DNA from: a virus
Taxonomy: Duplodnaviria > Caudoviricetes
DNA: 54,283 nucleotides
Virus record (IMG/VR): IMGVR_UViG_3300044568_001017
Location: 1 to 54,283 of that record
Reading direction: 5' to 3' (one strand)
Below are positions 1 through 54,283 of this stretch, one piece after another. The position numbers were made by a program, and so were the translations under genes. Positions within the stretch are counted from its first letter, which is position 1. Each line of letters opens with the position of its first letter. The notes below the pieces were generated by a model, which made no database searches, was not told the DNA's origin, and saw only the letters and a program-made list of their open reading frames with translations.

Positions 1-127
1 AAGCAATCCATACTGTAGCAGCGGTCACAGACAGGGTGCTTGGCACTAAACTAGAACACAAAGCAAGGGGATGCAGTTCATGCAATAGAAGAAGAAATGC
101 CTTGAATTCATTATCGTAAACGATAAA
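1..127. repeat. Exact 127-bp duplicate of 52657-52783 (circularity / assembly k-mer overlap)
   Basis: AAGCAATCC...TTATCGTAAACGATAAA is identical at both places and the sequences diverge right afterwards. 127 is a common assembler k. Implies a 52,656-bp circle. Confidence 0.95.
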
Positions 128-143
128 GTAAAATTCTAATATT

Positions 144-2573
144 ATGCTCTCAATAGGAAACGACAACTTCTCTTTAGCAACCCTAGACGAAAATGGCAAG
201 CCGCCAGCAACCCGCATCTCCAATGCCGATCACGCTTGGAACATAGCAAACAATTTAAGGCAAGCCAATGTAGGCAGGGAAAACAAACGCTTACGAATCT
301 ACAAAGCATATAAGATGTTCCCACCTACGGGGTACAGCAAGATTGCTGAAAAGAAACTACCTTGGCAATCGGACGTTAACTACGGACAACTAGGATTTAT
401 CGTAGATAACCAGAAGGCTAGTTACTATGATGTCATTACGGAGCGTCAGGCTTGTTGCACGATCAAGACTAAGTTCGGCAATGAAAAAGAACGACTTGTA
501 AACTCTGAGAATATCTCAACGGCATTTGACCAAGCAATCCGCGAATGGCCCGGCTACCTCTATAATACAGAACAAGACCTAGAGGAAATGCTTCTGTACG
601 GAAAAGGTATCGGAATGTGGGATAGTCCTATGGGATGGATGCCAGAACACGTTTTCCTTTCTGACCTTCTCTTCCCAGATGATATTCGTATCGACTTTTG
701 TAACCTTGAGGAATTTGTGCGCCGTGTCCGCCTAACTCCTTACGAGTTGTACAAAAAGATTGAGAACCGCAAAGCCGCTGAAGCAATGGGCTGGAACTTA
801 GATGCCGCTATTGACGCTATCCGCTTCCACCGATCATTCAGCAACCACAGGAAGACCCGTGAAGACTTCTTCCGCACAATCAGCGAAGCAGGATTCAACT
901 GGAGCCTTTCGGTCAACCAGAAGATTGATCTCTATGAGGTATACTGGAGAGAGTTTGATGGCACGATCTCGAAAGCAATCATCCTACAGGACTACCAACC
1001 TATCGCCCAGTACATCAACTCCAACTTTAAGGGTTCTGGTAAACTGAGTGAAGAGGATGTTCGTAGTGAGCATGGATTTATGATGTTGAAGATCGGTGCA
1101 TATAACTCATGGGATGAGATTCTTTATATGCTTACTGATTCGGTTGGTTCTGGTCTTTTCCAAGACATCAAGAGCCAAGCGGAATCGGCATTCGTTGCTT
1201 GCCGTCAGTATGACTTCACAATGAACGGATTGGTTGATGCAGTTCGACTTAACTCGATGCTGATGATTGAAGGTCAAGGGCCAGACTCTACCAAGATGTT
1301 AAAGCAGATGGAGTGGCTACCAATCTCGGTAATGCCAGATGGAGCGAAGTTCATCCAAAACCGCTTCCAACTCCCAGTAGCAGAGAGCATGGGATTCATG
1401 CAGTTCTTCATGGGTGATCTCTATCGCGGGATGGGGCAGTACCGCATCAACGCTCCTACGGGCGGGGGAAAACAACGAACCAAAGGCGAGGCAGAACTAG
1501 ATGCCGCTGAGTCCGCCAAACTATCTGGAACTCAGATTCGTCGATTCAACGAGTGCCAGACATTATTCTTCAAACAACTCTACAAGCGGTTTTTAAACTC
1601 TAAGTCCAGTGACGATGGGTATGAATACGTTAAGAAGTTCTATGAAATCCTAGAGGAAATGGGAACTCCTAAAGAGGCCGCGCAATTCAAGAACATTACT
1701 AGCATTCGTTCTAACCTTATCAATGGTGCGGGTAGTCCTAGCTTCAAGCTCATCACCGCTGAGAAGCTATTGCAGATCACAGCTATTACCCCAGCAAACG
1801 AAGGTCAAGAGAACGCTGTTAAGGACGCTATTGCCGCACTCTCTGGGCGTGACAACGTAGCTAGGTATCGCAACACAAAGCCAAGTAAGATTGACGATAC
1901 GATGCGAATCATTGGATTTGAGAACGCTGGTATGACGGATGTATTCGTTAACCCAGCTAACTTCCCAGTACTACCAACCGATCCACATATCGAACACGTC
2001 TCTGGTCACTTGCAGGATATGATGATGCAGATTCAAACGAGTATGCAGATGATCCAAGGCGGTCAACCAGACGTTAACGAACTGGCTAAAACTGTACGTT
2101 CTATCCAATTCAAAGGCGGTCACATCATGGCGCACGTTGGATTCATTCAGAAAGACCCATCCAAACAAGATTTCCTCAAGCAATTCATGCAAGGAATGCA
2201 ACAGGCTCAAGGTGCAGCAGACGAAATCGCTGGCGTATACCAAGAGATGGCACAAGCCCAACAAGGCAAACAATCTTCGGAAGAAGAACTCAAGCTCCAG
2301 TACCTCGCTGCCAAATCTGGTATCGAGATCGACACCAAGAAGAAACTTGCGGACATCTCCGTTGGCAAGGCTGCTATCAGTCACGCTCAACGCACAGAGC
2401 AACGCAAGGAGCAAGGCATTACACAACTCGCCCTACAGAAAGCCAAAGCCCGTCAAGAAATCCAAAAGGAAAAGGCAAAGATGGCAACTATGCAAGGCGA
2501 AAAGGTTGAGACTCCAGAAGTAACCGAAGAGGTTGAGATGGAAGTAGAAGAGCCACCACCATTTATTCAATAA
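144..2573 (+). CDS. Portal (head-tail connector) protein
   Basis: 809 aa, first large gene of the structural operon, next to terminase on the circle, followed by scaffold and capsid genes; Q-rich helical C-terminus as in P22-like portals. Confidence 0.8.
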   Translation: MLSIGNDNFSLATLDENGKPPATRISNADHAWNIANNLRQANVGRENKRLRIYKAYKMFPPTGYSKIAEKKLPWQSDVNYGQLGFIVDNQKASYYDVITERQACCTIKTKFGNEKERLVNSENISTAFDQAIREWPGYLYNTEQDLEEMLLYGKGIGMWDSPMGWMPEHVFLSDLLFPDDIRIDFCNLEEFVRRVRLTPYELYKKIENRKAAEAMGWNLDAAIDAIRFHRSFSNHRKTREDFFRTISEAGFNWSLSVNQKIDLYEVYWREFDGTISKAIILQDYQPIAQYINSNFKGSGKLSEEDVRSEHGFMMLKIGAYNSWDEILYMLTDSVGSGLFQDIKSQAESAFVACRQYDFTMNGLVDAVRLNSMLMIEGQGPDSTKMLKQMEWLPISVMPDGAKFIQNRFQLPVAESMGFMQFFMGDLYRGMGQYRINAPTGGGKQRTKGEAELDAAESAKLSGTQIRRFNECQTLFFKQLYKRFLNSKSSDDGYEYVKKFYEILEEMGTPKEAAQFKNITSIRSNLINGAGSPSFKLITAEKLLQITAITPANEGQENAVKDAIAALSGRDNVARYRNTKPSKIDDTMRIIGFENAGMTDVFVNPANFPVLPTDPHIEHVSGHLQDMMMQIQTSMQMIQGGQPDVNELAKTVRSIQFKGGHIMAHVGFIQKDPSKQDFLKQFMQGMQQAQGAADEIAGVYQEMAQAQQGKQSSEEELKLQYLAAKSGIEIDTKKKLADISVGKAAISHAQRTEQRKEQGITQLALQKAKARQEIQKEKAKMATMQGEKVETPEVTEEVEMEVEEPPPFIQ

Positions 2574-2574
2574 T

Positions 2575-3345
2575 ATGAGAGGAAACACTATAAGGGAAGA
2601 TGGAACTCAAAAAGGAAGTGGATTTCTTGGAGGAATAAAGAGACTTGATAACCCAGACGACATTTCAAGTGAAATATCAATTGGCGTTGATTGGGGTAGT
2701 GGTGAAAAGTTAATACCACAAATGGTTCCAACTCTTGATGATAATGAACTAAAGTATCTTCTTTCTACTCCAGAGGAAAAACTTCAAGCTGCAAATCCAG
2801 ATTTAAGTAAATCTATTACACGAAAAGCAGTTGAGTTTGCAAAACAAAGAGAATCACAAGGATTGCCATTTTTTGCTCAACCAGATGAGTCACCTAAAGA
2901 ACCCCGTATTATTTCTAATGAAAATAAAATCTTAGGCTATCCAATCGTTGAGCCAGATGAAGAACTTCTAAAGTGGTTTAAAGAAAACCCGCAAACATCA
3001 GGAATGCAATGGGGAGCAGGGAAGAATGATTCTCCAACAGATACTCCTAGATCAATTGTTCTTAATCCGTTTAGTAAAATAAGCAAAGAACAACAAATGG
3101 CAGTAGCAAAGAATGAAGCTATTAGACATTTCATTGATGAAAAGCAAATCATTCCAAAATTCAATCTAACTCCAGAACAAGAGAAAGCATTTGCTGGAAC
3201 TCAATATGGAAAGATTGCAGATAAGACTCCTTTAAAGCAGAGCGTCCTAGCCCGTATTCTTACGGGAGATCAATCTGCTGGAAAAATCACCCCAATGCAA
3301 CAGAAATGGGCGGATTGGGTTCAGTCACAACTACCACAACAATGA
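2575..3345 (+). CDS. Hypothetical phage protein
   Basis: 256-aa ORF tightly packed after the portal gene. Confidence 0.75.
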   Translation: MRGNTIREDGTQKGSGFLGGIKRLDNPDDISSEISIGVDWGSGEKLIPQMVPTLDDNELKYLLSTPEEKLQAANPDLSKSITRKAVEFAKQRESQGLPFFAQPDESPKEPRIISNENKILGYPIVEPDEELLKWFKENPQTSGMQWGAGKNDSPTDTPRSIVLNPFSKISKEQQMAVAKNEAIRHFIDEKQIIPKFNLTPEQEKAFAGTQYGKIADKTPLKQSVLARILTGDQSAGKITPMQQKWADWVQSQLPQQ

Positions 3346-3587
3346 CCACAGAAAAAGTAAAACTACTATGCGCTGCGATTACAGCACACGAAGATTGGAA
3401 CAAACTACAAGCATACCTACTGCTAAACGTAACCCCACCAGAAGGAGTAACCACGCTGATTCATGCAATCAAAACTATTGATGCTATTGGAACAGAGGAA
3501 CAAGGAGCATTCAAAAAAGCAAAGTCTTCTCCAAGAAATAAAGAGACAAAAGATAGCTCAGTTGACCCAGACCTCGACGAAAACTAA
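3342..3587 (+). CDS. Hypothetical protein
   Basis: ATGA overlap with the previous stop favours the start at 3342 (MTTEKV...). Confidence 0.7.
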   Translation: MTTEKVKLLCAAITAHEDWNKLQAYLLLNVTPPEGVTTLIHAIKTIDAIGTEEQGAFKKAKSSPRNKETKDSSVDPDLDEN

Positions 3588-3590
3588 TTT

Positions 3591-4862
3591 ATGGCAGACA
3601 CAACCGACACAGCAGAAGTAATCAAGGAGCTACAGGGGAAACCCCAAGTTCCTATTAAGGGAAACACATCTGACTTCCTAAAGAAGTTCAGTCAACAACA
3701 AAGCGACGAAGGTAAACCTAGCGCAACCAACATGGGCGACCCAATGCTAGGTCTTAGAAAGAATAATGAAGAAGAACCAGAACACACAGGGATTACTGAA
3801 TCCGAAATCACGTCCGACAGATCAGGCAAGAAAAAAGGATTCGTTGAACGGCAAATCGAAGAGAACCGAAAGCTCAAAGAAGAACTTGAAAAGTATAAGC
3901 GTGACGAAGTTCCAAAGTTTGAAACCAAAATCCAAGAGCTTGAGCAGCTTATCTCGGAAGCAAAATCCACAAAGGAAACAAACCACTACCAACAGCAACT
4001 CAACAAAGCAAACGAAGAAAAGCTCGACGTTGAACACGCCTTGTCAAAGCAAATCCAAGAACTCAGAGGTAAACTGGACTTTCACGACATTGCCAGTAAC
4101 CCCGACTTCCAAAAGAACTACATTGAACCTCTTAAAAGCACTTACGAATCTGCGAGACAATTGCTGGGGAATGATCCAACGCTTGTTTCAACCTTCTCCC
4201 GTGCTGTCAACGCAAACGCCGCTATTTACAATTCCCAAACAGAAGCGGACAGGCAAGCTGCGGAATCGGACAGGGATCAAGCGTTCGACGAAATCACAAA
4301 CTCACTCTCGCAATTCAAACAGTACCAATTTGCAGAGCAAGTCAACAACTTCATCAAAGCCGCAAAAAGCCACAATGCCGCCCTTGCCAACTTTGAAGAG
4401 ACTAAAAAGACCATAATCGAAACGTCTAAGCAACGTGAGCAAGAGGGGCGTAATAAGTTCCTTAATACATGGCGCGATAGTTATAAGACCACCCAGCAAG
4501 AGATAGACGGCGCAACTTCAGAATCAGAAGAAGTTTCTGAGTACATGAAGGAAAAGGGAATCAAGTATGACTTGAGCCGGGATGAAGCAATCGCGCTTTC
4601 GGCAACCCAGCAATCGAATGAGGAAGCATCCGTAGAGGATATGAACCGACTCATTCACCAAGGGCGCAACTATCAAAAGCTACAAGCCCAAATCAAAGCA
4701 TACAAAGAAATGGTAAAAGAGAAGAACGAGTATATCGAACAACTCAAGGGATCATCTCGCATTTCTGCTTCGCCAAAGACTTCTGATTCTCCATCACAAC
4801 GGATGAGTATGTCGGAGGGACTGGCGGCAAAGTTAGCACGATTCGGGCCGCGCACTGCATAG
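3591..4862 (+). CDS. Putative capsid scaffolding protein
   Basis: 423 aa, charged and coiled-coil rich, immediately upstream of the capsid gene. Confidence 0.65.
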   Translation: MADTTDTAEVIKELQGKPQVPIKGNTSDFLKKFSQQQSDEGKPSATNMGDPMLGLRKNNEEEPEHTGITESEITSDRSGKKKGFVERQIEENRKLKEELEKYKRDEVPKFETKIQELEQLISEAKSTKETNHYQQQLNKANEEKLDVEHALSKQIQELRGKLDFHDIASNPDFQKNYIEPLKSTYESARQLLGNDPTLVSTFSRAVNANAAIYNSQTEADRQAAESDRDQAFDEITNSLSQFKQYQFAEQVNNFIKAAKSHNAALANFEETKKTIIETSKQREQEGRNKFLNTWRDSYKTTQQEIDGATSESEEVSEYMKEKGIKYDLSRDEAIALSATQQSNEEASVEDMNRLIHQGRNYQKLQAQIKAYKEMVKEKNEYIEQLKGSSRISASPKTSDSPSQRMSMSEGLAAKLARFGPRTA

Positions 4863-4883
4863 CCCAATAATCCGTAATAGTGG

Positions 4884-4925
4884 AAAGGTGGAAGACTTAA
4901 AAAATCTTCCACCTTTTTATTTTTT
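4884..4925 (+). terminator. Intrinsic terminator
   Basis: AAAGGTGGAAGA / TCTTCCACCTTT 12-bp stem followed by a T-tract. Confidence 0.8.
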
Positions 4926-4928
4926 CGC

Positions 4929-4956
4929 TTGACAACAAATATAATGTTTCTATCTT
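4929..4956 (+). promoter_or_regulatory. Sigma70-like promoter for the capsid leader
   Basis: TTGACA-N16-TATCTT directly after the terminator. Confidence 0.6.
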
Positions 4957-4999
4957 TTAATCAAACGGGATATCCGACATTATCGTTTACGATAACATT

Positions 5000-5150
5000 A
5001 GGGATTCAGTCTCACCCAGACTGGCGAGTAACATCACTCGCATGAAAAGATGTTTCTGGACTGCTCTCGCAAGAGAGATTCGGGGTTGAATCCAGCCGAA
5101 GAAAACAAAGCACTCGCTTTGACATTCTTCGGACTTGTCATGGGTGCAAC
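5000..5150 (+). ncRNA. Structured, pseudoknotted 5' leader RNA of the major capsid gene
   Basis: Hairpins 5007-5023, 5024-5041, 5064-5077 (GCAA loop) and 5120-5140 (cUUCGg); loop complements AACATC/GATGTT and CACCCA/TGGGTG. Confidence 0.65.
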
Positions 5151-5183
5151 AACCAAACCAACTAAACCAAACAAATAAACAAA

Positions 5184-6593
5184 ATGTCAGATCAACTATA
5201 CTTCAATAGCTGTGCTGAAATTGATTCTTTCTTTCGTGAAGGCCGCGAATATTTCAACGACCTTTATGTGAAGAAACTTGTCACTAACAGTGCATACTTC
5301 ACACGTTTCGAGGAGCAAGCATGGCCTCTTAACCATACAACTGAACAGAAAGCATTCCGCTTCGGACGTGGGTTCCACGATCCTTGTACGCCTTTCCGTC
5401 AGATCACCGACACCTACTGCGAGACTGATTCTTGCGATAGCAAACCCGAAGTGATTCAACGCCCCGGCACTGAGTCCTATACTTTCGAGTTGCTCCGTAA
5501 GGAAATGACTACTGACTGGATTTGCGTTGAGAGCTTGCTCTATCGCTTGTTCCCTGCTGAAGAGATTCTTCAGTTTGAAGAGTCGAATGCTCGTATCACC
5601 AAGAATGTTCACGAAGAGTTCCTTCGTTCCAACTACATCGGTGGTTCTGGACACAAATGGATGGGTATCACTACTGATGACGGAACTTATTGCGGCCTCG
5701 TTGACGATGGCGCATGGTTCGTTCCAGAGCATACTCTCAACAACGAAGCTGGTTACGACCTCTGCGCCCTTCGCGTTAAGATCGCCGCCGCTGACCTTGG
5801 CAAGATTGCTTATCTCTCGCTTGATATGCTCGACGATGCACTCGTTGACCTCCAAGACGAAGATGACGCTTTCCGCCTTGATCTACAAGACGCAACGGGT
5901 CAACCTTTGCTCGATATCGTCATCCCTGACCCACAAGTTGGACGTGCGCTTTACTTCCAAGCGAAACGCAACAACGGTTACTGGGATGCAAACACTGATT
6001 TCGACGAGCGTCTTACCCGTCTGAAACTCGGCATCAATCGTATCATCGGCGACTACGCCTTCGGTTATGACATCAACTCCGCTCGCTTCAACGCTGACAC
6101 GGCATTCAATGCTAGTCTCCCTGCGTTCAGCGAAGGAAACCCAGCCTCATGGCCTCGCCTCGTTCGCGTTCCTCGCTACATCAAGACTGTTCTTGAGCAA
6201 GGTTGCGCTTACATTCCTAACCGCGCCTACCGCAATGCCGACTTCGGTATCTCTGTAGCTATGGTTAACAAAGCCATGTGCAAATGGACGATGCCTTCCT
6301 CGACTGGATACGGCCAAGCCCAACAAATGACCCAGAACTACGCTGGCGATTGGGATTGGAAGAATCCAGATTGGGAGTGCAACCGCTGGCGTAAAACGGG
6401 CTTCTATCAAGCCCAGTTCCGTCTTGCCGCACAGGTTAAAGACCCAACCATCATGCATAGCTTCTTGCATCGTATGCCCAAGAGCAAGAACCTCTACGGT
6501 TCCTGCTGCGAAGTGCAGACCTATATCGTTCCTGAGAACAATCAGGATTGCTATAGCTGCGCTGGTGTAGGTGACATTGTTGTGCCTTCCTAA
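5184..6593 (+). CDS. Major capsid protein (Cys-rich)
   Basis: 469 aa after the scaffold gene; high-expression-like codon usage (CGT, TTC, AAC); own promoter upstream and hairpin downstream. Confidence 0.8.
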   Translation: MSDQLYFNSCAEIDSFFREGREYFNDLYVKKLVTNSAYFTRFEEQAWPLNHTTEQKAFRFGRGFHDPCTPFRQITDTYCETDSCDSKPEVIQRPGTESYTFELLRKEMTTDWICVESLLYRLFPAEEILQFEESNARITKNVHEEFLRSNYIGGSGHKWMGITTDDGTYCGLVDDGAWFVPEHTLNNEAGYDLCALRVKIAAADLGKIAYLSLDMLDDALVDLQDEDDAFRLDLQDATGQPLLDIVIPDPQVGRALYFQAKRNNGYWDANTDFDERLTRLKLGINRIIGDYAFGYDINSARFNADTAFNASLPAFSEGNPASWPRLVRVPRYIKTVLEQGCAYIPNRAYRNADFGISVAMVNKAMCKWTMPSSTGYGQAQQMTQNYAGDWDWKNPDWECNRWRKTGFYQAQFRLAAQVKDPTIMHSFLHRMPKSKNLYGSCCEVQTYIVPENNQDCYSCAGVGDIVVPS

Positions 6594-6602
6594 GTTAAAC
6601 AA

Positions 6603-6629
6603 GGGGAGGGGCTATTAAAGCCTCTCCCC
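6603..6629 (+). terminator. Stem-loop after capsid gene (terminator or processing site)
   Basis: GGGGAGGGGCT ... AGCCTCTCCCC; T-tract is weak. Confidence 0.55.
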
Positions 6630-6653
6630 ATAACCTTAAATAAAATCAAATAT

Positions 6654-7268
6654 ATGTCTAATTCACGACCTCTCGCTTATGATCGGGTTAACCTTTTTGG
6701 CCCGATTGCCGTAAACTTGCTCGTTGCTGGTGACGCTGATCTTCTTGTTCTCAATGATGAGGATACTAAGTTCATCCCAACTAGCATCGTTCTCGAAACC
6801 GCTTATGCCCGTGGCACGACCGCAACTGATCCAGTTGTTGTTGCTGACATTGGTACAACTGGTACTGACCTCACATCCTCGCTGACCATCACTGATTCCC
6901 TTGATAACCAAGGAACATCAAACACATTGGCTTTGCTTGCTAACGCTCCTGTAGTTACTGGCTCCCGTAGCGTTCGTCTTCACAAGACAACTGTTGGTGC
7001 TGGTCAAGCTACCGCAACTCGTTCCCGTACTTCGGGCGTTGCTACAATCGTAACTGGTGCTGTTCATGGTTTTACCACGGGCGACACGATCACGATTGCC
7101 AGCATGACCGACACTACGTTCAATGACGTTCAAGCGCAAGTAACTGTTACTAGCACAACTGCATTCACCTACGAAAACGCTGGTGTGGATGTTGTTTCTG
7201 GTGCAGATACTGCCGGACGTGTTGGCGCACTTTATGTGAACGCCTACGTTGTTGGTATCTACTACTAA
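6654..7268 (+). CDS. Putative head decoration / virion protein
   Basis: Thr/Val-rich beta protein with a 'HGFTTGDTITI' module; capsid-like codon usage. Confidence 0.55.
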   Translation: MSNSRPLAYDRVNLFGPIAVNLLVAGDADLLVLNDEDTKFIPTSIVLETAYARGTTATDPVVVADIGTTGTDLTSSLTITDSLDNQGTSNTLALLANAPVVTGSRSVRLHKTTVGAGQATATRSRTSGVATIVTGAVHGFTTGDTITIASMTDTTFNDVQAQVTVTSTTAFTYENAGVDVVSGADTAGRVGALYVNAYVVGIYY

Positions 7269-7283
7269 CCCATTCCCCATTAT

Positions 7284-7325
7284 TGGGTGGGGAGGTCTTT
7301 AACCCTCCCTGCCCATAACCTTTTC
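7284..7325 (+). terminator. Intrinsic terminator
   Basis: TGGGTGGGGAGG ... CCTCCCTGCCCA followed by TAACCTTTTT. Confidence 0.6.
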
Positions 7326-7332
7326 TAAAACT

Positions 7333-7596
7333 ATGGCTTGCTTTACATCTTTACCTTACCACAATAAATTCTATCCACTTCTGATTACGGTTTCGGCGGC
7401 GGCTGGCATTACTCCAATTTCTTTCGGTTGCTTTGATGCAGCCAGCGATGCCTCTAGGCTTTATCAATTTTATCTGGCCTTTGCTACAATCGGTGGACTT
7501 ACCCCAGTAACTGAAAACTGCTTTGTACAAACAACGGAAGACCAACAACTCTTTGTTCTTAACGAAGCTGTTGCTGCCGCGCTTATTGTTACCTAA
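7333..7596 (+). CDS. Small virion-associated protein with three CF-initiated repeats
   Basis: 87 aa; ACFTSL / GCFDAA / NCFVQT repeat starts. Confidence 0.6.
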   Translation: MACFTSLPYHNKFYPLLITVSAAAGITPISFGCFDAASDASRLYQFYLAFATIGGLTPVTENCFVQTTEDQQLFVLNEAVAAALIVT

Positions 7597-7619
7597 TTAT
7601 CGTTAACGATAACAATCTT

Positions 7620-7895
7620 ATGGCTACTCCAGCACTATCACAACCCTGCTTTGTTGATTTAACTCCAGATCAGCAGAACTTTAATATCTACGAGTCTCTT
7701 AAACAGATCGCAGGATTTGATATTCCTGCCTACGATCAGATTGACATTGCTTATTACGGAACAACAAATAACATTGCAACAGTCCAGTATCTATTCGATG
7801 GAGTGCCAGTAGCTACATTAAACTTGTTCTACTCAGTTAATCCTCCAACAACGAATGATGCAAATCTAACGACTGTCACAGTAACATATCCATAA
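7620..7895 (+). CDS. Small virion-associated protein
   Basis: 91 aa; N-terminal [13 protein letters not shown] resembles the C-terminus of 7333..7596. Confidence 0.6.
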
Positions 7896-7896
7896 T

Positions 7897-10725
7897 ATGG
7901 CACTTAAATTTAATCCATTTACTGGAAAGCTAGATTTTGCTGCAAGCCAAGAACCTGCTAGTCAAGCAACATATTATAAAAGTGGCAACCAGAATCTAAG
8001 TGATCCAAATACCGATATTACGTTTGACCAATTGGCAACTTGGAGTAATGGGAATAACTATATCTCGCACACACCGGGTTCTAAAGATTTCACTGTAGTA
8101 AAGAGTGGTCTATATCAATTGGAATGGAATGCTTCTATTGCAGCAAATGGAGCAACATGGAATACCGCAAATAACAAAGTAATTTCTATTGATATTACCC
8201 GTTTTCCTACCGCAGAACAAATTGTAATAGGTCAAAGTGCTATTCAAGCGAACGGTCAAACTTATACTCAGAGTGTAAATTCAACTTTTAATCTTGTTGC
8301 CGGAGATATAATTAATCTTCGTGTTCAATGCACTTGGGCAACTGCACAACCATTTGTTCAAGGAGTTCAAAACACAATTGATCTTAATACTTGGTTTACT
8401 TGGAGGTTTGTATCGTTTGATGGAAATGGAGCGGTTGGAGCAGACGGGGCAACGGGAGCGACTGGCCCCAGTGGTGGCCCAACAGGAGCGACAGGTGTAA
8501 GTGGAGCCACAGGTTCCACGGGATCAACTGGTTTGACAGGCCCACAAGGTACAACAGGCGCAACAGGATTGATTGGATCGACAGGAGCCATTGGTAGTGC
8601 TGGCTCAACAGGAGCCACGGGTGCTACGGGCGTTGCAGGAACCAACGGAACAGATGGAGCCACAGGATCGACTGGAGTCACTGGCGTTATTGGATTAACT
8701 GGAACAACTGGCGCAACTGGAACCTCTGGAACAAACGGGACTACAGGAGCCACGGGCGTTTCTGGGAGTGATGGCGCAACAGGCGCAACAGGAAATGTTG
8801 GTGGTCAAGGTAGCACTGGAGCTACTGGCCCGGCGGCAAACACATCTACATTCGTGCAGAAAACTGGCGACACGATGACTGGGAAGTTGAATCTTCCAGC
8901 TTCAACCTCGTCTTCAGTTCCATTAAATTTAGGCAATGGAGTTTCACCAACAACAACAGTTGCAGGAGATGTATTTTCATCTGGGAATAATATATTCTTT
9001 AAAGGCACAACAGGCGGCCCATATATTTTTGCTTACAAAAATGACACGAATACATTTCTTGTCCCTCAAATAATTAACACTGTATCTCCGACTGGAGACT
9101 CTGCCCCAGCACTTCGCATAACGCAAGCTGGAGGAGGGGAGGCGTTGCGCGTAGAAGACCAGACTACCCCTGATTCTACAGCTTTTGTTGTATCAACTTC
9201 TGGAAGAGTCGGCGTTGGAGTAACGCCTGATGCAACAGTTTCGCTTTCAATAGATACTACTGGAATTAAGTTCGGTGACGGCACTATTCAAACAACCGCT
9301 ACAATCGCTGGTGCAACTGGTGCAACGGGAGCAGGAACGACAGGAGCAACTGGTGCGACTGGAACTTCTGGTGGACAAGGTAGTACGGGAGCCACTGGTT
9401 TGTCTGGCAATGACGGAGCCACGGGAGCGACAGGATTGACGGGCGCAACGGGAATTTCTGGAATTGATGGAGCAACTGGTTCCACGGGAGCAACAGGGAT
9501 AGCTGGACTTGATGGATCGACTGGTGCTACTGGGGTTTCTGGAGCAGATGGAGCGACAGGTGCGACAGGAACACAAGGTGATGTCGGGGCAACTGGAGCC
9601 ACGGGTGCTACTGGAATTGCTGGAGATATTGGTTCTACAGGAGCTACTGGTGTTGCCGGGTTAGACGGAGCAACAGGCGCGACTGGCGTTGCTGGCGATG
9701 TCGGAGCGACTGGCGCGACAGGCGTTGCAGGCGGTCAAGGCTCTACGGGTGCAACGGGCGTTACTGGAAATGACGGGGCGACTGGCTCCACAGGAGCTAC
9801 GGGCGTTATTGGCGATACAGGATCGACAGGAGCAACGGGTGTTGCTGGAGCAGATGGAGCTACAGGATCGACAGGAGCCACTGGCGCGACTGGCGCGAGC
9901 GGTGCAGATGGAACAGGGACTGCATATTACGGACAAGTCTCCCGAATCACAAACGGCACAATATCAATCGCTACTGCTGGGACATATCAATCAACCGGAT
10001 TAACCGCTACGCTCGATTCTGAAAACTTTGGAGTGAGCCTTGGGACAACAGATAGCTTTGCTGTAAAGAATACATCTGGTTCCGCGCAACTTTTCAAAAT
10101 CTACGGATCGGCAGATATTGATGCAGGAAACAATAGGGTTCTTGGAATTAAATTGGCACTTAATGGAACTCCGATTGACAATACAGAGTGCAATGCGTCA
10201 ACTGGACAAGGAACTACTTTTGCAAAACTTGTTACAAATTGGATGATCGAATTGCAACCGAATGACGAGGTTGCCTTGTTCGTTACAAACAAAACTACCG
10301 CTGGAAATGTTACCTTGTTGCGCGGCAGGTTGGTTGCATCAACTGTTGGACGGCAAGGAGAAGAGGGTGCTACGGGAGTTGCTGGGGCTACGGGTGATGT
10401 AGGGGCTACCGGATTAACTGGCGCAACTGGAGTGCAAGGCAATGTTGGTTCTACAGGTGCAACAGGTATCCAAGGTGATACAGGCTCGACTGGAGCCACG
10501 GGTGTTGCTGGTGTGGATGGGGCTACAGGGGCTACTGGTGCTACAGGAGTAGGAACACAAGGTTCGACGGGAGCAACTGGTTCTACCCCAGCCAATATTG
10601 TTCTTTCAGACACCACCGCCGCGCAAGGAGGGACTCAACTGCTTAACATGGTTCAAATAACTCAAGGGGCATACAACGCAATTGGAACTCCAACCTCAAA
10701 TACGCTTTACATCATCGTCGGATGA
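7897..10725 (+). CDS. Collagen-like (G-X-T) fibre protein with globular C1q/BclA-like domains
   Basis: Long GAT/GST triplet runs separated by beta-rich domains. Confidence 0.8.
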
Positions 10726-11585
10726 AATTGACTGATTCCAATGCGGGAGAAGTGGGAACTAGCAATGTAACTGCAATTGCGTCTGCAACTGCGGCGTTTC
10801 GCCAGATTTTGTGTTACGCCGCGACAACTATTTCGCAAGCGATTACTGGCGCAATAGGGCTAATTAAGAACGGGGTTGGTCAATTAACTCTATCTGGCAC
10901 TTGCAACTACACGGGGCAAACGCAAATCAACGCTGGAACGCTTGAAGTTACAGGCGCATCAACGCTCAACGGAGTTATTAGCGGATCAGGAACATTAAGA
11001 AAAACTGGAACGGCAGTTTTAACAATAGGTGGAAATAATACTTACGCTGGAGGAACATCGTTTGTTTCGGGAGGGTTAAGTGGACTGATATTGTACGCAT
11101 CAAGCAATGCTTTCGGAACGGGACTCTTTACTCTCTCTAACGCCGCAGGGCGAATTGATACAGGGAGTAGTGTGACCCTACCTAATAACTTTCAATTAAA
11201 CACTTCAATTCAGATTCGCACACTCGGAGCAAACACGATAACTATTACGGGTAATATTGCAGGGACTGGAAACATTGATAAAACAGGAAATGGAACCCTT
11301 ATTCTGTCTGGAACATTAACCTATACAGGGCAAACAATTATTACGGGATTGTTGCGAGCGTTCAAAACAACTGGAGCGTCAACCGCGACTGCAACATTTA
11401 ACTCGACTGGCTCATTCATTGCTGTTTCGTTCAATGTTTCACCTCCGTCTGGTGTTACAACATTTCGCTTCTTTCAAGGTTCAACATCAGGCACTTGGGG
11501 CGTAGGGACACTTACAGGAGTTCCTGCTGGAACAACGGCAACTTATAATTCAACAAACTCAACCCTTTCCGTAACAGTCCCATGA
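10722..11585 (+). CDS. Protein with autotransporter-associated beta-strand (PATR) repeats
   Basis: Three repeats of the type L-x-K-x-G-x-G-x-L-x-L-S-G-x-x-x-Y-T-G-x-T-x-I ([28 protein letters not shown]). Confidence 0.75.
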
Positions 11586-11794
11586 TCATTACTCCAAGTG
11601 CAAATGGCTGGTCATACGACGATTCTGTAGGAAAATGGAAATTGGCATATGAAGAGAAAACCATTATTTTCTACCAACAAACAGACCAATCAATTGCCAC
11701 GCCACAAACATTATTTGTAGGGACTCACGAAGAATGCGAAATACACATATCCCAACTGGGTTTACATTTCCCAGAAACCGAGGAAACAGAATGA
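11582..11794 (+). CDS. Hypothetical protein
   Basis: 70 aa, ATGA-coupled on both sides. Confidence 0.65.
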   Translation: MIITPSANGWSYDDSVGKWKLAYEEKTIIFYQQTDQSIATPQTLFVGTHEECEIHISQLGLHFPETEETE

Positions 11795-11967
11795 ACGACA
11801 ACGCCACCAATCACGGAATATTTGGAACGATCATTTCGACCACAGGATTTATAGTAAGTATGCTACCAGAAATAGAAGCGTCTATTAGAATGACGGGTGG
11901 GCTAATCAGCATCGTTGCTGGCATCCTAACGTGCATCTATATGTCAAAACAAATATTCAAAAAATGA
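11791..11967 (+). CDS. Small two-TM membrane protein (holin-like)
   Basis: MNDNATNHG... with two hydrophobic segments and a basic tail; lies in the lysis cassette. Confidence 0.55.
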   Translation: MNDNATNHGIFGTIISTTGFIVSMLPEIEASIRMTGGLISIVAGILTCIYMSKQIFKK

Positions 11968-12131
11968 AACCAAAACAAATAGTAGTAGCAATGATAGTAT
12001 TATCATTTGTCTTCTTGGGAATGGCATTCTTAACGGGATGCGCTGGGTTTAAAGCACCTAGTGTATGTTTTAAAACAGACTACGGCACACTATGTTATGA
12101 ACTCCCAGAAATTAAAGGACTTAAAAAATGA
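11964..12131 (+). CDS. Small lipoprotein (spanin-like)
   Basis: Signal peptide with lipobox LTG|C. Confidence 0.6.
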   Translation: MKPKQIVVAMIVLSFVFLGMAFLTGCAGFKAPSVCFKTDYGTLCYELPEIKGLKK

Positions 12132-12301
12132 AAAACCTATTAACTACATTACTCGAAAAGCTGAGTGAGAACTCAACATGGCGCGGACTTATCTTAATTG
12201 CTACGGCAGTTGGAGTTAACATGGACACAGACCTCCAAGAAGCAATCCTAGTCGCGGGATTAGGACTTGTTGGATTAATCAACGTCATCCGAAAAGGCTA
12301 A
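12128..12301 (+). CDS. Putative holin (not in ORF track)
   Basis: MKNLLTTLLEKLSENSTWRGLILIATAVG...VAGLGLVGLINVIRKG: two TM segments, directly before the endolysin. Confidence 0.65.
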   Translation: MKNLLTTLLEKLSENSTWRGLILIATAVGVNMDTDLQEAILVAGLGLVGLINVIRKG

Positions 12302-12843
12302 TGGTTCCAAACTCCAGACCGCAACAAGCGAAAGAAAAGACTTTGGCTATGGTCATTAAGTCTGGAATCGTTGATCGTGTTGCTTTGGTTGGAATCAGAG
12401 GCTATTATCGTGATACTATGGGAGAGAAGGGAAAGAATGACCGGGGTATCTACGACGATGCGATTATACTTTTATCTCCTTCTGTTCATGCTACTTTCAA
12501 TGCGAATACTGATCCGTCAGTTCATAAGAAAGGTATTGCGGTTCTCAAGACGGGCATTCATAGGTTTCGCAAGGGCAATCATGGTCTTAGTAAACCCGGA
12601 GGCGGCTACCCTGCGCTTCGACCTTCTAACCCAAAAGAAGAACTGCCAGTCACGCGAGACGGTATTGGGGATGATATGGGAATCGCTATTAACGTCCATC
12701 GGGGAGGATACAACACCACATCGTCGCTGGGTTGCCAAACGATCTACCCGCCACAATGGGAAGGGTTCATCAATCTCGTCTACTCAGAAATGACTAGATA
12801 CAACCAAAAGACAATTCCCTATCTATTAGTGGAAAACATTTGA
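12301..12843 (+). CDS. Putative endolysin (Cys/His, L,D-transpeptidase-like)
   Basis: LVGIRG...YDD...TDP...INVH...SLGCQ motif pattern; adjacent to holin and lipoprotein genes. Confidence 0.6.
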   Translation: MVPNSRPQQAKEKTLAMVIKSGIVDRVALVGIRGYYRDTMGEKGKNDRGIYDDAIILLSPSVHATFNANTDPSVHKKGIAVLKTGIHRFRKGNHGLSKPGGGYPALRPSNPKEELPVTRDGIGDDMGIAINVHRGGYNTTSSLGCQTIYPPQWEGFINLVYSEMTRYNQKTIPYLLVENI

Positions 12844-12874
12844 CGGATTTTAAAATATCGTTAACGATAAAACT

Positions 12875-14098
<1,224 letters not shown>

Positions 14099-14112
14099 AA
14101 ACACTTGACTAA

Positions 14113-15078
<966 letters not shown>

Positions 15079-15084
15079 AATATT

Positions 15085-16752
15085 ATGGCACTAACTAAAG
15101 CAACTCAAAACGTCCTAGAAGGAATCGTCTCTACTGGATCAACAGGAATCTCCGCAGGATTATTCATTGTAGCACAGCAATACAAGATTACTGCTCTTGG
15201 AACAACAACACAAGCGCAATGGAATACAATTGCTGGAACAGCCGGACAAACGTATGTCGTAGGTTCACTATTCACCGCAGCAACTACTGGAGCAGGTTCT
15301 GGAACTGGAGCGGCAGCAGTAGCAAGGACATTGGCTAACCGCTTTGCTGATGTAGTTAATGTATTGGATTTTGGAGCAGTTGGTAATGGCGTTACGGATG
15401 ATACTGCTGCGATTCAAGCGGCGATTCTTGTTGCTAGAAATTCAGGAGTTGTTGGAGTTAATGTTGGTAAAAGTCTTTTTTTCCCAGCAGGTACATACTG
15501 CATTACTGGATTAATTATTTATCCATATCAGCATTTAATTTTTGATCCATCTGCTGTTTTAAAAATGACTGTTGATGGAATTGCAATTCGCACATCCTCC
15601 GTTCAATCGCAAATAGCTCCAACGGGAAACATCCGTCGAGTTATTCTTGATGGAGTTAGAGTTGACATGAATAGCAAAAATGGATTTGGTATTTTGCTTG
15701 AGTGTTGCACAAATTCTGTAATTAATAATGCATGGATTGTTAATGTAGGTTCAAGTAACTTTAATTATAGCGATGGGTACTCGCCTCTTTTAGCTTGGGC
15801 AAGTACTGGAATTGTAGTAAAAGGAATTACAGATACTTATGGTTGCTATTACAATAAGATAACTAATGCTAACATTTCGAGTACAACTTCTTCATCGAAT
15901 TGTGGTATTTGGCTTGGAACTTCTTTAACTGGTGAAAATCAACGGGCTAATTTTAATCAATTAAATCAGATTGCTTGCGCAAGTCTTCAAACTGGAATTG
16001 ATATTGCTCTTGGTGGAGATAATTTAATTATCCAACCAGAAATGTCTCTTTGTGATGTTGGGATTCGTGTAGGAAATATTACTTACTTTACATCAAATAG
16101 CAGAAGAAATTGGATTCAACAACCTTACCTTGAAAGCAATAGCGTTGCTGGAATCCAACTCCGATCTAATGCCAACGATACTGTAATACAAGGAGTAGCT
16201 AGTAGCAGCGGAACTTCAACGGTAATTGACGATCAAGGGACTACAACAAGTATCTTTTCGGCTAATACAGATAGCATTAGTGTTAATGGATATGTTAGAC
16301 CATACTATGGAAGTATGCGTTTTCCTTCAGTGCAAATTACTGATAGCGATGTAAATGCACTTGATGATTATAAAGAAGGACCTTTTGTTCCAAGCATTAC
16401 TTGCTTAGGAACAGCACCAACATCCGTTACTTACGACACACGCAATGGTATATATACAAAAATAGGAAGGTTAGTTGTAGCTCAAATTGCACTTGAGTGG
16501 AGTTCAATGGCTGGTTCTCCAGCAGGACAAATGGCAATTACTGGTTTACCATATACTCCAAGTAGCATCTCGGTTACTGCAATATATCCTCAGGTAAGCG
16601 TTGGAGGAACTGGTGGAGCTTTTGTTTCTGGAATCACGCTTACAGACGGCACGGTTCCTATGTATAAATTTGATGGGACTAATAATGTAACTTGGAATTA
16701 CGATGCAACAGCGTTTATTCGTTGCACACTCTCTTATTTTACAACCACTTAA
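15085..16752 (+). CDS. Tailspike / receptor-binding protein with pectate-lyase-like beta-helix
   Basis: VNVLDFGAVGNGVTDDTAAIQAAI motif, Asn/Ile-rich beta-helix; AT-richer DNA than its neighbours. Confidence 0.75.
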   Translation: MALTKATQNVLEGIVSTGSTGISAGLFIVAQQYKITALGTTTQAQWNTIAGTAGQTYVVGSLFTAATTGAGSGTGAAAVARTLANRFADVVNVLDFGAVGNGVTDDTAAIQAAILVARNSGVVGVNVGKSLFFPAGTYCITGLIIYPYQHLIFDPSAVLKMTVDGIAIRTSSVQSQIAPTGNIRRVILDGVRVDMNSKNGFGILLECCTNSVINNAWIVNVGSSNFNYSDGYSPLLAWASTGIVVKGITDTYGCYYNKITNANISSTTSSSNCGIWLGTSLTGENQRANFNQLNQIACASLQTGIDIALGGDNLIIQPEMSLCDVGIRVGNITYFTSNSRRNWIQQPYLESNSVAGIQLRSNANDTVIQGVASSSGTSTVIDDQGTTTSIFSANTDSISVNGYVRPYYGSMRFPSVQITDSDVNALDDYKEGPFVPSITCLGTAPTSVTYDTRNGIYTKIGRLVVAQIALEWSSMAGSPAGQMAITGLPYTPSSISVTAIYPQVSVGGTGGAFVSGITLTDGTVPMYKFDGTNNVTWNYDATAFIRCTLSYFTTT

Positions 16753-16838
16753 AAATAAAATGAATCAATTAGAAGCGGCATTACTTGAAGCACTCCACAC
16801 AGGAAATTGGGAGTATTATTACAAAATCTTAGAACATC

Positions 16839-17138
16839 TTGAAAAACTACCTTAACATTTTTCATATCCTAATCTGCCTTGCACTTCAAGGCATTGGATA
16901 TGCTTTGACAAAAGACCTGTTTATCGGAGCGGTAGCAGGGATATTCTTTTTTGCTGGTAGGGAAATTTCTCAAACTGAGTATCGGAACATTGAAGCATCT
17001 GAAAGTAAGTTGAGGAAAGATATGAGTGTGTTTGGTGGATTCAATCCGAAATACTGGACGCTGAAAGCGATGATTGCAGACTTAACAATCCCTTCGTTAC
17101 TAGTAATAACAATAGCAATAATTTTACAAATACTATGA
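16839..17138 (+). CDS. Hypothetical membrane protein
   Basis: 99 aa with hydrophobic segments; TTG start uncertain. Confidence 0.5.
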   Translation: MKNYLNIFHILICLALQGIGYALTKDLFIGAVAGIFFFAGREISQTEYRNIEASESKLRKDMSVFGGFNPKYWTLKAMIADLTIPSLLVITIAIILQIL

Positions 17139-18184
17139 GCCTCTGCACACCTTGCACTCCCTGCCCACCTTGCGATTCCGAATATCCTTTGCTTTGTGAG
17201 CCACTAGAAACAACTGCCAATGGGAAACGATTGGTAGTAGAAGACTCTGCTGCTTGTCAGAAGACGATCCAGACTCCAGCTTCCCAGCAAGTCTTGAAGA
17301 CTGATGGCGCAACCAATCTGGCTTGGACAAATGGAGCTAACAATACTGTCCTAGCTAAATCATCTACTGGGATTGTAGAGTTCGATCAAGTGCAAACGGC
17401 CTACATTGCAGATAGCGCAGTAACTACAGCAAAGATAAATAATTTGGCTGTCACAACCGCGAAGATCGTTGATGTAAATGTCACAACTGCAAAGATCGCT
17501 GACAACGCAATAACCACAGCAAAGATTGCGGACAATGCCGTAAACACACTAGAGATCGCAAATGAAGCAGTAACAAGCGCAAAGCTCCGTGACTCAGCTG
17601 CCCTTTCTGTTATCGGAAGAAGCGCAAACTCAACTGGAGTACCAGCCGATATTGTTGCTGGAACAAGTGGACATTTCCTTCGCAGGAGTGGAACTGCACT
17701 TGGATTCGGTGCTATTGTGGCAGATGATCTTCCTGCTGGAACTGTACTGAATGCTAAGTTCTACGAATCTGCCACGGAATTTGTAATTACTAATGCCATT
17801 CCATTTGATAATTCAATTCCACAAAATGGAGAAGGTCAGCAAATTATTACTGGAAGTATTACTCCAACTAAAACTACATCTAAAATCCTTGGGATTGTTT
17901 CATTGAATGGAGATTCTAATGGAATAAGTGTTCAGACTGTTGTTGCTGCATTTAGGGGAAGCGTAGCAGATGCAATTGATGCAACATGGGTAAGATATAT
18001 TAATTATTCATCATTAGTTGCATTTCAATTTATTGATTCGCCAAACACTACATCTGCAACAACATATTCTATACGAATTGGGCCTGATACGGGGATTCTT
18101 TATATCAATAGGACAAATAGCGGATCAATATTAGGTGGTTCAAATAAAATCTCGCTAACGCTACTTGAAATTAACCCTAGCTAA
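17135..18184 (+). CDS. Tail fibre-like protein
   Basis: Cys-rich N-terminus and 10-aa 'VTTAKIADNA' repeats. Confidence 0.65.
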   Translation: MSLCTPCTPCPPCDSEYPLLCEPLETTANGKRLVVEDSAACQKTIQTPASQQVLKTDGATNLAWTNGANNTVLAKSSTGIVEFDQVQTAYIADSAVTTAKINNLAVTTAKIVDVNVTTAKIADNAITTAKIADNAVNTLEIANEAVTSAKLRDSAALSVIGRSANSTGVPADIVAGTSGHFLRRSGTALGFGAIVADDLPAGTVLNAKFYESATEFVITNAIPFDNSIPQNGEGQQIITGSITPTKTTSKILGIVSLNGDSNGISVQTVVAAFRGSVADAIDATWVRYINYSSLVAFQFIDSPNTTSATTYSIRIGPDTGILYINRTNSGSILGGSNKISLTLLEINPS

Positions 18185-20181
18185 TGCCAGCAGATGGATC
18201 AGTCTTTGATGGTTTCACAAGTATCGTAGCGCAAGACGCAGATACTCACCCATCGTATTTGCCTCCATCAATGGTGGCAGAGTCTGTTAATAGAACATTC
18301 CGAGGAGGGATAAACAGGACAAGGCCGAGCATCCGTAACATCCCAATCGTAGTAGGGGAAGGTCAACCATCGACTATCGTTAACGATATTCAGAATGGTA
18401 GCTTCCAAGGTTCATATCCCTATCGGGCAACTAACTTAAATACTAACGATGGGATTCTTCTATCGGTATCTGGGGTGATCTACTTTCTAAAAATAGTAAA
18501 CAACATAGCCTACGCTTACAAGATCATCGGAGGGAATGACCCCGGCATGATGCACACATTCTTCGTGCAAGCTGAAGATCGGGTATACATCCAGAACGGA
18601 TACCAGAATGCTATTGCTTGGGGAGGAGTATTAGGGACAATAAGTGCCACATCAATAAATATTAATGATTATTGCGAAATCGTATCTGTTGGAACTACAA
18701 ACTTTACTTTAATAGGAGCAGCATCAAATACAGTTGGAGTTAAATTTACTGCAACTGGACAAGGAACAGGAACAGGAACAATTAAGCTTCCAGCGTATAG
18801 GCTGAACCCATATCTGAAGAAGATGCCGATTGGGACTATTATGGAATATGCCTTCGGGCGAGTATTCGTAACTGATAGACTCAACCAAATCTACGCTTCA
18901 GATATTATCTACGGAGCAGGATTCACCGATACCAAGAATACCGAGAACTTCACAGAGATCGGATACTGGGCAGAGGGCGGGGCTTTCAGCACTCCATCCA
19001 TGATGGGGAATATCACAGGCATGAAAGTAATGCCACAGATTGGAACTAACCTCCGCGCCCAAGGTGCATTGGTCATCCTAACTGCTAACGGAGCATTCGC
19101 AATGGATGTTAGTATCCCAAGATCGCAATGGGCAACAACCAATATGCAGACGATCAGTTTGCTTGGACGGGGATGCGTATCACCATCTACAGCTTTAGCT
19201 AACTCTGAGCTTTGGTTCAGATCACACGATGGTTGGGCGTTCTATTCTAATAGCCAATCTGAATTTGCCAGATACTTCTCGCTTCGTAAACTATCTAGGG
19301 AAGTGAACAAGTGGGTATCAAATGATACTCCTTGGTTAAAGCAATTCGCTTCTACGATGTTCTTCGACAACTATCTGATCAGTACAGTAGCACCAGAAAC
19401 CTATCGGGCGGCAGGGGTAGAGGGATTGAATAGGTATCATAGGGGAATGGTAGTTCTTGACCTAGACCAATCTTCTTCACCTTCACCTGACGCACAGCTT
19501 TCTTTTCGCTGGAATGGCATCTGGACGGGCTTTAGACCAACTCAACTGCTATCTGCATTGATCACTGGTCAGAAGCGTGGATTTGGGTTCTCATTCGATA
19601 ACGACAACAAGAATCGTCTGTATGAGTTCACTAACTCTACTGGAAGTGATTTCGGTGCTAATGGAACTAGACAGATTGAATCGTTCTTCACATCGGGAAG
19701 GTATGACTTCGCACAAAGCGGGGCATCAAACAAGTTCTTGAGGAAGCGAATCACTGGTGGAGAAATGTGGCTATCTGAAATTAAAGGAGAGGTAACAAGC
19801 AAAGCTGAGTTCAGACCAGACTCCTATCCATGTTGGAGCGAGCTTAAAGTTCCTACAACCTATGGGTGTAACCCATGTTCACCCGTTCTAAAAACGCCAT
19901 GCAATCCACGCAGGGGTGGAGACTCCTACAAGAGATACAAGTTTAACTCACCCGATCCATCTGAATGTAATTACATTTCTGATATTCCAGTAATTGAAGG
20001 AAGTGAATTTCAATTAAAGATTAACTTGACAGGGACAGCAACAGTGGACAGAGTAAGAATAATGGCAAACATTAAGAATTTGGAAGACTCTCCGATTGGT
20101 GACTGCCCAGAAAACGATCAAGAGTGTCCAGACATTAACTGCTGCCCAGAAAGATATTACGACTACTCAATCAATGGATAA
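18184..20181 (+). CDS. Putative tail tubular protein B / nozzle (P22 gp10-like)
   Basis: 665-aa beta-rich protein in the podovirus tail module. Confidence 0.6.
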   Translation: MPADGSVFDGFTSIVAQDADTHPSYLPPSMVAESVNRTFRGGINRTRPSIRNIPIVVGEGQPSTIVNDIQNGSFQGSYPYRATNLNTNDGILLSVSGVIYFLKIVNNIAYAYKIIGGNDPGMMHTFFVQAEDRVYIQNGYQNAIAWGGVLGTISATSININDYCEIVSVGTTNFTLIGAASNTVGVKFTATGQGTGTGTIKLPAYRLNPYLKKMPIGTIMEYAFGRVFVTDRLNQIYASDIIYGAGFTDTKNTENFTEIGYWAEGGAFSTPSMMGNITGMKVMPQIGTNLRAQGALVILTANGAFAMDVSIPRSQWATTNMQTISLLGRGCVSPSTALANSELWFRSHDGWAFYSNSQSEFARYFSLRKLSREVNKWVSNDTPWLKQFASTMFFDNYLISTVAPETYRAAGVEGLNRYHRGMVVLDLDQSSSPSPDAQLSFRWNGIWTGFRPTQLLSALITGQKRGFGFSFDNDNKNRLYEFTNSTGSDFGANGTRQIESFFTSGRYDFAQSGASNKFLRKRITGGEMWLSEIKGEVTSKAEFRPDSYPCWSELKVPTTYGCNPCSPVLKTPCNPRRGGDSYKRYKFNSPDPSECNYISDIPVIEGSEFQLKINLTGTATVDRVRIMANIKNLEDSPIGDCPENDQECPDINCCPERYYDYSING

Positions 20182-20713
20182 TCAAGATTCCAGTCCAGCC
20201 TTAACATTCCCGAATGTTCCTATTGATTTCTGCCCTACAGGAAACTGGTCAGAAATCTTGCAAGAATTTATTGACGTTGTTCTAGTCAACGGAACAATCA
20301 ACGTACCCGGCTTAGGTGACGTAACGCCAGAACAGATCGCTCAGATCGAAGAAGATTTAGCTGACCAACAGAATCAGATTGATGCGTTAGAAACATTGGT
20401 AGCAACTGAGACTGCAGCAGTTGATGTTCGTCTTGATGCTCTTGAAGCTAACCCAGTAGTTAAAGTAAGATACGGAACTATTACTTCAGTTGTTACTGGT
20501 GATTCAGTTAGAACAGTAACATTCGCAGCACTTCCTTCTACATCGTATGGAGTATCTATAACTCCTATCTGCGATGCAACAATTGGAGCATCGGCTACAC
20601 CATTATTCGCTTTGGTTGCTGCTGGTCAAACAACTACAGGATTCTCAATCCGTATTGAAAATAACATTTCCCAAATAACAAGCGTGGACTGGATGGCGGT
20701 TCACACTTCGTAA
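20174..20713 (+). CDS. Virion protein (coiled coil plus C-terminal lectin-like beta domain)
   Basis: Start at ATG 20174 (MDNQDS); ends '...TTTGFSI...VDWMAV'. Confidence 0.55.
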   Translation: MDNQDSSPALTFPNVPIDFCPTGNWSEILQEFIDVVLVNGTINVPGLGDVTPEQIAQIEEDLADQQNQIDALETLVATETAAVDVRLDALEANPVVKVRYGTITSVVTGDSVRTVTFAALPSTSYGVSITPICDATIGASATPLFALVAAGQTTTGFSIRIENNISQITSVDWMAVHTS

Positions 20714-20740
20714 GTAATAAGCCATAAGAAAACCAAATAT

Positions 20741-20899
20741 ATGACACCACTAAAAGGAACTGATCCTCGCCTCGTCTCTGGCGGCTCACCAACTCGCGGT
20801 AAGATCGGCGAAGGTATGGGCAATATGCCAAACCTTGGAGCCAAAAAGCCTAGCATCTACACGACTGCTGGCACTCCAAAACAAGGCTACCAGAAGTAA
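20741..20899 (+). CDS. Small basic hypothetical protein (not in ORF track)
   Basis: MTPLKGTDPRLVSGG...KQGYQK, 52 aa, fills the gap. Confidence 0.55.
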   Translation: MTPLKGTDPRLVSGGSPTRGKIGEGMGNMPNLGAKKPSIYTTAGTPKQGYQK

Positions 20900-20914
20900 T
20901 TATCGTTAACGATA

Positions 20915-21877
20915 ATGGGTGATACCCTCAAAGAGATGGCAGAACTCGTAAAGGGTTTTGTCGGAGATAGTGGCGTGTGTTCTGATGAGAGAGCTTTCAA
21001 AGCAATCAATCAGGCTAGACGCTTGCTATGGAATAAACGCGCATGGACTTCTCAAGAAGAGTACGTTCAGATTTGTTGCGTTAACGACTGCTTCACTCTA
21101 CCTAACCGCTATGAGCAAATCAAGCTCGCGTGGGTAGGGAATGAATCAGTATCGTTAGCTGACGAATGGTTCAATGCTACCAATGCTTTTGCGTTGAATG
21201 CTGACCAATCCTGCCATCGTTTGATTACGGAGGTAGGAGGAAAGCACGTTCTCTTCAGAGACTACACCACCCACTTCTATCGTTTAGGAGTGATGTTAGA
21301 AAGCGCAGAAGACATCGGCGTGACTCTAACATTTGAAGTACAAGACCAGTATGATACCTATCATACAATCAAAGTAACTGGGGTTAATCCACCAGAACTA
21401 GCTCAATCTGATCTATTGATCAAAGGAGTAAGGTCAGTAGCTAAACCCGCAACAAAAGGTAGAGTAAGAATATATGCGTACGATACCGCGCTGGAAGCAA
21501 AAACACTAATCTCAGTCTACCAACCTAATGATGTTAACCCATCATTCCGTAGATTCAAAGCACCAAGAACGTGCGAGTGCATCACTCTGTATGCTTCTAA
21601 GAGATACTTTGATCTGGTAGACGAACAAGAGCTAGTTGAGTTCATCCCAGACTCAATGATCTACGCTATCCTTGCTCTGAACTCCAGAGACAACAGGAAA
21701 GCGCAAGAGTTCTTGATGAACCTAGACCTTGCCATCAAAGAGCAGGAGAAAGAAATGGAGAACGAAGAGATACCAACTGCCGCTCCGATTCGATTTGCTA
21801 ACTATAGCAGAGCAGAAAACCTAATCGGTTCTGACCTACTATCTCCATCAGCTAACGATTACTTTCTATATCGGTAA
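20915..21877 (+). CDS. Putative tail tubular protein A / adaptor
   Basis: 320 aa; 'AINQARRLLW...LPNRYEQI' pattern of head-tail adaptors; synteny. Confidence 0.55.
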   Translation: MGDTLKEMAELVKGFVGDSGVCSDERAFKAINQARRLLWNKRAWTSQEEYVQICCVNDCFTLPNRYEQIKLAWVGNESVSLADEWFNATNAFALNADQSCHRLITEVGGKHVLFRDYTTHFYRLGVMLESAEDIGVTLTFEVQDQYDTYHTIKVTGVNPPELAQSDLLIKGVRSVAKPATKGRVRIYAYDTALEAKTLISVYQPNDVNPSFRRFKAPRTCECITLYASKRYFDLVDEQELVEFIPDSMIYAILALNSRDNRKAQEFLMNLDLAIKEQEKEMENEEIPTAAPIRFANYSRAENLIGSDLLSPSANDYFLYR

Positions 21878-22227
21878 TGACTGCATATGAGATCGCAAAC
21901 AAATGGCAATTACAATATGGAGATGAATCTTTACAAGAAAGAATCGACTGGCACAAAGAATTTGGGCTTGTTTTTATAACGCCTAAGATATTTATTCTAG
22001 CAAGCGAATTAAATTATAACCCATTAACAAAATATCTAGATATGCAAACATCAAATACTAACGCATGGTTTATAGAGCTAGCTGCAAATGCAACTGGTGA
22101 ATCATTGTTTGAGCATATCAAAAGAATCCTTCCTAATAAAAAAGAATGGGTTTTGTGGTTGCGTAGGGGAAGCAGTAAGTTACACGCCTATAAATGGGAT
22201 GAGTTTGCTAGAAAGGCAGGAGTTTAA
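21877..22227 (+). CDS. Hypothetical protein (position of T7 gp13-like assembly factor)
   Basis: 116 aa between tail and ejection genes. Confidence 0.55.
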   Translation: MTAYEIANKWQLQYGDESLQERIDWHKEFGLVFITPKIFILASELNYNPLTKYLDMQTSNTNAWFIELAANATGESLFEHIKRILPNKKEWVLWLRRGSSKLHAYKWDEFARKAGV

Positions 22228-22229
22228 TT

Positions 22230-23045
22230 ATGGGTGGATCAGCAAAAAAATCTAAGACAGCACAGTATATCGAACGGCCCGGAGATGCTTTACTCAAAGA
22301 TTTACCTCAATATGAACAAGCGGCAAACAAAGCTACCGCCGCTAGGTTGGCTGAGATTGAAAGGGTAATGCCGGGGGCTACGGCCCAACGTGGGCAAGCT
22401 AGTGACATTATATCCTCATGGATGCGAGCAGAACTCCCTAAAGACGCGCAAGAACAAACCATGCGGAGCATTGCAGAGTTTGGTGGGGCAGGATTTAACC
22501 CAGCAACAGCGGGTAGGTCTGGTGGATTCCAGATGGCGCAAGGTATGGTTCCAAGACAATATGGACTACAAGCTACACAACTCCAAGAAAAGGGAGTTAG
22601 CACAGCAATGGGCTGGCAACAACTAGCTGACTCATTTGCTTACGATCCATTTGAAACAGCAGGATTTGTTGGCCCATCACAAGCGTATGGACAACAGAAA
22701 GCAGCAGCAGAACAATACGATGCTAAAGTAAACGCTGCTAACCAAGCATCTAAAACCAATCAGATTATCGGCGCAGTAGGAACAGCGGTAGCAATTGGGG
22801 CTGCTCCATTTACAGGCGGTGCATCACTTGGACTTCTGGGAACTACGCTACCTATGATGGGTGGAGGAAGTGCTGGAGGTGGTGGTGGTGGCGGCGGAAT
22901 CGGTCAATTCGGAGGAGGAATGACTAATCCATTAGCAGGAGGCTTTATGCAAGGCGGAATGCAACCGGGAACAAATCTTACAGGAATGTTCCAATCAGCG
23001 ACTGGAACTGTTCCAAAAGCTACATTACCAGTTTACGGAAGATAA
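22230..23045 (+). CDS. Putative internal virion / ejection protein
   Basis: MGG start, Ala/Gln-rich, Gly-rich hydrophobic C-terminal segment. Confidence 0.55.
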   Translation: MGGSAKKSKTAQYIERPGDALLKDLPQYEQAANKATAARLAEIERVMPGATAQRGQASDIISSWMRAELPKDAQEQTMRSIAEFGGAGFNPATAGRSGGFQMAQGMVPRQYGLQATQLQEKGVSTAMGWQQLADSFAYDPFETAGFVGPSQAYGQQKAAAEQYDAKVNAANQASKTNQIIGAVGTAVAIGAAPFTGGASLGLLGTTLPMMGGGSAGGGGGGGGIGQFGGGMTNPLAGGFMQGGMQPGTNLTGMFQSATGTVPKATLPVYGR

Positions 23046-23050
23046 CTATT

Positions 23051-24586
23051 ATGGCAGAAGATAATATATTAGCAAGTAACCTAGCACAACTGGGTGGGCA
23101 AATCTCCTCAACATTCCAGAATGTTGCATTACAAAACCAATACAAGAATGCACTGCCCGGAATACAGCAAGCCTTCCAATCTGCTATGACAGACTTTGAT
23201 GCTGGCAGAAGCGGAGCAGGGTTCAGCAAGATCATGGCAGTAGCTATGGAGAACCCTAACAATCCAATGATCCAGAACATTAGCCAGATGGCATTCAAGG
23301 CTGGTCAGTTTGCTTCTGATGATTACTTTAAGAGTCAGACCATTGATGTAGCTAGGGCAAAGGGTGGTGGAAGACAACTTACGCAAGAAGAAGTAGACGC
23401 ATTTAATGAGTTTGGAACAGATGGAGATACATCAACAGATTATACTACAACTGTAACAACACCATCACAACCCGCCCCAAGAACTGGATTACCAGCAACG
23501 CAACAGATTACGCAACCGCGCATTGGGAAAGATGGCGTTGCGATTGTTACTGATGTTAACGCCCCAGATGGACTGCCAACAAAGACTGGTAATGAACCAC
23601 CACAAGTTGATTTAATTACACCACTATCCGAAACGGATATAGTCGGCGCACAAGCATCCACAGCTTCACAGATAAGGCCACAACAAGTAGATGATACATA
23701 TCAACTCAAGGAAGATGAGCAAAAGTATGATGCAAGTTTTCTTCAAAAATATGGATTAGATATTGATACTGTAGTTGGAAAACGAGTTCTTACTAAGCAA
23801 GAACAAGAACTTAGCATCAAAAAAGTTCTTGGAGGAAACACCGAAAAAACTCTCCGTACAAAAGATATAAAAGAAAATGAAGCGAAAGCTCTAAAACTTG
23901 AAGCATTATACGATAAACTGCAAACCGCCGATAGAACAATACAATCAAGTAAGACACTCAAGGAGATTGTAAGGCTTTCTGGAAATGATTTAGATAATGT
24001 TGATTTAGATATTGAAGGTGAAAAAGAATCTGCCATTTACACCGCAACTATTAGAAATCCAGATGGAACCGAAACATCAAAAGAATTGTCATCTACACAA
24101 TACGAAGCATTAAGAGTAATTAAAGTTGATTCTGGAAACGCTTCTGACATTAAATTTACTGTACCAAAACCTAAAGCTAAATCAGAGACTCAGCGCGGAC
24201 TACCAGCGGCACAACCTCCTCCAGTTGCTCCACAAATCCCAGAAGCAGCAGGAAATCCATTCGCAGCGAAGCTAGAAACAATACAGAAAACTGAAACCGT
24301 AGAAGGCAAAAAGAAAGTAGTCCAAGAAGTATCTAGGGTAATCGAGACAGTCACAAGACTTGAACAGACTCTTGCTGGACTAGCTAAAGGTGAAATGCCA
24401 GAAACGATAGACTACCTACCTCGCGCTAAAAAAGCGGCACTTCAAGGCACTGATCTTGCTGGTCTGAAAAAAGAATTTAATATCTTGGCAAACCTAAAAC
24501 CAGCTATAGAGTGGGTAAAGAAGAATCCCAATGATCCAAAGGCTGCTCAAGCCGCCGAAGCAATCAGACAACAATTAGGAATATAA
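23051..24586 (+). CDS. Putative internal virion / ejection protein
   Basis: 511 aa; second of three consecutive ejection-type genes. Confidence 0.55.
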   Translation: MAEDNILASNLAQLGGQISSTFQNVALQNQYKNALPGIQQAFQSAMTDFDAGRSGAGFSKIMAVAMENPNNPMIQNISQMAFKAGQFASDDYFKSQTIDVARAKGGGRQLTQEEVDAFNEFGTDGDTSTDYTTTVTTPSQPAPRTGLPATQQITQPRIGKDGVAIVTDVNAPDGLPTKTGNEPPQVDLITPLSETDIVGAQASTASQIRPQQVDDTYQLKEDEQKYDASFLQKYGLDIDTVVGKRVLTKQEQELSIKKVLGGNTEKTLRTKDIKENEAKALKLEALYDKLQTADRTIQSSKTLKEIVRLSGNDLDNVDLDIEGEKESAIYTATIRNPDGTETSKELSSTQYEALRVIKVDSGNASDIKFTVPKPKAKSETQRGLPAAQPPPVAPQIPEAAGNPFAAKLETIQKTETVEGKKKVVQEVSRVIETVTRLEQTLAGLAKGEMPETIDYLPRAKKAALQGTDLAGLKKEFNILANLKPAIEWVKKNPNDPKAAQAAEAIRQQLGI

Positions 24587-24589
24587 TAA

Positions 24590-27500
24590 ATGGCTTTCGA
24601 CATAGACGTTTTTCTAAAAGAAAGTGGAAGTGGCGTTGTTGAAAATGAGAGTCAGACAGAGAAACCTCAATCAGTTCAACCCAAAGAAACTGCATTTGAT
24701 ATTGATACATTCCTAAAAGAGAATGTTTCTAATGTTCCAGTAGTATCAGAGCAAATCCAACCGCAAGAACCATCTGGTATCCTAAGACAAGCAGCAGACA
24801 TCCCACTTAAAGTAGCTCAAGGTGGAATCAGTTCAGTAAAAAGTTTCACTGATTTATTCGGCGCAGACAATGCAATGTCTAAAGAGTTAGCTGGATACGA
24901 GAAGTGGGTTGGTAGCCTAGTATCTGCTGAGTCCAAGAAGGACGATGAAGAGATCGCTAGGATTCTAAAGGATGCAGAAAACAAGGGAGTCTACGATAAG
25001 GTTGTAGCTGGTCTTCAAGCATTCTCTAAAGCTCCACTAGAAATGACAGCGCAAAGTGCTGGGTACATGATACCGCAACTTGCCGCTGGTGTGCTAGGAA
25101 AAGCCGCGCAGTTTACTAAAGCTGGTATCATTGGAACACAAGCTGCCATTGGATTTGCTCAAGGAGCAGGGCAAGCTAAAGGAGACATCTACGAATCGAC
25201 ATTAGATTATCTACGCAAACAAGGTGTGTCAGAAAATGTAGCGAACGATAAAGCAATCGAAGCCCAAGCAACGCTAGGAAAGAACCTAGATCAGATTTTA
25301 TTGAGTGCTATAGGGAATGCTTTGACATCTTCAACTGGTGCTGAAGCTATCGCAACCCGTATACTTATCAAGCAAGGCAAGGAAGCAACTGGTGGTGCTA
25401 TCAAAGGATTTTTAAAGGGAGTTGCCGCAGAATCTCCTTTGGAAGCAATTCAAAGCGCACAACAAGAAGTTGCTAAGAATGTTGCTATACAAAGAGAAGG
25501 TGGCGATGTGCCTACGTTCAAGGGTGCTATCGAGAGTGCTACTACTGGCGCGGTAGCTGGTGCATTTATCGGTGGGCCACTGGGTGCATTTGAAGCAATG
25601 AGTGCAGAGCAGAAGGCAGAGATAGACATTACCAAAGAAGCCAATCGTAAGGCGCGTGACCTAGAAGCACCCGATACAGCAACGCAAGCTATAGCAGCAG
25701 CGATTACTAACCTTGAGCGAGGCATTGATAATAAAAGAAAAGACCTAGATGTTTTAGAATCAACCTCACCAGAGGCATCGAAACTACGCTTAGACATTGC
25801 CGCTGACCAAAAGATTTTAGCTCAATCCAAAGAGCAAGCTAACAAATTAGGATTATCGGAAACGATAACAGAAGCAGAGAAGCAACAGATTGAGTTAGCT
25901 AAACAGATAGCTGCACCCGAAGTTGTCGCAGTCGCAGAAGCTGTAACACCCGCACCAGTAGAACAAGTAGTCACGCCACCAGTAGAGGTTGCACCAACCA
26001 TCGCAGAAACCGCGCCAGTTGAGCCAGTAGTAAGCCAAGAATTTAAAGATGAACTTGAAATGTCTGGAGTTGCTTACGATGGAGATACAAGGTATTCCGT
26101 CCAGCAATCTTCTAATGGCACATTCAGAGCGGAAAGAATTGTAAACGGAAAGAAGGAAGATATTCAAATTGGATTGCCAGACATTGAAACGGCACAAAAT
26201 GTAATCTTTAATTCAGTTGGAAAAGAAGTTCCTGCAATAACAGCAGAAACTCCTGCCATAACAATGCCAGAAATTCAACAGCAAGTTCCAAGTGGGATGT
26301 CGGTTGAGGAAGCCAAGGCATATCTTGAAGAAAGAAATAAATCTACAATCCTTGGATACGCGCCAGAAGATATTATGGCTATGCAACAAGGAAAGCGTGT
26401 TGCCAGAACTATTCCTCCCGCACCAGTCATCGAGCAAGCTGCACCAGCAGAAGCTCCCGCGCCAGAGGTTGCGCCTACTTTATGGGTTGCTCCAGAGCAA
26501 AAACTTACTTTGCAAGAAAACAGAGCATTGCAGATAGCCAACCTAAAAGGGACGGAAAAACGGACTGGTAATATTACTTTTGTTCCAGAAAAAATGATGA
26601 CTCCGCAAAGGTTGCAATCATTAAGAACGGAACAAGAATCATCTGGAACATTGAAGCAATTTCCAAGAGGGGGAAAGTTTATTGAGATAAAAATGATGGC
26701 AGATGTGACTGGTGATCCAAATGCAAAGGGATGGGCTATCATTGATCGCAGAACTGATCTTAATAGGAGAGAATGGATTGCTCAAATACCAAATCGAGAT
26801 GAAAGAATTTTGGCTGGAAGTATTGCAAATAATGAATCACAAAAGATTGTTTCTGCAATAAAAGAAGGAAGTATTACACAAGAAAGATCAAATCAACTTG
26901 TTGATGAGGCAGTAAACAATCAAATAATTTCATCGGATTTTGCTAATAATTTAAAGACTGAAATCAGTAAGTCCACCCGCGCAGTATCGGAAACGATAAC
27001 GGAGCCAGCAGAAGAACAAGGAGGTATCTTAAAAGAAACTGCTAAATTTGCTGACGAAGCTTTGCGCGAGCGAGATAAAGAAGTCGCAAGATACAAAAAG
27101 AAAGCTGATGCAGAACGTAAGGCGGGGCGTGAAGAGATGGCGCAACGATATGAAGGAATGATAGACGATTTAATGTCTGTCCCTTCTGAAGATTTTAAAA
27201 AAGATGTAATTGAAAACCCTGAATATTACATTGAATCAAATATTGATCCATTTCTGCGATTCAAAAACAAAGAAGTAAATAGAGCCACCCCATTAACACC
27301 ATCTAAACGCAAAAAAGAATCGGGCGGCGTTCTAATCCCCACCAAAGAAGACTTCATCCAAGCAGGGCAGAACATCTACGAGGCTGGCATGGAGTTTGGT
27401 GCTTGGGCTAAACAGATGATCCAGAGATTCGGTGATGCGGTGAGAGAGTTCCTTGGTGATGTATGGCAAGCGGTGAGTGGTGCGCCAGCGAAGTTAAATG

Positions 27501-30500
27501 AACTGATGGGTTACTTGCCGGGTAAAGGTGAGGCTGGATCGGTGAACCTTGGCAGCGGGAAACCAGCAACTGAATCAAAAAATGCTTTAGAACTAATTCG
27601 CGGAAACTATGGTGAGTTGAGCGATATGATCAACAAGATCATAGATAGTAATCAAAAAATCGCTGATGCTCTACAAAAGATACCCGTTGAACTAACAAGC
27701 AGGAATTCCTTTGATGGAGAAACTGTAAGAATTAGCAAGAGCTTCTCTGGGCTTAAATTAGTTGACGCAATCAACCACGAAATCACTCACTCATTTCTAG
27801 CGGTAGCATTAAGGGAGATTCCTTCATTCCGTGAAGCGATTAACTCAATCCGTCTTGATGCAATTGAGAGAGCAAAGTATTCAAATGACATAAGTTTTAG
27901 GGGCGCAGTTAGTCTAATAAAAGAAGCGCAAGGCTTATCTAGAGGGCTAATCTATACTAAAAGGGACACAGAAAATTTAAGCCAATACATGATCAGAAAT
28001 ACCAATGGCTTAATGTATTTGTGGAATTTGGATAAAACAAATCCTCCATTTACATACGAGATTTTTGAAACTGCTTATGCATTAGCATCCAACGATGAAT
28101 TCTTGGCTCACCTTATGAGTGACAAAAGATTCCGTGATGAGCTAAAAACATACAAGGTATTCACGCCAGACAATAGGAATCTCTTCCAGAAGTTTATAGA
28201 CTCTATCAAGGGCTTATTCCAAAAATTAACAAAGGTTGAGAAGACTGTTCTTGATAAAGCAATGGAGCAAGTTGAGCGAGTTGTTCAACTACCAGAGTAT
28301 AACCCTCGCCCAATTGAGGGACTTGCAGAAATGCTAGCTAAATATGAACAAGGTGATGCCCCAATAGAACCAGAAGCAGAGACAATCACCGAAGCAATGG
28401 GTCAAGGTCTGGATATTGGCAAAGAAGATAATATGCCAATCAACAATAAGATTGAGAGTCATATTAAGAACTTCGCTGTTGTCCGTGGGTTCTTTGAGTC
28501 TGCTAGTGATAGGTTGCGTAGAGCAGGGTTTAAAAAACTAGCTACAGCTATTGATGATTACTATGACCAAGCTCAACGCCGACTTGGATTCGCTAACAAG
28601 ATTCTTCTCCCAGCTTTTGATGAGTACGCAAAACAATCTAAAGCAAACAAGAAAAAGATTGATGAAGAAGTTAAGATGTTCTATGCCGCGCAAGAAAACA
28701 AGCGTGATACGGCTGAGTTCTTTGATGAGTTGAACCCAATCACTCAGAAGATTGTAACTGCTTGGCAGAAGTTTGGTGAAGAATCTGGTAAAGATAACCA
28801 AAGAATCGGAATCAAAGTTTTTGATCGTGGACTACAAAGGTTTCGACCAATCGGACGAGTAGATAAATTCTTCCCTCGTATTCTCAAACCAAAGTACAAA
28901 CAGGCATTGATGGAGCCAGACAAATATCAGAAAGAATACAACGAGATTGTAGAAGCCTTAATGAAGTCTGGAAGAATCGAGAAACCAGAAGACGCAGAGC
29001 GTTACATCTCTAACTACGAAGGAACTGGCACTCAGAAAGACTACTTCTCAGGTATTGAATCTGCCCGTGGTCAAGCACTCCCAGAGGAATTGTATGACTA
29101 TTCCATGCAAGTGATGACGGACTACGTTGCACGATGGGCGCAACACGCTAGTCGAATCGAACAATTCGGACAGAAACTTGGTGAGAACTCGATGACACTT
29201 TGGAATAGATCAAGAGCATCAACTAGAGATCGCAGGACAATCGACTACATTACCGCTGCTCAAGAACGAGTAGAAGGATACTTCCCAAATGATCCTTTCG
29301 TGAAAGGGATGGCGGCATTGAACATCTGGGCATCGGGATTGCAGTTAGGAAACCCAGCATCAGCTACGATGAACCTTGTTGGTGGCACTACGCTGAATGC
29401 CATGATCGGACAACCCGGCGCGGCTTCTAGCTACGTTGAGTCCCTTGTGGAGCTACGCAAACTTGGTAGCAATCTAAAAGACGCTAGAGAAAAAGGAATC
29501 ATCTCGCGTGATCTGATGAATATCGTAGGAGATCACCAAGAAGTTCTCGATCAAAATGGGATCGCTAAAGCTGGACAGAAGACTGCTGACTTCTTATTGA
29601 AGTGGTCAGGTTTCACTCCAGTAGAGCAGATGGTCAGAACACAAAGTCTGATTATCGGAAAATCATTCTTGAGAAAGACACTATCTAGCTACTCTCAAAA
29701 TCCAGATAGTTTATTCTCTAAACAAGCTAGTACATGGTTAAGCCGAAACAATTTTGATATTGATAAGCTGCTCGTTGAGCAAGGAAGCGGCCCAGAGACA
29801 GACAAGTTGATGCGCTACTTCGCTACTGCTTCCCAAGGTGGTTACACAATTTCACAGACTCCTATCTTCATTGATACACCGATTGGTAAATTCCTTTTCA
29901 AGTATCAGAAGTTCTCTACCCAAGTCATGCGTCAAGCATGGAAGAATACGTTTGAGCCAGCGTGGAAGGCCGTCACGTTTAAAGGTGAGACGATGCAACT
30001 GCCATCTGAAACAAGGCAGTTGCTCTATAGACTGAGACTAGCAGAGGCTAGGGAGATCGGAGACAACCGAAAGATTTCATTGGATGAGATACCACAGAAG
30101 GTATCTAAAGCAGAAGCAAAGGCATTAACTCTCATCCCTGTGATGATGTGGCTTGCCTCTGCGTATGTAGGTGGTGAAGCTATCCTGCGTTTGAGGGATG
30201 TTTTGTTTGGCGTAATGATGAAGGGGCCAGACTACGAAGACATCTTGAAAGCGTTAGAAGATGATGAAGACGATGATGAACTTTATCTAGGACTTCAACG
30301 CGCATGGTACAATCTGATTGGTATCGGTGCGCTAGGATTGATCGGCAACTACGGGCAGTTCTTCATGGACTGGCAGGATCGTGAGCGCGTCAAGAATCCG
30401 CTAGACCCACCAGCACTTAGCCTAGTCAAAGAAACTGCTACTCTGATTCAGAACGTAGCAGACCAAGGCACAATCACTAAAGGAGACATCAACAATTATG

Positions 30501-31024
30501 TGAATCGGATGTCATCCATGTATAGAGTGAGTCAGAAACTATACCAAACAGCAGCTAGTGGATTGGGCTTCTCAGACGCACCAACAGTAGCTGAAGAGAT
30601 ATACAGGAGAGAAGTTGCTGACATCAATAAGTATGGTCGTCGCTGGGCTGAGTCCGCTGGACTTGAGTACAGAACCAAGCGTCCAATGGATATTGCCCCA
30701 AGCAAAATGACTCCTATCAACAGGAAGATTTCTAGTTACCTACAAAGGAATGATCCAGTCGGCGCGTCTGCTTATGCTAAAGAATATCTCAAGACACTAC
30801 CCAAAGATGCTCGCAAGAATGCAATCCAGAGCATGGAGTCTGGAGCTAGGAATCGTCAGCCTCTGCGGTTAGGTGACGGGCCAATGGATGAAGCAGAGAA
30901 GAGAGCATTCTTGAAGTGGGCCAAAACAAAAATGAGTCCAGAGAAGTACGCTAGTATTGAGAAACTGACTAAGCAGTATGAATCGAATCGTAAAAAGTTT
31001 CTGATGCGATTGCCGAATAGATAG
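24590..31024 (+). CDS. Large internal virion / ejection (polyvalent) protein with HExxH motif
   Basis: 2144 aa, last gene of the structural operon; N-terminal FDID repeats; INHEITHS followed later by DEFLA (zincin-like). Confidence 0.65.
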   Translation: MAFDIDVFLKESGSGVVENESQTEKPQSVQPKETAFDIDTFLKENVSNVPVVSEQIQPQEPSGILRQAADIPLKVAQGGISSVKSFTDLFGADNAMSKELAGYEKWVGSLVSAESKKDDEEIARILKDAENKGVYDKVVAGLQAFSKAPLEMTAQSAGYMIPQLAAGVLGKAAQFTKAGIIGTQAAIGFAQGAGQAKGDIYESTLDYLRKQGVSENVANDKAIEAQATLGKNLDQILLSAIGNALTSSTGAEAIATRILIKQGKEATGGAIKGFLKGVAAESPLEAIQSAQQEVAKNVAIQREGGDVPTFKGAIESATTGAVAGAFIGGPLGAFEAMSAEQKAEIDITKEANRKARDLEAPDTATQAIAAAITNLERGIDNKRKDLDVLESTSPEASKLRLDIAADQKILAQSKEQANKLGLSETITEAEKQQIELAKQIAAPEVVAVAEAVTPAPVEQVVTPPVEVAPTIAETAPVEPVVSQEFKDELEMSGVAYDGDTRYSVQQSSNGTFRAERIVNGKKEDIQIGLPDIETAQNVIFNSVGKEVPAITAETPAITMPEIQQQVPSGMSVEEAKAYLEERNKSTILGYAPEDIMAMQQGKRVARTIPPAPVIEQAAPAEAPAPEVAPTLWVAPEQKLTLQENRALQIANLKGTEKRTGNITFVPEKMMTPQRLQSLRTEQESSGTLKQFPRGGKFIEIKMMADVTGDPNAKGWAIIDRRTDLNRREWIAQIPNRDERILAGSIANNESQKIVSAIKEGSITQERSNQLVDEAVNNQIISSDFANNLKTEISKSTRAVSETITEPAEEQGGILKETAKFADEALRERDKEVARYKKKADAERKAGREEMAQRYEGMIDDLMSVPSEDFKKDVIENPEYYIESNIDPFLRFKNKEVNRATPLTPSKRKKESGGVLIPTKEDFIQAGQNIYEAGMEFGAWAKQMIQRFGDAVREFLGDVWQAVSGAPAKLNELMGYLPGKGEAGSVNLGSGKPATESKNALELIRGNYGELSDMINKIIDSNQKIADALQKIPVELTSRNSFDGETVRISKSFSGLKLVDAINHEITHSFLAVALREIPSFREAINSIRLDAIERAKYSNDISFRGAVSLIKEAQGLSRGLIYTKRDTENLSQYMIRNTNGLMYLWNLDKTNPPFTYEIFETAYALASNDEFLAHLMSDKRFRDELKTYKVFTPDNRNLFQKFIDSIKGLFQKLTKVEKTVLDKAMEQVERVVQLPEYNPRPIEGLAEMLAKYEQGDAPIEPEAETITEAMGQGLDIGKEDNMPINNKIESHIKNFAVVRGFFESASDRLRRAGFKKLATAIDDYYDQAQRRLGFANKILLPAFDEYAKQSKANKKKIDEEVKMFYAAQENKRDTAEFFDELNPITQKIVTAWQKFGEESGKDNQRIGIKVFDRGLQRFRPIGRVDKFFPRILKPKYKQALMEPDKYQKEYNEIVEALMKSGRIEKPEDAERYISNYEGTGTQKDYFSGIESARGQALPEELYDYSMQVMTDYVARWAQHASRIEQFGQKLGENSMTLWNRSRASTRDRRTIDYITAAQERVEGYFPNDPFVKGMAALNIWASGLQLGNPASATMNLVGGTTLNAMIGQPGAASSYVESLVELRKLGSNLKDAREKGIISRDLMNIVGDHQEVLDQNGIAKAGQKTADFLLKWSGFTPVEQMVRTQSLIIGKSFLRKTLSSYSQNPDSLFSKQASTWLSRNNFDIDKLLVEQGSGPETDKLMRYFATASQGGYTISQTPIFIDTPIGKFLFKYQKFSTQVMRQAWKNTFEPAWKAVTFKGETMQLPSETRQLLYRLRLAEAREIGDNRKISLDEIPQKVSKAEAKALTLIPVMMWLASAYVGGEAILRLRDVLFGVMMKGPDYEDILKALEDDEDDDELYLGLQRAWYNLIGIGALGLIGNYGQFFMDWQDRERVKNPLDPPALSLVKETATLIQNVADQGTITKGDINNYVNRMSSMYRVSQKLYQTAASGLGFSDAPTVAEEIYRREVADINKYGRRWAESAGLEYRTKRPMDIAPSKMTPINRKISSYLQRNDPVGASAYAKEYLKTLPKDARKNAIQSMESGARNRQPLRLGDGPMDEAEKRAFLKWAKTKMSPEKYASIEKLTKQYESNRKKFLMRLPNR

Positions 31025-31025
31025 C

Positions 31026-31053
31026 TTGACATCTCTACATTGAGTAGTAGTGT
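31026..31053 (+). promoter_or_regulatory. Sigma70-like promoter of a small RNA
   Basis: TTGACA-N16-TAGTGT. Confidence 0.65.
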
Positions 31054-31057
31054 GCTT

Positions 31058-31136
31058 GTACAGCTGGTTGCTGTTTTGTAAGTGTTCATTCATTAGTGGC
31101 GCACCTTGGAGAAATCTGAGGTGCGCTTCTTTTTTT
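31058..31136 (+). ncRNA. Candidate ~75-nt small RNA
   Basis: Lies between a promoter and a strong terminator (GCGCACCTT...GAGGTGCGC + T-run) with no ORF. Confidence 0.55.
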
Positions 31137-31167
31137 ATCGTTACCGATAATTTCTGAAAATAATCTA

Positions 31168-31195
31168 TTGACACTAGAATTATCCTATGTAGATT
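31168..31195 (+). promoter_or_regulatory. Sigma70-like promoter of recombination operon
   Basis: TTGACA-N16-TAGATT, just downstream of palindrome site 31136-31149. Confidence 0.65.
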
Positions 31196-31235
31196 TGCCC
31201 TTGTGAGCGGCACAACCTCCGTCCACAAAAAACTA

Positions 31236-31454
31236 ATGAAAGATAAACCAACAACACAAGAAACAGAAGTAAAACCAGAAGTGAAACCATCAGTAGACTC
31301 AGCACTCAAGCGTGAGATTTATCTCCGTTTGATTTCAGCATCAGCGGCGGACGGAAAGTTCGACCTCGGCAAGCTCCCGAATGCAAAGGCAGTAGTGAAT
31401 CAGGGAGATCACCTTCGTGGCGTAGCCGAACTGCTGACCCAGTGCCTCAAATGA
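31236..31454 (+). CDS. Hypothetical protein
   Basis: ATG at 31236 (MKDKPTT...). Confidence 0.65.
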   Translation: MKDKPTTQETEVKPEVKPSVDSALKREIYLRLISASAADGKFDLGKLPNAKAVVNQGDHLRGVAELLTQCLK

Positions 31455-31594
31455 ACGAACGAGACTGGGACGAAACGGACGTATCGGGAGAAGTAGAAGA
31501 AGCAAGGCACGAAGCCTTCATTCATACTTGCGCTATGCGTGACATGGATCAAGGCATCGACCCCAACTTATTTTCCGATGACGATAACGAATAA
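31451..31594 (+). CDS. Small acidic hypothetical protein (not in ORF track)
   Basis: MNERDWDETDVSGEVEE...FSDDDNE, ATGA-coupled. Confidence 0.55.
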   Translation: MNERDWDETDVSGEVEEARHEAFIHTCAMRDMDQGIDPNLFSDDDNE

Positions 31595-32441
31595 TCACGG
31601 GCTTCCCGCCCCAATGTATCGAGCATTGTCACACGATGGCTACACCCCCGGCACTAGGAGGTCAGACATCTCGGTGACAAGTTTAATCGGGCCACCGAAA
31701 ATCAACCAACTCAAGAAGCGGTATTCTGAGTTTATCGTAGAAGACGCAGCAGACAGGGTATGGGCATTGTTAGGTCAGTCCGTACACAAGGTAGTAGAAC
31801 TGGCTGGCGGCGAGACTGAGATGACAGAGAAGCGTCTCTACATGGAGATCAATGACTATACAATAACTGGTCAGACTGATCTCTACGAGACAGAGAACCA
31901 TACCATCTCAGACTTCAAAGTGACATCGGTCTTCTCATTCTTACTTGGAACCAAGCAAGAGTGGGAGGCGCAGATCAACTTGAACGCCATGCTCTGGAGA
32001 GAGTACGGATACGAAGTCAAGAAAGGTCAGATCGTAGCCATCCTTCGGGACTGGCAAGCGAGTAAGGCTGAATTTGACAAAGAGTATCCCCAGTGTGCAG
32101 TACACATTGTTGACATTCCACTATGGGATAATGACGAGTGTATCCGCTACGCTACTGAGCGCATCAAGATGCATCAAGCAGCGGCGGCAATGTCAGATGA
32201 CCACATCCCAGCCTGTGATCCAAGTGAGAGATGGGCTAAACCAGATACCTACGCCATCAAGAAGGATGGTAACAAACGCGCAGCCAAAGTATGCGAGTCC
32301 AAGGAAGAGGCAGAGAACCTTCTACCTACCTACGGGCCGAAGCATTCGATAGAGAAACGAAACGGTGGGGATATGCGGTGTGAGCGTTATTGCTCAGTCG
32401 CTCCCTTCTGCCACTACTACCAAGCAAACTATAAAGAATAA
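31578..32441 (+). CDS. PD-(D/E)XK exonuclease (RecB/Cas4-like)
   Basis: G..VH, GQTDLY...ISDFKVT, Q..L motifs; C-terminal RCERYC...C. Confidence 0.75.
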   Translation: MTITNNHGLPAPMYRALSHDGYTPGTRRSDISVTSLIGPPKINQLKKRYSEFIVEDAADRVWALLGQSVHKVVELAGGETEMTEKRLYMEINDYTITGQTDLYETENHTISDFKVTSVFSFLLGTKQEWEAQINLNAMLWREYGYEVKKGQIVAILRDWQASKAEFDKEYPQCAVHIVDIPLWDNDECIRYATERIKMHQAAAAMSDDHIPACDPSERWAKPDTYAIKKDGNKRAAKVCESKEEAENLLPTYGPKHSIEKRNGGDMRCERYCSVAPFCHYYQANYKE

Positions 32442-32448
32442 CAAATAT

Positions 32449-32817
32449 ATGTATACTACTCAATACGATCCAAACTGTAAAATGCACGAATTCCTTTACA
32501 CGGGAATCGCAATAACCCAAGAAGCAGGCGGTTTAGCTGCGCTGATAGATATGACTAACGGACTTGATATTGAAAGAGCCAAAGAATTTGGCGTTAATTT
32601 CGATGAGTTGTTGGTATCACAAGCTGATACAGCTTATGAAGCATCAATCGTAGTCCGCAACTTAATTGCGGGAGATGTTGATCACATTGCGATTAACGTC
32701 TGTGGATTCGTTTACGATGCAGAAAAGGAGGCGCAGGCTCCAGAAAAACATAAAAAAAATCAAGCTGAACTTAGGGAGATTTTTTATCGAAAAGAAGGAG
32801 TAAAATCAAATGAATAA
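32449..32817 (+). CDS. Truncated RecA-like protein
   Basis: GGLAALIDMTNGLDIERAKEFGVNFDELLVSQADT matches the RecA core segment; no Walker A. Confidence 0.6.
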   Translation: MYTTQYDPNCKMHEFLYTGIAITQEAGGLAALIDMTNGLDIERAKEFGVNFDELLVSQADTAYEASIVVRNLIAGDVDHIAINVCGFVYDAEKEAQAPEKHKKNQAELREIFYRKEGVKSNE

Positions 32818-33070
32818 CTTCAGAGCGGAATTAAAACCAAGTGAACAATTTGAAATCGGAGCATCTGATGCAGCTTATCTTTGGGAAAAGGCAACACACA
32901 TATTGCAAGAGGAAGTAAATAAAGAATTCCATAAAGATCATCCTATGGTTGTTGCTAAATTAGCTGAAATTCAAGCAAGTTTATACACAAATAAAGCGAT
33001 CACTACAGCTATTCAAGACTTGGCAAGTTCAATTAACTTTTTAGCTGAAGTAGTTAAATGCCGCGAATAA
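32810..33070 (+). CDS. Hypothetical protein
   Basis: 86-aa ORF overlapping its neighbours. Confidence 0.6.
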   Translation: MNNFRAELKPSEQFEIGASDAAYLWEKATHILQEEVNKEFHKDHPMVVAKLAEIQASLYTNKAITTAIQDLASSINFLAEVVKCRE

Positions 33071-33078
33071 TAAAAATT

Positions 33079-33876
33079 ATGAGTAACCAACTAGACGGAA
33101 TCGAACAGAAAGACATCATCAAACGAGTGACTGGTAAGGTCACTAAATTGTGGGAACCTAAGACATTCAATGGCCCCAAGGGTGAGTTTGTCATCCAAGG
33201 TGGAGAGATTGAGATCGACGGACAGACCTACGGGTTGAAGTTCTTCAACAACAACCAAGAACAGAGCATCAAGAACAACGTAGTCACGCTCTCCTCAGTC
33301 CGAGGCAAGCATGGTCTAACTGGAGTTACCTTGGAGCATGAGTCCTACGAAGGTAAGAATGGTAAGGTAGATCGTGACATCATCAAGGTTACGGCTACTG
33401 GTAAGATTGAGTTTGAGAGTCAAGAACCAGCCAGAGTCACATCCAAAGTTATCGGTAACGATAATCCTGTGGAGGCATTGGATAAGATCGTTGAGCTACA
33501 TAAGTATGTAGATTCACTCGTTCGCCATGCCTACAAGGGAGTGGAAGACGAAGAAACTCTGCGAGCATACGTCTCGTCGGTCTTCATCGAAGCTAACCGC
33601 AAGGGAATAGCGTTCAAGTCAGAGGTTAAAGCTGAACCCAAAGTAGAAGAGCCTAAAGTAGTGGAGCTAGACCCGGCTGACTGGGCATCTGCTATTGTCC
33701 CTAGTGGCACACAGAAGGGCAAGAAGCTCGCTGAGATCGGCAAGCCAGCATTAACTAAACTCTATGAGTTCTACTTGGAGAAGGGGTTCAGTACTCCATT
33801 CGCTAAGTGTGTAGAGCAAGCCGCCGCTGACCTCGACCTCGACGCACCAGTAGAGAACGACGACATCCCATACTAA
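33079..33876 (+). CDS. Putative ssDNA-binding protein
   Basis: OB-fold-like N-terminus, acidic C-tail ending DDIPY. Confidence 0.6.
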   Translation: MSNQLDGIEQKDIIKRVTGKVTKLWEPKTFNGPKGEFVIQGGEIEIDGQTYGLKFFNNNQEQSIKNNVVTLSSVRGKHGLTGVTLEHESYEGKNGKVDRDIIKVTATGKIEFESQEPARVTSKVIGNDNPVEALDKIVELHKYVDSLVRHAYKGVEDEETLRAYVSSVFIEANRKGIAFKSEVKAEPKVEEPKVVELDPADWASAIVPSGTQKGKKLAEIGKPALTKLYEFYLEKGFSTPFAKCVEQAAADLDLDAPVENDDIPY

Positions 33877-33917
33877 TCCCCCTCGGTTCCTCCCAGAACT
33901 AACCTTAACCAACACTA

Positions 33918-34874
33918 ATGAAAAAAGAACTAGAACTATTCAGTCCAACACAAGAAGGAATCCTTGTATCCGTAGCAACCTATCTTCGCCAGATGGTGGA
34001 GTTCGCCAAAACAGAATGGCGCGGGATTAACATTACCGAATCCCACATCAAGAAGGCGTGGGCCAAGCTCCAGAAGAACGAGTACCTCGAAGATGACGCG
34101 CCAGATGAGATGTTAGAAATGTACGAGAAGATGTCCGCTGACTGGGATATGGCAATCGAAATGGAAGAAGAGAGGATCAACCTAGCTAACATGCCAGAAG
34201 AAGAACCAGAGAACGAATCCTTGGCCCTAGTGGAGAGTGTAAAACAAGGTGTAGAGTTATCCTCCTTCACCAAGAAGTTCGACATCGGCGCGGGGATGAC
34301 CCAATGCGTACCCCGTGGTAAGGTAGAGATGAAAGACTGGGTGGCAGCGTTTGCCTTCGGTCTTACTTTAGAATCAGGCGCGCAATGGATCATCGGTGAT
34401 GCGGTGGTGGCCTTGGATAACGCCGGACATGATGACGTAGTGAACCAACTTTGTGCTAACTTTAAGAAGAGTTACAGCACAGTTTCGGGATACGCGAGGG
34501 CTTGTAGGGCTTTCCCTGCCGCTAAACGTGACGCTGCATTGCCATTTACGGTCTATCGCGAGATCGGAAACGCCAACTTCGGTGATGATAAGACCAATGC
34601 TAAGAAGCAAGCAGCCATGCTAGAGGTGGCTAAAGCGGAGGGTTTGTCCTCTACTGAGGTCAGGAACAGGGTCAGAAACGAGCAAGGTAAGGATGATAAG
34701 TCTGTCCTACCCCATCGGTATTTTGTATTGAATTTAGAAAACTATCGAAACTCGGATGTCAAACGCTCATCACCAGAGAAACCAGAGGCGCATCACTTCA
34801 TCATCGACAGACAAGATATGTCATGGTTCGACGCAGCACAAGGTGAGTGGGTCAAATTCGCAAAGGAACAATAA
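33918..34874 (+). CDS. Putative DNA-binding protein (LmbU-like HTH)
   Basis: 'QWIIGD...SYSTVSGYARACRAFP...R...LPF..YRE' pattern. Confidence 0.45.
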   Translation: MKKELELFSPTQEGILVSVATYLRQMVEFAKTEWRGINITESHIKKAWAKLQKNEYLEDDAPDEMLEMYEKMSADWDMAIEMEEERINLANMPEEEPENESLALVESVKQGVELSSFTKKFDIGAGMTQCVPRGKVEMKDWVAAFAFGLTLESGAQWIIGDAVVALDNAGHDDVVNQLCANFKKSYSTVSGYARACRAFPAAKRDAALPFTVYREIGNANFGDDKTNAKKQAAMLEVAKAEGLSSTEVRNRVRNEQGKDDKSVLPHRYFVLNLENYRNSDVKRSSPEKPEAHHFIIDRQDMSWFDAAQGEWVKFAKEQ

Positions 34875-34877
34875 TTT

Positions 34878-35159
34878 ATGTCAGAAAAAAACCAACAAAA
34901 CGAAACATCCAAGACAATTCTTGAGGCATTCAGCTTCATTAAATGTGAGGATGAGAAACTAAACGAACGAGTACACGCATTCGCCAGCCTCCTGCACACA
35001 GCAGCGATGATGGTGATCAGATCTGAATCCCGCAAGGGTGAAGGGTTTGAGTGTATTAAATACTTGGAGCTTGCAGGGCTTTACTACAAAGAGAGCCAGT
35101 TCCGCAAGCGTTTCGATACTGAAGAGAAGGAAGAAGAAACTTCCCGTATCATAACGTAA
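34878..35159 (+). CDS. Hypothetical protein
   Basis: 93-aa ORF ending the operon. Confidence 0.65.
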   Translation: MSEKNQQNETSKTILEAFSFIKCEDEKLNERVHAFASLLHTAAMMVIRSESRKGEGFECIKYLELAGLYYKESQFRKRFDTEEKEEETSRIIT

Positions 35160-35167
35160 AAAAAGAT

Positions 35168-35195
35168 TTGACATTGTTCTTCGCTCAGTTAGATT
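35168..35195 (+). promoter_or_regulatory. Sigma70-like promoter of non-coding locus
   Basis: TTGACA-N16-TAGATT. Confidence 0.65.
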
Positions 35196-35196
35196 G

Positions 35197-35600
35197 CTTG
35201 TATCCAATACAAGTTCTGACGGGCTTTGGAGATCAATTTTGAGTCAAAAAAATGGGTCTGTTGTAGTCCGTCAGCTACATCAGGCCCTATTTTTTGCCAT
35301 CATTGGATCGTGTAGCCAGCGGGAATGCGTAAATGACGCACCGAGACATAGGTCTGGGAAGTACTGGTGAAGGAGTGGAGTTGGAATGGCTGTTAGACGT
35401 GTTATCCTGCCAACTTAATGTGCCAGCAATGGCGACTTGCAATTAGTCAACGATATTAGACTAGTCTAGGTAAAGGAAAACCGCTGGACGTGGATTGCTA
35501 AGCGAAGGTGACAATACCTATACGGAAAACGTCTTGATTCGTGGCAAAGTTTTCCCAAACTTTTGGGAGACTTTGTCGCTCGGTTCAGCCCTGCCAAAAA
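35197..35600 (+). ncRNA. Candidate large structured ncRNA with attenuator-like 5' module
   Basis: No ORF of 60 aa or more; many stems, long-range pairs CCAGCGG/CCGCTGG and GGATCG/TGATTC, a GCAA tetraloop, and a long 3' hairpin at 35541-35579. Confidence 0.55.
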
Positions 35601-35624
35601 ACGAGGTTGATTCAATCAGCGTTG

Positions 35625-35664
35625 AAAACAAAAAAACCAGAAAGGAATTTCTTCCAATCTGGTT
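35625..35664 (-). terminator. Intrinsic terminator for helicase operon
   Basis: AACCAGA...TCTGGTT stem followed by a T-run on the minus strand. Confidence 0.6.
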
Positions 35665-35685
35665 CTAAGTTTTGTGAAACTAGTT

Positions 35686-37305
35686 TTAAATTAGTTCATT
35701 TTTCGGAACTAAGGAAATAGTTCCATCAATTTCACCATCTGCTAATAAATCCATTCGTTTGAGTTTACCATCTAGCTTCTCACAGATGTTTTCTTCTACG
35801 AAAACTCCTGCTGCATAGACAATGTATTGGATGGATTTAGTTTTGCCTCCTGCGCGGTGGACTCTGCCTAAGACTTGTTTAAGGTCGAATACAGAGGGAG
35901 TCGGCATGATTAGCGCAACTCTAGGAGCATCACCAGTCAGATCGTGGAGGTTTAAGCCTTCTCTGCAAGCTTGTATGATACCCACGATAACTTTAGAATC
36001 GCCCCGCTGGAAGGAGTCAATGTTACCTCTACGCTCCATTTCATTCTGACCCCCGTGGATAGAGCAAGATACTTTTAACTCATCAAGAATCCACTTGCGG
36101 GTTTCGGTGTAGTTGACTGCGATAAAGACACTATTGCCTTCTTCGATCAAATCTCTCACCATAGCACAGACCGCCGGGGCTTTATGCATTTCGATCCGTT
36201 GTCTAGCTCTAGTCTGTTCTGCTAGGACGTTAGCAGAGAAGTTTTCCTGCATACGAAGCTCCTCGATCCTGCAACAGAGGTCTTCATACTCATTGGCAAT
36301 CTTTTTAGCGTTGTCCATGTCGAACGCTTTGGCTTTGATTAGCGTCTCTGGAAACGCATCACCAAGGTCAGAGTGTCTTAACCGATTACCTTTTTCGGGG
36401 TAGATTCGGCTATGTAGGCGTTTCAAGATACCATTACCGCCTTGGAACTGCATTCCGAATCGGGTTTTCTTGCATCCGTTCTGGTTAAGGAAGCGGTAGT
36501 AATCTTTCCCGCCTTGGTGCAGACCTAAGAACTGACCGATTGCCCACAACTTCATGGGGTCGTCGGCGATGGTAGCAGAGAGGGCGATAGCTTGGACATT
36601 CTGGTTTACTGAGTCTCTAACTAGGTAAGCGTTCTGGGTGGCTTCACCTTTGCCGCGATGAACCTCGTCAAAGATCAGGATAACATCAGGCGGAAGCATG
36701 AATTTGAACTCATGCTTCTTATCATCTGTCCATCTACCTAGCTGAGATTTACCAGTTTTCGCCCACTCCCATCCGCATACCTCAAAGACCTCAACGCCCA
36801 TCATCTTCGCGGCGCGATGCCAGTCGGTAGTGATAGGCTTTGGACAGATCACAGCAACCCGCTTTCCTAACTCACGGGCGATGCCGAGGGCACAGAAGGT
36901 CTTACCGACACCCGTAGAGTGACCTAGCAGGACTCGGTTATACTTAGCCATGCTAGAAACCCCCATCTGAACGGAAGTTTGCTGATACTCAAAGAGATTT
37001 TCGGGGTGGAGTAGAGGGATTAGATTAAGTTCCTCTACTTTCTCCTCAACATTATCGTTACCGATAACGGGTTTGAACTTGAGGTTTTCATCTGACCACC
37101 AAGACAAGGCCCATTCCTCTCTGAACTTACCCATAGAGATGCCAGCCGCTGCCAGTTGCTCTTTGAATGTCTCCTTGTCTTCTTTGTAGACCTTCCAGAA
37201 AGCATCCTCGATAGGAGCTTTGCGGAGGAGTCTGACCCCTCGTTTCGTATTAAGCTGAATGGGATGTGACCATTCAACCGTTGCCAGTAGATCGTGGACG
37301 TTCAT
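35686..37305 (-). CDS. SF2 (SNF2-like) helicase
   Basis: STGVGKT Walker A, DEVH, LSAT, EGLNL, QVLGRVHRAG. Confidence 0.85.
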   Translation of the reverse strand: MNVHDLLATVEWSHPIQLNTKRGVRLLRKAPIEDAFWKVYKEDKETFKEQLAAAGISMGKFREEWALSWWSDENLKFKPVIGNDNVEEKVEELNLIPLLHPENLFEYQQTSVQMGVSSMAKYNRVLLGHSTGVGKTFCALGIARELGKRVAVICPKPITTDWHRAAKMMGVEVFEVCGWEWAKTGKSQLGRWTDDKKHEFKFMLPPDVILIFDEVHRGKGEATQNAYLVRDSVNQNVQAIALSATIADDPMKLWAIGQFLGLHQGGKDYYRFLNQNGCKKTRFGMQFQGGNGILKRLHSRIYPEKGNRLRHSDLGDAFPETLIKAKAFDMDNAKKIANEYEDLCCRIEELRMQENFSANVLAEQTRARQRIEMHKAPAVCAMVRDLIEEGNSVFIAVNYTETRKWILDELKVSCSIHGGQNEMERRGNIDSFQRGDSKVIVGIIQACREGLNLHDLTGDAPRVALIMPTPSVFDLKQVLGRVHRAGGKTKSIQYIVYAAGVFVEENICEKLDGKLKRMDLLADGEIDGTISLVPKNELI

Positions 37306-37478
37306 AATTTCGCTTTAAGCAAAGCTGACCTGCATTGGAGGGCTAGGAGAGAGTCAGAATCCCCGAAAGTATCGACAACCGCTTGCAGGGCATCGACAAT
37401 TTCCCGCCGAACTGGATCAGCGAGGTAAGTATCCTTAACGCGGAACGGCTTCTGTTTGTGTAAGGTATGTGTTCTCAT
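37302..37478 (-). CDS. Hypothetical protein (not in ORF track)
   Basis: MRTHTLHKQKP..., 58 aa, ATGA-coupled. Confidence 0.5.
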   Translation of the reverse strand: MRTHTLHKQKPFRVKDTYLADPVRREIVDALQAVVDTFGDSDSLLALQCRSALLKAKL

Positions 37479-37627
37479 TTCTCGAATTTGATTGCTGTTA
37501 TCTTCTTGTCTGGGTAGACGGTTGACCGAAACTTTGGCATTTCGGTGGTCTTCTCAGCTTTCTGCCAGAGGCGTATGTAGGCTTCTGGCGGTAGGCAAGT
37601 GGCTTGATTTTTTTCGGTGTAGCTCAT
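37475..37627 (-). CDS. Hypothetical protein (not in ORF track)
   Basis: MSYTEKNQATC..., 50 aa, ATGA-coupled. Confidence 0.5.
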   Translation of the reverse strand: MSYTEKNQATCLPPEAYIRLWQKAEKTTEMPKFRSTVYPDKKITAIKFEK

Positions 37628-37839
37628 AGTAAGACAGATTTAAGGGCTATCATTTCGTTTTCATCAATGTGCGTTGTCGTGATCTTGTTATCATATGACT
37701 GGATAATGCACATATCGTTGCACTCCTGATCTAATAGGATGCACGTCTCGTAACCATCTATGCAAGTTGTTAGCCTGATAGTATGGCGGGTTTCAGTTCC
37801 TCTGATTTGGTCGATTATTGCTTTGTCTATTGTTCTCAT
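37624..37839 (-). CDS. Hypothetical protein
   Basis: 71 aa with an A-rich leader. Confidence 0.6.
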   Translation of the reverse strand: MRTIDKAIIDQIRGTETRHTIRLTTCIDGYETCILLDQECNDMCIIQSYDNKITTTHIDENEMIALKSVLL

Positions 37840-37914
37840 TTTTATTGTTGTTTGTTGTTGTGTTGTGGAGGGAAATCTGTTGACAATCTGGCATATTTTT
37901 GTGAATAGTAAACT

Positions 37915-38490
37915 ATGAACAAAACGCCAGAATTGAATAGCGAAACGCTAGGCCGTGGAAGTCGGAAAAAGTGGGACATGGAGAAGATAGAAACGCTATT
38001 CATGGGCGGGGCGGAGATGAGTGACATTCTGAAACTCCCTGAGTTTTCGTTGATGAGTAAGTTTTATCTCAAAAACTGCATGGTGAAGGGAAAGTGGATC
38101 GACAAGCGGAAAAGGTTGCGGGAAGAAGTGGCAAACGTGGTGGCTCCGAAGCTGGAGGACGCAATGGCATCTGAAACTATTGCTCATTATGCGTTTATGC
38201 TGAGAGAGATTGCGGCGGAGAGGGTGCAGATTGAAACGAGACACAAGAGCGGGAACATTAAAGATCAGGCGCAAAGGCTGGACGTGTTGGCGGAATATGA
38301 GAAAATTGCCACAAGAGCGTTGGGATTGGATGAAAATAATATGCACGATAAGAAAGGTTTATCTGTGAACGCGATGATTTCTCTGCACGTTAGCGGGCCG
38401 ACGAAAGCGGATAAGGTTGAAATTGTATCCACGCAATATGTCGATGCAGCGGAGGGCTTGGAAAAAGACGATAAATTGGATACAGAGTGA
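37915..38490 (+). CDS. Putative terminase small subunit
   Basis: N-terminal 'WDMEKIETLFMGG' HTH-like region, helical core, 'RALGLDE'. Confidence 0.45.
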   Translation: MNKTPELNSETLGRGSRKKWDMEKIETLFMGGAEMSDILKLPEFSLMSKFYLKNCMVKGKWIDKRKRLREEVANVVAPKLEDAMASETIAHYAFMLREIAAERVQIETRHKSGNIKDQAQRLDVLAEYEKIATRALGLDENNMHDKKGLSVNAMISLHVSGPTKADKVEIVSTQYVDAAEGLEKDDKLDTE

Positions 38491-38542
38491 CATTGTGAAG
38501 AAAAGCGGGAAAGGATCGGACTTGTCCCGCGCTAGGTTGAGG

Positions 38543-38767
38543 CTATTTCCAGATAGGGCCGAGGGATTTTAGGTAATTCCACATGGGCTTATGTGGAGGG
38601 ATGACCCTAGTTTGACCGTCAGGGCGAATCCATTCGCAATCGGTCAACTCGCCAGCGGAGGAATACCAAGCGGAGCATTTACCTTTGAATTTTCCCGTGA
38701 TCTTGTGGAGGGCGAACGATTGCGGCTCGAAAATGCCGCCTGTAAATGTGACTTTTTGTATTTTCAT
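38543..38767 (-). CDS. Hypothetical early protein
   Basis: 74 aa. Confidence 0.6.
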   Translation of the reverse strand: MKIQKVTFTGGIFEPQSFALHKITGKFKGKCSAWYSSAGELTDCEWIRPDGQTRVIPPHKPMWNYLKSLGPIWK

Positions 38768-38936
38768 TTTTTTGGTTTGCTGTGGAGGGAAAGATTATCG
38801 GAACCGATAACAACGCTACAAGGTGGAGCGGAGGAATCGGAAGGTAGTTTATAGGGTGAAGGGCTGAAAAGGGCTAGGATTGGCAATTAAGAGGAAAAGC
38901 GGGGAGGGATTGAACCGCCCCGCATATGTGGAGGGA

Positions 38937-39140
38937 TTAGATTTTCTCTAGGATGGAATCAATATCATGCCGCTCTGATTTCCAGAGGTGAAACTCATTC
39001 CATGTTGAATCGCCGCAAGTACAAGACCTGATTTTTTTATCGAGAACAACCCAACGCTTTTCTAGTAAATCCAGAAATTCAAAGGAGGACAAGGAGCCTA
39101 AGGCGTGAAGGTCTTTTATTTTTTCTACGCTCATAATCAA
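38937..39140 (-). CDS. Hypothetical early protein
   Basis: ~65 aa; start probably at ATG 39134. Confidence 0.55.
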   Translation of the reverse strand: MIMSVEKIKDLHALGSLSSFEFLDLLEKRWVVLDKKIRSCTCGDSTWNEFHLWKSERHDIDSILEKI

Positions 39141-39535
39141 TTTCCAAGGTAAAAGAATATTTCGCCGGAATCGGAGCGGAAAAGATTAGACGGAGCTTGC
39201 CCGGCTGATTGTGATTCTTCCGCTTCCTCCCAATCAATATCTTGTAAAGAATCGGCCCCAAGCTCTCTACAATCCCCCGCAATCCATTGGAGGAAAAGCG
39301 CATTTACCTCATTTTCATTCCATGCGTTTACCTCACTTTCATTCCATCCACCAGAGGAACGGGCGAAATCGCGCATAGCTTGTAATTTTTCGGGAGTGTC
39401 CAGCAATTTAATTTCTTGCGCTTTGGACTGTGACGCTTTCCAAGTATTATTTCCGGCATTCTCTCCGCCCTCCGCACAAGAATGTGAGAGGGTAAAGCAG
39501 TCGATTTCTAACAAAGGTGTGATATTAATTTCCAT
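39137..39535 (-). CDS. Acidic early protein
   Basis: Start at MEINIT (39535); rich in D/E/W. Confidence 0.6.
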   Translation of the reverse strand: MEINITPLLEIDCFTLSHSCAEGGENAGNNTWKASQSKAQEIKLLDTPEKLQAMRDFARSSGGWNESEVNAWNENEVNALFLQWIAGDCRELGADSLQDIDWEEAEESQSAGQAPSNLFRSDSGEIFFYLGN

Positions 39536-39539
39536 AAGA

Positions 39540-39650
39540 TTAAAGACCAAATTTTTCAACGTAGGAAGCGAACGCCATAAAAAGGGAAAAAACCCCATAA
39601 GAGAAGACCGCACAGATTGCAAAGACAGCGAGTTGATCTAGTGTTTTCAT
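39540..39650 (-). CDS. Small membrane peptide (not in ORF track)
   Basis: MKTLDQLAVFAICAVFSYGVFSLFMAFASYVEKFGL. Confidence 0.45.
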   Translation of the reverse strand: MKTLDQLAVFAICAVFSYGVFSLFMAFASYVEKFGL

Positions 39651-39651
39651 A

Positions 39652-40017
39652 TTAGAATGAGGAAACGATGATACCGCCGTCAAATTCGATGAGTGTCCCG
39701 TGATCGTTTATGTATTCTCTGATTTTCGCGTCAATTTCGTCGGAATCTTCTAAGTCATCAAATTCAATATCAGCAAACTCTAGAGCGAATAAGAGGGATT
39801 TCGCGCCGAAATGCTCTATAATCCAATCCTGTAGGCTGGTAGTTTCTGAGAAATCGCATCGAATCGCGCAAGTGTCCAATTCCATTTCATCGCCTGTGCT
39901 ATCTTCATATTCCTCGAGATATTCCGCAAGGGCAAGCGATCCATTGTAAGACCAGCGGGCGCAAGTGTCGCGTTTCAGTTCATCAGCTATTTGGTAGGTA
40001 TTAAGTGTTATTTTCAT
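39652..40017 (-). CDS. Highly acidic early protein (possible DNA mimic)
   Basis: 121 aa, D/E-rich (LAEYLEEYED...ELD..AIRCDFSE). Confidence 0.6.
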   Translation of the reverse strand: MKITLNTYQIADELKRDTCARWSYNGSLALAEYLEEYEDSTGDEMELDTCAIRCDFSETTSLQDWIIEHFGAKSLLFALEFADIEFDDLEDSDEIDAKIREYINDHGTLIEFDGGIIVSSF

Positions 40018-40043
40018 TATGTATTTTCTAGTTTGGTTGTGGC

Positions 40044-40099
40044 AATCTCATCAGTCCACACTTGCCAAGTGTGAAGACGGGAAGAATCCCGTTTCGATT
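40044..40099 (-). ncRNA. Type II hammerhead ribozyme
   Basis: Minus strand: AATC-GAAA-CGGGA ttct TCCCG-UC-TTCACACTT ggc AAGTGTGGA-CUGAUGA-GATT. All core nucleotides and three stems are present. Confidence 0.9.
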
Positions 40100-40102
40100 T
40101 TC

Positions 40103-40366
40103 TCAAGCTTCAGCGTAAGCGGATTCGATGCGTTCGCCGCTGTGGTCACAATATAGCTCACCATCTTCCCAGTTGGTATCACAAGCGACAACCCGCCAGC
40201 CGTCATTTACTTTGTGACGCACAGACCAAAGGACAGCGCGGAAGTTTGAACGGACACTATCAAAGGACAGCGCGGCCCCATCGGACGTGATAAAGTAAAG
40301 AGGGTAAGCACCGGGCCAAGAATAAGCCCCGGAACGAAGGATAGTTTTGAGTTGTTTGGTTGTCAT
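40103..40366 (-). CDS. Conserved-looking phage early protein
   Basis: YSWPGAYPLYF...NWED..LYCDHSGERIESAY. Confidence 0.7.
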   Translation of the reverse strand: MTTKQLKTILRSGAYSWPGAYPLYFITSDGAALSFDSVRSNFRAVLWSVRHKVNDGWRVVACDTNWEDGELYCDHSGERIESAYAEA

Positions 40367-40502
40367 AATTAGCGGGAGAGTTTATGCAAGACGATGGAAA
40401 GACCGATCCGAACGACCAAGAGGGCCGCGCAGATATAGGCAAGGTTTACTGTATCGGGTGACACGGGAAGAGACATGATGTGATTGATAGTTTGCATAAT
40501 GA

Positions 40503-40646
40503 TTAGCCTTGGTTCAGTTTTGACAGAAGAGCATCAAATTTGCTTTGCAGTTCATTCGTAGGCTTGTTCAAAGCTCGTGCATCAATAAGCCTTATATTCA
40601 AAGTCGATAGTTTCATTTTCAATGCGTAGGTTTGTTTTTTGTTCAT
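40503..40646 (-). CDS. Small hypothetical early protein (not in ORF track)
   Basis: MNKKQTYALKMKLSTL..., 47 aa. Confidence 0.4.
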   Translation of the reverse strand: MNKKQTYALKMKLSTLNIRLIDARALNKPTNELQSKFDALLSKLNQG

Positions 40647-40805
40647 TCTATTATTCTAATGTGAGACGCTCGAAAGCGTCCGTGGTTTGTATTCATTCGA
40701 GCCTATCAAAGACAGACACGAAATTTATTTCTATTCAAAGATCAAGATTGTGGATTCACTCGCCAACCCTGCATTCAAAAGGTTCTAGCGACTGCCACGC
40801 CCTTA

Positions 40806-40833
40806 ATTATACAGAGCATTCACACTATGTCAA
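40806..40833 (-). promoter_or_regulatory. Strong early promoter
   Basis: Perfect TTGACA-N16-TATAAT on the minus strand, upstream of the early gene cluster. Confidence 0.8.
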
Positions 40834-41278
40834 TAGATTATTTTTATCTATTTTCATGCTGTCACAAGCAGGAACCATGCCAGCTTGTAAATAGAAAAGT
40901 ATTAGCACATATCATGCCAATGATAAAACATGGGAAGCCATTGAACATATTTACGCATTCAAATATCATGATATGAGACATTCCATCGTTATATCGCTAT
41001 ACACCGATATATCAATATTAGAGCGAAAACATGCCATGGCACTAATCAGCTTCACTAATTCAAAGGTCACCACGGCCTACCTCGCGCAATGATTTCCGGC
41101 TTGTCTCGCTATATATAGCAAAGTAGCCTTTTTCACAACATGAGCTAAAATCACGCCAACTCGTCACAACATAGCAAAGCCCGATTTCGCTGATTATCCC
41201 GCCCCATTCTCTCATGCTGTCCATTGCCAATCACTCGCCCCATTCGATGGCACTAATCACGCGACACTATCGGCAACG

Positions 41279-41314
41279 ATGACAAGCCAGCCAGCCAGCC
41301 AGCCAATGACAAGC
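41279..41314. repeat. (AGCC)5 microsatellite flanked by ATGACAAGC direct repeats
   Basis: Read directly from the sequence. Confidence 0.8.
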
Positions 41315-41824
41315 GACACGATCCACGCCACAGATTCCGGCATGACATAATCAAACTACACGGCGGGACAGCGACAGGGGCAGATCAAACTATGTGCAGG
41401 GAGCCTAGGGACTCAAAGGAATCTCTTATTGGCTGGAGCGCGATGGCATGGGGGGACTCCCGCATGGCCCCAAACTGGCGAGCCTCCAAAATCCAGATAC
41501 TCCTCTTTATCTAGAGAAACTAGTTATTTGGCCCCTATGCCAGTGTCAATATAATGATGTAACCATCCTTTTTTATTTGGAGATTATCGTTAACGATAGC
41601 GGTTCTCTAGGAGGAAGCAGAGTAGAACGGTTATCCAAGCTAGGGTTAGTGCTAGGGTTTGGTCGGACATTTCTTATTCTTTTGGAAGAAGGAGGTACTT
41701 ACTCCACGGGATTCTAGGAATTTGTTACAGGCTTTATTTATCTCGTCTGTCCTTCTTGGGGTTTTGTAGCCTACTCTAGCGTCATCTGGGGATACGTTAG
41801 ATTCTAGGTTGAGTTTGTTATGTT

Positions 41825-42214
41825 TCATAGTTTGATTAAGGTGACTCCCATTTTTTGAGCTATTACTAGGGCGGCGGGGTCAGTTTGGTAGATGTCTTTA
41901 TAGAGGACTCTCTTTATTCCATAGGCTACTAGGGTCTTTAAGCAGTCTGTGCATGGGAGTAATGTTGAGCAGAGTGTCTTTCCTTCTCCGGGTTTAGTGT
42001 ATCTGAGGGCGTTTTGTTCTGCGTGGATGACGTACTTCCTTCTTTCATCTCTATCTGACCAGTCTTCTTCTATACCTTTAGGGAATCCGTTGTACCCTAC
42101 TGAGGCTATGGAGTTGTCTTCTCTTAGGATTACCGCGCCGACTTGTCTCCACGGGTCTTTGCTTTTCTTAGCTACTACCTCAGCTATACTCATAGCGTAT
42201 TCGTCCCAGTTCAT
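41825..42214 (-). CDS. dCMP deaminase
   Basis: SKDP..QVGA, GYNG, HAEQNA, PCTDC zinc motifs. Confidence 0.9.
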   Translation of the reverse strand: MNWDEYAMSIAEVVAKKSKDPWRQVGAVILREDNSIASVGYNGFPKGIEEDWSDRDERRKYVIHAEQNALRYTKPGEGKTLCSTLLPCTDCLKTLVAYGIKRVLYKDIYQTDPAALVIAQKMGVTLIKL

Positions 42215-42417
42215 TTGGTGAATTGTATCTCGTCTAGCATTTCAGATGGATCGCGCCACCCGTTTGCCATTGCCTCTATCCATAATGCTGGATCAATTGT
42301 AGCTGTATGCGTCCATCCATCTCGCAATTTTTTCTCTATTGCTAGAGTTTCTTGCGCCGCATGAATCTTCACTGTCCCTTCTTTAGAGAAGATAAATAAC
42401 ATGGTGTCTAAAATCAT
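42211..42417 (-). CDS. Hypothetical protein
   Basis: ATGA-coupled start at 42417 (MILDTM...). Confidence 0.55.
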   Translation of the reverse strand: MILDTMLFIFSKEGTVKIHAAQETLAIEKKLRDGWTHTATIDPALWIEAMANGWRDPSEMLDEIQFTK

Positions 42418-43310
42418 AGGTTGTTTATGTAATTGATCCATTCATTACGAATGATAGCCCAGTCTATTGATTTCCCTATTTCATAGGATTCATTACAGAG
42501 TGTTCTATAATAAGAAGAATCTGCTTTCATTTTTTCTATTTCGTAAACTGCTTTGTAGATGAATCCTTCTTCATCTAATGGGAGAAGTTTACCTCCCCCA
42601 TTTTTGAGGTATTCTGGTGCTATTCCAGTAGGAGTCCCAAGTACAGGTATTCCACAAGAGAATGCTTCTAACATTGGGTATGGATTACCTTCTACTAAGG
42701 AGGCAAAGATAACCAATCCTATTTGGTTGTACATTTGTTCAACTGCAAGGAAGTTAACTGATTCACTTTTTATTAATTGAAGGTTTGTTTTTTCAGCTAT
42801 TACATCTATTAAATGCCCACGTTTAACGTCATATCCTTGGTCTATTCTTTGTGATTTAGCAAAACTTCCTATGTTCTTTAGTTCTGAACTATTATTTTTA
42901 GGATATTGGTTTTGGAATGTTCCTATCCTTAGTAGGCTTGGAACTCTACCTACCCCATGAGATAGTGATACATTTTGAAGCAATGGTGCTATGGCTGCGT
43001 AACCTCCTAGTTTATCAAACCAATCCTTCTTTCCTTCTCTAACTGGATTATAAACATCACAATCTTGGTGAAGAACGCCTATTGTTCTTTCTAGTGGGAC
43101 TCCGTATCTTTCATGGATTAAGAAGCATCCATAAGGAATTGACATGATATAGTCATATTTCTTTAAGAATAAGTCAAAATCTTTATGTGTGTATTGGTTG
43201 TTCCAGCAAGCAATGTCGCAATAGATGTCAGGGTGTAATGCTTTGATTAACTCATTATGAATCTTCCCAAATACCCATCCGTTGTGAATAAAGAATAAAA
43301 CCTTTTTCAT
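42414..43310 (-). CDS. Glycosyltransferase (GT4 / GT-B)
   Basis: SLVEGNPYPMLEAFSCGIPV (E-x7-E motif). Confidence 0.8.
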   Translation of the reverse strand: MKKVLFFIHNGWVFGKIHNELIKALHPDIYCDIACWNNQYTHKDFDLFLKKYDYIMSIPYGCFLIHERYGVPLERTIGVLHQDCDVYNPVREGKKDWFDKLGGYAAIAPLLQNVSLSHGVGRVPSLLRIGTFQNQYPKNNSSELKNIGSFAKSQRIDQGYDVKRGHLIDVIAEKTNLQLIKSESVNFLAVEQMYNQIGLVIFASLVEGNPYPMLEAFSCGIPVLGTPTGIAPEYLKNGGGKLLPLDEEGFIYKAVYEIEKMKADSSYYRTLCNESYEIGKSIDWAIIRNEWINYINNL

Positions 43311-43906
43311 TTAGTTATAGTTAGATTTTCCGAATGGAATTTTATATTAGGAAACATCTTGTGAAGTGAGAATGCAATTTTATCTATCTGATTGGTATTT
43401 CCGTACCTTCCTACGATATATTCTACTGTTATTGAATTACAGGATATTTTATTAGCAAGAATGCTTTTTGCTACTTCTTTAAATATAATGTGATCATGTC
43501 CCTCTGTGTCTATTTTAAGAATGTCAATATGATCTATATTGTATTTAGATATAAGATTATCAAATGATATGACGTTGATCTTCTTTGATTCTATAATTGA
43601 TAAGGGAACTCCAAAGTTATTAAGATAGTGTACTACAACAACGTGAGGTTCATTTATCTTGCTGCATCCCTTTATCCACATTGGAAGATTATGTGATATA
43701 ATCTTTTCTTCTGGAACATAGAATATATCAATTGATCCATCCTTATCTGAACAGGCTGAGTTTTCCTTTTGGATGTTTTCTCCAGATGGAAGCCTGTTTA
43801 AGTACTCTTCCATTGGTTCAACTAGAAGATAGTTTTTATCTTTAGAGAATACTCCATCAGCAACTTCAAAGTCACACGTCCCTATATCTACATAGTCGTA
43901 GTTCAT
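43307..43906 (-). CDS. FkbM-family methyltransferase
   Basis: VDIG, VEP, IDILKIDTEGHD motifs. Confidence 0.8.
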   Translation of the reverse strand: MNYDYVDIGTCDFEVADGVFSKDKNYLLVEPMEEYLNRLPSGENIQKENSACSDKDGSIDIFYVPEEKIISHNLPMWIKGCSKINEPHVVVVHYLNNFGVPLSIIESKKINVISFDNLISKYNIDHIDILKIDTEGHDHIIFKEVAKSILANKISCNSITVEYIVGRYGNTNQIDKIAFSLHKMFPNIKFHSENLTITK

Positions 43907-45009
43907 GGATAGTATTTGTAGAGTGAGTTAAGTCCGTTCCCGTCTGCGTACCATCCCCGACCTTGGTAGATGTCTAGGATGTCATTGAAGTATTTCTCGT
44001 ACATTGGAGCTACTTTATCTAAGGTGAAGTTCTTGCCGAAGGCTAGGCAGTCTTGTGGTCTGATTTTCTTAATATTGTGCATGGCATCTATGAAGTCACC
44101 CATAGTCCTGCATCGGTATCCTGTGATCCCGTGTGGGTTGTTTTCAGCGAAGCAGCCCCAGTCTGTAGTTAGGGTAGGAGTACCAGAGAGTAAGTTCTCT
44201 ACTTGGACTCCCCCGAAGGGTTCTACATACATTGAGGGGATGAAGGAAGCTGTGGCGTTGGACATTAACTTCTTTCTCATGTTAACGTCTGCGTAGCCTA
44301 CATATTCAACGTGATCTGGGAGTTTGTAACCTTCCTCTTTTTGCCCAGCTATCACTAGTCTTTTACCTAAGATTTCAGTCGCTTGAATAGCAACTTCAAC
44401 TCCCTTACCAGAATATACCCGACCAAGGTAAAGATAGTAATCCTCTTTTTTCTCGTTATAATCGAAATCATCAAGATCAAAATAGTTGGGTATGACAACT
44501 TCATACCAGTCTTGTCTACAGGAACCTACACCTTGCATACCAGCATAAGCATGGTAGATGGCATAGGATTCAAATACTTTAAATCGCGCCCAGTGACCAC
44601 CAGCATATCCAATGCCGGGTTCAACTACAATCATATCTTGATGAGCGTCACAGATCGGTCTGACTCCTGATCCCCAAAAGGGGAGAATAAAGTCATGTTT
44701 TTGTTTTCTCTTACCTACTTCTTTAATAGCGTTTTTATAGAAGGTTTGATAAGCATGATCGTTAGTATCAAACTTAAAAAATGTCTTACGCCAGTCATGG
44801 CTTCCATAGGATTTCTTAAAGTCATCATTGGTTAATACAGTAACGTGTTCAGTGCATGGTAAGTCTGAGTCTTCATGCCCGTAGTGGATGACTTCATGCC
44901 CACGTTCCGTCATCATCTTTCCGAATTTAACTACCTTTTGTGTATAAGCACAGGCATTAAACTCTTTAGATGAGACCGTGTGAGGAAGCCCTAAAATATG
45001 GTATCTCAT
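43903..45009 (-). CDS. Glycosyltransferase (GT4 / GT-B)
   Basis: YLGR...KG, EPFGGVQVENLLSGTP. Confidence 0.85.
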   Translation of the reverse strand: MRYHILGLPHTVSSKEFNACAYTQKVVKFGKMMTERGHEVIHYGHEDSDLPCTEHVTVLTNDDFKKSYGSHDWRKTFFKFDTNDHAYQTFYKNAIKEVGKRKQKHDFILPFWGSGVRPICDAHQDMIVVEPGIGYAGGHWARFKVFESYAIYHAYAGMQGVGSCRQDWYEVVIPNYFDLDDFDYNEKKEDYYLYLGRVYSGKGVEVAIQATEILGKRLVIAGQKEEGYKLPDHVEYVGYADVNMRKKLMSNATASFIPSMYVEPFGGVQVENLLSGTPTLTTDWGCFAENNPHGITGYRCRTMGDFIDAMHNIKKIRPQDCLAFGKNFTLDKVAPMYEKYFNDILDIYQGRGWYADGNGLNSLYKYYP

Positions 45010-45212
45010 ATACTTGTCATAAACTCTTTAAGTTCTTTAATCTTCTTATGTAGGTCTTCTATATGTTTAATATAAGAAGAGTCTACTTCGTAAGTTGTCC
45101 AGTTTGTTCTACACCCTAACTTGGTGCAGTCGCGCCTTCTCATTATCATATTTCCTTTTTCTCTTGAGTCACAAACACTAGAATTTGATCCACACTTAGG
45201 GCATCGTTTCAC
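45006..45212 (-). CDS. NrdR-like zinc-ribbon protein
   Basis: CPKC...V.DSR...RRRDC...C...TTYE, as in the NrdR N-terminal domain, without an ATP cone. Confidence 0.7.
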   Translation of the reverse strand: MKRCPKCGSNSSVCDSREKGNMIMRRRDCTKLGCRTNWTTYEVDSSYIKHIEDLHKKIKELKEFMTSI

Positions 45213-45451
45213 TTGGTTGATTTACTTCCCTTACATTTCCACTTCTTACGGGATAGGTTATTCGGGCTATTGGGGTCTGACTTCCAATCTCCCTTGATCT
45301 TAGCTGAACGAGCGCAGTAAGCGTCTCCTTTAGCTGTGCCGGGGCGGATTCGATCTCCACCATCCTTAGCCTTCCCAGCTTGACCATACTTAACAGTCTT
45401 AGTCCTGCCAGTAGCTGGGTTCTTTACTACCTTCGCAAATCTCTTTTCCAT
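45209..45451 (-). CDS. Small basic phage protein
   Basis: K-rich, YCARS...KKWKC. Confidence 0.7.
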   Translation of the reverse strand: MEKRFAKVVKNPATGRTKTVKYGQAGKAKDGGDRIRPGTAKGDAYCARSAKIKGDWKSDPNSPNNLSRKKWKCKGSKSTK

Positions 45452-45491
45452 ATATTATAAGTTTTGTGTAAACTCGCTAAACTTGTTATAA

Positions 45492-45638
45492 CTACTTTTT
45501 CTTTGCAGTTTTTGCTGATTGTTTGAATGCTTTTGCAGTTGGTGCGCCTTTGGCTCCAACCTTCCTCATCTTCTCGCCACTACCAGCGGCGATCCGTTTT
45601 TTCTTTGCTGCAATATTTGAGTATAGTCCAGTTTTCAT
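45492..45638 (-). CDS. Small basic phage protein (not in ORF track)
   Basis: MKTGLYSNIAAKKKRIAAGSGEKMRKVGAKGAPTAKAFKQSAKTAKKK. Confidence 0.7.
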   Translation of the reverse strand: MKTGLYSNIAAKKKRIAAGSGEKMRKVGAKGAPTAKAFKQSAKTAKKK

Positions 45639-45799
45639 TTTTTCTTTGATTTACCAGCTACGCTTAGAGCAATTGCCACAGCTTGTTTACGGCTCTTGGC
45701 AAGCGGTGCTTTCTTGGGGCCTTTAGGGTTGATGCCAGCGTGGAGTGTCCCACGTTTGTACTCACCCATGACTTTAGCTACTTTAGTTTTTGGTTTCAT
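45635..45799 (-). CDS. Small basic phage protein (not in ORF track)
   Basis: MKPKTKVAKVMGEYKRGTLHAG...SRKQAVAIALSVAGKSKKK. Confidence 0.7.
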   Translation of the reverse strand: MKPKTKVAKVMGEYKRGTLHAGINPKGPKKAPLAKSRKQAVAIALSVAGKSKKK

Positions 45800-46125
45800 A
45801 GTCCGTCTACTCCATCTCTTAGTAGTTTAAAGAACGTGGAGGCAGAGATTGTAACCTTCCAGTCTTTGTTGTTCTTCTTGTGAGCGACCGCCCACGCAAT
45901 GCCATTAGCATCACGCTCGGCCTGTTCGCAAGCCTTATCTAAATTTAAATTCTGTACGCATTTAACTTCAAAGTGGAGCTTACCTTTGAGTTCCTCGCAT
46001 ACTACGTCTGGGGAGTCTTGTCCTCCTGCGTGTTGTTGTCCACGTTTAGCGGTGTAACCTTCGGCGCGAAGTTCGTCTCTCCACATCCTTTCTCCTCTGG
46101 CTCCTTTAGCTCTTGAGTTGATCAT
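45796..46125 (-). CDS. Holliday junction resolvase (Hjc-like PD-(D/E)XK)
   Basis: SRAKGARGER...SPDV...FEVK. Confidence 0.75.
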   Translation of the reverse strand: MINSRAKGARGERMWRDELRAEGYTAKRGQQHAGGQDSPDVVCEELKGKLHFEVKCVQNLNLDKACEQAERDANGIAWAVAHKKNNKDWKVTISASTFFKLLRDGVDGL

Positions 46126-46298
46126 ATTGTATCCCTTTTGATTAATTCTAAAATAGCTTTTAAGAGTCTCACTTCCTCCCGCGCCTCGTCACGCTCGCGT
46201 TCTAATTTGCGAGAAATTTCAGCAGAAACAACTTTGTACAGAATTCCCTCAGAAGAATCTGACCATGTATTTGCGTCTGTCTCTGGTGTGTCACTCAT
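46122..46298 (-). CDS. Hypothetical protein (not in ORF track)
   Basis: MSDTPETDA...LERERDEARE...; ATGA-coupled. Confidence 0.6.
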   Translation of the reverse strand: MSDTPETDANTWSDSSEGILYKVVSAEISRKLERERDEAREEVRLLKAILELIKRDTI

Positions 46299-46609
46299 TT
46301 TGTTTCCTTCAATGCGTTTCTGGCAATCATCCCCATCTTTTCGCGGTCTGCATAAATATCTGTGCCATCAATAAATAAATCTTCGATCTTCATTAACGCC
46401 TCCCGCGCATCGTCGCGTTCGCGTTTTAGATTTTCATTTGTTACTTTCAATACTCGTTTGTATGCCTTTGATTTTTGTGCATCCTCCCTCGCCTCGTCAC
46501 GCTCGCGTTTATATTCAAGCATCTTCAAGCGATAGTTAGTTTCATCGTTATCGAGTTGTTCGCATAACTCAATAGCTACACTCAATGGATATGTAATCAC
46601 GTCACTCAT
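46295..46609 (-). CDS. Hypothetical coiled-coil protein
   Basis: Two RERD(E/D)ARE modules. Confidence 0.65.
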   Translation of the reverse strand: MSDVITYPLSVAIELCEQLDNDETNYRLKMLEYKRERDEAREDAQKSKAYKRVLKVTNENLKRERDDAREALMKIEDLFIDGTDIYADREKMGMIARNALKETK

Positions 46610-46800
46610 GGAAGCAAACTATCAATATCTTGTAACTCTGTCAATACATTTATCTGAATAAAGTATTCGTTGTAGATTTTCATTCCTTCGTTCCAGTAAT
46701 TCTCCGCTATACAATACCTCTCTTTGTCTTGTGACTCCCAGATACTTAATGCCGCATCCATGAATCTAGATGCCTTCTCGTATGCTTTATCTGTTGACAT
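46606..46800 (-). CDS. Hypothetical protein
   Basis: 64 aa, coupled to its neighbours. Confidence 0.6.
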   Translation of the reverse strand: MSTDKAYEKASRFMDAALSIWESQDKERYCIAENYWNEGMKIYNEYFIQINVLTELQDIDSLLP

Positions 46801-48050
46801 TAGAATACCTCCTCGATGCGTGAAGTCTCCCCGTGCATGATAATATCTATCCTGTAATCCTTCGGGCCGCGCCTGTTCTTCTTCACGGTCACTTGGCTTT
46901 TAGTTTTCAGATGCTCAACGTAAATAATCTGATTACTGTGCATCCCAATCGCCCGGCTCTCTCGTAACCTTCCTTCATCATTTAACTGGGAGGCTGTTAG
47001 CAGTACAAGTTTGTTAACGGATGCTGATACCTTTAACCTTCTTGTGATTTCAGAGATAGCATTCTCACGGTTGTCTACACCTTCAATGGATACGATCTGG
47101 AGATAGTCCACGATAACGACATCTGCGCGGTTTTCTCCCACATAGCGGTTAATATTTGACTCAATATCGTTAATATCACTGATGGCATCTATGATTTGCA
47201 GTGGCATACCATGCAATTTTGTCAGTGCATTGGTGATTGCGTCCAGTTCTACCTTGTTTGCGTTGAGATATTCTGCTCTTTCGCGGATCGGATAGCCAGC
47301 CATGTTGCAAGCCATACGAGTTAAGATGTCTTTGGCGTTCATTTCTAGTGAAAAGAAGATAACGGACTTGTTATTGAGTAGATTTGCTACTGCTGCTTGG
47401 ACTAGAAAGATGGATTTACCTCCTCCCGTCTCTGAAGCTACCGTCAATAACTCCCCATGATGCAGTCCGCCCCTCAAAGTTCTGTCTAATCGAATCATTC
47501 CTGTGGTGAAGCACTCTTCTTTAGCCTTACCTTCCATCTCGTCGATGATTTCCAAGATAATATCTTTGACTGGCTTGATTTTCACTCCCCGATCCTCCGA
47601 ACATCTCATTATCGTTTCCGATAATTTCTTCAAATCCGACTTTCCTACGCGAATATTTGGTTCTTCTTCCTCGATAACCTTGATGACATCGCGGTATCCT
47701 TTGTTTCTGACTAACTGCTTGCGGTAATCATCCGCCATATCTTGACAGACCTTCCCAGAAGCGATCTTCATCGTAGAAAGAATCTCATGTACTTCGTTCT
47801 CTCCTCCCGCCGCTTCGATCTCGCCTGTTGCTTCTAACTCAGCAATGGCAGAAAACGGGCAGCAAGCCCCTGTTCGCTGGTGAACCCCTTGGAGGGCAGT
47901 AAAAACCTTCCTGTGAGGCGGCAGGGCGAAATAATCCACCTCCCACGTTTGTTGCGCGAGGATGTTTCTGTCTATTGCGATTAAAGCTAACGCTGCCGCT
48001 TCGCTTTTGGTGGCTATTGGTACTGTTTTCATTAGTGGTGTTTTTTTCAT
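46800..48050 (-). CDS. dnaB: DnaB-like replicative helicase
   Basis: ASETGGGKS, FFSLEM, IVDYLQ, ASQLN, LRES, KNRRGP; likely start at MKKTPLM (48050). Confidence 0.9.
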   Translation of the reverse strand: MKKTPLMKTVPIATKSEAAALALIAIDRNILAQQTWEVDYFALPPHRKVFTALQGVHQRTGACCPFSAIAELEATGEIEAAGGENEVHEILSTMKIASGKVCQDMADDYRKQLVRNKGYRDVIKVIEEEEPNIRVGKSDLKKLSETIMRCSEDRGVKIKPVKDIILEIIDEMEGKAKEECFTTGMIRLDRTLRGGLHHGELLTVASETGGGKSIFLVQAAVANLLNNKSVIFFSLEMNAKDILTRMACNMAGYPIRERAEYLNANKVELDAITNALTKLHGMPLQIIDAISDINDIESNINRYVGENRADVVIVDYLQIVSIEGVDNRENAISEITRRLKVSASVNKLVLLTASQLNDEGRLRESRAIGMHSNQIIYVEHLKTKSQVTVKKNRRGPKDYRIDIIMHGETSRIEEVF

Positions 48051-48054
48051 TAGA

Positions 48055-48873
48055 TTAAAAGTTAGCGAAGCGTTCTGGTTTGATTGTGTTCTTGGAGCGG
48101 ATGACCCAAGCGGTGAGGAACGCACGGGTGTACTTACGTTCTGGGTGGGCGAGTAGCCATGACTGGGCGTTTTGCGCTTCACGCTCCACGTCCTTTTCTG
48201 GGTTTAGTTTTTGAAGTTCTGCTAGGAACTCAGCGTCTACTGGTTTTTGCACTTTAGGCTTCCTACCCTTGGGTGGGTTGGGCGGCGTAGTTTGCTGATT
48301 AAATAATTCAGAGGTCTGGAATCCATTTGAAGTTTTATCATTTGTGGAAGATGAGGCCATTGCCGAATTTTCCTTTTGTATTTCATTACTAGTATTAGGT
48401 ATTTTATTACTAGTGTTAGGTATTTGTATGCGGGTTTCACACACTCTGGTTTTACCACCCTGTGGGAAAGCCGTAGGGTGGTTCTCTTCAATTTCAGTAA
48501 TATTGAAACTTCCAAGAGTTGCATTCTGAGCAAACTTAACGCCGATATACCAACCTAAAACTCTACCATTTTCACCTATCCTTTGAACATCTTCAACTAG
48601 TCCAAGCTCCAAAAGATTAGCTTTTGCTTTTGAAAATCTTTCACGTCCCCACTTCAATCCTTCCATTGCAAACTCTGAAGTTGCTCTTGGTATGCTGTTC
48701 TTTTGCCACTTGCGGGTATAGCAATAAAAAGTGTAAAGTGCGATACAATCGCCAGCATTATCCATTTTAAGCATTCTATCAATTGATGGTTTTGTGATAC
48801 CAATCAAATGATCCTCAATTGAGCCAGCAGAAGTCGTTTCGCAACGCTCGTATTGCTCTATTTTATATTTCAT
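48055..48873 (-). CDS. Putative replication initiator (lambda O-like)
   Basis: N-terminal wHTH-like region, low-complexity linker with DNA repeats, directly upstream of dnaB. Confidence 0.65.
   Translation of the reverse strand: MKYKIEQYERCETTSAGSIEDHLIGITKPSIDRMLKMDNAGDCIALYTFYCYTRKWQKNSIPRATSEFAMEGLKWGRERFSKAKANLLELGLVEDVQRIGENGRVLGWYIGVKFAQNATLGSFNITEIEENHPTAFPQGGKTRVCETRIQIPNTSNKIPNTSNEIQKENSAMASSSTNDKTSNGFQTSELFNQQTTPPNPPKGRKPKVQKPVDAEFLAELQKLNPEKDVEREAQNAQSWLLAHPERKYTRAFLTAWVIRSKNTIKPERFANF
48385..48426. repeat. Tandem 21-bp direct repeat in initiator gene (candidate iterons/ori)
   Basis: ATTACTAGTATTAGGTATTTT / ATTACTAGTGTTAGGTATTTG. Confidence 0.55.
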
Positions 48874-49058
48874 TTAAAAAAAGGCGACCCCTTGTGACAT
48901 CGGAAAAGTGCGGCAACTGACGCGTAGGAGTGACAACGCCACAAGGGATCAAAATATCTTATGTTAATTTACTAACTTTTCTTATACCTCGGCTCCTACC
49001 CCGAAGGCACGATTGCTCGTACAAGACAGACACTACTACATCTAGTATTTCATGTCAA
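48874..49058 (-). promoter_or_regulatory. Promoter and structured attenuator-like leader of initiator gene
   Basis: TTGACA-N17-TAGTGT (49058-49030); hairpin loop GTAGGAG is complementary to CTCCTAC inside a large stem followed by T7 and the ATG. Confidence 0.6.
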
Positions 49059-49268
49059 GCGAATTTGATTATATTTTTCGCGCCACATTATCATCTCACG
49101 TTGATACTTGAACATCTTGATCTGATTTTTGCGCCAAAACTCATAAACTTGCTCTGGAGTCTGACCAAGTATTTGTAGTTTTTTCCAAGCATTCAAGTCT
49201 TCTAATGCAACCTCTAAAGATTGCTTTGCATCTTGCAATTCATATTCTAGTTGATCTTTTGTTTTCAT
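49050..49268 (-). CDS. Hypothetical protein
   Basis: Start at MKTKDQ (49268), right after a palindrome site. Confidence 0.6.
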   Translation of the reverse strand: MKTKDQLEYELQDAKQSLEVALEDLNAWKKLQILGQTPEQVYEFWRKNQIKMFKYQREMIMWREKYNQIRLT

Positions 49269-49288
49269 ATTTTTATCGGTAACGATAG

Positions 49289-49666
49289 TCACTCTAGACT
49301 AACAGACTTAATTTCATTCCGCGACCATTGATACATCTGGTCATTGATCTTGTCCCATATTTCATCAGCGTCATCTTCATTCTCACATTTGTAGATGTAG
49401 CGTTGTTCACCCATAGCATCATCCTTGATAAAAAAGTTAGACTGATAGATTGTTAGTCCAGTTGCGGCGGTAGTTGCAACAACAGCAGTATTATTTGGTT
49501 TGAGTGCCATGTTGCAGATGCCTTGGTCAGATTCATATTGTGCAATGAACCCAGTATTTAGTGCAGCAGCTAGAGACATATTTGTAATCAGAACTGTTTG
49601 CCTGATTGCGGCAAGCATACGCTCTGCTTCTTTATCTACTTCGTTGTTTTCGTTAGTGTTATCCAT
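49289..49666 (-). CDS. Hypothetical protein
   Basis: Start at MDNTNE (49666). Confidence 0.6.
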   Translation of the reverse strand: MDNTNENNEVDKEAERMLAAIRQTVLITNMSLAAALNTGFIAQYESDQGICNMALKPNNTAVVATTAATGLTIYQSNFFIKDDAMGEQRYIYKCENEDDADEIWDKINDQMYQWSRNEIKSVSLE

Positions 49667-49674
49667 AAGTAAAT

Positions 49675-49720
49675 AGACTATCAAAAAAGTGTTGACTTGT
49701 CAATAGGATTGGTTTACTTT
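49675..49720. promoter_or_regulatory. Overlapping divergent promoters
   Basis: + strand TTGACT-N17-TACTTT (49692-49720); - strand TTGACA-N17-TAGTCT (49703-49675). Confidence 0.65.
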
Positions 49721-49728
49721 TAATTGAA

Positions 49729-50010
49729 ATGAAGCATCCATTATACGAAGCCTACGAATCCTGCATGACTGCCTATGAGCAGTCTCGCTACATTCGTTCT
49801 ATTGGACGCAAGACCTTTGCCAATCAACTTCGTGAAACCCGCAAGAAGCTAGGGATGACGGTCAGAGAACTCGGAGACAAGATCGGCGTTACTGGATCGT
49901 TAATCAACCAGATCGAAGTCAACTCAAAGAGCATTCTGAAGAAAGAACAAGTGGATAAAGTGATCGAGCTATGTGCGCCGAAATTGAAAACTACTAGCAA
50001 TGCTGAGTAG
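49729..50010 (+). CDS. XRE/Cro-family HTH protein
   Basis: LRETRKKLGMTVRELGDKIGVTGSLINQIE. Confidence 0.85.
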   Translation: MKHPLYEAYESCMTAYEQSRYIRSIGRKTFANQLRETRKKLGMTVRELGDKIGVTGSLINQIEVNSKSILKKEQVDKVIELCAPKLKTTSNAE

Positions 50011-50296
50011 AAAAAAAGGTTTCAAAAAAACAGGGGCAAGGTTAAAGCCTGTTTCAGATAAGCGTAAGGTTCTGAACAAAGAATACTCTGAAGCGAGAAA
50101 GGAATACTTTACTACTCACCCAAACTGCGAGGTATGCGGGGCTGGAGCTACAGATATTCACCACAAAGCTAAGAGAGGAAAGAACCTTTCCAACATAGAA
50201 ATGTTTATGGCAACGTGCAGAACGTGTCATAATAGAATCCACGATAATCCTGCGTGGGCAAGAGAATTAGGATATTTAATATATGAGTTCAAATAA
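50000..50296 (+). CDS. Small HNH nuclease
   Basis: CEVC...DIHH...N...CRTCHNRIH. Confidence 0.75.
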   Translation: MLSRKKGFKKTGARLKPVSDKRKVLNKEYSEARKEYFTTHPNCEVCGAGATDIHHKAKRGKNLSNIEMFMATCRTCHNRIHDNPAWARELGYLIYEFK

Positions 50297-50510
50297 TACA
50301 TTCGTTTCAATGATCATCTGCGAGGGTTACCATGAAGATGAGAACCAAGCTAAGATTCTTTTCCAACAGCAGTTCAATCAATGCTGGGTAAAGAAAGCGG
50401 ACATCAAGACAATGGAAACACTAGGCTTCCACGATGGACGTAAGTTCATTCGTATTGTAATCCCAGAGGAAGTGGCAAACACGCTAGAGCTTCAAGGTAT
50501 TCTGGATTAA
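50283..50510 (+). CDS. Hypothetical protein
   Basis: 75 aa; convergent with terL. Confidence 0.6.
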   Translation: MSSNNTFVSMIICEGYHEDENQAKILFQQQFNQCWVKKADIKTMETLGFHDGRKFIRIVIPEEVANTLELQGILD

Positions 50511-52361
50511 TTACCAATCTCCATTCTCATCAGATGAATAGCTGTCATCTTGAAGTTCTGCAATTAGCTTTTCATCTCTAGCCCAGAATCTATTTGTAGG
50601 AACAGCTTTATCGTTACCGATAAAAACCAATCCAAACCTACGAGACATTTCTAGGCAGTAGAGAAAGCTATCCGCCAAATCGGGCGAGTATCCAGTGCGT
50701 CCCTTGTAGTCATCTTTAGTCTCTACAGAAATCTTTTTGGATTTAATAAAATACCTACGGATACAAAGTTCTCGCGCCAACTCAGACGCTGCGCCAACCC
50801 CGTAGATCACTCGGCTCTTAAAGCCGTGATAGGCTGAGTACCAGTACTCTGATACCAATCTATCATAAACATCCTTACACGGGCGTTTATCGACCTCTGC
50901 TGCCATACGTTCAGTAGGTTTACCCATAGATGAAATAAGGGCGATAGAATGACCACTAGAATCATACTTCAACCACTCGCGGATGATAGCCTGTGCGACT
51001 CGACCGCCATCACCAGATACGTCCATACCAAATTTGGTAGGTTGAACTCCAGAAGCCCGGCATAGCTCTACTACTTCCTTAGCTAGACCAACTTCAAACT
51101 CAGCGGCTTCACGCGCAGATAGCTGAATGACTTTCTGACTTTCTAGCCACATAACACGATTGCGAGTCCCGCGAATGAAACCCAGTTTAGCTATTGTAAG
51201 CACACACCTATCTCCACCAACCGTAAAAGCGGTATCGAATCCCGCAACCTTGTGGAATCCTTCTGAATCCCAGAGTGGTTCTTCGTTGGTATCGGCGTTA
51301 CGAATGAGATCAGCGGTGAGAATGGTCTGTGCAAACCCAGATTTCGGCCACCAACCGATAGCGTTACGAACGTAGTCAATCGCATTCTCGTCTCCATAAC
51401 ACTGCTTGAGCATGACCTCTTGTTTTTTCCGATCCATCAAGAACGGGAATGGAGATGGTTCATTTGCGGGTGCAGCAAAGTTAGGCGAGCGCATACCATT
51501 GTAGAACAAGCAAACGCCAGTCTCAGTCTCCCACTTATCCATCTCTGGACTGACAGTATCAAAATTAGAAGCACCTTTAGGCATAGCCCAGCGGGTGTGA
51601 GGATTGTCACCAGCAGATGGGTTTCCAATACCGATAAAGACTACATCATTGTTAGCAGATAAGTTTACACGGGCAGTAATCGCACCCAGTTCCATTTCGG
51701 GCAACTCATCAAGGGCTAGTCTAATCCGATCATTCTTACGTCCACGGGTAGTATCAATAGCCTTCTGACCCTCATTACCTGATTGAAATGCCAGAGCTTT
51801 GATGGCATTGCGATAGTCCTTATCCTCATCATTCGACCCGCCACCCCAAACGATCATGTGGCGATAGTCAATGAGCTTACCAAACTGAACAGCGGCGGAC
51901 TTCCACAACTTAGAAATGATACCCCAGATACGATCTTCGGACGCACCAAGAGTAGTAGTAGCAACCCAAGATGAAGTACAATGCGGAGCAGAACACCAAT
52001 CAAGGTAGACCCAAAGACCAACTGGAAATGACTTTCCCATCGAGGCCGCGCCAGCTAAACAGATGTCATCATTATTGCAGAGTTCTTCCAGAGTTCTCAA
52101 CAACTGAGTATTCGTATAACCTCGATTGACAATAGAAACTTCCGTGGGCCATTGAAGTTTTACTGCCTTCAAGAAATGTTCGTATGGAGTAAGTAATTTA
52201 AAATCTGAAAGATTTATATTGTGCTTGTTGCAGTAATCTTTTCCGTATTCACCCTTGCTAATAGCGTAGCAGTATAGCTCTACACCTAGCTCGTCCATGT
52301 TCTCAGGGAATTTGATACCGTACTTTTGGATGCCTGTGTTTCCAGAAAAAATTCTTGACAT
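50511..52361 (-). CDS. terL: Terminase large subunit
   Basis: Walker A GAASMGKS, Walker B LALDE, GNP motif, nuclease GFDTA...GGD and SPDLADS. Confidence 0.85.
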   Translation of the reverse strand: MSRIFSGNTGIQKYGIKFPENMDELGVELYCYAISKGEYGKDYCNKHNINLSDFKLLTPYEHFLKAVKLQWPTEVSIVNRGYTNTQLLRTLEELCNNDDICLAGAASMGKSFPVGLWVYLDWCSAPHCTSSWVATTTLGASEDRIWGIISKLWKSAAVQFGKLIDYRHMIVWGGGSNDEDKDYRNAIKALAFQSGNEGQKAIDTTRGRKNDRIRLALDELPEMELGAITARVNLSANNDVVFIGIGNPSAGDNPHTRWAMPKGASNFDTVSPEMDKWETETGVCLFYNGMRSPNFAAPANEPSPFPFLMDRKKQEVMLKQCYGDENAIDYVRNAIGWWPKSGFAQTILTADLIRNADTNEEPLWDSEGFHKVAGFDTAFTVGGDRCVLTIAKLGFIRGTRNRVMWLESQKVIQLSAREAAEFEVGLAKEVVELCRASGVQPTKFGMDVSGDGGRVAQAIIREWLKYDSSGHSIALISSMGKPTERMAAEVDKRPCKDVYDRLVSEYWYSAYHGFKSRVIYGVGAASELARELCIRRYFIKSKKISVETKDDYKGRTGYSPDLADSFLYCLEMSRRFGLVFIGNDKAVPTNRFWARDEKLIAELQDDSYSSDENGDW

Positions 52362-52382
52362 ATCAATAATAAAATATATTTT
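52355..52382 (+). promoter_or_regulatory. Candidate promoter of structural operon overlapping terL start
   Basis: TTGACA-N16-TATTTT. Confidence 0.5.
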
Positions 52383-52397
52383 CCAACTAAAGGCAAG

Positions 52398-52775
52398 ATG
52401 AAACTCAAAAATAGAAACCTATCTCCAGTTGGCGGGTGGTACTACAAATACGAGATCAAGCGTGATAAACTCACCTTCCCAGCCGTAGTCTACGGAAGCA
52501 CATGGAGCAACTTGATTTCAAACATCCAAAAAGATTGCCGATCAAATGGAGTAGAAATTCCCAGTAACATTGAGCAACTTGTCGAAGATCAAATCTGCCA
52601 ACGCCAGCCAAGTGATCGTTGCTGGTATGCTGATGGGATTGGAGATAGAATCGCGCAAGCAATCCATACTGTAGCAGCGGTCACAGACAGGGTGCTTGGC
52701 ACTAAACTAGAACACAAAGCAAGGGGATGCAGTTCATGCAATAGAAGAAGAAATGCCTTGAATTCATTATCGTAA
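52398..52775 (+). CDS. Hypothetical Cys-containing protein
   Basis: 125 aa ending GCSSCNRRRNALN; first gene of the structural operon. Confidence 0.7.
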   Translation: MKLKNRNLSPVGGWYYKYEIKRDKLTFPAVVYGSTWSNLISNIQKDCRSNGVEIPSNIEQLVEDQICQRQPSDRCWYADGIGDRIAQAIHTVAAVTDRVLGTKLEHKARGCSSCNRRRNALNSLS

Positions 52776-52783
52776 ACGATAAA

Positions 52784-53458
52784 ATGGAAACTATCACAAA
52801 ACATAAACGTGGAGATGTCCGAGAGGATGGGATGGTTTTTTGGGCTTTAATTCGTAATCAAGGATATTGGGTAACTAAAGAAAAATTTGCCGAACTTAAA
52901 AAAAGACTAAATGAGTGGTCTATTGAAAACAGAAGTAAAAATCTAAATCTTCGTAGAAAATACGAAAGAGAATGGTATTCTAAAAACAGAATTAAAAAAC
53001 TTGAGCAAAAAAAAGTTATTCGATTAAACAATATTGATTTTTTTAGAGAAAAAGATCGTCTTCAATGGAAAAAAAATCCAGAAAAACATAGGAAAAATGC
53101 ATTAGAGTGGAATAAAAATAATCCCGCAAGAGCTAAACAAAACTTGGATAAATGGAAAAAAGAAAATCAAGATAGATATAAATTACTTTCAAGAAAAGGA
53201 AGCGCAAAACGTAGGGCAACCCAAAAAAATAACACGCCTGATTTAACTTCAGAGCAGAATCTGATTATAGAAACCATATACTTGCAAAGAATAAGACTTG
53301 AAAAAAGATTTGGTTTGCAGTTTCATGTAGATCACATAATCCCAATATCAAAAGGTGGATTGCATATACCTTCAAATCTACAGGTATTACCAGCAAAACT
53401 AAACCTACAAAAAAATTCAAGAAACTCACTAAGGTGGGAAGAACTTCAACTTATTTAA
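52784..53458 (+). mobile_element. Free-standing HNH homing endonuclease gene
   Basis: FHVDHIIPISKGGLHIPSNLQVLPAKLNLQKN; K/R-rich and AT-rich; absent from the allele at 128-143. Confidence 0.85.
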
Positions 53459-53461
53459 TAT

Positions 53462-54283
53462 ATGTCTTTAAGCATCGGCAATGATAACTTCAGTTTGGCA
53501 ACCTTAGATCAAGATGGTAAGCCGCCAGCAACACGAATTTCCAACGCTAATCATGCTTGGAATATCGCTAACCACTTGAGGCAAGCCAACATCGGACGCG
53601 AGAATAAACGCATCCGTATTTACAAGGCTTACAAAATGTTTCCCCCGACAGGGTATAGCAGGCTTGCCGAAAAGCGATTACCTTGGCAATCAGATGTTAA
53701 CTATGGACAACTTGGATTTATCGTTGATAACCAGAAGTCCAGTTACTACGATGTAATTACTGAGCGTCAGGCTTGCTGCACAATCAAAAGCAAGTTTGGT
53801 AATGAGAAGGAACGCCTTGTCAACTCTGAGAACATTGCAACGGCATTCGACCAAGCAATCCGCGAATGGCCCGGTTACCTTTATAATACAGAGCAAGACC
53901 TAGAAGAAATGCTCTTGTACGGAAAAGGTATTGGAATGTGGGATAGTCCGCTAGGATGGATGCCAGAACACGTTTTCCTATCTGATCTCCTTTTCCCAGA
54001 TGATATTCGTATTGACTTCTGTAACCTTGAAGAGTTTGTGCGCCGTGTCCGCCTGACTCCTTACGAGTTGTATAAGAAGATCGAAAACCGCGCTGCCGCT
54101 GAAGCGATGGGCTGGAATGTAGACGCAGCTATTGACGCTATCCGTTTCCACCGCTCATTCAATAACCACAGAAAGACCCGCGAAGACTTCTTCCGTACCA
54201 TCAGCGAATCAGGATTCAACTGGTCACTTTCTGTAAACCAAAAGATTGATCTCTACGAAGTATTCTGGAGAGAGTTTGATGGC
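53462..54283 (+). CDS. Second, diverged portal allele (5' part, truncated by contig end)
   Basis: MSLSIGNDNFSLATLDQDGKPP... collinear with 147-962 (offset 53321); changes are mostly synonymous. Confidence 0.9.
   Translation, partial: MSLSIGNDNFSLATLDQDGKPPATRISNANHAWNIANHLRQANIGRENKRIRIYKAYKMFPPTGYSRLAEKRLPWQSDVNYGQLGFIVDNQKSSYYDVITERQACCTIKSKFGNEKERLVNSENIATAFDQAIREWPGYLYNTEQDLEEMLLYGKGIGMWDSPLGWMPEHVFLSDLLFPDDIRIDFCNLEEFVRRVRLTPYELYKKIENRAAAEAMGWNVDAAIDAIRFHRSFNNHRKTREDFFRTISESGFNWSLSVNQKIDLYEVFWREFDG

Follow-up and report, generated by a model that had tools for sequence, protein, structure and literature searches.

The locus and its transcription

The window, i.e. the whole 54,283-nt stretch of DNA that was analysed, comes from an uncultured lake phage. 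Positions 4964-5147, about 185 nt in all, are read with moderate confidence as the structured 5' domain of its late capsid mRNA. The genes and signals around this domain are listed here.

4887..4925, plus strand: intrinsic terminator of the upstream 423-aa gene, hairpin GGTGGAAGA / TCTTCCACC (4887-4913) followed by a T-run, read from the sequence
4929..4956, plus strand: promoter-like site, TTGACA (4929-34), 16-nt spacer and TATCTT (4951-56), with 10/12 matches in a consensus scan
5148..5183, plus strand: A/C-rich spacer, unstructured, with AAAC-type repeats and without a Shine-Dalgarno sequence, running up to the ATG
5184..6593, plus strand: major capsid protein gene, 469 aa, HK97 fold by AF2 and Foldseek

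The gene had been called the major capsid gene from its letters alone, and the AF2 model of its product (pLDDT 61.2, pTM 0.67) agrees, identifying an HK97-fold capsid protein. Foldseek returned 43 PDB matches at E<=0.001, of which all those listed are phage or viral capsid entries and the best is the phage N4 capsid (9e99_A, E 7.4e-6); Pfam and PHROG gave 0 matches for the protein. Downstream, a long co-directional late block extends from 5184 to about 31000, all on the plus strand. Upstream, the spacer is unpaired in the minimum free energy (MFE) fold, and its length and sequence vary among homologs.

Transcription is predicted to start at about 4964, which is also position 1 of the covariation model. 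The promoter and the palindrome that the first-pass annotation had placed upstream were both found, at 4929-34 (TTGACA) and 4979-96, respectively. Among 105 distinct upstream contexts, 104 carry TTGACA 32-38 nt upstream of model position 1, and in the alignment the homologs have a different GC-rich hairpin with a T-run at the terminator site. RNA contigs from the lake metatranscriptome runs X1, X2 and X3 (three studies, which may be one campaign) start at 4974, 4975 and 4975, an adapter being joined at the 4975 start of the X3 contig; contig starts cannot fix true RNA ends. Contigs of X2 and X3 extend without a break over 4975-6832, from the leader through the capsid gene and through a GC-rich hairpin at 6603-6629 that has no T-run. 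Summed RNA depth is 0-6.6 in 4291-4927 vs 31-70 from 5019 on. A contig from a further run, X7, spans terminator and promoter (4200-5272), thus read-through RNA or DNA is also present there. The predicted start and the contig boundary lie about 10 nt apart, a gap that could reflect trimming, library loss or another start. Such libraries commonly lose about 10 nt from the 5' ends of RNAs.

Structure and covariation of the leader

A structured RNA had been proposed in the capsid leader, and it is indeed there: it lies on the plus strand behind the promoter-like site, is conserved, and covaries among homologs. Direct reading of the sequence recovers every complementary segment that the first-pass annotation listed, and covariation adds three elements that it missed, P0 (4974-5002), P4 (5096-5103/5125-5132) and P4a (5106-5121). 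The helices follow in the order P0 hairpin, P1 hairpin, P2 with its local pseudoknot, P3 and P4.

4974..5002, plus strand: P0, 5' hairpin, with pairs 4974-5002, 4975-5001, 4977-4999 and 4978-4998 from covariation
4980-85/4990-95, plus strand: P0 apical stem, palindrome ATTATCG-TTTA-CGATAA
5007..5023, plus strand: P1 hairpin, CAGTC (5007-11) / GACTG (5019-23), loop TCACCCA in the window, 7-nt loop consensus nnACYCn
5024..5054, plus strand: H-type pseudoknot, P2 5024-28/5037-41, PK1 5031-35 with 5049-53, A-rich linker ATGAAAA at 5042-48
5056..5095, plus strand: P3 domain, P3 5056-60/5091-95, P3b 5061-63/5081-83, P3a tip 5064-68/5073-77 with a GCAA loop
5096..5132, plus strand: P4, CCGAAGAA (5096-5103) / TTCTTCGG (5125-32), directly abutting P3 and enclosing P4a
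5106-11/5116-21, plus strand: P4a, with the nearly invariant core AAGCAYTCGCTT
5110..5147, plus strand: alternative hairpin (Alt), P4 interior GCAC..GACA with tail TGTC..GTGC (5136-46)

In RNAfold, the plus strand at 4990-5190 folds at -56.3 kcal/mol (z = -3.59), 1 of 200 shuffles being as good, which is better than chance; the minus strand gives z = -2.62. Real pairings were sorted using 59 to 80 distinct related leaders from viral and metagenome contigs. In the MAFFT alignment A1, 89.9% of cells are paired vs 80.3% in shuffles (0/500 reach 89.9%), sliding the whole structure leaves 31-42% paired, and 23 pairs show changes on both sides. Support was repeated on 59 sequences for the structure and on 54 for PK1. 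The compensatory changes in homologous leaders that had been suggested as a check were found at 28-31 pairs, including the pseudoknot. G-U pairs among the 59 sequences (in model numbering, U-G in 15 at pair 149-184, G-U in 15 at 109-143 and U-G in 7 at 112-133) fit the plus strand only, making this the folded strand. An ATG ORF of at least 20 aa occurs in just 8 of 59 leaders, which indicates that the leader is non-coding; a coding reading of the 42-aa ORF at 5050-5178 was set aside, its ATG being absent from most homologs.

P0 is a covariation-supported hairpin, and it is at its first pair that the RNA contigs of three runs begin. This pair, 4974-5002, is C-G in 40 and A-U in 19 of the 59 sequences and unpaired in none, and the 7 nt before 4974 (GRGAWAK) are conserved. 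Some leaders (L086, L088, L089, L091, L092, L097 and L112) have the palindrome swapped for a hairpin of the GC-GUGA-GC type with the base kept. The palindrome itself has 19 copies in the window vs 0.22 expected, some of them within ORFs. A further pairing in the annotation, GGATTCA/TGAATCC (5002-08/5087-93), does not survive comparison: 5002 changes from G to T in 19 of 59 sequences, breaking the pair, and covaries instead with 4974 in 59 of 59. RNAalifold pairs 4967-69 with 5055-57; this was rejected for 7/50 A-C mismatches and a clash with P3.

The P1 hairpin changes on both sides at 5/5 pairs, with 99.0% of cells paired, and the P2 hairpin is paired in 100% of cells (59 sequences each). In the window, the P2 region consists of GCGAGT (5024-29) and ACTCGC (5036-41) around the loop AACATC (5030-35), followed by GATGTT (5049-54). 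The description of the leader as doubly pseudoknotted is not supported in the form given: the pseudoknot of the P2 loop alone covaries, and the second one is specific to the window or its lineage. In a plain MAFFT alignment of 54 distinct sequences, the core pairs of PK1 hold in 53/54, 54/54 and 54/54, with 24, 25 and 4 double changes. P2 and PK1 occur in 25 distinct combinations among homologs, with complementary strands that include ACAUC/GAUGU, AUCG/CGAU, CAGC/GCUG, CAGA/UCUG, AUAG/CUAU, ACAG/CUGU and ACCG/CGGU. The P1 loop ACY is able to pair with GGU of the P3 bulge in 97.7% of cells; variation there is one-sided, leaving the contact unproven.

P3, given earlier as CTGGA (5056-60)/TCCAG (5091-95), reads CUGGA/UCCAG or CCGGA/UCCGG in all 59 sequences, a U-A to C-G exchange. 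The enclosed CTCTC-GCAA-GAGAG (P3a, 5064-77) also stands, being 100% paired where present with double changes at 5/5 pairs; it is deleted in at least 28 of 59 sequences. The bulge on the 3' side of P3, GGGTTGA (5083-89), is nearly invariant, its GGGT is invariant in A1, and it is retained in the remote relatives L330 and L286. RNAalifold also places a mini-hairpin GGG/UCC inside P3; the invariant pairs fit both, and P3 was preferred because its second pair covaries. Judged by eye, a kink-turn, T-loop or tRNA-like reading of the bulge is misfitted by the variants UUGAG, UCGGU and UAGAC, and ARAGORN found no tRNA or tmRNA in the window. Pairing of the bulge GGGUUGA with the A/C-rich spacer was discarded for the main family, in which 0/80 types beat shuffled spacers (median p 0.54); the spacers of L330 and L286 hold exact 7-8 nt complements to the bulge.

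P4 appears in compensated strand forms, namely CAGAGGAA/UUCCUCUG, CCGAAGAA/UUCUUCGG, CUCGAAA/UUUCGGG, CCGAGGAA/UUCCUCGG, CUCGAAAAU/AUUUUCGAG and CUCAAA/UUUGAG. P4a is 99.0% paired, its outer pair being C-G in 48, A-U in 5 and G-U in 4 of the 59 sequences.

The 3' tail of the element can pair with the interior of P4, forming Alt, which is mutually exclusive with P4 and P4a. In a register-free test, tail-to-P4-interior complementarity was compared with 300 shuffled tails, and it exceeds them at p<=0.05 in 40 of 44 distinct types; for leaders of the CUCGAAA type the tested tail takes in two P4 nucleotides, and these rows are weaker. Only the register-free test backs this pairing, a single fixed register of the P4a loop with the tail giving 45.9% paired. 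Predicted energies of the two folds are similar in 18/18 representatives (P4+P4a -10.7 to -20.1, Alt -12.6 to -20.2 kcal/mol), with Alt the MFE structure in 7 of 18. Alt has no T-run, and neither fold sequesters the AUG region, the AUG lying about 36 nt past the tail. The clades of L235, L189 and L179 carry a self-contained tail hairpin in place of Alt. The cUUCGg stem of the first reading (GACA..cTTCGg..TGTC, 5121-39) lies inside Alt; its outer pairs covary (CG 28, GC 22, 2 unpaired, 7 gaps), its UUCG-closing pair does not (unpaired in 47/59), and it competes with the better-supported P4. The second pseudoknot that had been proposed, CACCCA (5013-18) with TGGGTG (5141-46), is paired in 45.7% of cells vs 32-42% in slid controls on fixed columns, and the identical register-free test of the tail against the P1 loop is passed by 8 of 44 types, the window (p = 0.01) and L074 among them. 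It is rejected as a feature of the family and is possible in the window's own lineage.

Distribution and database searches

A search with the covariation model found one full-length copy of the leader in 78/81 sources, always directly before an HK97-fold capsid gene. Further sets gave matches at 13/14, 78/80 and 66/80 loci, and 11 of the 14 misses in the last set have less than 20 nt of upstream DNA. There was no full-length model match in L085, L199, L246, L286, L330 or L339, and a partial match (30-34 bits) in L341. More than 200 contigs carry the element. In single-protein queries, P0009 led to 3 loci and P0025 to 0. A scan of genome contigs for a host gave just two contigs, one of 51.8 kb from an archaeal MAG and one of 1.7 kb from a Spartobacteria MAG, both taken to be mis-binned.

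The family had not been recognised at first reading, and the searches concur. With Rfam 15 at E<=10, window positions 4700-5400 gave nothing credible on 4964-5183, the best match being a miRNA model on the terminator (22 bits vs a gathering score of 97); nine homolog loci, including L098, gave 0 Rfam matches at E<=1. Among GenBank phages, neither the leader DNA nor the capsid protein had a match, and a full-text literature search found no paper describing the element. By these searches, the leader RNA falls in no described RNA family.

Proposed role and competing explanations

The folded RNA in the capsid-gene leader is real: it is transcribed, strongly conserved and has one proven pseudoknot. 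Its structure rests on covariation, it holds one position in one copy per phage, and in the RNA libraries in which it occurs its 5' boundary lies at the base of P0. Stabilisation, translation control and any switch are inferred. The RNA most likely stabilises or tunes the capsid messenger, and the best reading, to which we give about even weight, is a cis-acting 5' stabiliser and translation-control leader, with a switch possible. The earlier suggestion of a cis-regulatory RNA for capsid expression remains the best class of explanation, its mode of action being a proposal.

Transcription would begin from the sigma-70-like promoter (TTGACA, 4929-34), and the nascent RNA would fold P0 first, then P1 and the compact H-type pseudoknot (P2 and PK1, with an A-rich third loop), and then the P3-P4 domain with its invariant GGGUUGA bulge and invariant AAGCAYUCGCUU hairpin. 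About 36 nt of presumably unstructured A/C-rich RNA, lacking a Shine-Dalgarno sequence, would then lead to the AUG. P0, flush with the RNA end, and the pseudoknotted fold may block 5'-end-dependent decay in cis, and it is proposed that capsid mRNA accumulates as a result. The fold may also insulate the single-stranded A/C-rich stretch as a landing pad that stays accessible to ribosomes. Modulation by a factor or by folding kinetics is suggested by the unpaired nucleotides that do not vary and by the conserved alternative of P4+P4a or Alt.

A length of about 185 nt, invariant bulges and a conserved alternative hairpin are more than a simple stabiliser needs and point to something more specific. 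A regulatory switch, either riboswitch or protein operator, in which a ligand, a host protein or a phage protein such as the capsid protein or the scaffold (ORF 3591-4862) on the P1/PK1/P3 core fixes P4+P4a vs Alt and so times or limits capsid synthesis, is the strongest competitor and still rather unlikely. It would account for two exclusive 3'-domain folds of similar predicted energy in every representative, for tail complementarity kept above shuffles in 40/44 types despite differing sequences, for the invariant unpaired nucleotides (bulge GGGU, AAAA linker, AAGCAYUCGCUU), for the P1 loop and bulge being pairable in nearly all cells, and for a PK1 layout of stem and A-rich tail as in small pseudoknot aptamers. 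No output is visible, however: Alt lacks a T-run and touches neither terminator nor start region, three clades carry a self-contained tail hairpin, the changes in the P1-loop/bulge pairing are one-sided, conservation is lacking in the nucleotides that separate PK1 from the P2 3' strand, and Rfam gave 0 riboswitch-family matches in the window and the nine homolog loci. A narrower version, a riboswitch-like device of a new class, is a long shot; its aptamer would be the P0-P1-PK1-P3 core, bound by a host metabolite or a phage or host protein, with binding picking P4+P4a or Alt, which is as stable and as conserved, and the choice setting capsid mRNA survival. Were it true, an exonuclease-resistant fold might, for example, be formed or dissolved, and capsid output would be coupled to the state of the infected cell.

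The remaining explanations are less probable again. Processive antitermination of the put type, in which the nascent leader modifies its own RNA polymerase to pass late-operon terminators, would suit an element which, as here, begins where transcription of a long co-directional block is predicted to start, and the X2 and X3 contigs do pass the hairpin at 6603-6629 up to 6832. That hairpin lacks a T-run, so passing it takes no special mechanism; moreover, the element is tied to the capsid gene and not to operon starts generally, with one copy per phage, and its fold is unlike the two-hairpin put RNA, which makes this improbable. A self-cleaving ribozyme or RNase site creating the 5' end at 4974/4975 is very improbable. 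The contigs of three runs do start exactly at the first pair of P0, about 10 nt past the predicted start and after the conserved GRGAWAK, but such a loss is common in these libraries, and covariation of 4974 with 5002 means that 4974 must be in the RNA. The earlier call of a ribozyme or processing element is further contradicted by contigs unbroken within the leader (4975-6832 in two runs), by P0 being a plain 5' hairpin, not an HDV-like P1/P2/P3 nesting, and by finding no ribozyme family at E<=10 in the window or E<=1 in the nine homolog loci. Equally hard to credit is the idea that the leader gives rise to a free RNA, trans-acting or structural (pRNA-like, decoy or sRNA). The size and compact fold would be suitable, and two molecules could, in principle, pair with each other through the complementary 4-nt sequences of the P1 loop (ACCC) and the bulge (GGGU); against this, neither a terminator nor a conserved processing site lies between 5147 and the ATG, the element always lies directly before the capsid gene, and the X2 and X3 contigs join it to the capsid ORF, at odds with the pRNA-like structural RNA first suggested. 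The least credible of all is a DNA-level element alone, i.e. operator sites or a cruciform without RNA function. The palindrome, so often repeated in the window and also inside ORFs, may well be a DNA site too, but the compensated pairs include a pseudoknot, the G-U pairs fit plus-strand RNA only, some leaders swap the palindrome for an unrelated GNRA hairpin, and the stretch is found in RNA libraries.

Few structured leaders are known to control phage late genes, and model phages account for most of these. The present one belongs to a group of uncultured lake phages that is widespread, in which it precedes the gene with the highest expression, and it is seen in lake metatranscriptomes. It offers a testable object both for massive capsid synthesis by phages whose hosts do without Shine-Dalgarno sequences and for RNA switches or nuclease-resistant folds in phage capsid synthesis. 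Since the capsid is unannotated in Pfam and PHROGs, the leader RNA doubles as a marker of the phage group.

Comparison with known systems

Several described RNAs share single traits with the leader. An HDV-like ribozyme is a nested double pseudoknot (P1/P1.1/P2/P3/P4) cleaving at the 5' end of P1; that topology is absent here, with no P2 strand between the first helix and the enclosed hairpin and no HDV-type Rfam match, nor did Rfam models of hammerhead, twister, pistol or hatchet match the window or the nine homolog loci. A put-type RNA is a pair of hairpins just after the promoter that makes polymerase terminator-resistant; only its position fits, the fold being different. The phi29-type pRNA is a small transcript of its own, which binds the portal and forms multimers through loop-loop pairing. 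The leader is similar to phi29 pRNA in size and has a complementary 4-nt loop and bulge, but it is part of the capsid mRNA leader, contiguous with the capsid ORF in the X2 and X3 contigs and with no terminator after the element, and nothing ties it to portal or packaging.

The preQ1-I aptamer is closer in layout: it has a 5-bp stem, and an A-rich tail pairs through its 3' end with the loop of that stem. An H-type pseudoknot with an A-rich tail along the stem is present in the leader, where P2, the AUGAAAA linker and PK1 covary, and the variant in L098, UGGAG-UUCUAGUU-CUCCA-AUCAAAAACUA, closely resembles preQ1-I; the likeness is one of layout only. PreQ1-I keeps a ligand-binding C at the position that immediately precedes the 3' stem strand. 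Across the 25 P2/PK1 variants that position is A, AC, AU, AA, GU or UU, the loop here is only 8 nt, and no PreQ1 model matched the window or the nine homolog loci, including L098.

Candidate structured RNAs predicted from IMG/VR in PMC10690425 number 8,495, some of them upstream of capsid and other phage genes, and share their data source with the present leader. The capsid example described there is linked to domain PHA00201 and lies at most 25 nt from the start codon; set against that description, the leader ends about 36 nt before the ATG of a capsid without a domain match.

With regard to the proposed function, flavivirus xrRNAs likewise have a compact pseudoknotted fold 5' of the protected RNA and an RNA boundary at the foot of the first helix; the likeness is of proposed function only, the ring-forming three-way junction being a feature of xrRNAs. 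The E. coli ompA 5' UTR and the Bacillus 5' stabilisers place a hairpin at the 5' end of a very highly expressed mRNA or no more than a few nucleotides from it, as the leader may do, its RNA contigs ending at the first pair of P0. It is far larger and more conserved than these stabilisers, with a pseudoknot and invariant loops, and its stabilising role is putative. The T4 gene 32 mRNA leader consists of a pseudoknot and an unstructured A/U-rich operator; as in the present case, an H-type pseudoknot lies close to the 5' end of the phage mRNA, and an unstructured A-rich stretch with the start site comes after it. In the text that PMC10690425 devotes to gene 32, regulation by the pseudoknot is mentioned and Rfam is stated to hold no gene 32 model. 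Gene 32 encodes a single-strand-binding protein, whereas here a capsid gene follows and four more helices are present; the likeness is in the predicted RNA layout.

The capsid leader and its locus

The leader lies within a 54,283-nt IMG/VR record whose completeness rating is complete, in a gap holding the following features:

4863-5183: intergenic gap between a 423-aa ORF (3591-4862) and a 469-aa ORF (5184-6593)
4887-4913: hairpin with T-run, a canonical terminator upstream of the leader, read from the sequence
4929-56: promoter-like site TTGACA-16-TATCTT upstream of the leader, from sequence and a consensus scan
4964-5147, plus strand: leader

The 469-aa protein has no match in Pfam or PHROG. 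Its AlphaFold model, of moderate confidence (pLDDT 61.2, pTM 0.67), gives 43 PDB matches at E<=0.001, those listed being phage or viral capsid proteins, with the phage N4 capsid (9e99_A, E 7.4e-6) the best. Because the predicted structure matches phage capsids, the label of major capsid gene holds. Before the leader, a 256-aa protein (2575-3345) has a weak trypsin-like peptidase match (DUF31, E 4.5e-4, below cutoff) and the 423-aa protein has no assigned family; placed between portal and capsid, these may be the prohead protease and scaffold. Directly after the capsid stop codon, a 10-bp GC-rich hairpin without a T-run (GGGGAGGGGC / GCCTCTCCCC, 6603-6629) may be a 3' stabiliser or weak terminator. 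Also in the structural block is a 2144-aa ORF (24590-31024) with no match in a PHROG search; in size it resembles the very large virion proteins, or the virion RNA polymerases, that N4-like and crAss-like phages carry.

Distribution

A capsid protein search of IMG/VR gave 162 relatives, of which 80, at 93-100% identity, were kept; 81 protein clusters are related to the capsid, down to 44% identity, and none is named. Viral and metagenome contigs supplied further loci, retrieved with a profile query and with a DNA pattern drawn from the invariant columns of the leader. Leader identity falls to about 70% where the capsid protein remains above 93%, which makes the set good covariation material.

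R1, a covariance model of the nested helices, was run against all loci and found a full-length copy in 78 of 81 sources (one copy each), 13 of 14 in a second set, 78 of 80 in a third and 66 of 80 in a fourth, where 11 of the 14 misses have less than 20 nt of upstream DNA. In every case the copy shares the strand of the capsid gene and lies immediately 5' of it. Where capsid identity is at least 77% and upstream DNA is present, all loci score at least 85 bits for the RNA. At capsid identities of 48-68% (L339, L330, L286, L341), R1 gives no match or only a partial one. L330 (1085-1160) and L286 (130-225), at 48% and 54%, retain a P3-like helix with a GGGUUGAR bulge; both also have exact 7-8 nt complements of the bulge (CTCAACC, TTCAACCC) 17-32 nt before the ATG, of which none was seen in the main family. 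A second, weak R1 match in L174 (2317-2476, minus strand, 29.6 bits), about 5 kb from the true leader, is composed of a palindrome copy and a T-arm-like GGTTCAATCC segment and is probably not a second leader.

Covariation and structure

The capsid leader is a conserved structured RNA whose homologs show compensatory changes. All complementary segments named in the first-pass annotation are present, at the positions it gave, when the sequence is read directly. On the plus strand, 4990-5190 folds at -56.3 kcal/mol (z = -3.59; 1 of 200 shuffles as good); the minus strand gives z = -2.62. In A1, a MAFFT alignment of 50 distinct leaders not fitted to the structure, 89.9% of cells are paired, against 80.3% in column shuffles (0 of 500 as high) and 31-42% with slid partners, and both-sided changes occur at 23 pairs. 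Values per helix are from a second alignment, A4 (59 distinct sequences).

Table. Leader helices and cells paired in A4
P0 base: 99.2% (4974-5002: C-G 40, A-U 19, 0 unpaired)
P0 apex: 100%
P1: 99.0%, both-sided changes at 5 of 5 pairs
P2: 100%
P3: 91.2%
P3a: 100%
P4: 80.3%
P4a: 99.0%

The P3 and P4 values are lower because one clade is misregistered by one column. When each sequence is read individually, 59 of 59 have CUGGA/UCCAG or CCGGA/UCCGG as P3, and the P4 strands occur in the compensated combinations CAGAGGAA/UUCCUCUG, CCGAAGAA/UUCUUCGG, CUCGAAA/UUUCGGG, CCGAGGAA/UUCCUCGG, CUCGAAAAU/AUUUUCGAG and CUCAAA/UUUGAG. Best supported in the original drawing is the P2-loop pseudoknot, PK1, whose three core pairs are formed in 53, 54 and 54 of 54 distinct sequences and show 24, 25 and 4 double changes (plain MAFFT alignment), in the forms ACAUC/GAUGU, AUCG/CGAU, CAGC/GCUG, CAGA/UCUG, AUAG/CUAU, ACAG/CUGU and ACCG/CGGU. 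G-U pairs, e.g. 15 U-G at one P4 pair in A4, would read A-C on the other strand, thus the plus strand is the folded one. ATG ORFs of at least 20 aa occur in 8 of 59 leaders; the conserved fold is a non-coding RNA.

Other parts of the drawing fared less well. The second pseudoknot, P1 loop with 5141-46, is paired in 45.7% of cells, which is background, and a register-free test of tail against P1 loop reaches p<=0.05 in 8 of 44 types, including the window (p = 0.01) and L074; the match arises because P1 and P4a loops share GCAC(U/C)C. The alternative GGATTCA/TGAATCC pair is lost whenever 5002 changes (19 of 59), and 5002 covaries perfectly with 4974. In the cUUCGg-capped stem the outer pairs covary but the cap does not; this stem is the tip of Alt, an alternative hairpin (5110-5147) of P4 interior and 3' tail.

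Tested register-free, the tail is complementary to the P4 interior beyond what 300 shuffled versions of each type's tail reach (p<=0.05) in 40 of 44 distinct types; P4a loop and tail in a single fixed register fail (45.9% of cells paired). The complementarity is therefore conserved, not the individual pairs; in some clades the tail forms a hairpin of its own instead. For 5096-5150 and the equivalent regions of 18 representatives, folding predicts two structures that exclude each other, P4 with P4a (-10.7 to -20.1 kcal/mol) and Alt (-12.6 to -20.2 kcal/mol; MFE in 7 of 18). By a geometric argument, the window could not accommodate both at once in a classical pseudoknot, since only 3 nt join the P4 end to the tail strand.

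Palindrome and translation starts

Seven divergent leaders have a GC-GUGA-GC type hairpin in place of the P0-tip palindrome and keep the base CCGAA/UUAGG; the palindrome thus works as an RNA hairpin within the leader. At up to 2 mismatches, TTATCG-N4-CGATAA occurs 19 times in the window against 0.22 expected: 110, 4979, 7596, 12854, 14119, 18373, 20899, 23048 (probably chance), 25852, 26983, 31134, 33448, 37051, 38794, 41583, 47608, 49272, 50607 and 52766. About half of the sites precede a start codon by 0-30 nt, on one strand or the other, and others are within ORFs; the palindrome may serve throughout the phage as an RNA hairpin, as a binding site for a protein, or in both ways. An exact 127-nt repeat (1-127 and 52657-52783) ends at the palindrome's last base, beyond which the copies are wholly different; it looks as if assembly had merged two strain variants, or as if the palindrome were a mosaic junction. 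The phage genes have A-rich starts without Shine-Dalgarno motifs (e.g. 128-146, 7614-7622, 12872-12877), which suggests a host initiating translation without Shine-Dalgarno pairing.

Transcription and possible role

Parts of the stretch are present in 24 RNA runs, four of which were mapped onto it. Contigs from X1, X2 and X3, three lake-water studies that are possibly one campaign, start at 4974, 4975 and 4975, which, as contigs inform on presence and continuity, is at most a weak hint of a transcript end. In X3 a sequencing adapter is joined at 4975. This boundary coincides with P0's first base pair, about 10 nt downstream of the start predicted from TTGACA; of 105 distinct contexts, 104 have TTGACA 32-38 nt upstream of model position 1. 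Summed RNA depth is 0-6.6 over 4291-4927 versus 31-70 from 5019 onward; an X7 contig (4200-5272) spans the promoter. X2 and X3 contigs run unbroken to 6832, covering the capsid gene as well as the hairpin without a T-run at 6603-6629. Each phage has a single copy of the leader, downstream of a conserved promoter-like site and upstream of the capsid ATG, and in RNA libraries it is joined to the capsid ORF.

With about even confidence, we infer a double role: the leader domain would shield the capsid mRNA from 5'-end-dependent decay and would keep the 36-nt A/C-rich spacer that follows it, without Shine-Dalgarno, open to ribosomes. The invariant GGGUUGA bulge and AAGCAYUCGCUU hairpin, the A-rich linker of the pseudoknot and the 3' domain with its two conserved states speak for a more specialised function. 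A ligand- or protein-controlled switch has a fairly low probability; its weak point is that neither state reaches a terminator or the start site. Antitermination, self-cleavage, a free RNA or a DNA-only element are less likely still.

Comparison with known RNAs

The Rfam search suggested by the first-pass annotation places the leader in no family: at E<=10 the near-threshold matches in 4700-5400 are miRNA models on the terminator only, and nine homolog loci give no match at E<=1. The element was not found in GenBank phages, and no description of it was found in the literature searched. PMC10690425 predicts 8,495 unnamed candidate RNAs from IMG/VR, and the leader may be one of them. PK1 is similar to the preQ1-I aptamer in local shape, but it fails the preQ1-I model and is without its conserved ligand-contacting nucleotide. 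In working principle the element comes closest to the leader of T4 gene 32 and to 5'-hairpin stabilisers, and it is filed with the cis-acting structured leaders of phage mRNAs.

Follow-up and report, generated by a model that had tools for sequence, protein, structure and literature searches.

The complete virus record IMGVR_UViG_3300044568_001017 (54.3 kb, all 54,283 nucleotides of which are referred to here as the window) carries a real structured 5' leader RNA at about 4964-5147, located in cis in the mRNA of the major capsid protein gene. This assignment is well supported by covariation among homologous capsid leaders and by RNA contigs from lakes. The leader was shown to consist of three consecutive H-type pseudoknots (PK1, PK2 and PK3) followed by a bistable 3' module, and in each of the three the interleaved helices both carry compensatory changes. 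We propose the leader as a candidate riboswitch- or attenuator-like cis conformational switch, a reading to which we give about an even chance. The sequence elements listed in the original prediction were all present where it had placed them; the RNA had been described as doubly pseudoknotted, and while it is pseudoknotted and its second pseudoknot had been placed correctly, there are three pseudoknots and the partner proposed for the first was wrong.

The capsid gene, its putative promoter and its transcripts

The leader occupies a 321-nt intergenic gap between a 423-aa ORF (3591-4862) upstream and a 469-aa ORF downstream. The features flanking the RNA are as follows.

4885-4925, + strand: intrinsic-terminator-like hairpin with a T-run, 11-bp stem and 9-nt loop, by reading of the sequence
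4929-4956, + strand: sigma-70-like promoter, TTGACA (4929-34), 16 nt, TATCTT (4951-56)
5147-5183, + strand: spacer, G-free, C/A-rich, unstructured and without a Shine-Dalgarno sequence, likewise read from the letters
5184-6593, + strand: major capsid protein gene, 469 aa, HK97 fold by AlphaFold2 and Foldseek

The capsid, portal-like and scaffold-like ORFs gave no match in Pfam or PHROGs, and the INPHARED phage records contained neither a DNA match to the leader nor a protein match to the capsid. An AlphaFold2 model of the 469-aa protein, computed with 43 homologues as input (pLDDT 74, pTM 0.71), had the capsids of phages Moo19 and N4 and of cyanophage A4 as its top Foldseek matches (E ~3e-10, probability 1.0). 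The modelled fold thus confirmed the ORF as an HK97-fold major capsid protein gene, as had been predicted. It is preceded in order by an 809-aa ORF and by the coiled-coil-rich 423-aa ORF, which are probably portal-like and scaffold-like, respectively, and the leader opens a run of + strand structural genes about 26 kb long (5184 to about 31000). ARAGORN found no tRNA or tmRNA.

The scaffold-like gene is closed by the terminator-like hairpin at 4885-4925, which was passed over by the terminator scan because its loop exceeds 8 nt. The leader has its own promoter-like site, in line with the promoter originally proposed; the site matches 10 of 12 consensus positions, is the best promoter-like match in 1-12000, and its TTGACA is kept in those homologues whose retrieved upstream DNA extends that far. 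The capsid mRNA would accordingly start at about 4962-4965. At the other end of the leader, the G-free, C/A-rich composition of the spacer is common to all aligned homologues and the spacer is presumed to be a ribosome loading region. The start-codon region is unstructured in every homologue and is sequestered in neither of the two states proposed below. A Shine-Dalgarno-like match, even of 4 nt, precedes only 7 of the 38 ORFs of the window, and this scarcity is the one feature that hints at a host, which may be 'Bacteroidota-like'.

The stretch was contained in 21 RNA runs, and contigs of four lake metatranscriptome runs, each from a different study, were mapped to it. These data are assembled contigs, which show presence and continuity only and whose ends cannot prove RNA ends. 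The contigs of the four runs started at 4974, 4972, 4975 and 4975 and continued across the leader and on into the capsid ORF; 4975-6790 was spanned by each of two single contigs. Thus the leader belongs to the capsid mRNA, which bears out the cis location originally proposed for the RNA. Contigs holding the leader and the ORF had a depth of 22-70, compared with 3-7 for pieces of the upstream gene (5-20 times deeper), depth along the capsid ORF being no measure of attenuation; 4888-4971 was left uncovered. Such a pattern would be expected if the promoter at 4929-56 is active and the terminator upstream effective. The contig 5' ends lie 8-11 nt downstream of the start site placed above and 3' of the first strand of PK1, which could not form if 4972-4975 were the true start. 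Such RNA libraries usually lose about 10 nt at 5' ends. The gap was attributed to this general shortfall, with trimming or cleavage at the base of the P1 domain as alternatives.

Homologous leaders and the pseudoknotted fold

The capsid protein had 162 relatives in IMG/VR, from which 80 loci were retained; L044, L079 and L080 were left out as having no or too little upstream DNA. A pattern derived from the conserved RNA core matched at least 119 further stretches, four matches at contig edges and four false ones (L087, L089, L109 and L112) being discarded. The resulting 188 leader instances comprised 94 unique sequences which, trimmed to 4958-5156, gave 84 distinct leaders, aligned with MAFFT (alignment A1). 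A covariance model, R1, was built from A1 and used for a second, model-based alignment (A3). R1 matched all 84 source sequences at 113-210 bits and reached at least 100 bits in 58 of 80 loci from metagenomes. In the window it found a single full copy (4958-5158, 196.7 bits); the other 35 listed matches, at 14.9 bits or less, were mostly the palindrome described below alone, with three weak partial ones. A regex left 8 of the 94 leaders unmatched. Leader DNA is only about 70% identical where the capsid protein stays 93-100% identical.

A 201-nt stretch around the leader folded better than shuffled versions of itself (z = -3.59), 1 of 200 of which did as well. In A1, the model was 88.3% paired, compared with 28-43% for slid partners, and 28 of 52 pairs changed on both sides, with a covariation score that none of 500 shuffles reached. 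The corresponding values for the 84 leaders in A3 were 88.0% against 30-43%, two-sided changes in 34 of 59 pairs, and a covariation score of 0.277 versus 0.109, again reached by none of 500 shuffles; these leaders are related and recombine, and such shuffle statistics overstate their independence. The covariation check suggested with the original prediction therefore gave compensatory changes. RNAalifold independently recovered hairpins Pa, Pb, Pd and Pf together with an Hb-like hairpin, and 47 columns were invariant across the 84 leaders, many of them unpaired. The elements of the pseudoknotted part are listed below.

4966-4969, + strand: 5' strand of PK1, pairing with 5015-5018 in the loop of hairpin Pa
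4970-5006, + strand: P1 domain, with A4970-U5006, 4974-78/4998-5002 and the cap P1a (4980-85/4990-95)
4980-4995, + strand: palindrome TTATCG-N4-CGATAA, forming P1a at the tip of P1
5007-5023, + strand: hairpin Pa, stem 5007-11/5019-23, the 3' part of its loop (5015-18) forming PK1
5024-5054, + strand: PK2, with Pb (5024-29/5036-41) and loop 5030-35 pairing with 5049-54 across the A-rich AUGAAAA
5056-5100, + strand: PK3, with Pd (5056-60/5091-95), Pc (5064-68/5073-77), Pe (5079-83/5096-5100) and loop GGUUGAA (5084-90)

Hairpin Pa, predicted as CAGTC/GACTG, was 99.5% paired, with changes on both sides in all five pairs. Its loop had been assigned to TGGGTG at 5141-46. The two are complementary in the window, but the pairing is not conserved: it was 47% paired column-wise, could not be distinguished from swapped tails in a register-free comparison (4.29 versus 4.12 ± 0.07, maximum 4.39), and fails in clade g2 and in the group of leaders with a tetraloop in P1. 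The conserved partner is instead 4966-69. Across the 84 leaders, the four PK1 pairs are A-U in 52, C-G in 7, U-A in 7, U-G in 1 and other in 17; G-C in 83; A-U in 46, G-C in 37 and other in 1; and G-C in 70. Divergent leaders carry further versions, such as UCAGA/UCUGA in L123. The PK1 helix would be stacked on Pa.

The P1 domain between the two strands of PK1 contains an invariant G4976.A5000 mismatch. Its outer pair, 4974-5002, is C-G in 59 leaders and A-U in 25, without exception, and the inner pairs are invariant; A4970, A4972 and C4975-G4976-A4977 are invariant or nearly so. An alternative pairing of GGATTCA with TGAATCC (5002-08/5087-93) had been suggested, and did not stand: the 25 sequences with U5002 are compensated at 4974 and give 25 mismatches at 5093. 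The palindrome, which occurs in 17 genome copies against 0.16 expected, had been thought to lie upstream of the RNA and in fact lies inside it. Where it is present (65 of 84 leaders), its stem never varies and its 4-nt centre does; in the remaining 19, a GC-GYGA-GC tetraloop hairpin caps P1 instead. This exchange of one hairpin for another indicates that the tip of P1 acts as an RNA hairpin.

In PK2, five of the six predicted pairs of GCGAGT/ACTCGC (Pb) were upheld, for example G-C in 71 leaders and U-A in 12, or C-G in 70 and G-C in 10, while the sixth forms in only 26 of 84. The proposed pairing of its loop AACATC with GATGTT was also right at its centre, where three pairs covary strongly, and not at its outer pairs, which are not conserved; the core pairs are U-A in 40 and C-G in 29, C-G in 42 and A-U in 36, and G-C in 59, U-A in 10 and G-U in 5.

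PK3 is the most widely kept part of the leader. Pd (CUGGA/UCCAG), foreseen in the original prediction, is 100% paired, one of its pairs being U-A in 54 leaders and C-G in 29. The CTCTC-GCAA-GAGAG hairpin that it encloses (Pc) covaries and is optional, being absent in about 30 of the 84. Pd is crossed by Pe, in which a strand X (5079-83) pairs with a strand X' (5096-5100). When 46 distinct PK3 modules were given a local alignment of their own, 93.1% of positions were paired, compared with 28-46% for slid partners. Four of the five Pe pairs were compensatory, with up to four pair types, and none was unpaired in the four inner ones: U-A in 23, C-G in 22 and G-C in 1; C-G in 22 and G-C in 22; A-U in 20, U-A in 18 and G-C in 7; and G-C in 46. 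L123 carries a U-A to C-G exchange specific to Pe. The PK3 core was also kept in L281 and L323 and in a distant clade, whose capsid is only about 45% identical to P0025, the query that retrieved it. In this clade, X-GGUUG-CCAG-X' is retained by 12 of 13 leaders and exists in three versions that covary; the comparison left out L326 and L346, for want of upstream DNA, and L351, a duplicate of L350.

The bistable 3' module

From the 3' end of PK3 onwards, there are two alternative structures, of which the first competes with Pe for X'.

5096-5132, + strand: alternative helix Ha, an extended X' (X'ext, 5096-5103) with X'' (5125-32)
5110-5147, + strand: alternative long hairpin Hb/Hc, with Hb (5121-24/5136-39), Hc (5110-15/5142-47) and X'' in the apical loop

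Ha encloses an invariant element, AAGCAYUCGCUU (5108-19), which is able to form hairpin Pf (5107-11/5116-20). In a register-free test, a contiguous Ha helix of 5-9 bp was found in all 94 leaders, with a score of 6.89 compared with 5.27 ± 0.15 for swapped partners (maximum 5.69). The Ha pairs beyond X' also covary, 5101-5127 being G-C in 52 leaders and A-U in 32, and 5102-5126 A-U in 42 and G-C in 40. As Pe and Ha each covary independently, two partners of X' are under selection. The stem at 5120-40 that had been predicted to carry a cUUCGg cap is real in so far as 5121-24/5136-39 covaries (G-C in 40 and C-G in 23), while UUCGG is no tetraloop cap and is really X'', the 3' strand of the helix 5096-5103/5125-32. 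The 3' tails always complement the invariant element, with shifting registers (5.13 versus 3.76 ± 0.08 for shuffled tails; one of the 94 leaders was skipped). Register shifts lower the column-wise values in A3, both for Hc (48% paired) and at positions 1-5 of Ha. Ha and Hb/Hc are probably sterically exclusive, since 3 nt would need to span 8 bp. In eight representatives, the energy difference between the two states was -0.4 to -5.2 kcal/mol by a nearest-neighbour calculation that omits pseudoknot loop penalties.

The same arrangement recurs in the distant clade, where the triplet X/X'/X'' covaries (GCGAU/AUCGC/GCGAU versus GCAAU/GUUGC/GCAAU) and where 11 of 12 leaders have an A-tract/GG..CC/U-tract hairpin whose loop contains a matching X''. 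In clade g2, the hairpin bearing X'' scores as terminator-like; in the window's own leader no + strand terminator-like site was flagged. In these two related clades, intrinsic termination seems to be the read-out. Since L281 and L323 have PK3 and no copy of X'', the switch is not shared by the whole of the wider family.

A candidate switch, its rivals and its relatives

In the proposed mechanism, X' would close PK3 in the first state, and the 3' module would then take the form of the long Hb/Hc hairpin, whose loop presents X''. In the second state, X' would pair with X'' as Ha, the element 5108-19 would fold on itself and PK3 would be open. A factor binding the PK3-containing fold, be it a metabolite, an ion or a protein, would set the balance between the states, which in turn would set the amount of full-length or usable capsid mRNA. 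Of the features by which riboswitches are recognised, the leader has a covariation-supported domain, a 5' UTR position co-transcribed with the capsid gene, and mutually exclusive pairing, X' pairing with X or with X''. The many invariant unpaired columns, which resemble those of ligand-binding RNAs, were also counted in favour of a switch. The switch reading was preferred because it alone explains the exclusive covarying helices, their recurrence in a distant clade, the nearly equal energies and the invariant unpaired positions together. A narrower version, in which a PK3-centred aptamer defines a new phage riboswitch class that senses a host metabolite or ion and gates completion of the capsid mRNA via X/X'/X'', we regard as doubtful.

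The main rival, possible though somewhat unlikely in our judgement, is that the leader has a static role, stabilising the 5' end of the mRNA and serving translation, and that the alternative pairings are folding intermediates with no part in regulation. The stack of pseudoknots would shield the most abundant late mRNA from 5'-end-dependent RNases and would keep the G-free tract open for Shine-Dalgarno-independent initiation. Such a role would suit a structure that begins a few nucleotides from the inferred start site, and RNA 5' ends at the base of P1 in four runs are what would be expected if P1 blocks trimming. It is equally consistent with the greater depth of the leader-plus-ORF contigs relative to the upstream gene, with a start region that is open in every homologue of a genome where Shine-Dalgarno use is not evident, and with the two leaders that possess PK3 and lack X''. 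However, a simple hairpin would be enough for protection, and a static role leaves the 47 invariant columns, the covariation of two exclusive helices and their recurrence in the distant clade unexplained. The same 5' ends could reflect a processing element or self-cleaving ribozyme, in which cutting at about 4972-4975, between the 5' strand of PK1 and P1, would be autocatalytic or the work of a host enzyme, for example RNase P recognising the P1/P1a minihelix. The contigs do end at the base of P1 although the covarying 4966-69 must be transcribed, the nucleotides at and around this site are among the invariant or nearly invariant ones, and the size and multi-pseudoknot build recall large ribozymes such as glmS. 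We nevertheless consider this quite improbable, as contig ends cannot prove RNA ends, these ends scatter over 4 nt, and libraries of this kind commonly fall about 10 nt short. A relaxed scan of 4850-5250 (E <= 10) listed no ribozyme family, the hammerhead, twister, twister-sister, pistol, hatchet, HDV-like and glmS models included, and none reached its gathering score in the whole window or in 10 related loci.

The position of the leader would also suit processive antitermination of the put type, in which the nascent leader would bind RNA polymerase and render it terminator-resistant across the late operon: it lies in cis directly downstream of a strong promoter, at the head of the structural genes, in one copy per genome. 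Yet the put RNAs described so far have a very different fold (a pair of simple stem-loops, about 70 nt), no + strand terminator-like site was flagged in 5184-7210, and the alternative pairings are not predicted by such a mechanism, which makes it, in our view, highly improbable. Finally, a pRNA-like structural or packaging RNA, one of the roles put forward originally, or some other free small RNA is barely credible. Size (about 180 nt) and loop-mediated pseudoknots are all that speak for it, whereas the RNA contigs run without a break from the leader into the capsid ORF, there is no terminator between the two in the window, the genome holds a single copy, all pseudoknot partners are intramolecular and covarying, and no Rfam model matches, that of phi29 pRNA included.

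The original prediction had not recognised the RNA family, and a search of Rfam 15 (4227 models) at the gathering threshold likewise gave no match in the whole window or in 10 related loci. Relaxing the cut-off to E <= 10 in 4850-5250 gave chance matches only, of 22 bits or less and far below threshold, with no riboswitch, ribozyme or pRNA model among them; matches resembling the upstream pseudoknot domain (UPD) were chance ones, on the opposite strand only. Full-text literature searches gave no description of the capsid-leader motif, and it is well supported that the RNA is new to Rfam. A 2023 survey of intergenic regions in IMG/VR (PMC10690425) catalogues 8,495 structured-RNA candidates without names; its accessible part gives entries of 29-151 nt, including some upstream of capsid genes, and the motif may already be present there, unnamed.

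Pseudoknot riboswitches (SAM-II/V, preQ1, fluoride and ZTP) resemble the leader in being cis 5' leaders whose pseudoknotted core is conserved and some of whose unpaired nucleotides are invariant, in having one core-closing strand with a second, mutually exclusive downstream partner, and in peripheral helices and an expression platform that vary by lineage. The leader differs from them in its three tandem pseudoknots over about 180 nt, which match nothing in Rfam 15, and in its gene, which encodes a phage capsid and no metabolic or transport function; unlike terminator/antiterminator riboswitches, the window's clade has no terminator and no start-site sequestration. With classical attenuators (1:2 / 2:3 / 3:4) it shares a segment, X', that lies between X and X'' and pairs with either, and the placement of X'' in a U-tract hairpin in g2 and the distant clade. 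In contrast to attenuators, its 1:2 segment is embedded in a conserved pseudoknot and it lacks a conserved leader peptide. A candidate peptide was rejected, AUG 5042 being present in 48 of 84 leaders and AUG 5050 in 10 of 84, and the peptides from AUG 5042 are unrelated in sequence and 8 to 30 aa or more in length.

Among phage leaders, that of T4 gene 32 and, from what is accessible of PMC10690425, the csRNAs catalogued there are alike in being structured 5' leaders of highly expressed phage genes, the gene 32 operator differing in that it has just one small pseudoknot, to which the gene's own product binds. More distant parallels exist in viral and catalytic RNAs. The upstream pseudoknot domain of TMV and the exonuclease-resistant RNAs of flaviviruses belong to 3' UTRs of eukaryotic RNA viruses; they are similarly built of consecutive, coaxially stackable pseudoknots in a viral UTR, with a role in RNA stability or translation, but bear no sequence or model similarity to the leader. 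phi29 pRNA and the small self-cleaving ribozymes share a phage origin and loop-mediated tertiary pairing, while the leader, unlike them, is continuous with its mRNA and matches no model.

To our knowledge, late structural genes of phages seldom have structured leaders, and the known phage riboswitches are mostly on auxiliary metabolic genes. Here, an RNA of about 180 nt with three pseudoknots is transcribed in lakes and has persisted among phages with capsids that are as little as about 45% identical. Should it act as a switch, an RNA sensor would gate capsid production in abundant uncultured freshwater phages, adding a regulatory layer to the lytic programme and an orphan riboswitch-like class. 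Were the doubtful aptamer version true, it would give a virion structural gene its first dedicated riboswitch class, one widespread in freshwater phages. If static, the leader would be a compact natural tandem-pseudoknot module coupling mRNA protection with Shine-Dalgarno-independent translation, of use to structural biologists who study RNA and to those designing expression for hosts without Shine-Dalgarno use.

The RNA appears to be confined to phage genomes. In viral_contigs, the distant relative P0014 gave no match as a capsid query, and matches to the alignment query A5 were confined to the window's own clade. Among 185,579 species genomes there were two capsid relatives, both on MAG contigs that are apparently mis-binned; the RNA pattern matched 30 stretches in these genomes, and the one that the covariance model identified as a true leader sits on one of these same two contigs.

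Recombination within the leader, and its probable diverged relatives

The 5' half of the leader, containing the first two of its three successive pseudoknots (PK1 and PK2), and the 3' half, containing the third (PK3) together with the bistable module of the proposed switch, were found in differing combinations among the related phages in our alignment of 84 distinct leaders (L010, L163, L178 and others), and therefore recombination has taken place inside the leader. Long-range complementarity that is kept in spite of such exchange carries more weight as evidence, but phylogenetic statistics become more complicated. Four further loci, L341 (2083-2291), L345, L334 and L372 (3055-3178), also resembled the leader weakly or in part, with the leader-like stretches of L341 and L372 scoring 22.6 and 24.6 bits, respectively, against the covariance model derived from the alignment. 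Visual inspection showed elements resembling helix Ha and the hairpin Pf within it 5' of the capsid genes of L341 and L345, which are more distant. The leader family probably has more, further diverged members.

A recurrent palindrome and the ends of the record

The palindrome TTATCG-N4-CGATAA, one copy of which (4980) forms the tip of leader helix P1, occurs 17 times in the window against an expectation of 0.16.

Palindrome copies and ORFs in the window
111, 4980, 7597, 12855, 14120, 20900, 25853, 26984, 31135, 33449, 37052, 38795, 41584, 47609, 49273, 50608, 52767: palindrome TTATCG-N4-CGATAA
7897-10725: ORF rich in collagen-like Gly-X-Y repeats
12875-14098: ORF rich in collagen-like Gly-X-Y repeats
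14143-15078: ORF rich in collagen-like Gly-X-Y repeats
24590-31024: 2144-aa ORF

Six of the 17 copies (111, 7597, 12855, 14120, 20900 and 52767) overlap a + strand start codon or have one no more than 17 nt downstream, often with the stop codon of the preceding gene immediately 5'. Possible roles of the palindrome are those of an operator, a translational signal acting at the RNA level, or a site of recombination. Two copies lie in a 54-nt unit (12833-12886 and 14098-14151, 74% identical), each preceding a collagen-like gene and made up of TTGAC, about 10 nt, the palindrome, 4-7 nt and ATG, which suggests short promoter or operator cassettes.

The start of the record is repeated at its end, with window 1-127 identical to 52657-52783 (127 nt, 100%), and a second stretch, in a gene we labelled portal-like, recurs at 79% identity over 300 nt (153-452 and 53474-53773). 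The end copy carries an additional 224-aa ORF (52784-53458) inserted directly 3' of the palindrome. From its ends, the record looks to have been assembled in a wrap-around fashion from two strain variants, which differ by a cassette inserted at the palindrome.

Coding features and translation starts

The three collagen-like ORFs, probably encoding fibre proteins, have many degenerate 9-nt-phased DNA repeats in common. A Pfam search with the 2144-aa ORF returned no match. The fold of the window capsid protein is nearest to that of N4-like phages, whose particles carry a giant virion RNA polymerase; the 2144-aa ORF might encode such a protein. A Shine-Dalgarno-like match, even of four nucleotides, precedes only 7 of the 38 ORF starts in the window, and the sequence 5' of the start codons is A/T-rich; the host, which searches of 185,579 species genomes for capsid relatives and for the leader RNA did not identify, probably initiates translation without Shine-Dalgarno pairing.

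Follow-up and report, generated by a model that had tools for sequence, protein, structure and literature searches.

The window analyzed here is a whole IMG/VR record from a tailed phage, linear, 54,283 bp long, and estimated to be complete. Tail-fibre, collagen-repeat, and pectate-lyase-like proteins are encoded on its plus strand; an SF2 helicase, DnaB (46800-48182), a dCMP deaminase, and glycosyltransferases are encoded on its minus strand. A 2,144-aa ORF that follows the tail genes (24590-31024) has no Pfam family at an E value of ≤0.01. The minus-strand stretch 41825-45009, which comprises the dCMP deaminase, two group 1 glycosyltransferases, and an FkbM-type methyltransferase, is low in GC (0.36 over 42001-44000), and a 224-aa ORF with an HNH endonuclease domain (52784-53458) is located close to the record's right end. 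An exonuclease and a RecA-like ORF are situated directly upstream of the locus studied; at 31539-32817, the exonuclease-like ORF (phrog_2139) shares 77 nt with a 150-aa ORF whose similarity to RecA is confined to the middle of that protein (profile positions 73-167 of 262) and which may be a short or split RecA-like gene.

The locus itself is a 526-nt gap (35160-35685) between two convergent genes. Upstream lies a 93-aa gene without a family (34878-35159, plus strand), a homologue of which occurs in 43 of 43 related loci whether or not the RNA described below is present; downstream lies the SF2 helicase gene (35686-37305, minus strand; Pfam Helicase_C and ResIII; phrog_62 DNA helicase, E = 2.6e-45). 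The gap contains only short, overlapping ORFs of 37 to 59 aa, so the ORF-free stretch pointed out in an earlier, sequence-only reading of this DNA is real.

A promoter scan of 34500-36500 returned a single promoter-like site, a sigma-70-like TTGACA-16-nt spacer-TAGATT on the plus strand at 35168-35195, in which 10 of 12 positions match. In 13 of 13 homologues, TTGACA is unchanged, as are positions 1, 2, and 6 of the second hexamer, in contrast to a variable spacer. L113, the one truly distant member of the family found (core identity, 48%; found among the metagenome pattern hits described below, on a phage-like contig of higher G+C), has the equivalent TTGACA-16-TAATTT immediately 3' of the upstream ORF, as read by eye. 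Two nucleotides past the -10 hexamer begins an inverted repeat, L1 (35197-35213, plus strand; 7 bp, loop CCA), three of whose seven pairs change on both sides; a T-A pair becomes C-G in 9 of 30 sequences, and L113 carries a comparable repeat, CAACC...GGTTG, at the same place. L1 could be the 5' hairpin of the RNA or a DNA operator, and the 5' end of the RNA is uncertain because L1 overlaps the expected transcription start.

At the other end, an inverted-repeat search located a hairpin between an A-run and a T-rich tail (35635-35664; 13-nt arms, 85% complementary). This hairpin is a terminator serving both the RNA unit and the convergent helicase gene; a simple terminator scan did not have it among its matches. 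The 67-nt stretch that includes it recurs in relatives that carry a different RNA cargo (type 2) or an HNH ORF in the same position. The conserved part of the RNA stops near 35600, and the tail at 35596-35626 differs in length, other members being about 40 nt longer. The RNA gene is best taken to be about 400 nt long, from about 35200 to 35600 on the plus strand, within a self-contained unit at 35168-35664. The stretch of about 300 nt (35300-35600) first proposed as an RNA lies inside this gene; its start was placed some 100 nt too far downstream.

Searches for known families returned nothing that would name the element. None of the 4,227 models of Rfam 15 matched anywhere in the window at its gathering score, and none matched within 35200-35600 at an E value of ≤10; the four matches listed at that cutoff all fall at 35616-35733, over the terminator, with 15 to 26 bits against thresholds of 38 to 100. 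Rfam searches of five relatives (L113, L096, L046, L103, and L073) yielded nothing relevant. ARAGORN found no tRNA or tmRNA gene in the window, and neither the group I core nor any other Rfam intron model matched at an E value of ≤10, in agreement with the sequence-only reading; moreover, no gene is interrupted and there are no exons. For a riboswitch or another cis-regulatory leader, there is no downstream gene on the same strand to control, the next gene being the convergent helicase gene. The neighbors do not suggest a retron or other RT-associated RNA either, as they are the 93-aa ORF and the helicase, and no RT domain was found in the 28 ORFs scanned with Pfam out of 79 ORFs of ≥90 aa, many of which are overlapping shadows. 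Among 50,697 GenBank phage records, there was no DNA match for 35160-35690, and the helicase protein matched only at ≤27% identity; on these grounds no cultured relative or host was found. A limited literature search found no description of an RNA like this one.

The possibility that the locus encodes one or more small proteins is, in our judgment, the least credible of the readings considered. Besides the ORFs of 37 to 59 aa, a 10-codon frame starts at 35387, with an AGGAG-type site 10 nt upstream by eye. Its ATG is replaced, however, in at least 6 of 30 sequences (L054, L067, L097, L104, L105, and L115), and the peptide varies at most positions. No ORF is conserved among members: indels of 1 to 2 nt, not multiples of three, shift the frames, and variable columns are spread over the codon phases as 43/41/33, without 3-nt periodicity.

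An optional cassette in related phages

Related phage loci numbered 34 and 43 in protein-anchored searches. By blastn of the gap, the full element is present in 12 of the 43 (one of them cut by a contig end); five further loci match only in part, over the first 149 nt and the last 67 nt or, in L047, truncated at a contig end, over the first 149 nt alone. The content of the slot between the 93-aa gene and the helicase gene was then assigned from gap sizes and ORFs. Twelve of 43 loci hold the RNA of the window (type 1), and 5 hold the same promoter and leader followed by a different noncoding cargo of about 420 nt in which GAAA-type loops abound (type 2). An HNH endonuclease ORF occupies the slot in 3 loci, the terminator alone remains in 21 (gap of 64 to 130 nt), and 2 have a gap of 251 nt. 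The phages closest to the window by their flanking proteins (L036 to L038; 95% identical) are without the RNA. Slot occupancy and these RNA-less closest relatives indicate that the cassette is optional and exchanged between phages. The phages that host it are a group from lakes and sediments.

A covariance model, R1, was built on 12 sequences over 35363-35499 (effective sequence number, 1.36); it gives 156 bits for the window and 107 bits (E = 6e-30) for L113. Motif scans of IMG/VR added 13 and 2 contigs, and metagenome contigs gave 25 pattern hits, 2 of them (L108 and L112) dropped as chance when R1 did not confirm them. A search of one genome for each of 185,579 prokaryotic species with the exact pattern yielded no confirmed copy; its one hit, L126, was likewise dropped after R1 failed to confirm it. 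Three leader-pattern hits (L093, L095, and L098) lie inside coding DNA and were discarded as chance. Viral scans with a looser core motif and with a type 2 motif gave no new contigs. Within ±4 kb, no ORF cluster tracks with the RNA, spurious internal ORFs aside.

The type 2 cargo (L073:5430-6075; also in L056, L057, L068/L092, L094, and L127, as similar copies on 3 to 5 contigs) is framed by the promoter and leader of type 1 on one side and by its terminator on the other, and it has no Rfam match. That it might be a diverged type 1 was considered and rejected: R1 finds nothing in L056, L057, L068, and L073, and the short motifs that the two types share occur in a different order. The slot ORFs of 206 to 308 aa (L045:5236-6196, L072:5248-6290, and L048:5616-6407) include two with a C-terminal H-N-H-like motif, a hint of free-standing homing endonucleases; in L045, the ORF is preceded by a TTGAC-type promoter of its own and by a leader of about 190 nt with stem-loops. 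In L077 (5405-6600), three extra ORFs lie between the 93-aa gene and the RNA cassette, and one of them, of 115 aa, resembles by eye 6-pyruvoyl-tetrahydropterin/QueD-type enzymes (queuosine-pathway-like). Because of these HNH ORFs and queuosine-pathway-like genes, the slot appears to accommodate accessory cargo of a conflict-related kind.

A conserved pseudoknotted fold on the plus strand

The sequence-only reading had proposed collecting homologues and checking them for covariation. We aligned 30 distinct homologous sequences (alignment A3) and derived a fold model of 106 pairs in 20 helices from RNAalifold and a scan for helices paired in ≥87% of sequences. Both sides change in 43 of the 106 pairs, compared to 20.1 ± 2.6 after shuffling (0 of 500 shuffles reached 43), under a control that ignores the relatedness of the sequences, which fall into few lineages. 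Likewise, 90.9% of 3,129 cells are paired (shuffled, 84.6 ± 0.3%), 193 cells are changed on both sides (shuffled, 54.8 ± 7.0), and the covariation score is 0.211, against 0.098 for shuffled alignments and 0.028 to 0.048 when the partners are slid by 1 to 3 columns. Most members are 69 to 100% identical to the window; L113 keeps the main helices and both pseudoknots with different letters. The folding energy of 35300-35600 alone is weak (z = -1.57; 6 of 100 shuffles fold as well), and it is the covariation that marks the fold as more than chance. Over 35200-35680, z is -3.65 for the plus strand (0 of 100 shuffles) and -2.84 for the minus strand.

These figures bear on the view that there is no RNA gene at all, only two terminators and recently spread filler DNA whose conservation reflects recent horizontal transfer. 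Many members are indeed near identical, the cassette moves among phages, terminator-like hairpins stand at both ends, and the energy score of the core is weak. Compensatory changes in 43 pairs, far above both controls, nevertheless speak against it, as do the architecture kept in L113 at 48% identity and the conserved promoter-like site, and we consider it very improbable.

The core domain (35305-35540, plus strand) is a multibranched junction whose modelled helices 6 to 16 are 89 to 100% paired, with 21 pairs changed on both sides. The best supported core helices, paired in 89 to 100% of cells and with compensatory changes, are 35315-19:35364-68, 35378-84:35410-16, 35421-25:35430-34, 35440-44:35493-97, 35445-48:35459-62, 35464-67:35486-89, and 35469-71:35480-82. 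The same degree of support extends to a 3-bp pseudoknot, PK2 (35374-76:35483-85, plus strand), which is paired in 100% of cells, to the long 3' hairpin, and to the leader hairpin (35254-87) and pseudoknot PK1 treated below. The core also includes 35320-22:35341-43 and 35326-30:35336-40, and a candidate closing helix (35305-09:35536-40, plus strand) corresponds to the GGATCG/TGATTC pairing seen earlier, which exists and is invariant within the phage group. Three modelled helices scored at only 34 to 58% paired, owing to misalignment around indels or register slips, and were not relied on; two of them are small plus-strand hairpins (35507-10:35515-18 and 35522-24:35530-32) that recur with different letters when the variants are folded separately. 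The long 3' hairpin (35543-58:35563-77, plus strand), previously described as about 17 bp, is real: it has 15 pairs and one bulge, is 99.8% paired with 4 pairs changed on both sides, and is retained in L113 as a hairpin of other letters at the same place. A small 3' hairpin follows on the plus strand (35582-35595), whose alignment pairs 419:432, 420:431, and 421:430 hold in 28 to 30 of 30 sequences. Invariant junction nucleotides comprise GAAGG..TGGAG, CTTAAT, and AGGTAAAGGA. Three conserved purine-rich motifs are Shine-Dalgarno-like, but two are base-paired in the supported fold, and the idea of an anti-Shine-Dalgarno sponge was set aside.

Of the local hairpins named in the sequence-only reading, most were borne out. 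TGCGT/ACGCA (35326-30:35336-40) is paired in 98% of cells over the 30 sequences, GTTGG/CCAAC (35380-84:35410-14) in 100% with three further pair types at one position, and GCCA-GCAA-TGGC (35422-25:35430-33) in 100% with two pairs that switch, in 12 and 15 of 30 sequences. The loop of this last hairpin alternates among GCAA, TTCG, GTAA, and GAGA. AGAC/GTCT (35344-47:35352-55) stands weakly, at 75% paired in a region with indels. TAGC/GCTA is 90% paired, although its last pair collides with the better supported helix 35440-44:35493-97. GACT/AGTC (35434-37:35445-48) had to be given up: it is broken without compensation in 3 of 30 sequences, and AGTC pairs instead with a downstream GACT (35459-62), where a change is compensated. 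CCAGCGG/CCGCTGG (35316-22:35481-87) also fell, although it is predicted by the minimum-energy fold and forms a perfect 7 bp in 24 of 30 sequences. One-sided changes disrupt it in L101, L096, L097, L103, and L113 and partly in L046. The alternatives of its two strands stay paired (35315-19:35364-68 in 96% and 35374-76:35483-85 in 100% of cells), and the alternative partners, CTGG (35364-67) and AGT (35374-76), change in step. The nested minimum-energy fold, which is the model of the sequence-only reading and was also the consensus of 12 sequences, was accordingly dropped for the core after 18 added sequences showed these one-sided changes.

The strand of the RNA follows from G-U pairs. Well-aligned helices contain 291 G-U cells and 27 A-C cells, and standard pairs account for 97.2% of cells when read as plus and 87.3% when read as minus. 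Altogether, our data show a conserved pseudoknotted plus-strand fold that consists of a 5' leader with PK1, a multibranched core with PK2, and a long 3' hairpin.

The sequence-only reading had allowed for a structured single-stranded DNA origin instead, and a DNA-level element more broadly could be a replication origin or a packaging site. Inverted repeats are abundant, and replication genes are near (SF2 helicase, 35686-37305; DnaB, 46800-48182). The element is absent, however, from 31 of 43 related loci, including 21 empty slots and the closest relatives, and thus cannot be an essential origin. It has no iterons, only three two-copy direct repeats of 10 to 15 nt, and the cumulative GC skew peaks elsewhere, near 40 to 42 kb. 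Exchanges between GNRA-type and TTCG tetraloops are typical of RNA; such swaps, together with the G-U pairs, point to RNA, and the promoter-like site and terminator hairpin frame the element as a transcription unit. A DNA role is hardly believable on these grounds.

Public sequencing runs are consistent with this picture. The stretch is present in 20 of the 24 runs listed, from lake, freshwater, and sediment samples; 6 of the 24, from four studies, are metatranscriptomes, with 44 to 89% of sampled words. Contigs from four of four metatranscriptome runs examined cover the element, and a 373-nt contig in run X16 corresponds to 35224-35594 with no mismatches, spanning leader and core. Within 33000-38000, the flanks of the element are almost uncovered in X16 and X20 and covered in X15 and X18; these being assembled contigs, they carry no strand, ends, or level, and uncovered parts prove nothing. 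Since RNA libraries can contain DNA, the cover is compatible with transcription but is not proof of it.

Taken together, the covariation, the strand given by G-U pairs, the conserved promoter-like site, the lack of a conserved ORF and of an Rfam match, and the RNA-library contigs uphold the earlier proposal of an unclassified structured RNA. We put the probability that the locus is a gene for a structured noncoding RNA of a new family, absent from Rfam, at nearly 80%; its function is a guess.

The 5' leader and pseudoknot PK1

The leader contains the 5' strand of PK1, CTGACGGGCT (35216-35225, plus strand), which is complementary over 10 to 11 bp to 35265-35274, the apical part of a long terminator-like hairpin (35254-35287, plus strand; 12 pairs, 98.3% paired, 5 changed on both sides). 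In 29 of 29 distinct leader variants, the 10- to 11-bp match persists; among them occur 13 versions of the 5' strand and 10 of the loop strand, and five of the seven modelled pairs change on both sides. L113 has a wholly different pair from that of the window group, GGTTGAT with ATCAACC, at the same places. Within the window clade, seven sequences that are ≥99% identical in a 305-nt core, 7 of 20 PK1 columns vary, compared to 16 of 415 others (odds ratio, 13; Fisher P = 2e-5), several of those 16 being ragged alignment ends; in two further members of the clade, L039 and L120, the whole leader allele is replaced. PK1 thus changes much faster than the other helices and always in a matched manner. 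Such a pattern would fit a specificity determinant better than a plain structural helix.

Downstream of the leader hairpin, a T-run and GC (35290-35297, plus strand) could be either a terminator tail or the 5' strand of a helix, Hu. In Hu, 35291-97 would pair with GCGAAGG (35502-35508); its 7 pairs are almost invariant, each being standard in 28 to 30 of 30 sequences. By eye, the type 2 cargo has GCGAAA at the corresponding position, within a nested stem, and L113 also has a purine-rich partner, in line with a possible role of the T-run in Hu. The order of elements in L113 is the same: TTGACA, GGTTGAT, a 13-pair hairpin with loop ATCAACC, a T-run, GCCACC.T.GGA.CG, and the core. We regard the leader (35200-35300) as part of the RNA because of the T-run:GCGAAGG helix, this shared order, and the RNA-library contig of 35224-35594.

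The same segment resembles an efficient terminator. By prediction, 35254-35295 qualifies as an intrinsic terminator, with a G+C-based 13-pair hairpin followed by six T, 90 nt past the promoter; if it works as such, it would speak against an abundant full-length RNA. An A-run before the leader hairpin is also complementary to the T-run after it (35245-35296; 22-nt arms, 82%). With this nearby A-run and the distal GCGAAGG as alternative possible partners, the T-run could be part of a switch.

One could accordingly look for the active part in the leader itself. It would be an immunity-type RNA, in which the loop of the terminated leader pairs with nascent transcripts of the phage or of a co-infecting phage and sets the level of the cargo. 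A strong hairpin and T-run within 90 nt of the promoter, two complementary segments that diversify together in one leader, and two different cargos behind the same leader all favor such a role. It leaves the conserved 300-nt core unexplained, however, and no Rfam antisense or immunity model matches. In addition, both cargos contain a conserved partner of the T-run, consistent with a structural role, and a search of the phage genome for a third PK1 partner gave three matches at ≤1 mismatch (chance expectation, 2.2), two of which are the two strands of PK1. We hold this explanation to be improbable.

Possible function and comparison with known systems

Beyond the sequence-only reading, the present analysis adds the leader as part of the RNA, the fast-changing but matched PK1, and the optional cassette slot with its alternative cargos. 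We infer that the RNA would be made from its own promoter during infection and would act in trans as a folded molecule, since it has no downstream target to regulate and no protein gene is linked to it. Transcription might stop early at the leader hairpin and T-run, which would release a short leader RNA; alternatively, read-through would let the T-run be locked into the full fold by its helix with GCGAAGG. As to what the full-length RNA does, a tentative proposal, to which we give clearly less than an even chance, is that it binds or sequesters a factor of the host or of a rival phage, or self-assembles, in phage-phage or phage-host conflict. PK1 could then be an address that tells self from non-self, in keeping with its rapid yet matched change.

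A more specific version, which we consider unlikely, is a modular class of phage RNAs without a protein component. In this scheme, a conserved 5' address domain would be fused to interchangeable large 3' domains, of which types 1 and 2 would be examples. The pairing of the loop strand, quick to diversify yet always matched, would enable RNA molecules or co-infecting phages to distinguish self from non-self, be it by self-assembly that is allele specific or by hetero-immunity based on RNA, and the whole would be a conflict system made of RNA alone.

Multipseudoknotted large RNAs are uncommon, and among the large bacterial classes whose function is known, many are ribozymes or the cores of ribonucleoproteins. 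The RNA might be a ribozyme, self-processing or trans-acting and possibly tied to the mobility of the cassette, with PK1 as the pairing between guide and substrate. Its size, two pseudoknots, and invariant junction nucleotides resemble those of large catalytic RNAs, PK1 behaves like a specificity pairing, and the slot is also used by ORFs of the HNH homing type. Conversely, no Rfam ribozyme or intron model matches at an E value of ≤10. No gene is split into exons by the element, and the only 3' sequence that it shares with the other cargo is the terminator. An empty, uninterrupted leader-plus-tail allele was not found among the 43 loci, and no processing site is visible in the data used. A catalytic role strikes us as quite doubtful, and a decoy, scaffold, or self-assembling RNA in phage-phage or phage-host conflict remains the reading that we prefer.

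Beside the large phage RNAs GOLLD and ROOL, the RNA, at about 400 nt, represents a class that is smaller and easier to work with, and it comes with three experimental handles. As an optional cassette, it provides natural presence/absence variants in similar phages; its leader is common to a second, unrelated cargo RNA; and PK1, with its many natural alleles, lends itself to swap-and-rescue experiments. Should the diversity of PK1 stem from self/non-self recognition, it would parallel immunity specificity at the RNA level; otherwise, the element still stands as a well-supported new family for Rfam.

Several known systems resemble parts of this unit. Like an intrinsic terminator or attenuator, the leader has a hairpin followed by six T (35254-35295) and a flanking A-run; unlike a plain terminator, its loop takes part in a covarying pseudoknot, its T-run has a conserved distal partner, and the RNA-library contig runs through it. 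In the CI RNA of P4 and the c4 RNA of P1/P7, a short leader past the promoter contains complementary segments that vary in sequence from one related element to another yet still match. The complementary leader segments just past the promoter here look similar, but the RNA of the window has no Rfam match at an E value of ≤10 and no downstream protein genes to repress, and a conserved 300-nt core follows its leader. The pRNA of phi29 is a structured phage RNA in which covarying loop pairings between phages set which molecules assemble together. The present RNA differs in that it has no Rfam match and is more than twice the size, and its absence from many close relatives excludes a core part in packaging.

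The candidate structured RNAs that Fremin et al. (2023) drew from IMG/VR stem from the same data source and from the same kind of evidence, namely, covariation in phage intergenic regions. They range from 29 to 151 nt with a mean of 67 (PMC10690425), so that a set of this size range could list at most fragments, that is, single hairpins, of the RNA described here.

The closest parallel is offered by the orphan ornate phage RNAs GOLLD and ROOL, which have recently proved to be self-assembling cages. Neither of their Rfam models matches, the RNA here measures about 400 nt, and the window has no tRNA genes; by comparison, one ROOL is given as 659 nt and many GOLLDs as more than 800 nt (PMC12286853). 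GOLLD is also described as having one conserved and one variable half (PMC12286853), and the conserved half of the RNA here is the 5' leader. By analogy, the RNA would nonetheless work most like GOLLD and ROOL, as all three are phage-borne, large, multipseudoknotted, noncoding, and optional and have no known protein partner.

Follow-up and report, generated by a model that had tools for sequence, protein, structure and literature searches.

A predicted type II hammerhead ribozyme in an uncultured tailed phage, located between two small genes

On the minus strand of an uncultured tailed-phage genome, we found an element (positions 40099–40040) whose core, topology, pseudoknot and covariation in relatives identify it, as far as sequence can, as a type II hammerhead. 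A functional hammerhead that cuts itself within a multi-gene phage transcript is, in our judgement, probably the best explanation of this element. It appears to be a genuine member of an already known class, and it leaves the knowledge of that class unchanged; its value is that of a clean example, backed by evolutionary evidence, of a hammerhead between cistrons in an uncultured phage whose 54-kb genome is complete. The reason for self-cutting RNAs between small early phage genes has been a question since 2011.

The window, meaning the whole stretch of DNA that we analysed, is the entire virus record IMGVR_UViG_3300044568_001017 (54,283 bases), which CheckV rates 100% complete and whose ends are classed as linear. 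Tail-fibre and tail-spike genes occupy the plus strand (approximately 144–35159), and the minus-strand arm carries genes for a DnaB-like helicase, two glycosyltransferases, a dCMP deaminase, a run of small ORFs and an SNF2-type helicase. The hammerhead lies within this run of small ORFs, between an 87-aa and a 121-aa ORF, and is on the same strand as both.

Anatomy and scoring of the element

When the minus strand is read 5' to 3', the order of parts is GAAA, hairpin, GUC, hairpin, CUGAUGA (Table 1); loops close stems I and III, and stem II is open, which is the type II arrangement. The full hammerhead core is present (C3-U4-G5-A6-N7-G8-A9, G12-A13-A14, the A15.1-U16.1 pair and an H17 that is not G; 40054–40048, 40095–40092 and 40077–40076), and a structural descriptor gives 9, 4 and 6 bp for stems I, II and III. 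The upstream stop codon is 7 nt from GAAA and 3 nt from stem II, 30 nt separate CUGAUGA from the next ATG, and the predicted cut would leave a leader of 58 nt. A sequence-only reading of the window had described a CUGAUGA, GAAA and GUC core on the minus strand between two genes, with a 9-bp stem I, a 6-bp stem III and a predicted cut 3' of C40076, about 58 nt ahead of the ATG at 40017. Our reading of the minus strand bears out this core and both stems, the position of the cut agrees with the anatomy, and every number in the earlier description is correct.

Table 1. Positions of the element, its neighbours and related features. Positions refer to the window unless a locus is named.
Feature	Position	Strand	Remarks
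Promoter-like TTGACA-16-TATAAT, 12 of 12 positions	40806–40833	minus	sole perfect sigma-70 consensus in the window; about 700 nt upstream of the hammerhead
Upstream ORF, 87 aa, phrog_18452 match	40103–40366	minus	stop codon TGA at 40105–40103 in the minus-strand reading
Stem II, 5'-proximal strand AAUC	40096–40099	minus	only U40097 and C40096 paired in all relatives
Core G12, A13, A14	40093–40095	minus	
Stem III hairpin ACGGGA/UCCCGU, loop UUCU	40077–40092	minus	6 bp including A15.1-U16.1
C17 of the GUC triplet	40076	minus	scissile bond 40076/40075 predicted from the hammerhead consensus
Stem I hairpin	40055–40075	minus	7 bp with a 7-nt loop if the pseudoknot forms, otherwise up to 9 bp with a 3-nt loop
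Core CUGAUGA (C3 to A9)	40048–40054	minus	
Stem II, 3' strand GAUU	40044–40047	minus	G40047 and A40046, optionally U40045 and U40044
Pseudoknot tail UUGCCA	40040–40045	minus	partner is loop I, 40067–40062
A/C-rich leader	40018–40039	minus	no obvious Shine-Dalgarno sequence; kept in relatives, including one without a ribozyme
Downstream ORF, 121 aa, phrog_9974 match	39652–40017	minus	ATG at 40017
Long hairpin in the hammerhead's slot	2405–2503 in each of L012, L017, L018, L021, L025 and L031; 1964–2062 in L037		

The anatomy in that earlier description was correct and also incomplete, because it overlooked a pseudoknot of 6 bp between loop I and the 3' tail. All six pairs that the two segments can form are Watson-Crick, and the element thereby reaches 40040; only 138 of 20,000 shuffles of the tail, and 162 of 20,000 random 16-mers of the window, do as well. 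This pseudoknot is the tertiary contact that marks natural type II hammerheads; Perreault et al. (2011; PMC3088659) report that type II hammerheads with such a pseudoknot cleave in vitro, with cleavage and its speed dependent on the pseudoknot. An open stem II of 4 bp had also been proposed for the window: four pairs can indeed form, but only two of them are conserved in relatives. The outer two pairs compete with two pairs of the pseudoknot and are not kept in relatives, and the conserved architecture is a 2-bp stem II with a 4–5-bp pseudoknot, the same as in the Rfam consensus.

To the extent that the 2011 account describes it, the type II class has in common with the window element the core, the permutation, the very short stem II, a pseudoknot of at least 4 bp directly after stem II and a phage intergenic site (Perreault et al., 2011). 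The window element differs from the class in its Rfam score (below), in a short stem III with a 4-nt loop and in a stem II that can be extended to 4 bp at the cost of two pseudoknot pairs.

An Rfam comparison had been proposed as a check, and its outcome is mixed. When 181 bases around the element were searched, the Rfam model RF02276 (Hammerhead_II) aligned end to end (model positions 1–66 of 66) with 33.6 bits and an E-value of 1.5e-5, which is 3.4 bits short of the curated gathering cut-off of 37 bits, an operational threshold and not a structural feature. Rfam searches of the whole window, at the gathering threshold and at E ≤ 1, gave no row, and neither did an RF02276 search of the window's own record; we read the missing whole-window match as an effect of speed filters. 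We also ran RF02276 on sites defined by a sequence pattern (GAAACGGG, a gap, CCCGUC, a gap, CUGANGA) that matches in at least 116 viral contigs. Among 22 pattern-defined sites in 20 of these loci, 12 pass the cut-off, one scores below it and nine give no row, and the nine include the site in L123, a close syntenic relative of the window's element. A sub-threshold score is therefore not disqualifying, since 10 of the 22 sites are likewise below the cut-off or unlisted. This case again shows that the Hammerhead_II cut-off and the speed filters of Rfam miss real members. Rfam also finds type II hammerheads beyond the pattern-defined ones, in L071, L095, L124 and L067, where they form clusters of two to four per locus.

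A chance match, or a dead relic that has no present function, is an extremely improbable explanation. The score under the Rfam cut-off is compatible with it, as is the lack of the element in several close relatives (see below). However, the structural descriptor (core, stem I of at least 5 bp, stem II of at least 2 bp and stem III of at least 4 bp) finds exactly one site in the window (40099–40044, minus strand) and finds any match in only 1 of 1000 dinucleotide-preserving shuffles; stems and pseudoknot as good as those of the real site occur in 0 of 1000. Contigs in which the flanking proteins share only 62–89% identity also retain the element, with compensatory changes. With filters switched off, a custom covariance model detected a single hammerhead in the window; the match ranked after it, at 17.1 bits, has neither hairpin.

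Conservation, covariation and gene neighbours

With the 121-aa protein as query, we obtained 42 viral loci. In five of them (L002, L007, L003, L004 and L008, which amount to four distinct sequences, L002 and L007 being identical there) a hammerhead lies directly upstream of the homologous gene, and in the other 37 it is absent from this position. Among the 11 loci whose downstream protein is 49–89% identical to that of the window, six have no hammerhead (L001, L005, L006, L009, L010 and L011); thus the hammerhead is not needed for expression of the downstream gene. The pattern scan added two further carriers, L123 and L145, and in L123 all three parts are arranged as in the window, the flanking proteins being 76% and 70% identical.

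We aligned 13 rows: the window, the four sequences found via the protein and eight that were hand-picked for likeness to the window from 120 listed pattern matches. In this alignment 92.1% of cells pair, as compared to 77.8% in shuffles (0 of 500 reach 92.1%) and 35–39% in slid controls. All seven pairs of stem I change on both sides and 98.9% of its cells pair across the 13 rows, eight of them hand-picked. In stem III, most of which is fixed by the search pattern in the eight hand-picked rows, one of six pairs covaries (the closing pair changes from A-U to G-C or U-G) and the others are invariant. The core is invariant in all rows save at position 7, which differs in L004 and L145. When only the five rows found independently of the RNA are considered, stem I still shows exchanges of C-G for U-A and of A-U for G-C. 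The four central pseudoknot pairs are present in 12–13 of the 13 rows with hardly any variation, and the two stem II pairs do not covary (one is invariant and the other deviates by an unpaired cell only); because both hardly vary, covariation is silent on stem II and on these four pairs. We conclude from the pattern of substitutions that the hammerhead fold is maintained by selection.

The same alignment bears on a non-catalytic structure, in which the core would be decayed or present by accident and the role of the hairpins would be that of a terminator, of a stabiliser or of a site for a protein or an RNase. Two observations would suit such a structure: a terminator-like signal, formed by the complement of stem III, is flagged on the plus strand (40075–40094), and the fold energy of an 81-nt segment is unexceptional (z = −1.15). 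However, the unpaired core is invariant while the stems vary, which is unexpected for plain hairpins. The sequence after stem III on the coding strand is CUUCAC; we reject the terminator reading because this strand has no U tract, and no plus-strand gene ends near the site. Taken together, these observations make a non-catalytic structure very improbable.

The self-cleaving hammerhead that we favour is found next to changing genes. Near-identical ribozymes lie behind three unrelated upstream genes (one in the window and L002, one in L003 and one in L004) and ahead of two unrelated downstream genes (in the window and in L145). The upstream ORFs of L003 and L004 encode 101 and 135 aa, the latter matching phrog_29605, and in L145 the gene ahead of the ribozyme is a copy of the 87-aa gene with 64% identity, and the gene after it is unrelated. 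Whatever the upstream gene, the conserved block starts at AAAAUC right after the stop codon, and homology stops exactly at the element's edges. L001 has the 121-aa gene, at 88% identity, and no ribozyme; there, similarity restarts in the A/C-rich leader, just past where the tail would end. The varying neighbours and the absence from L001 indicate that the ribozyme is accessory and not bound to one neighbour.

It is conceivable, though we think it unlikely, that the ribozyme and the A/C-rich leader form a portable gene-boundary module, a natural insulator whose conserved 60-nt block may serve as a crossover point. If so, a small gene on either side would get its own protected message, since the type II permutation caps both products with a hairpin (stem III at the new 3' end and stem I at the new 5' end), and the 60-nt block could serve gene swapping between related phages. 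The unrelated neighbours on either side and the sharp loss of homology at the borders would fit such a module.

Look-alikes of the hammerhead in other viral contigs occupy similar positions. Among 117 distinct sites listed, 79 have a frame of at least 60 codons that stops 1–9 nt before GAAA, as compared to 139 of 2340 random positions, and 102 have a start that opens at least 60 codons within 200 nt, at a median of 28.5 nt after the core. A cruder test, based on the longest open frame, reveals only a moderate preference for the ribozyme's strand: 68 same-strand against 39 opposite-strand frames upstream (of 110 listed sites) and 65 against 40 downstream (of 109 listed). Hammerhead look-alikes thus typically seem, from their sequence context, to fill the spacer between two co-directional genes, as in the window.

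With only 3 nt between the stop codon and stem II, a ribosome terminating there would sit over stem II, GAAA and half of stem III, which raises the idea of a translation-gated ribozyme, one in which cutting would be timed or controlled by translation of the upstream gene instead of being constitutive. The 7-nt distance from stop codon to GAAA in the window and the stops at 1–9 nt in 79 of the 117 listed look-alikes both fit this idea. However, tight packing of phage genes would explain the same spacing with no need for regulation, and L003 and L004 retain the ribozyme behind unrelated genes. We also considered a masking conformer, in which the end of the upstream coding sequence pairs with core and tail in the uncut fold, and rejected it: the predicted pairing is matched by 26% of control windows, and the duplex is not kept in six relatives (control fractions 0.15–0.79). 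Translation gating is accordingly improbable in our estimation.

Transcription, predicted cleavage and known systems

The promoter-like site upstream of the hammerhead lies in a stretch of about 400 nt without long ORFs (40647–41060, minus strand). A perfect consensus of this kind has a chance expectation of 0.07, and at least one occurs in 7 of 100 shuffles. The site is kept exactly in L003 and L008 and is not kept in L002 or L004. Although a consensus match is no proof of a promoter, this site (40833–40806) is likely to be the start of the transcription unit that contains the ribozyme, and transcription through the hammerhead site is plausible from the sequence. A second promoter-like site at 40045–40016 (minus strand, 10 of 12 positions) was rejected; its start would fall inside the downstream ORF, and such sites are equally frequent in shuffles.

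Once a polymerase has passed approximately 40099–40040, the RNA would fold into the three stems and the loop I–tail pseudoknot and would cut itself between C40076 and U40075, with the assistance of Mg2+ that the chemistry of the family leads us to expect. The upstream product would carry the 87-aa gene and would have the stem III hairpin and a 2',3'-cyclic phosphate at its 3' end. The downstream product would carry the 121-aa gene and later genes; its 5'-hydroxyl would sit directly on the stem I hairpin, and the unstructured A/C-rich leader would come next. Predicted folds are consistent with this outcome: the upstream product has the stem III hairpin at its 3' end, and in the downstream product stem I starts at nucleotide 1, the rest being open up to and including the start codon. 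The two halves should separate, because only the 2–4 bp of stem II would join them.

In bacteria, a 5'-hydroxyl and 5'-terminal hairpins impede the 5'-end-dependent entry of RNase E or RNase J, and hairpins impede 3' exonucleases. By analogy with bacterial RNA decay, the cut would uncouple the fates of the two messages and shield both new ends. The downstream message would gain a defined, hairpin-capped 5' end, and its stability and translation would presumably become independent of the sequence upstream.

A/C-rich repeats without a Shine-Dalgarno sequence (runs of CCAA, CAAA or CA) are often found in the leaders that follow these hammerheads, as in the window (40018–40039, minus strand), L059 and L088. 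In L001 a run of CCAA occupies the ribozyme's place (L001:1310–1353).

The sequence-only reading had likened the element to the RNase III sites of the T7 early transcript. In each case an early polycistronic phage RNA is cut between its genes, with hairpins left at the product ends. RNase III sites in T7 require a host protein enzyme and leave 5'-phosphate and 3'-hydroxyl ends, whereas hammerhead cleavage needs no protein and leaves 5'-hydroxyl and 2',3'-cyclic phosphate ends; thus the analogy is apt for the outcome and not for the mechanism. RiboJ is an engineered insulator derived from a satellite-RNA hammerhead of another permutation. In RiboJ-type insulators, as predicted for the window element, the hammerhead cut strips away upstream context, and the new 5' end carries a hairpin; in contrast to RiboJ, the window element is natural and of type II. 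The locus suits a reporter test of insulation and stability because relatives with and without the ribozyme exist ahead of the same gene and the same ribozyme occurs beside different genes.

Protein-free processing of the polycistron would fit the anatomy and is the standard hypothesis for such elements. Type II hammerheads with a pseudoknot between loop I and the 3' tail in a phage intergenic context were described in 2011, together with the proposal that processing turns long phage transcripts into mRNAs of single-gene or operon length (Perreault et al., 2011; PMC3088659), and a 2019 review states that their purpose is still undefined (PMC6765202). What these two sources say on the subject agrees with the earlier remark that phage intergenic hammerheads are known while their role is poorly defined. 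The clustered prophage hammerheads that flank single genes (Perreault et al., 2011, Figure 3) resemble the window element in being intercistronic and co-directional with varied small phage genes, whereas the window carries a single copy.

The downstream gene and the phage genome

The 121-aa protein encoded downstream is very acidic (pI 4.05; 30 D+E and 8 K+R). It belongs to a large environmental family with 1122 clusters at E ≤ 0.001, all of them unnamed or annotated as hypothetical, and we found no Pfam family for it. Its AlphaFold model is confident (pLDDT 93.1). A fold search of the PDB with this model gave no match at E ≤ 0.001; the top match was ArdA, an anti-restriction DNA mimic (E 0.36, TM 0.37), and no match with an E-value under 0.46 came from a profile search of PDB sequences. 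Because no PDB fold or sequence match is significant, an anti-restriction role, as suggested by the modelled fold, is only a lead. In the 2011 study, ardA is placed just downstream of hammerheads in Legionella (PMC3088659).

Distant homologues of the 121-aa protein (31–37% identical) have no hammerhead; a conserved long hairpin of about 55 nt is found in the same 5' slot (Table 1). It has 21 predicted pairs, six of which change on both sides, and a conserved apical loop; a search of Rfam gave no family for it at a meaningful score.

We found no close cultured relative of the phage and, among deposited phages, no DNA match to the region or to the hammerhead itself. The replicative helicase is only 24–30% identical to its best matches, and the relatives among deposited phages are limited to the 121-aa protein, which has counterparts of 33–36% identity in Microcystis phages. 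A tRNA search of the genome found none. Cumulative GC skew peaks in the 40–42 kb bins.

Several other features of the genome were observed. Two long ORFs overlap on opposite strands at 37915–38490 (plus) and 37996–38346 (minus). The 116-aa minus-strand ORF has counterparts that are 74–80% identical in five relatives, the 191-aa plus-strand ORF has no PHROG match, and the minus-strand ORF is probably the real gene. On the plus strand, two collagen-like tail-fibre genes (7897–10725 and 12875–14098) have repeated domains in common, and an ORF of 2144 aa lies at 24590–31024.
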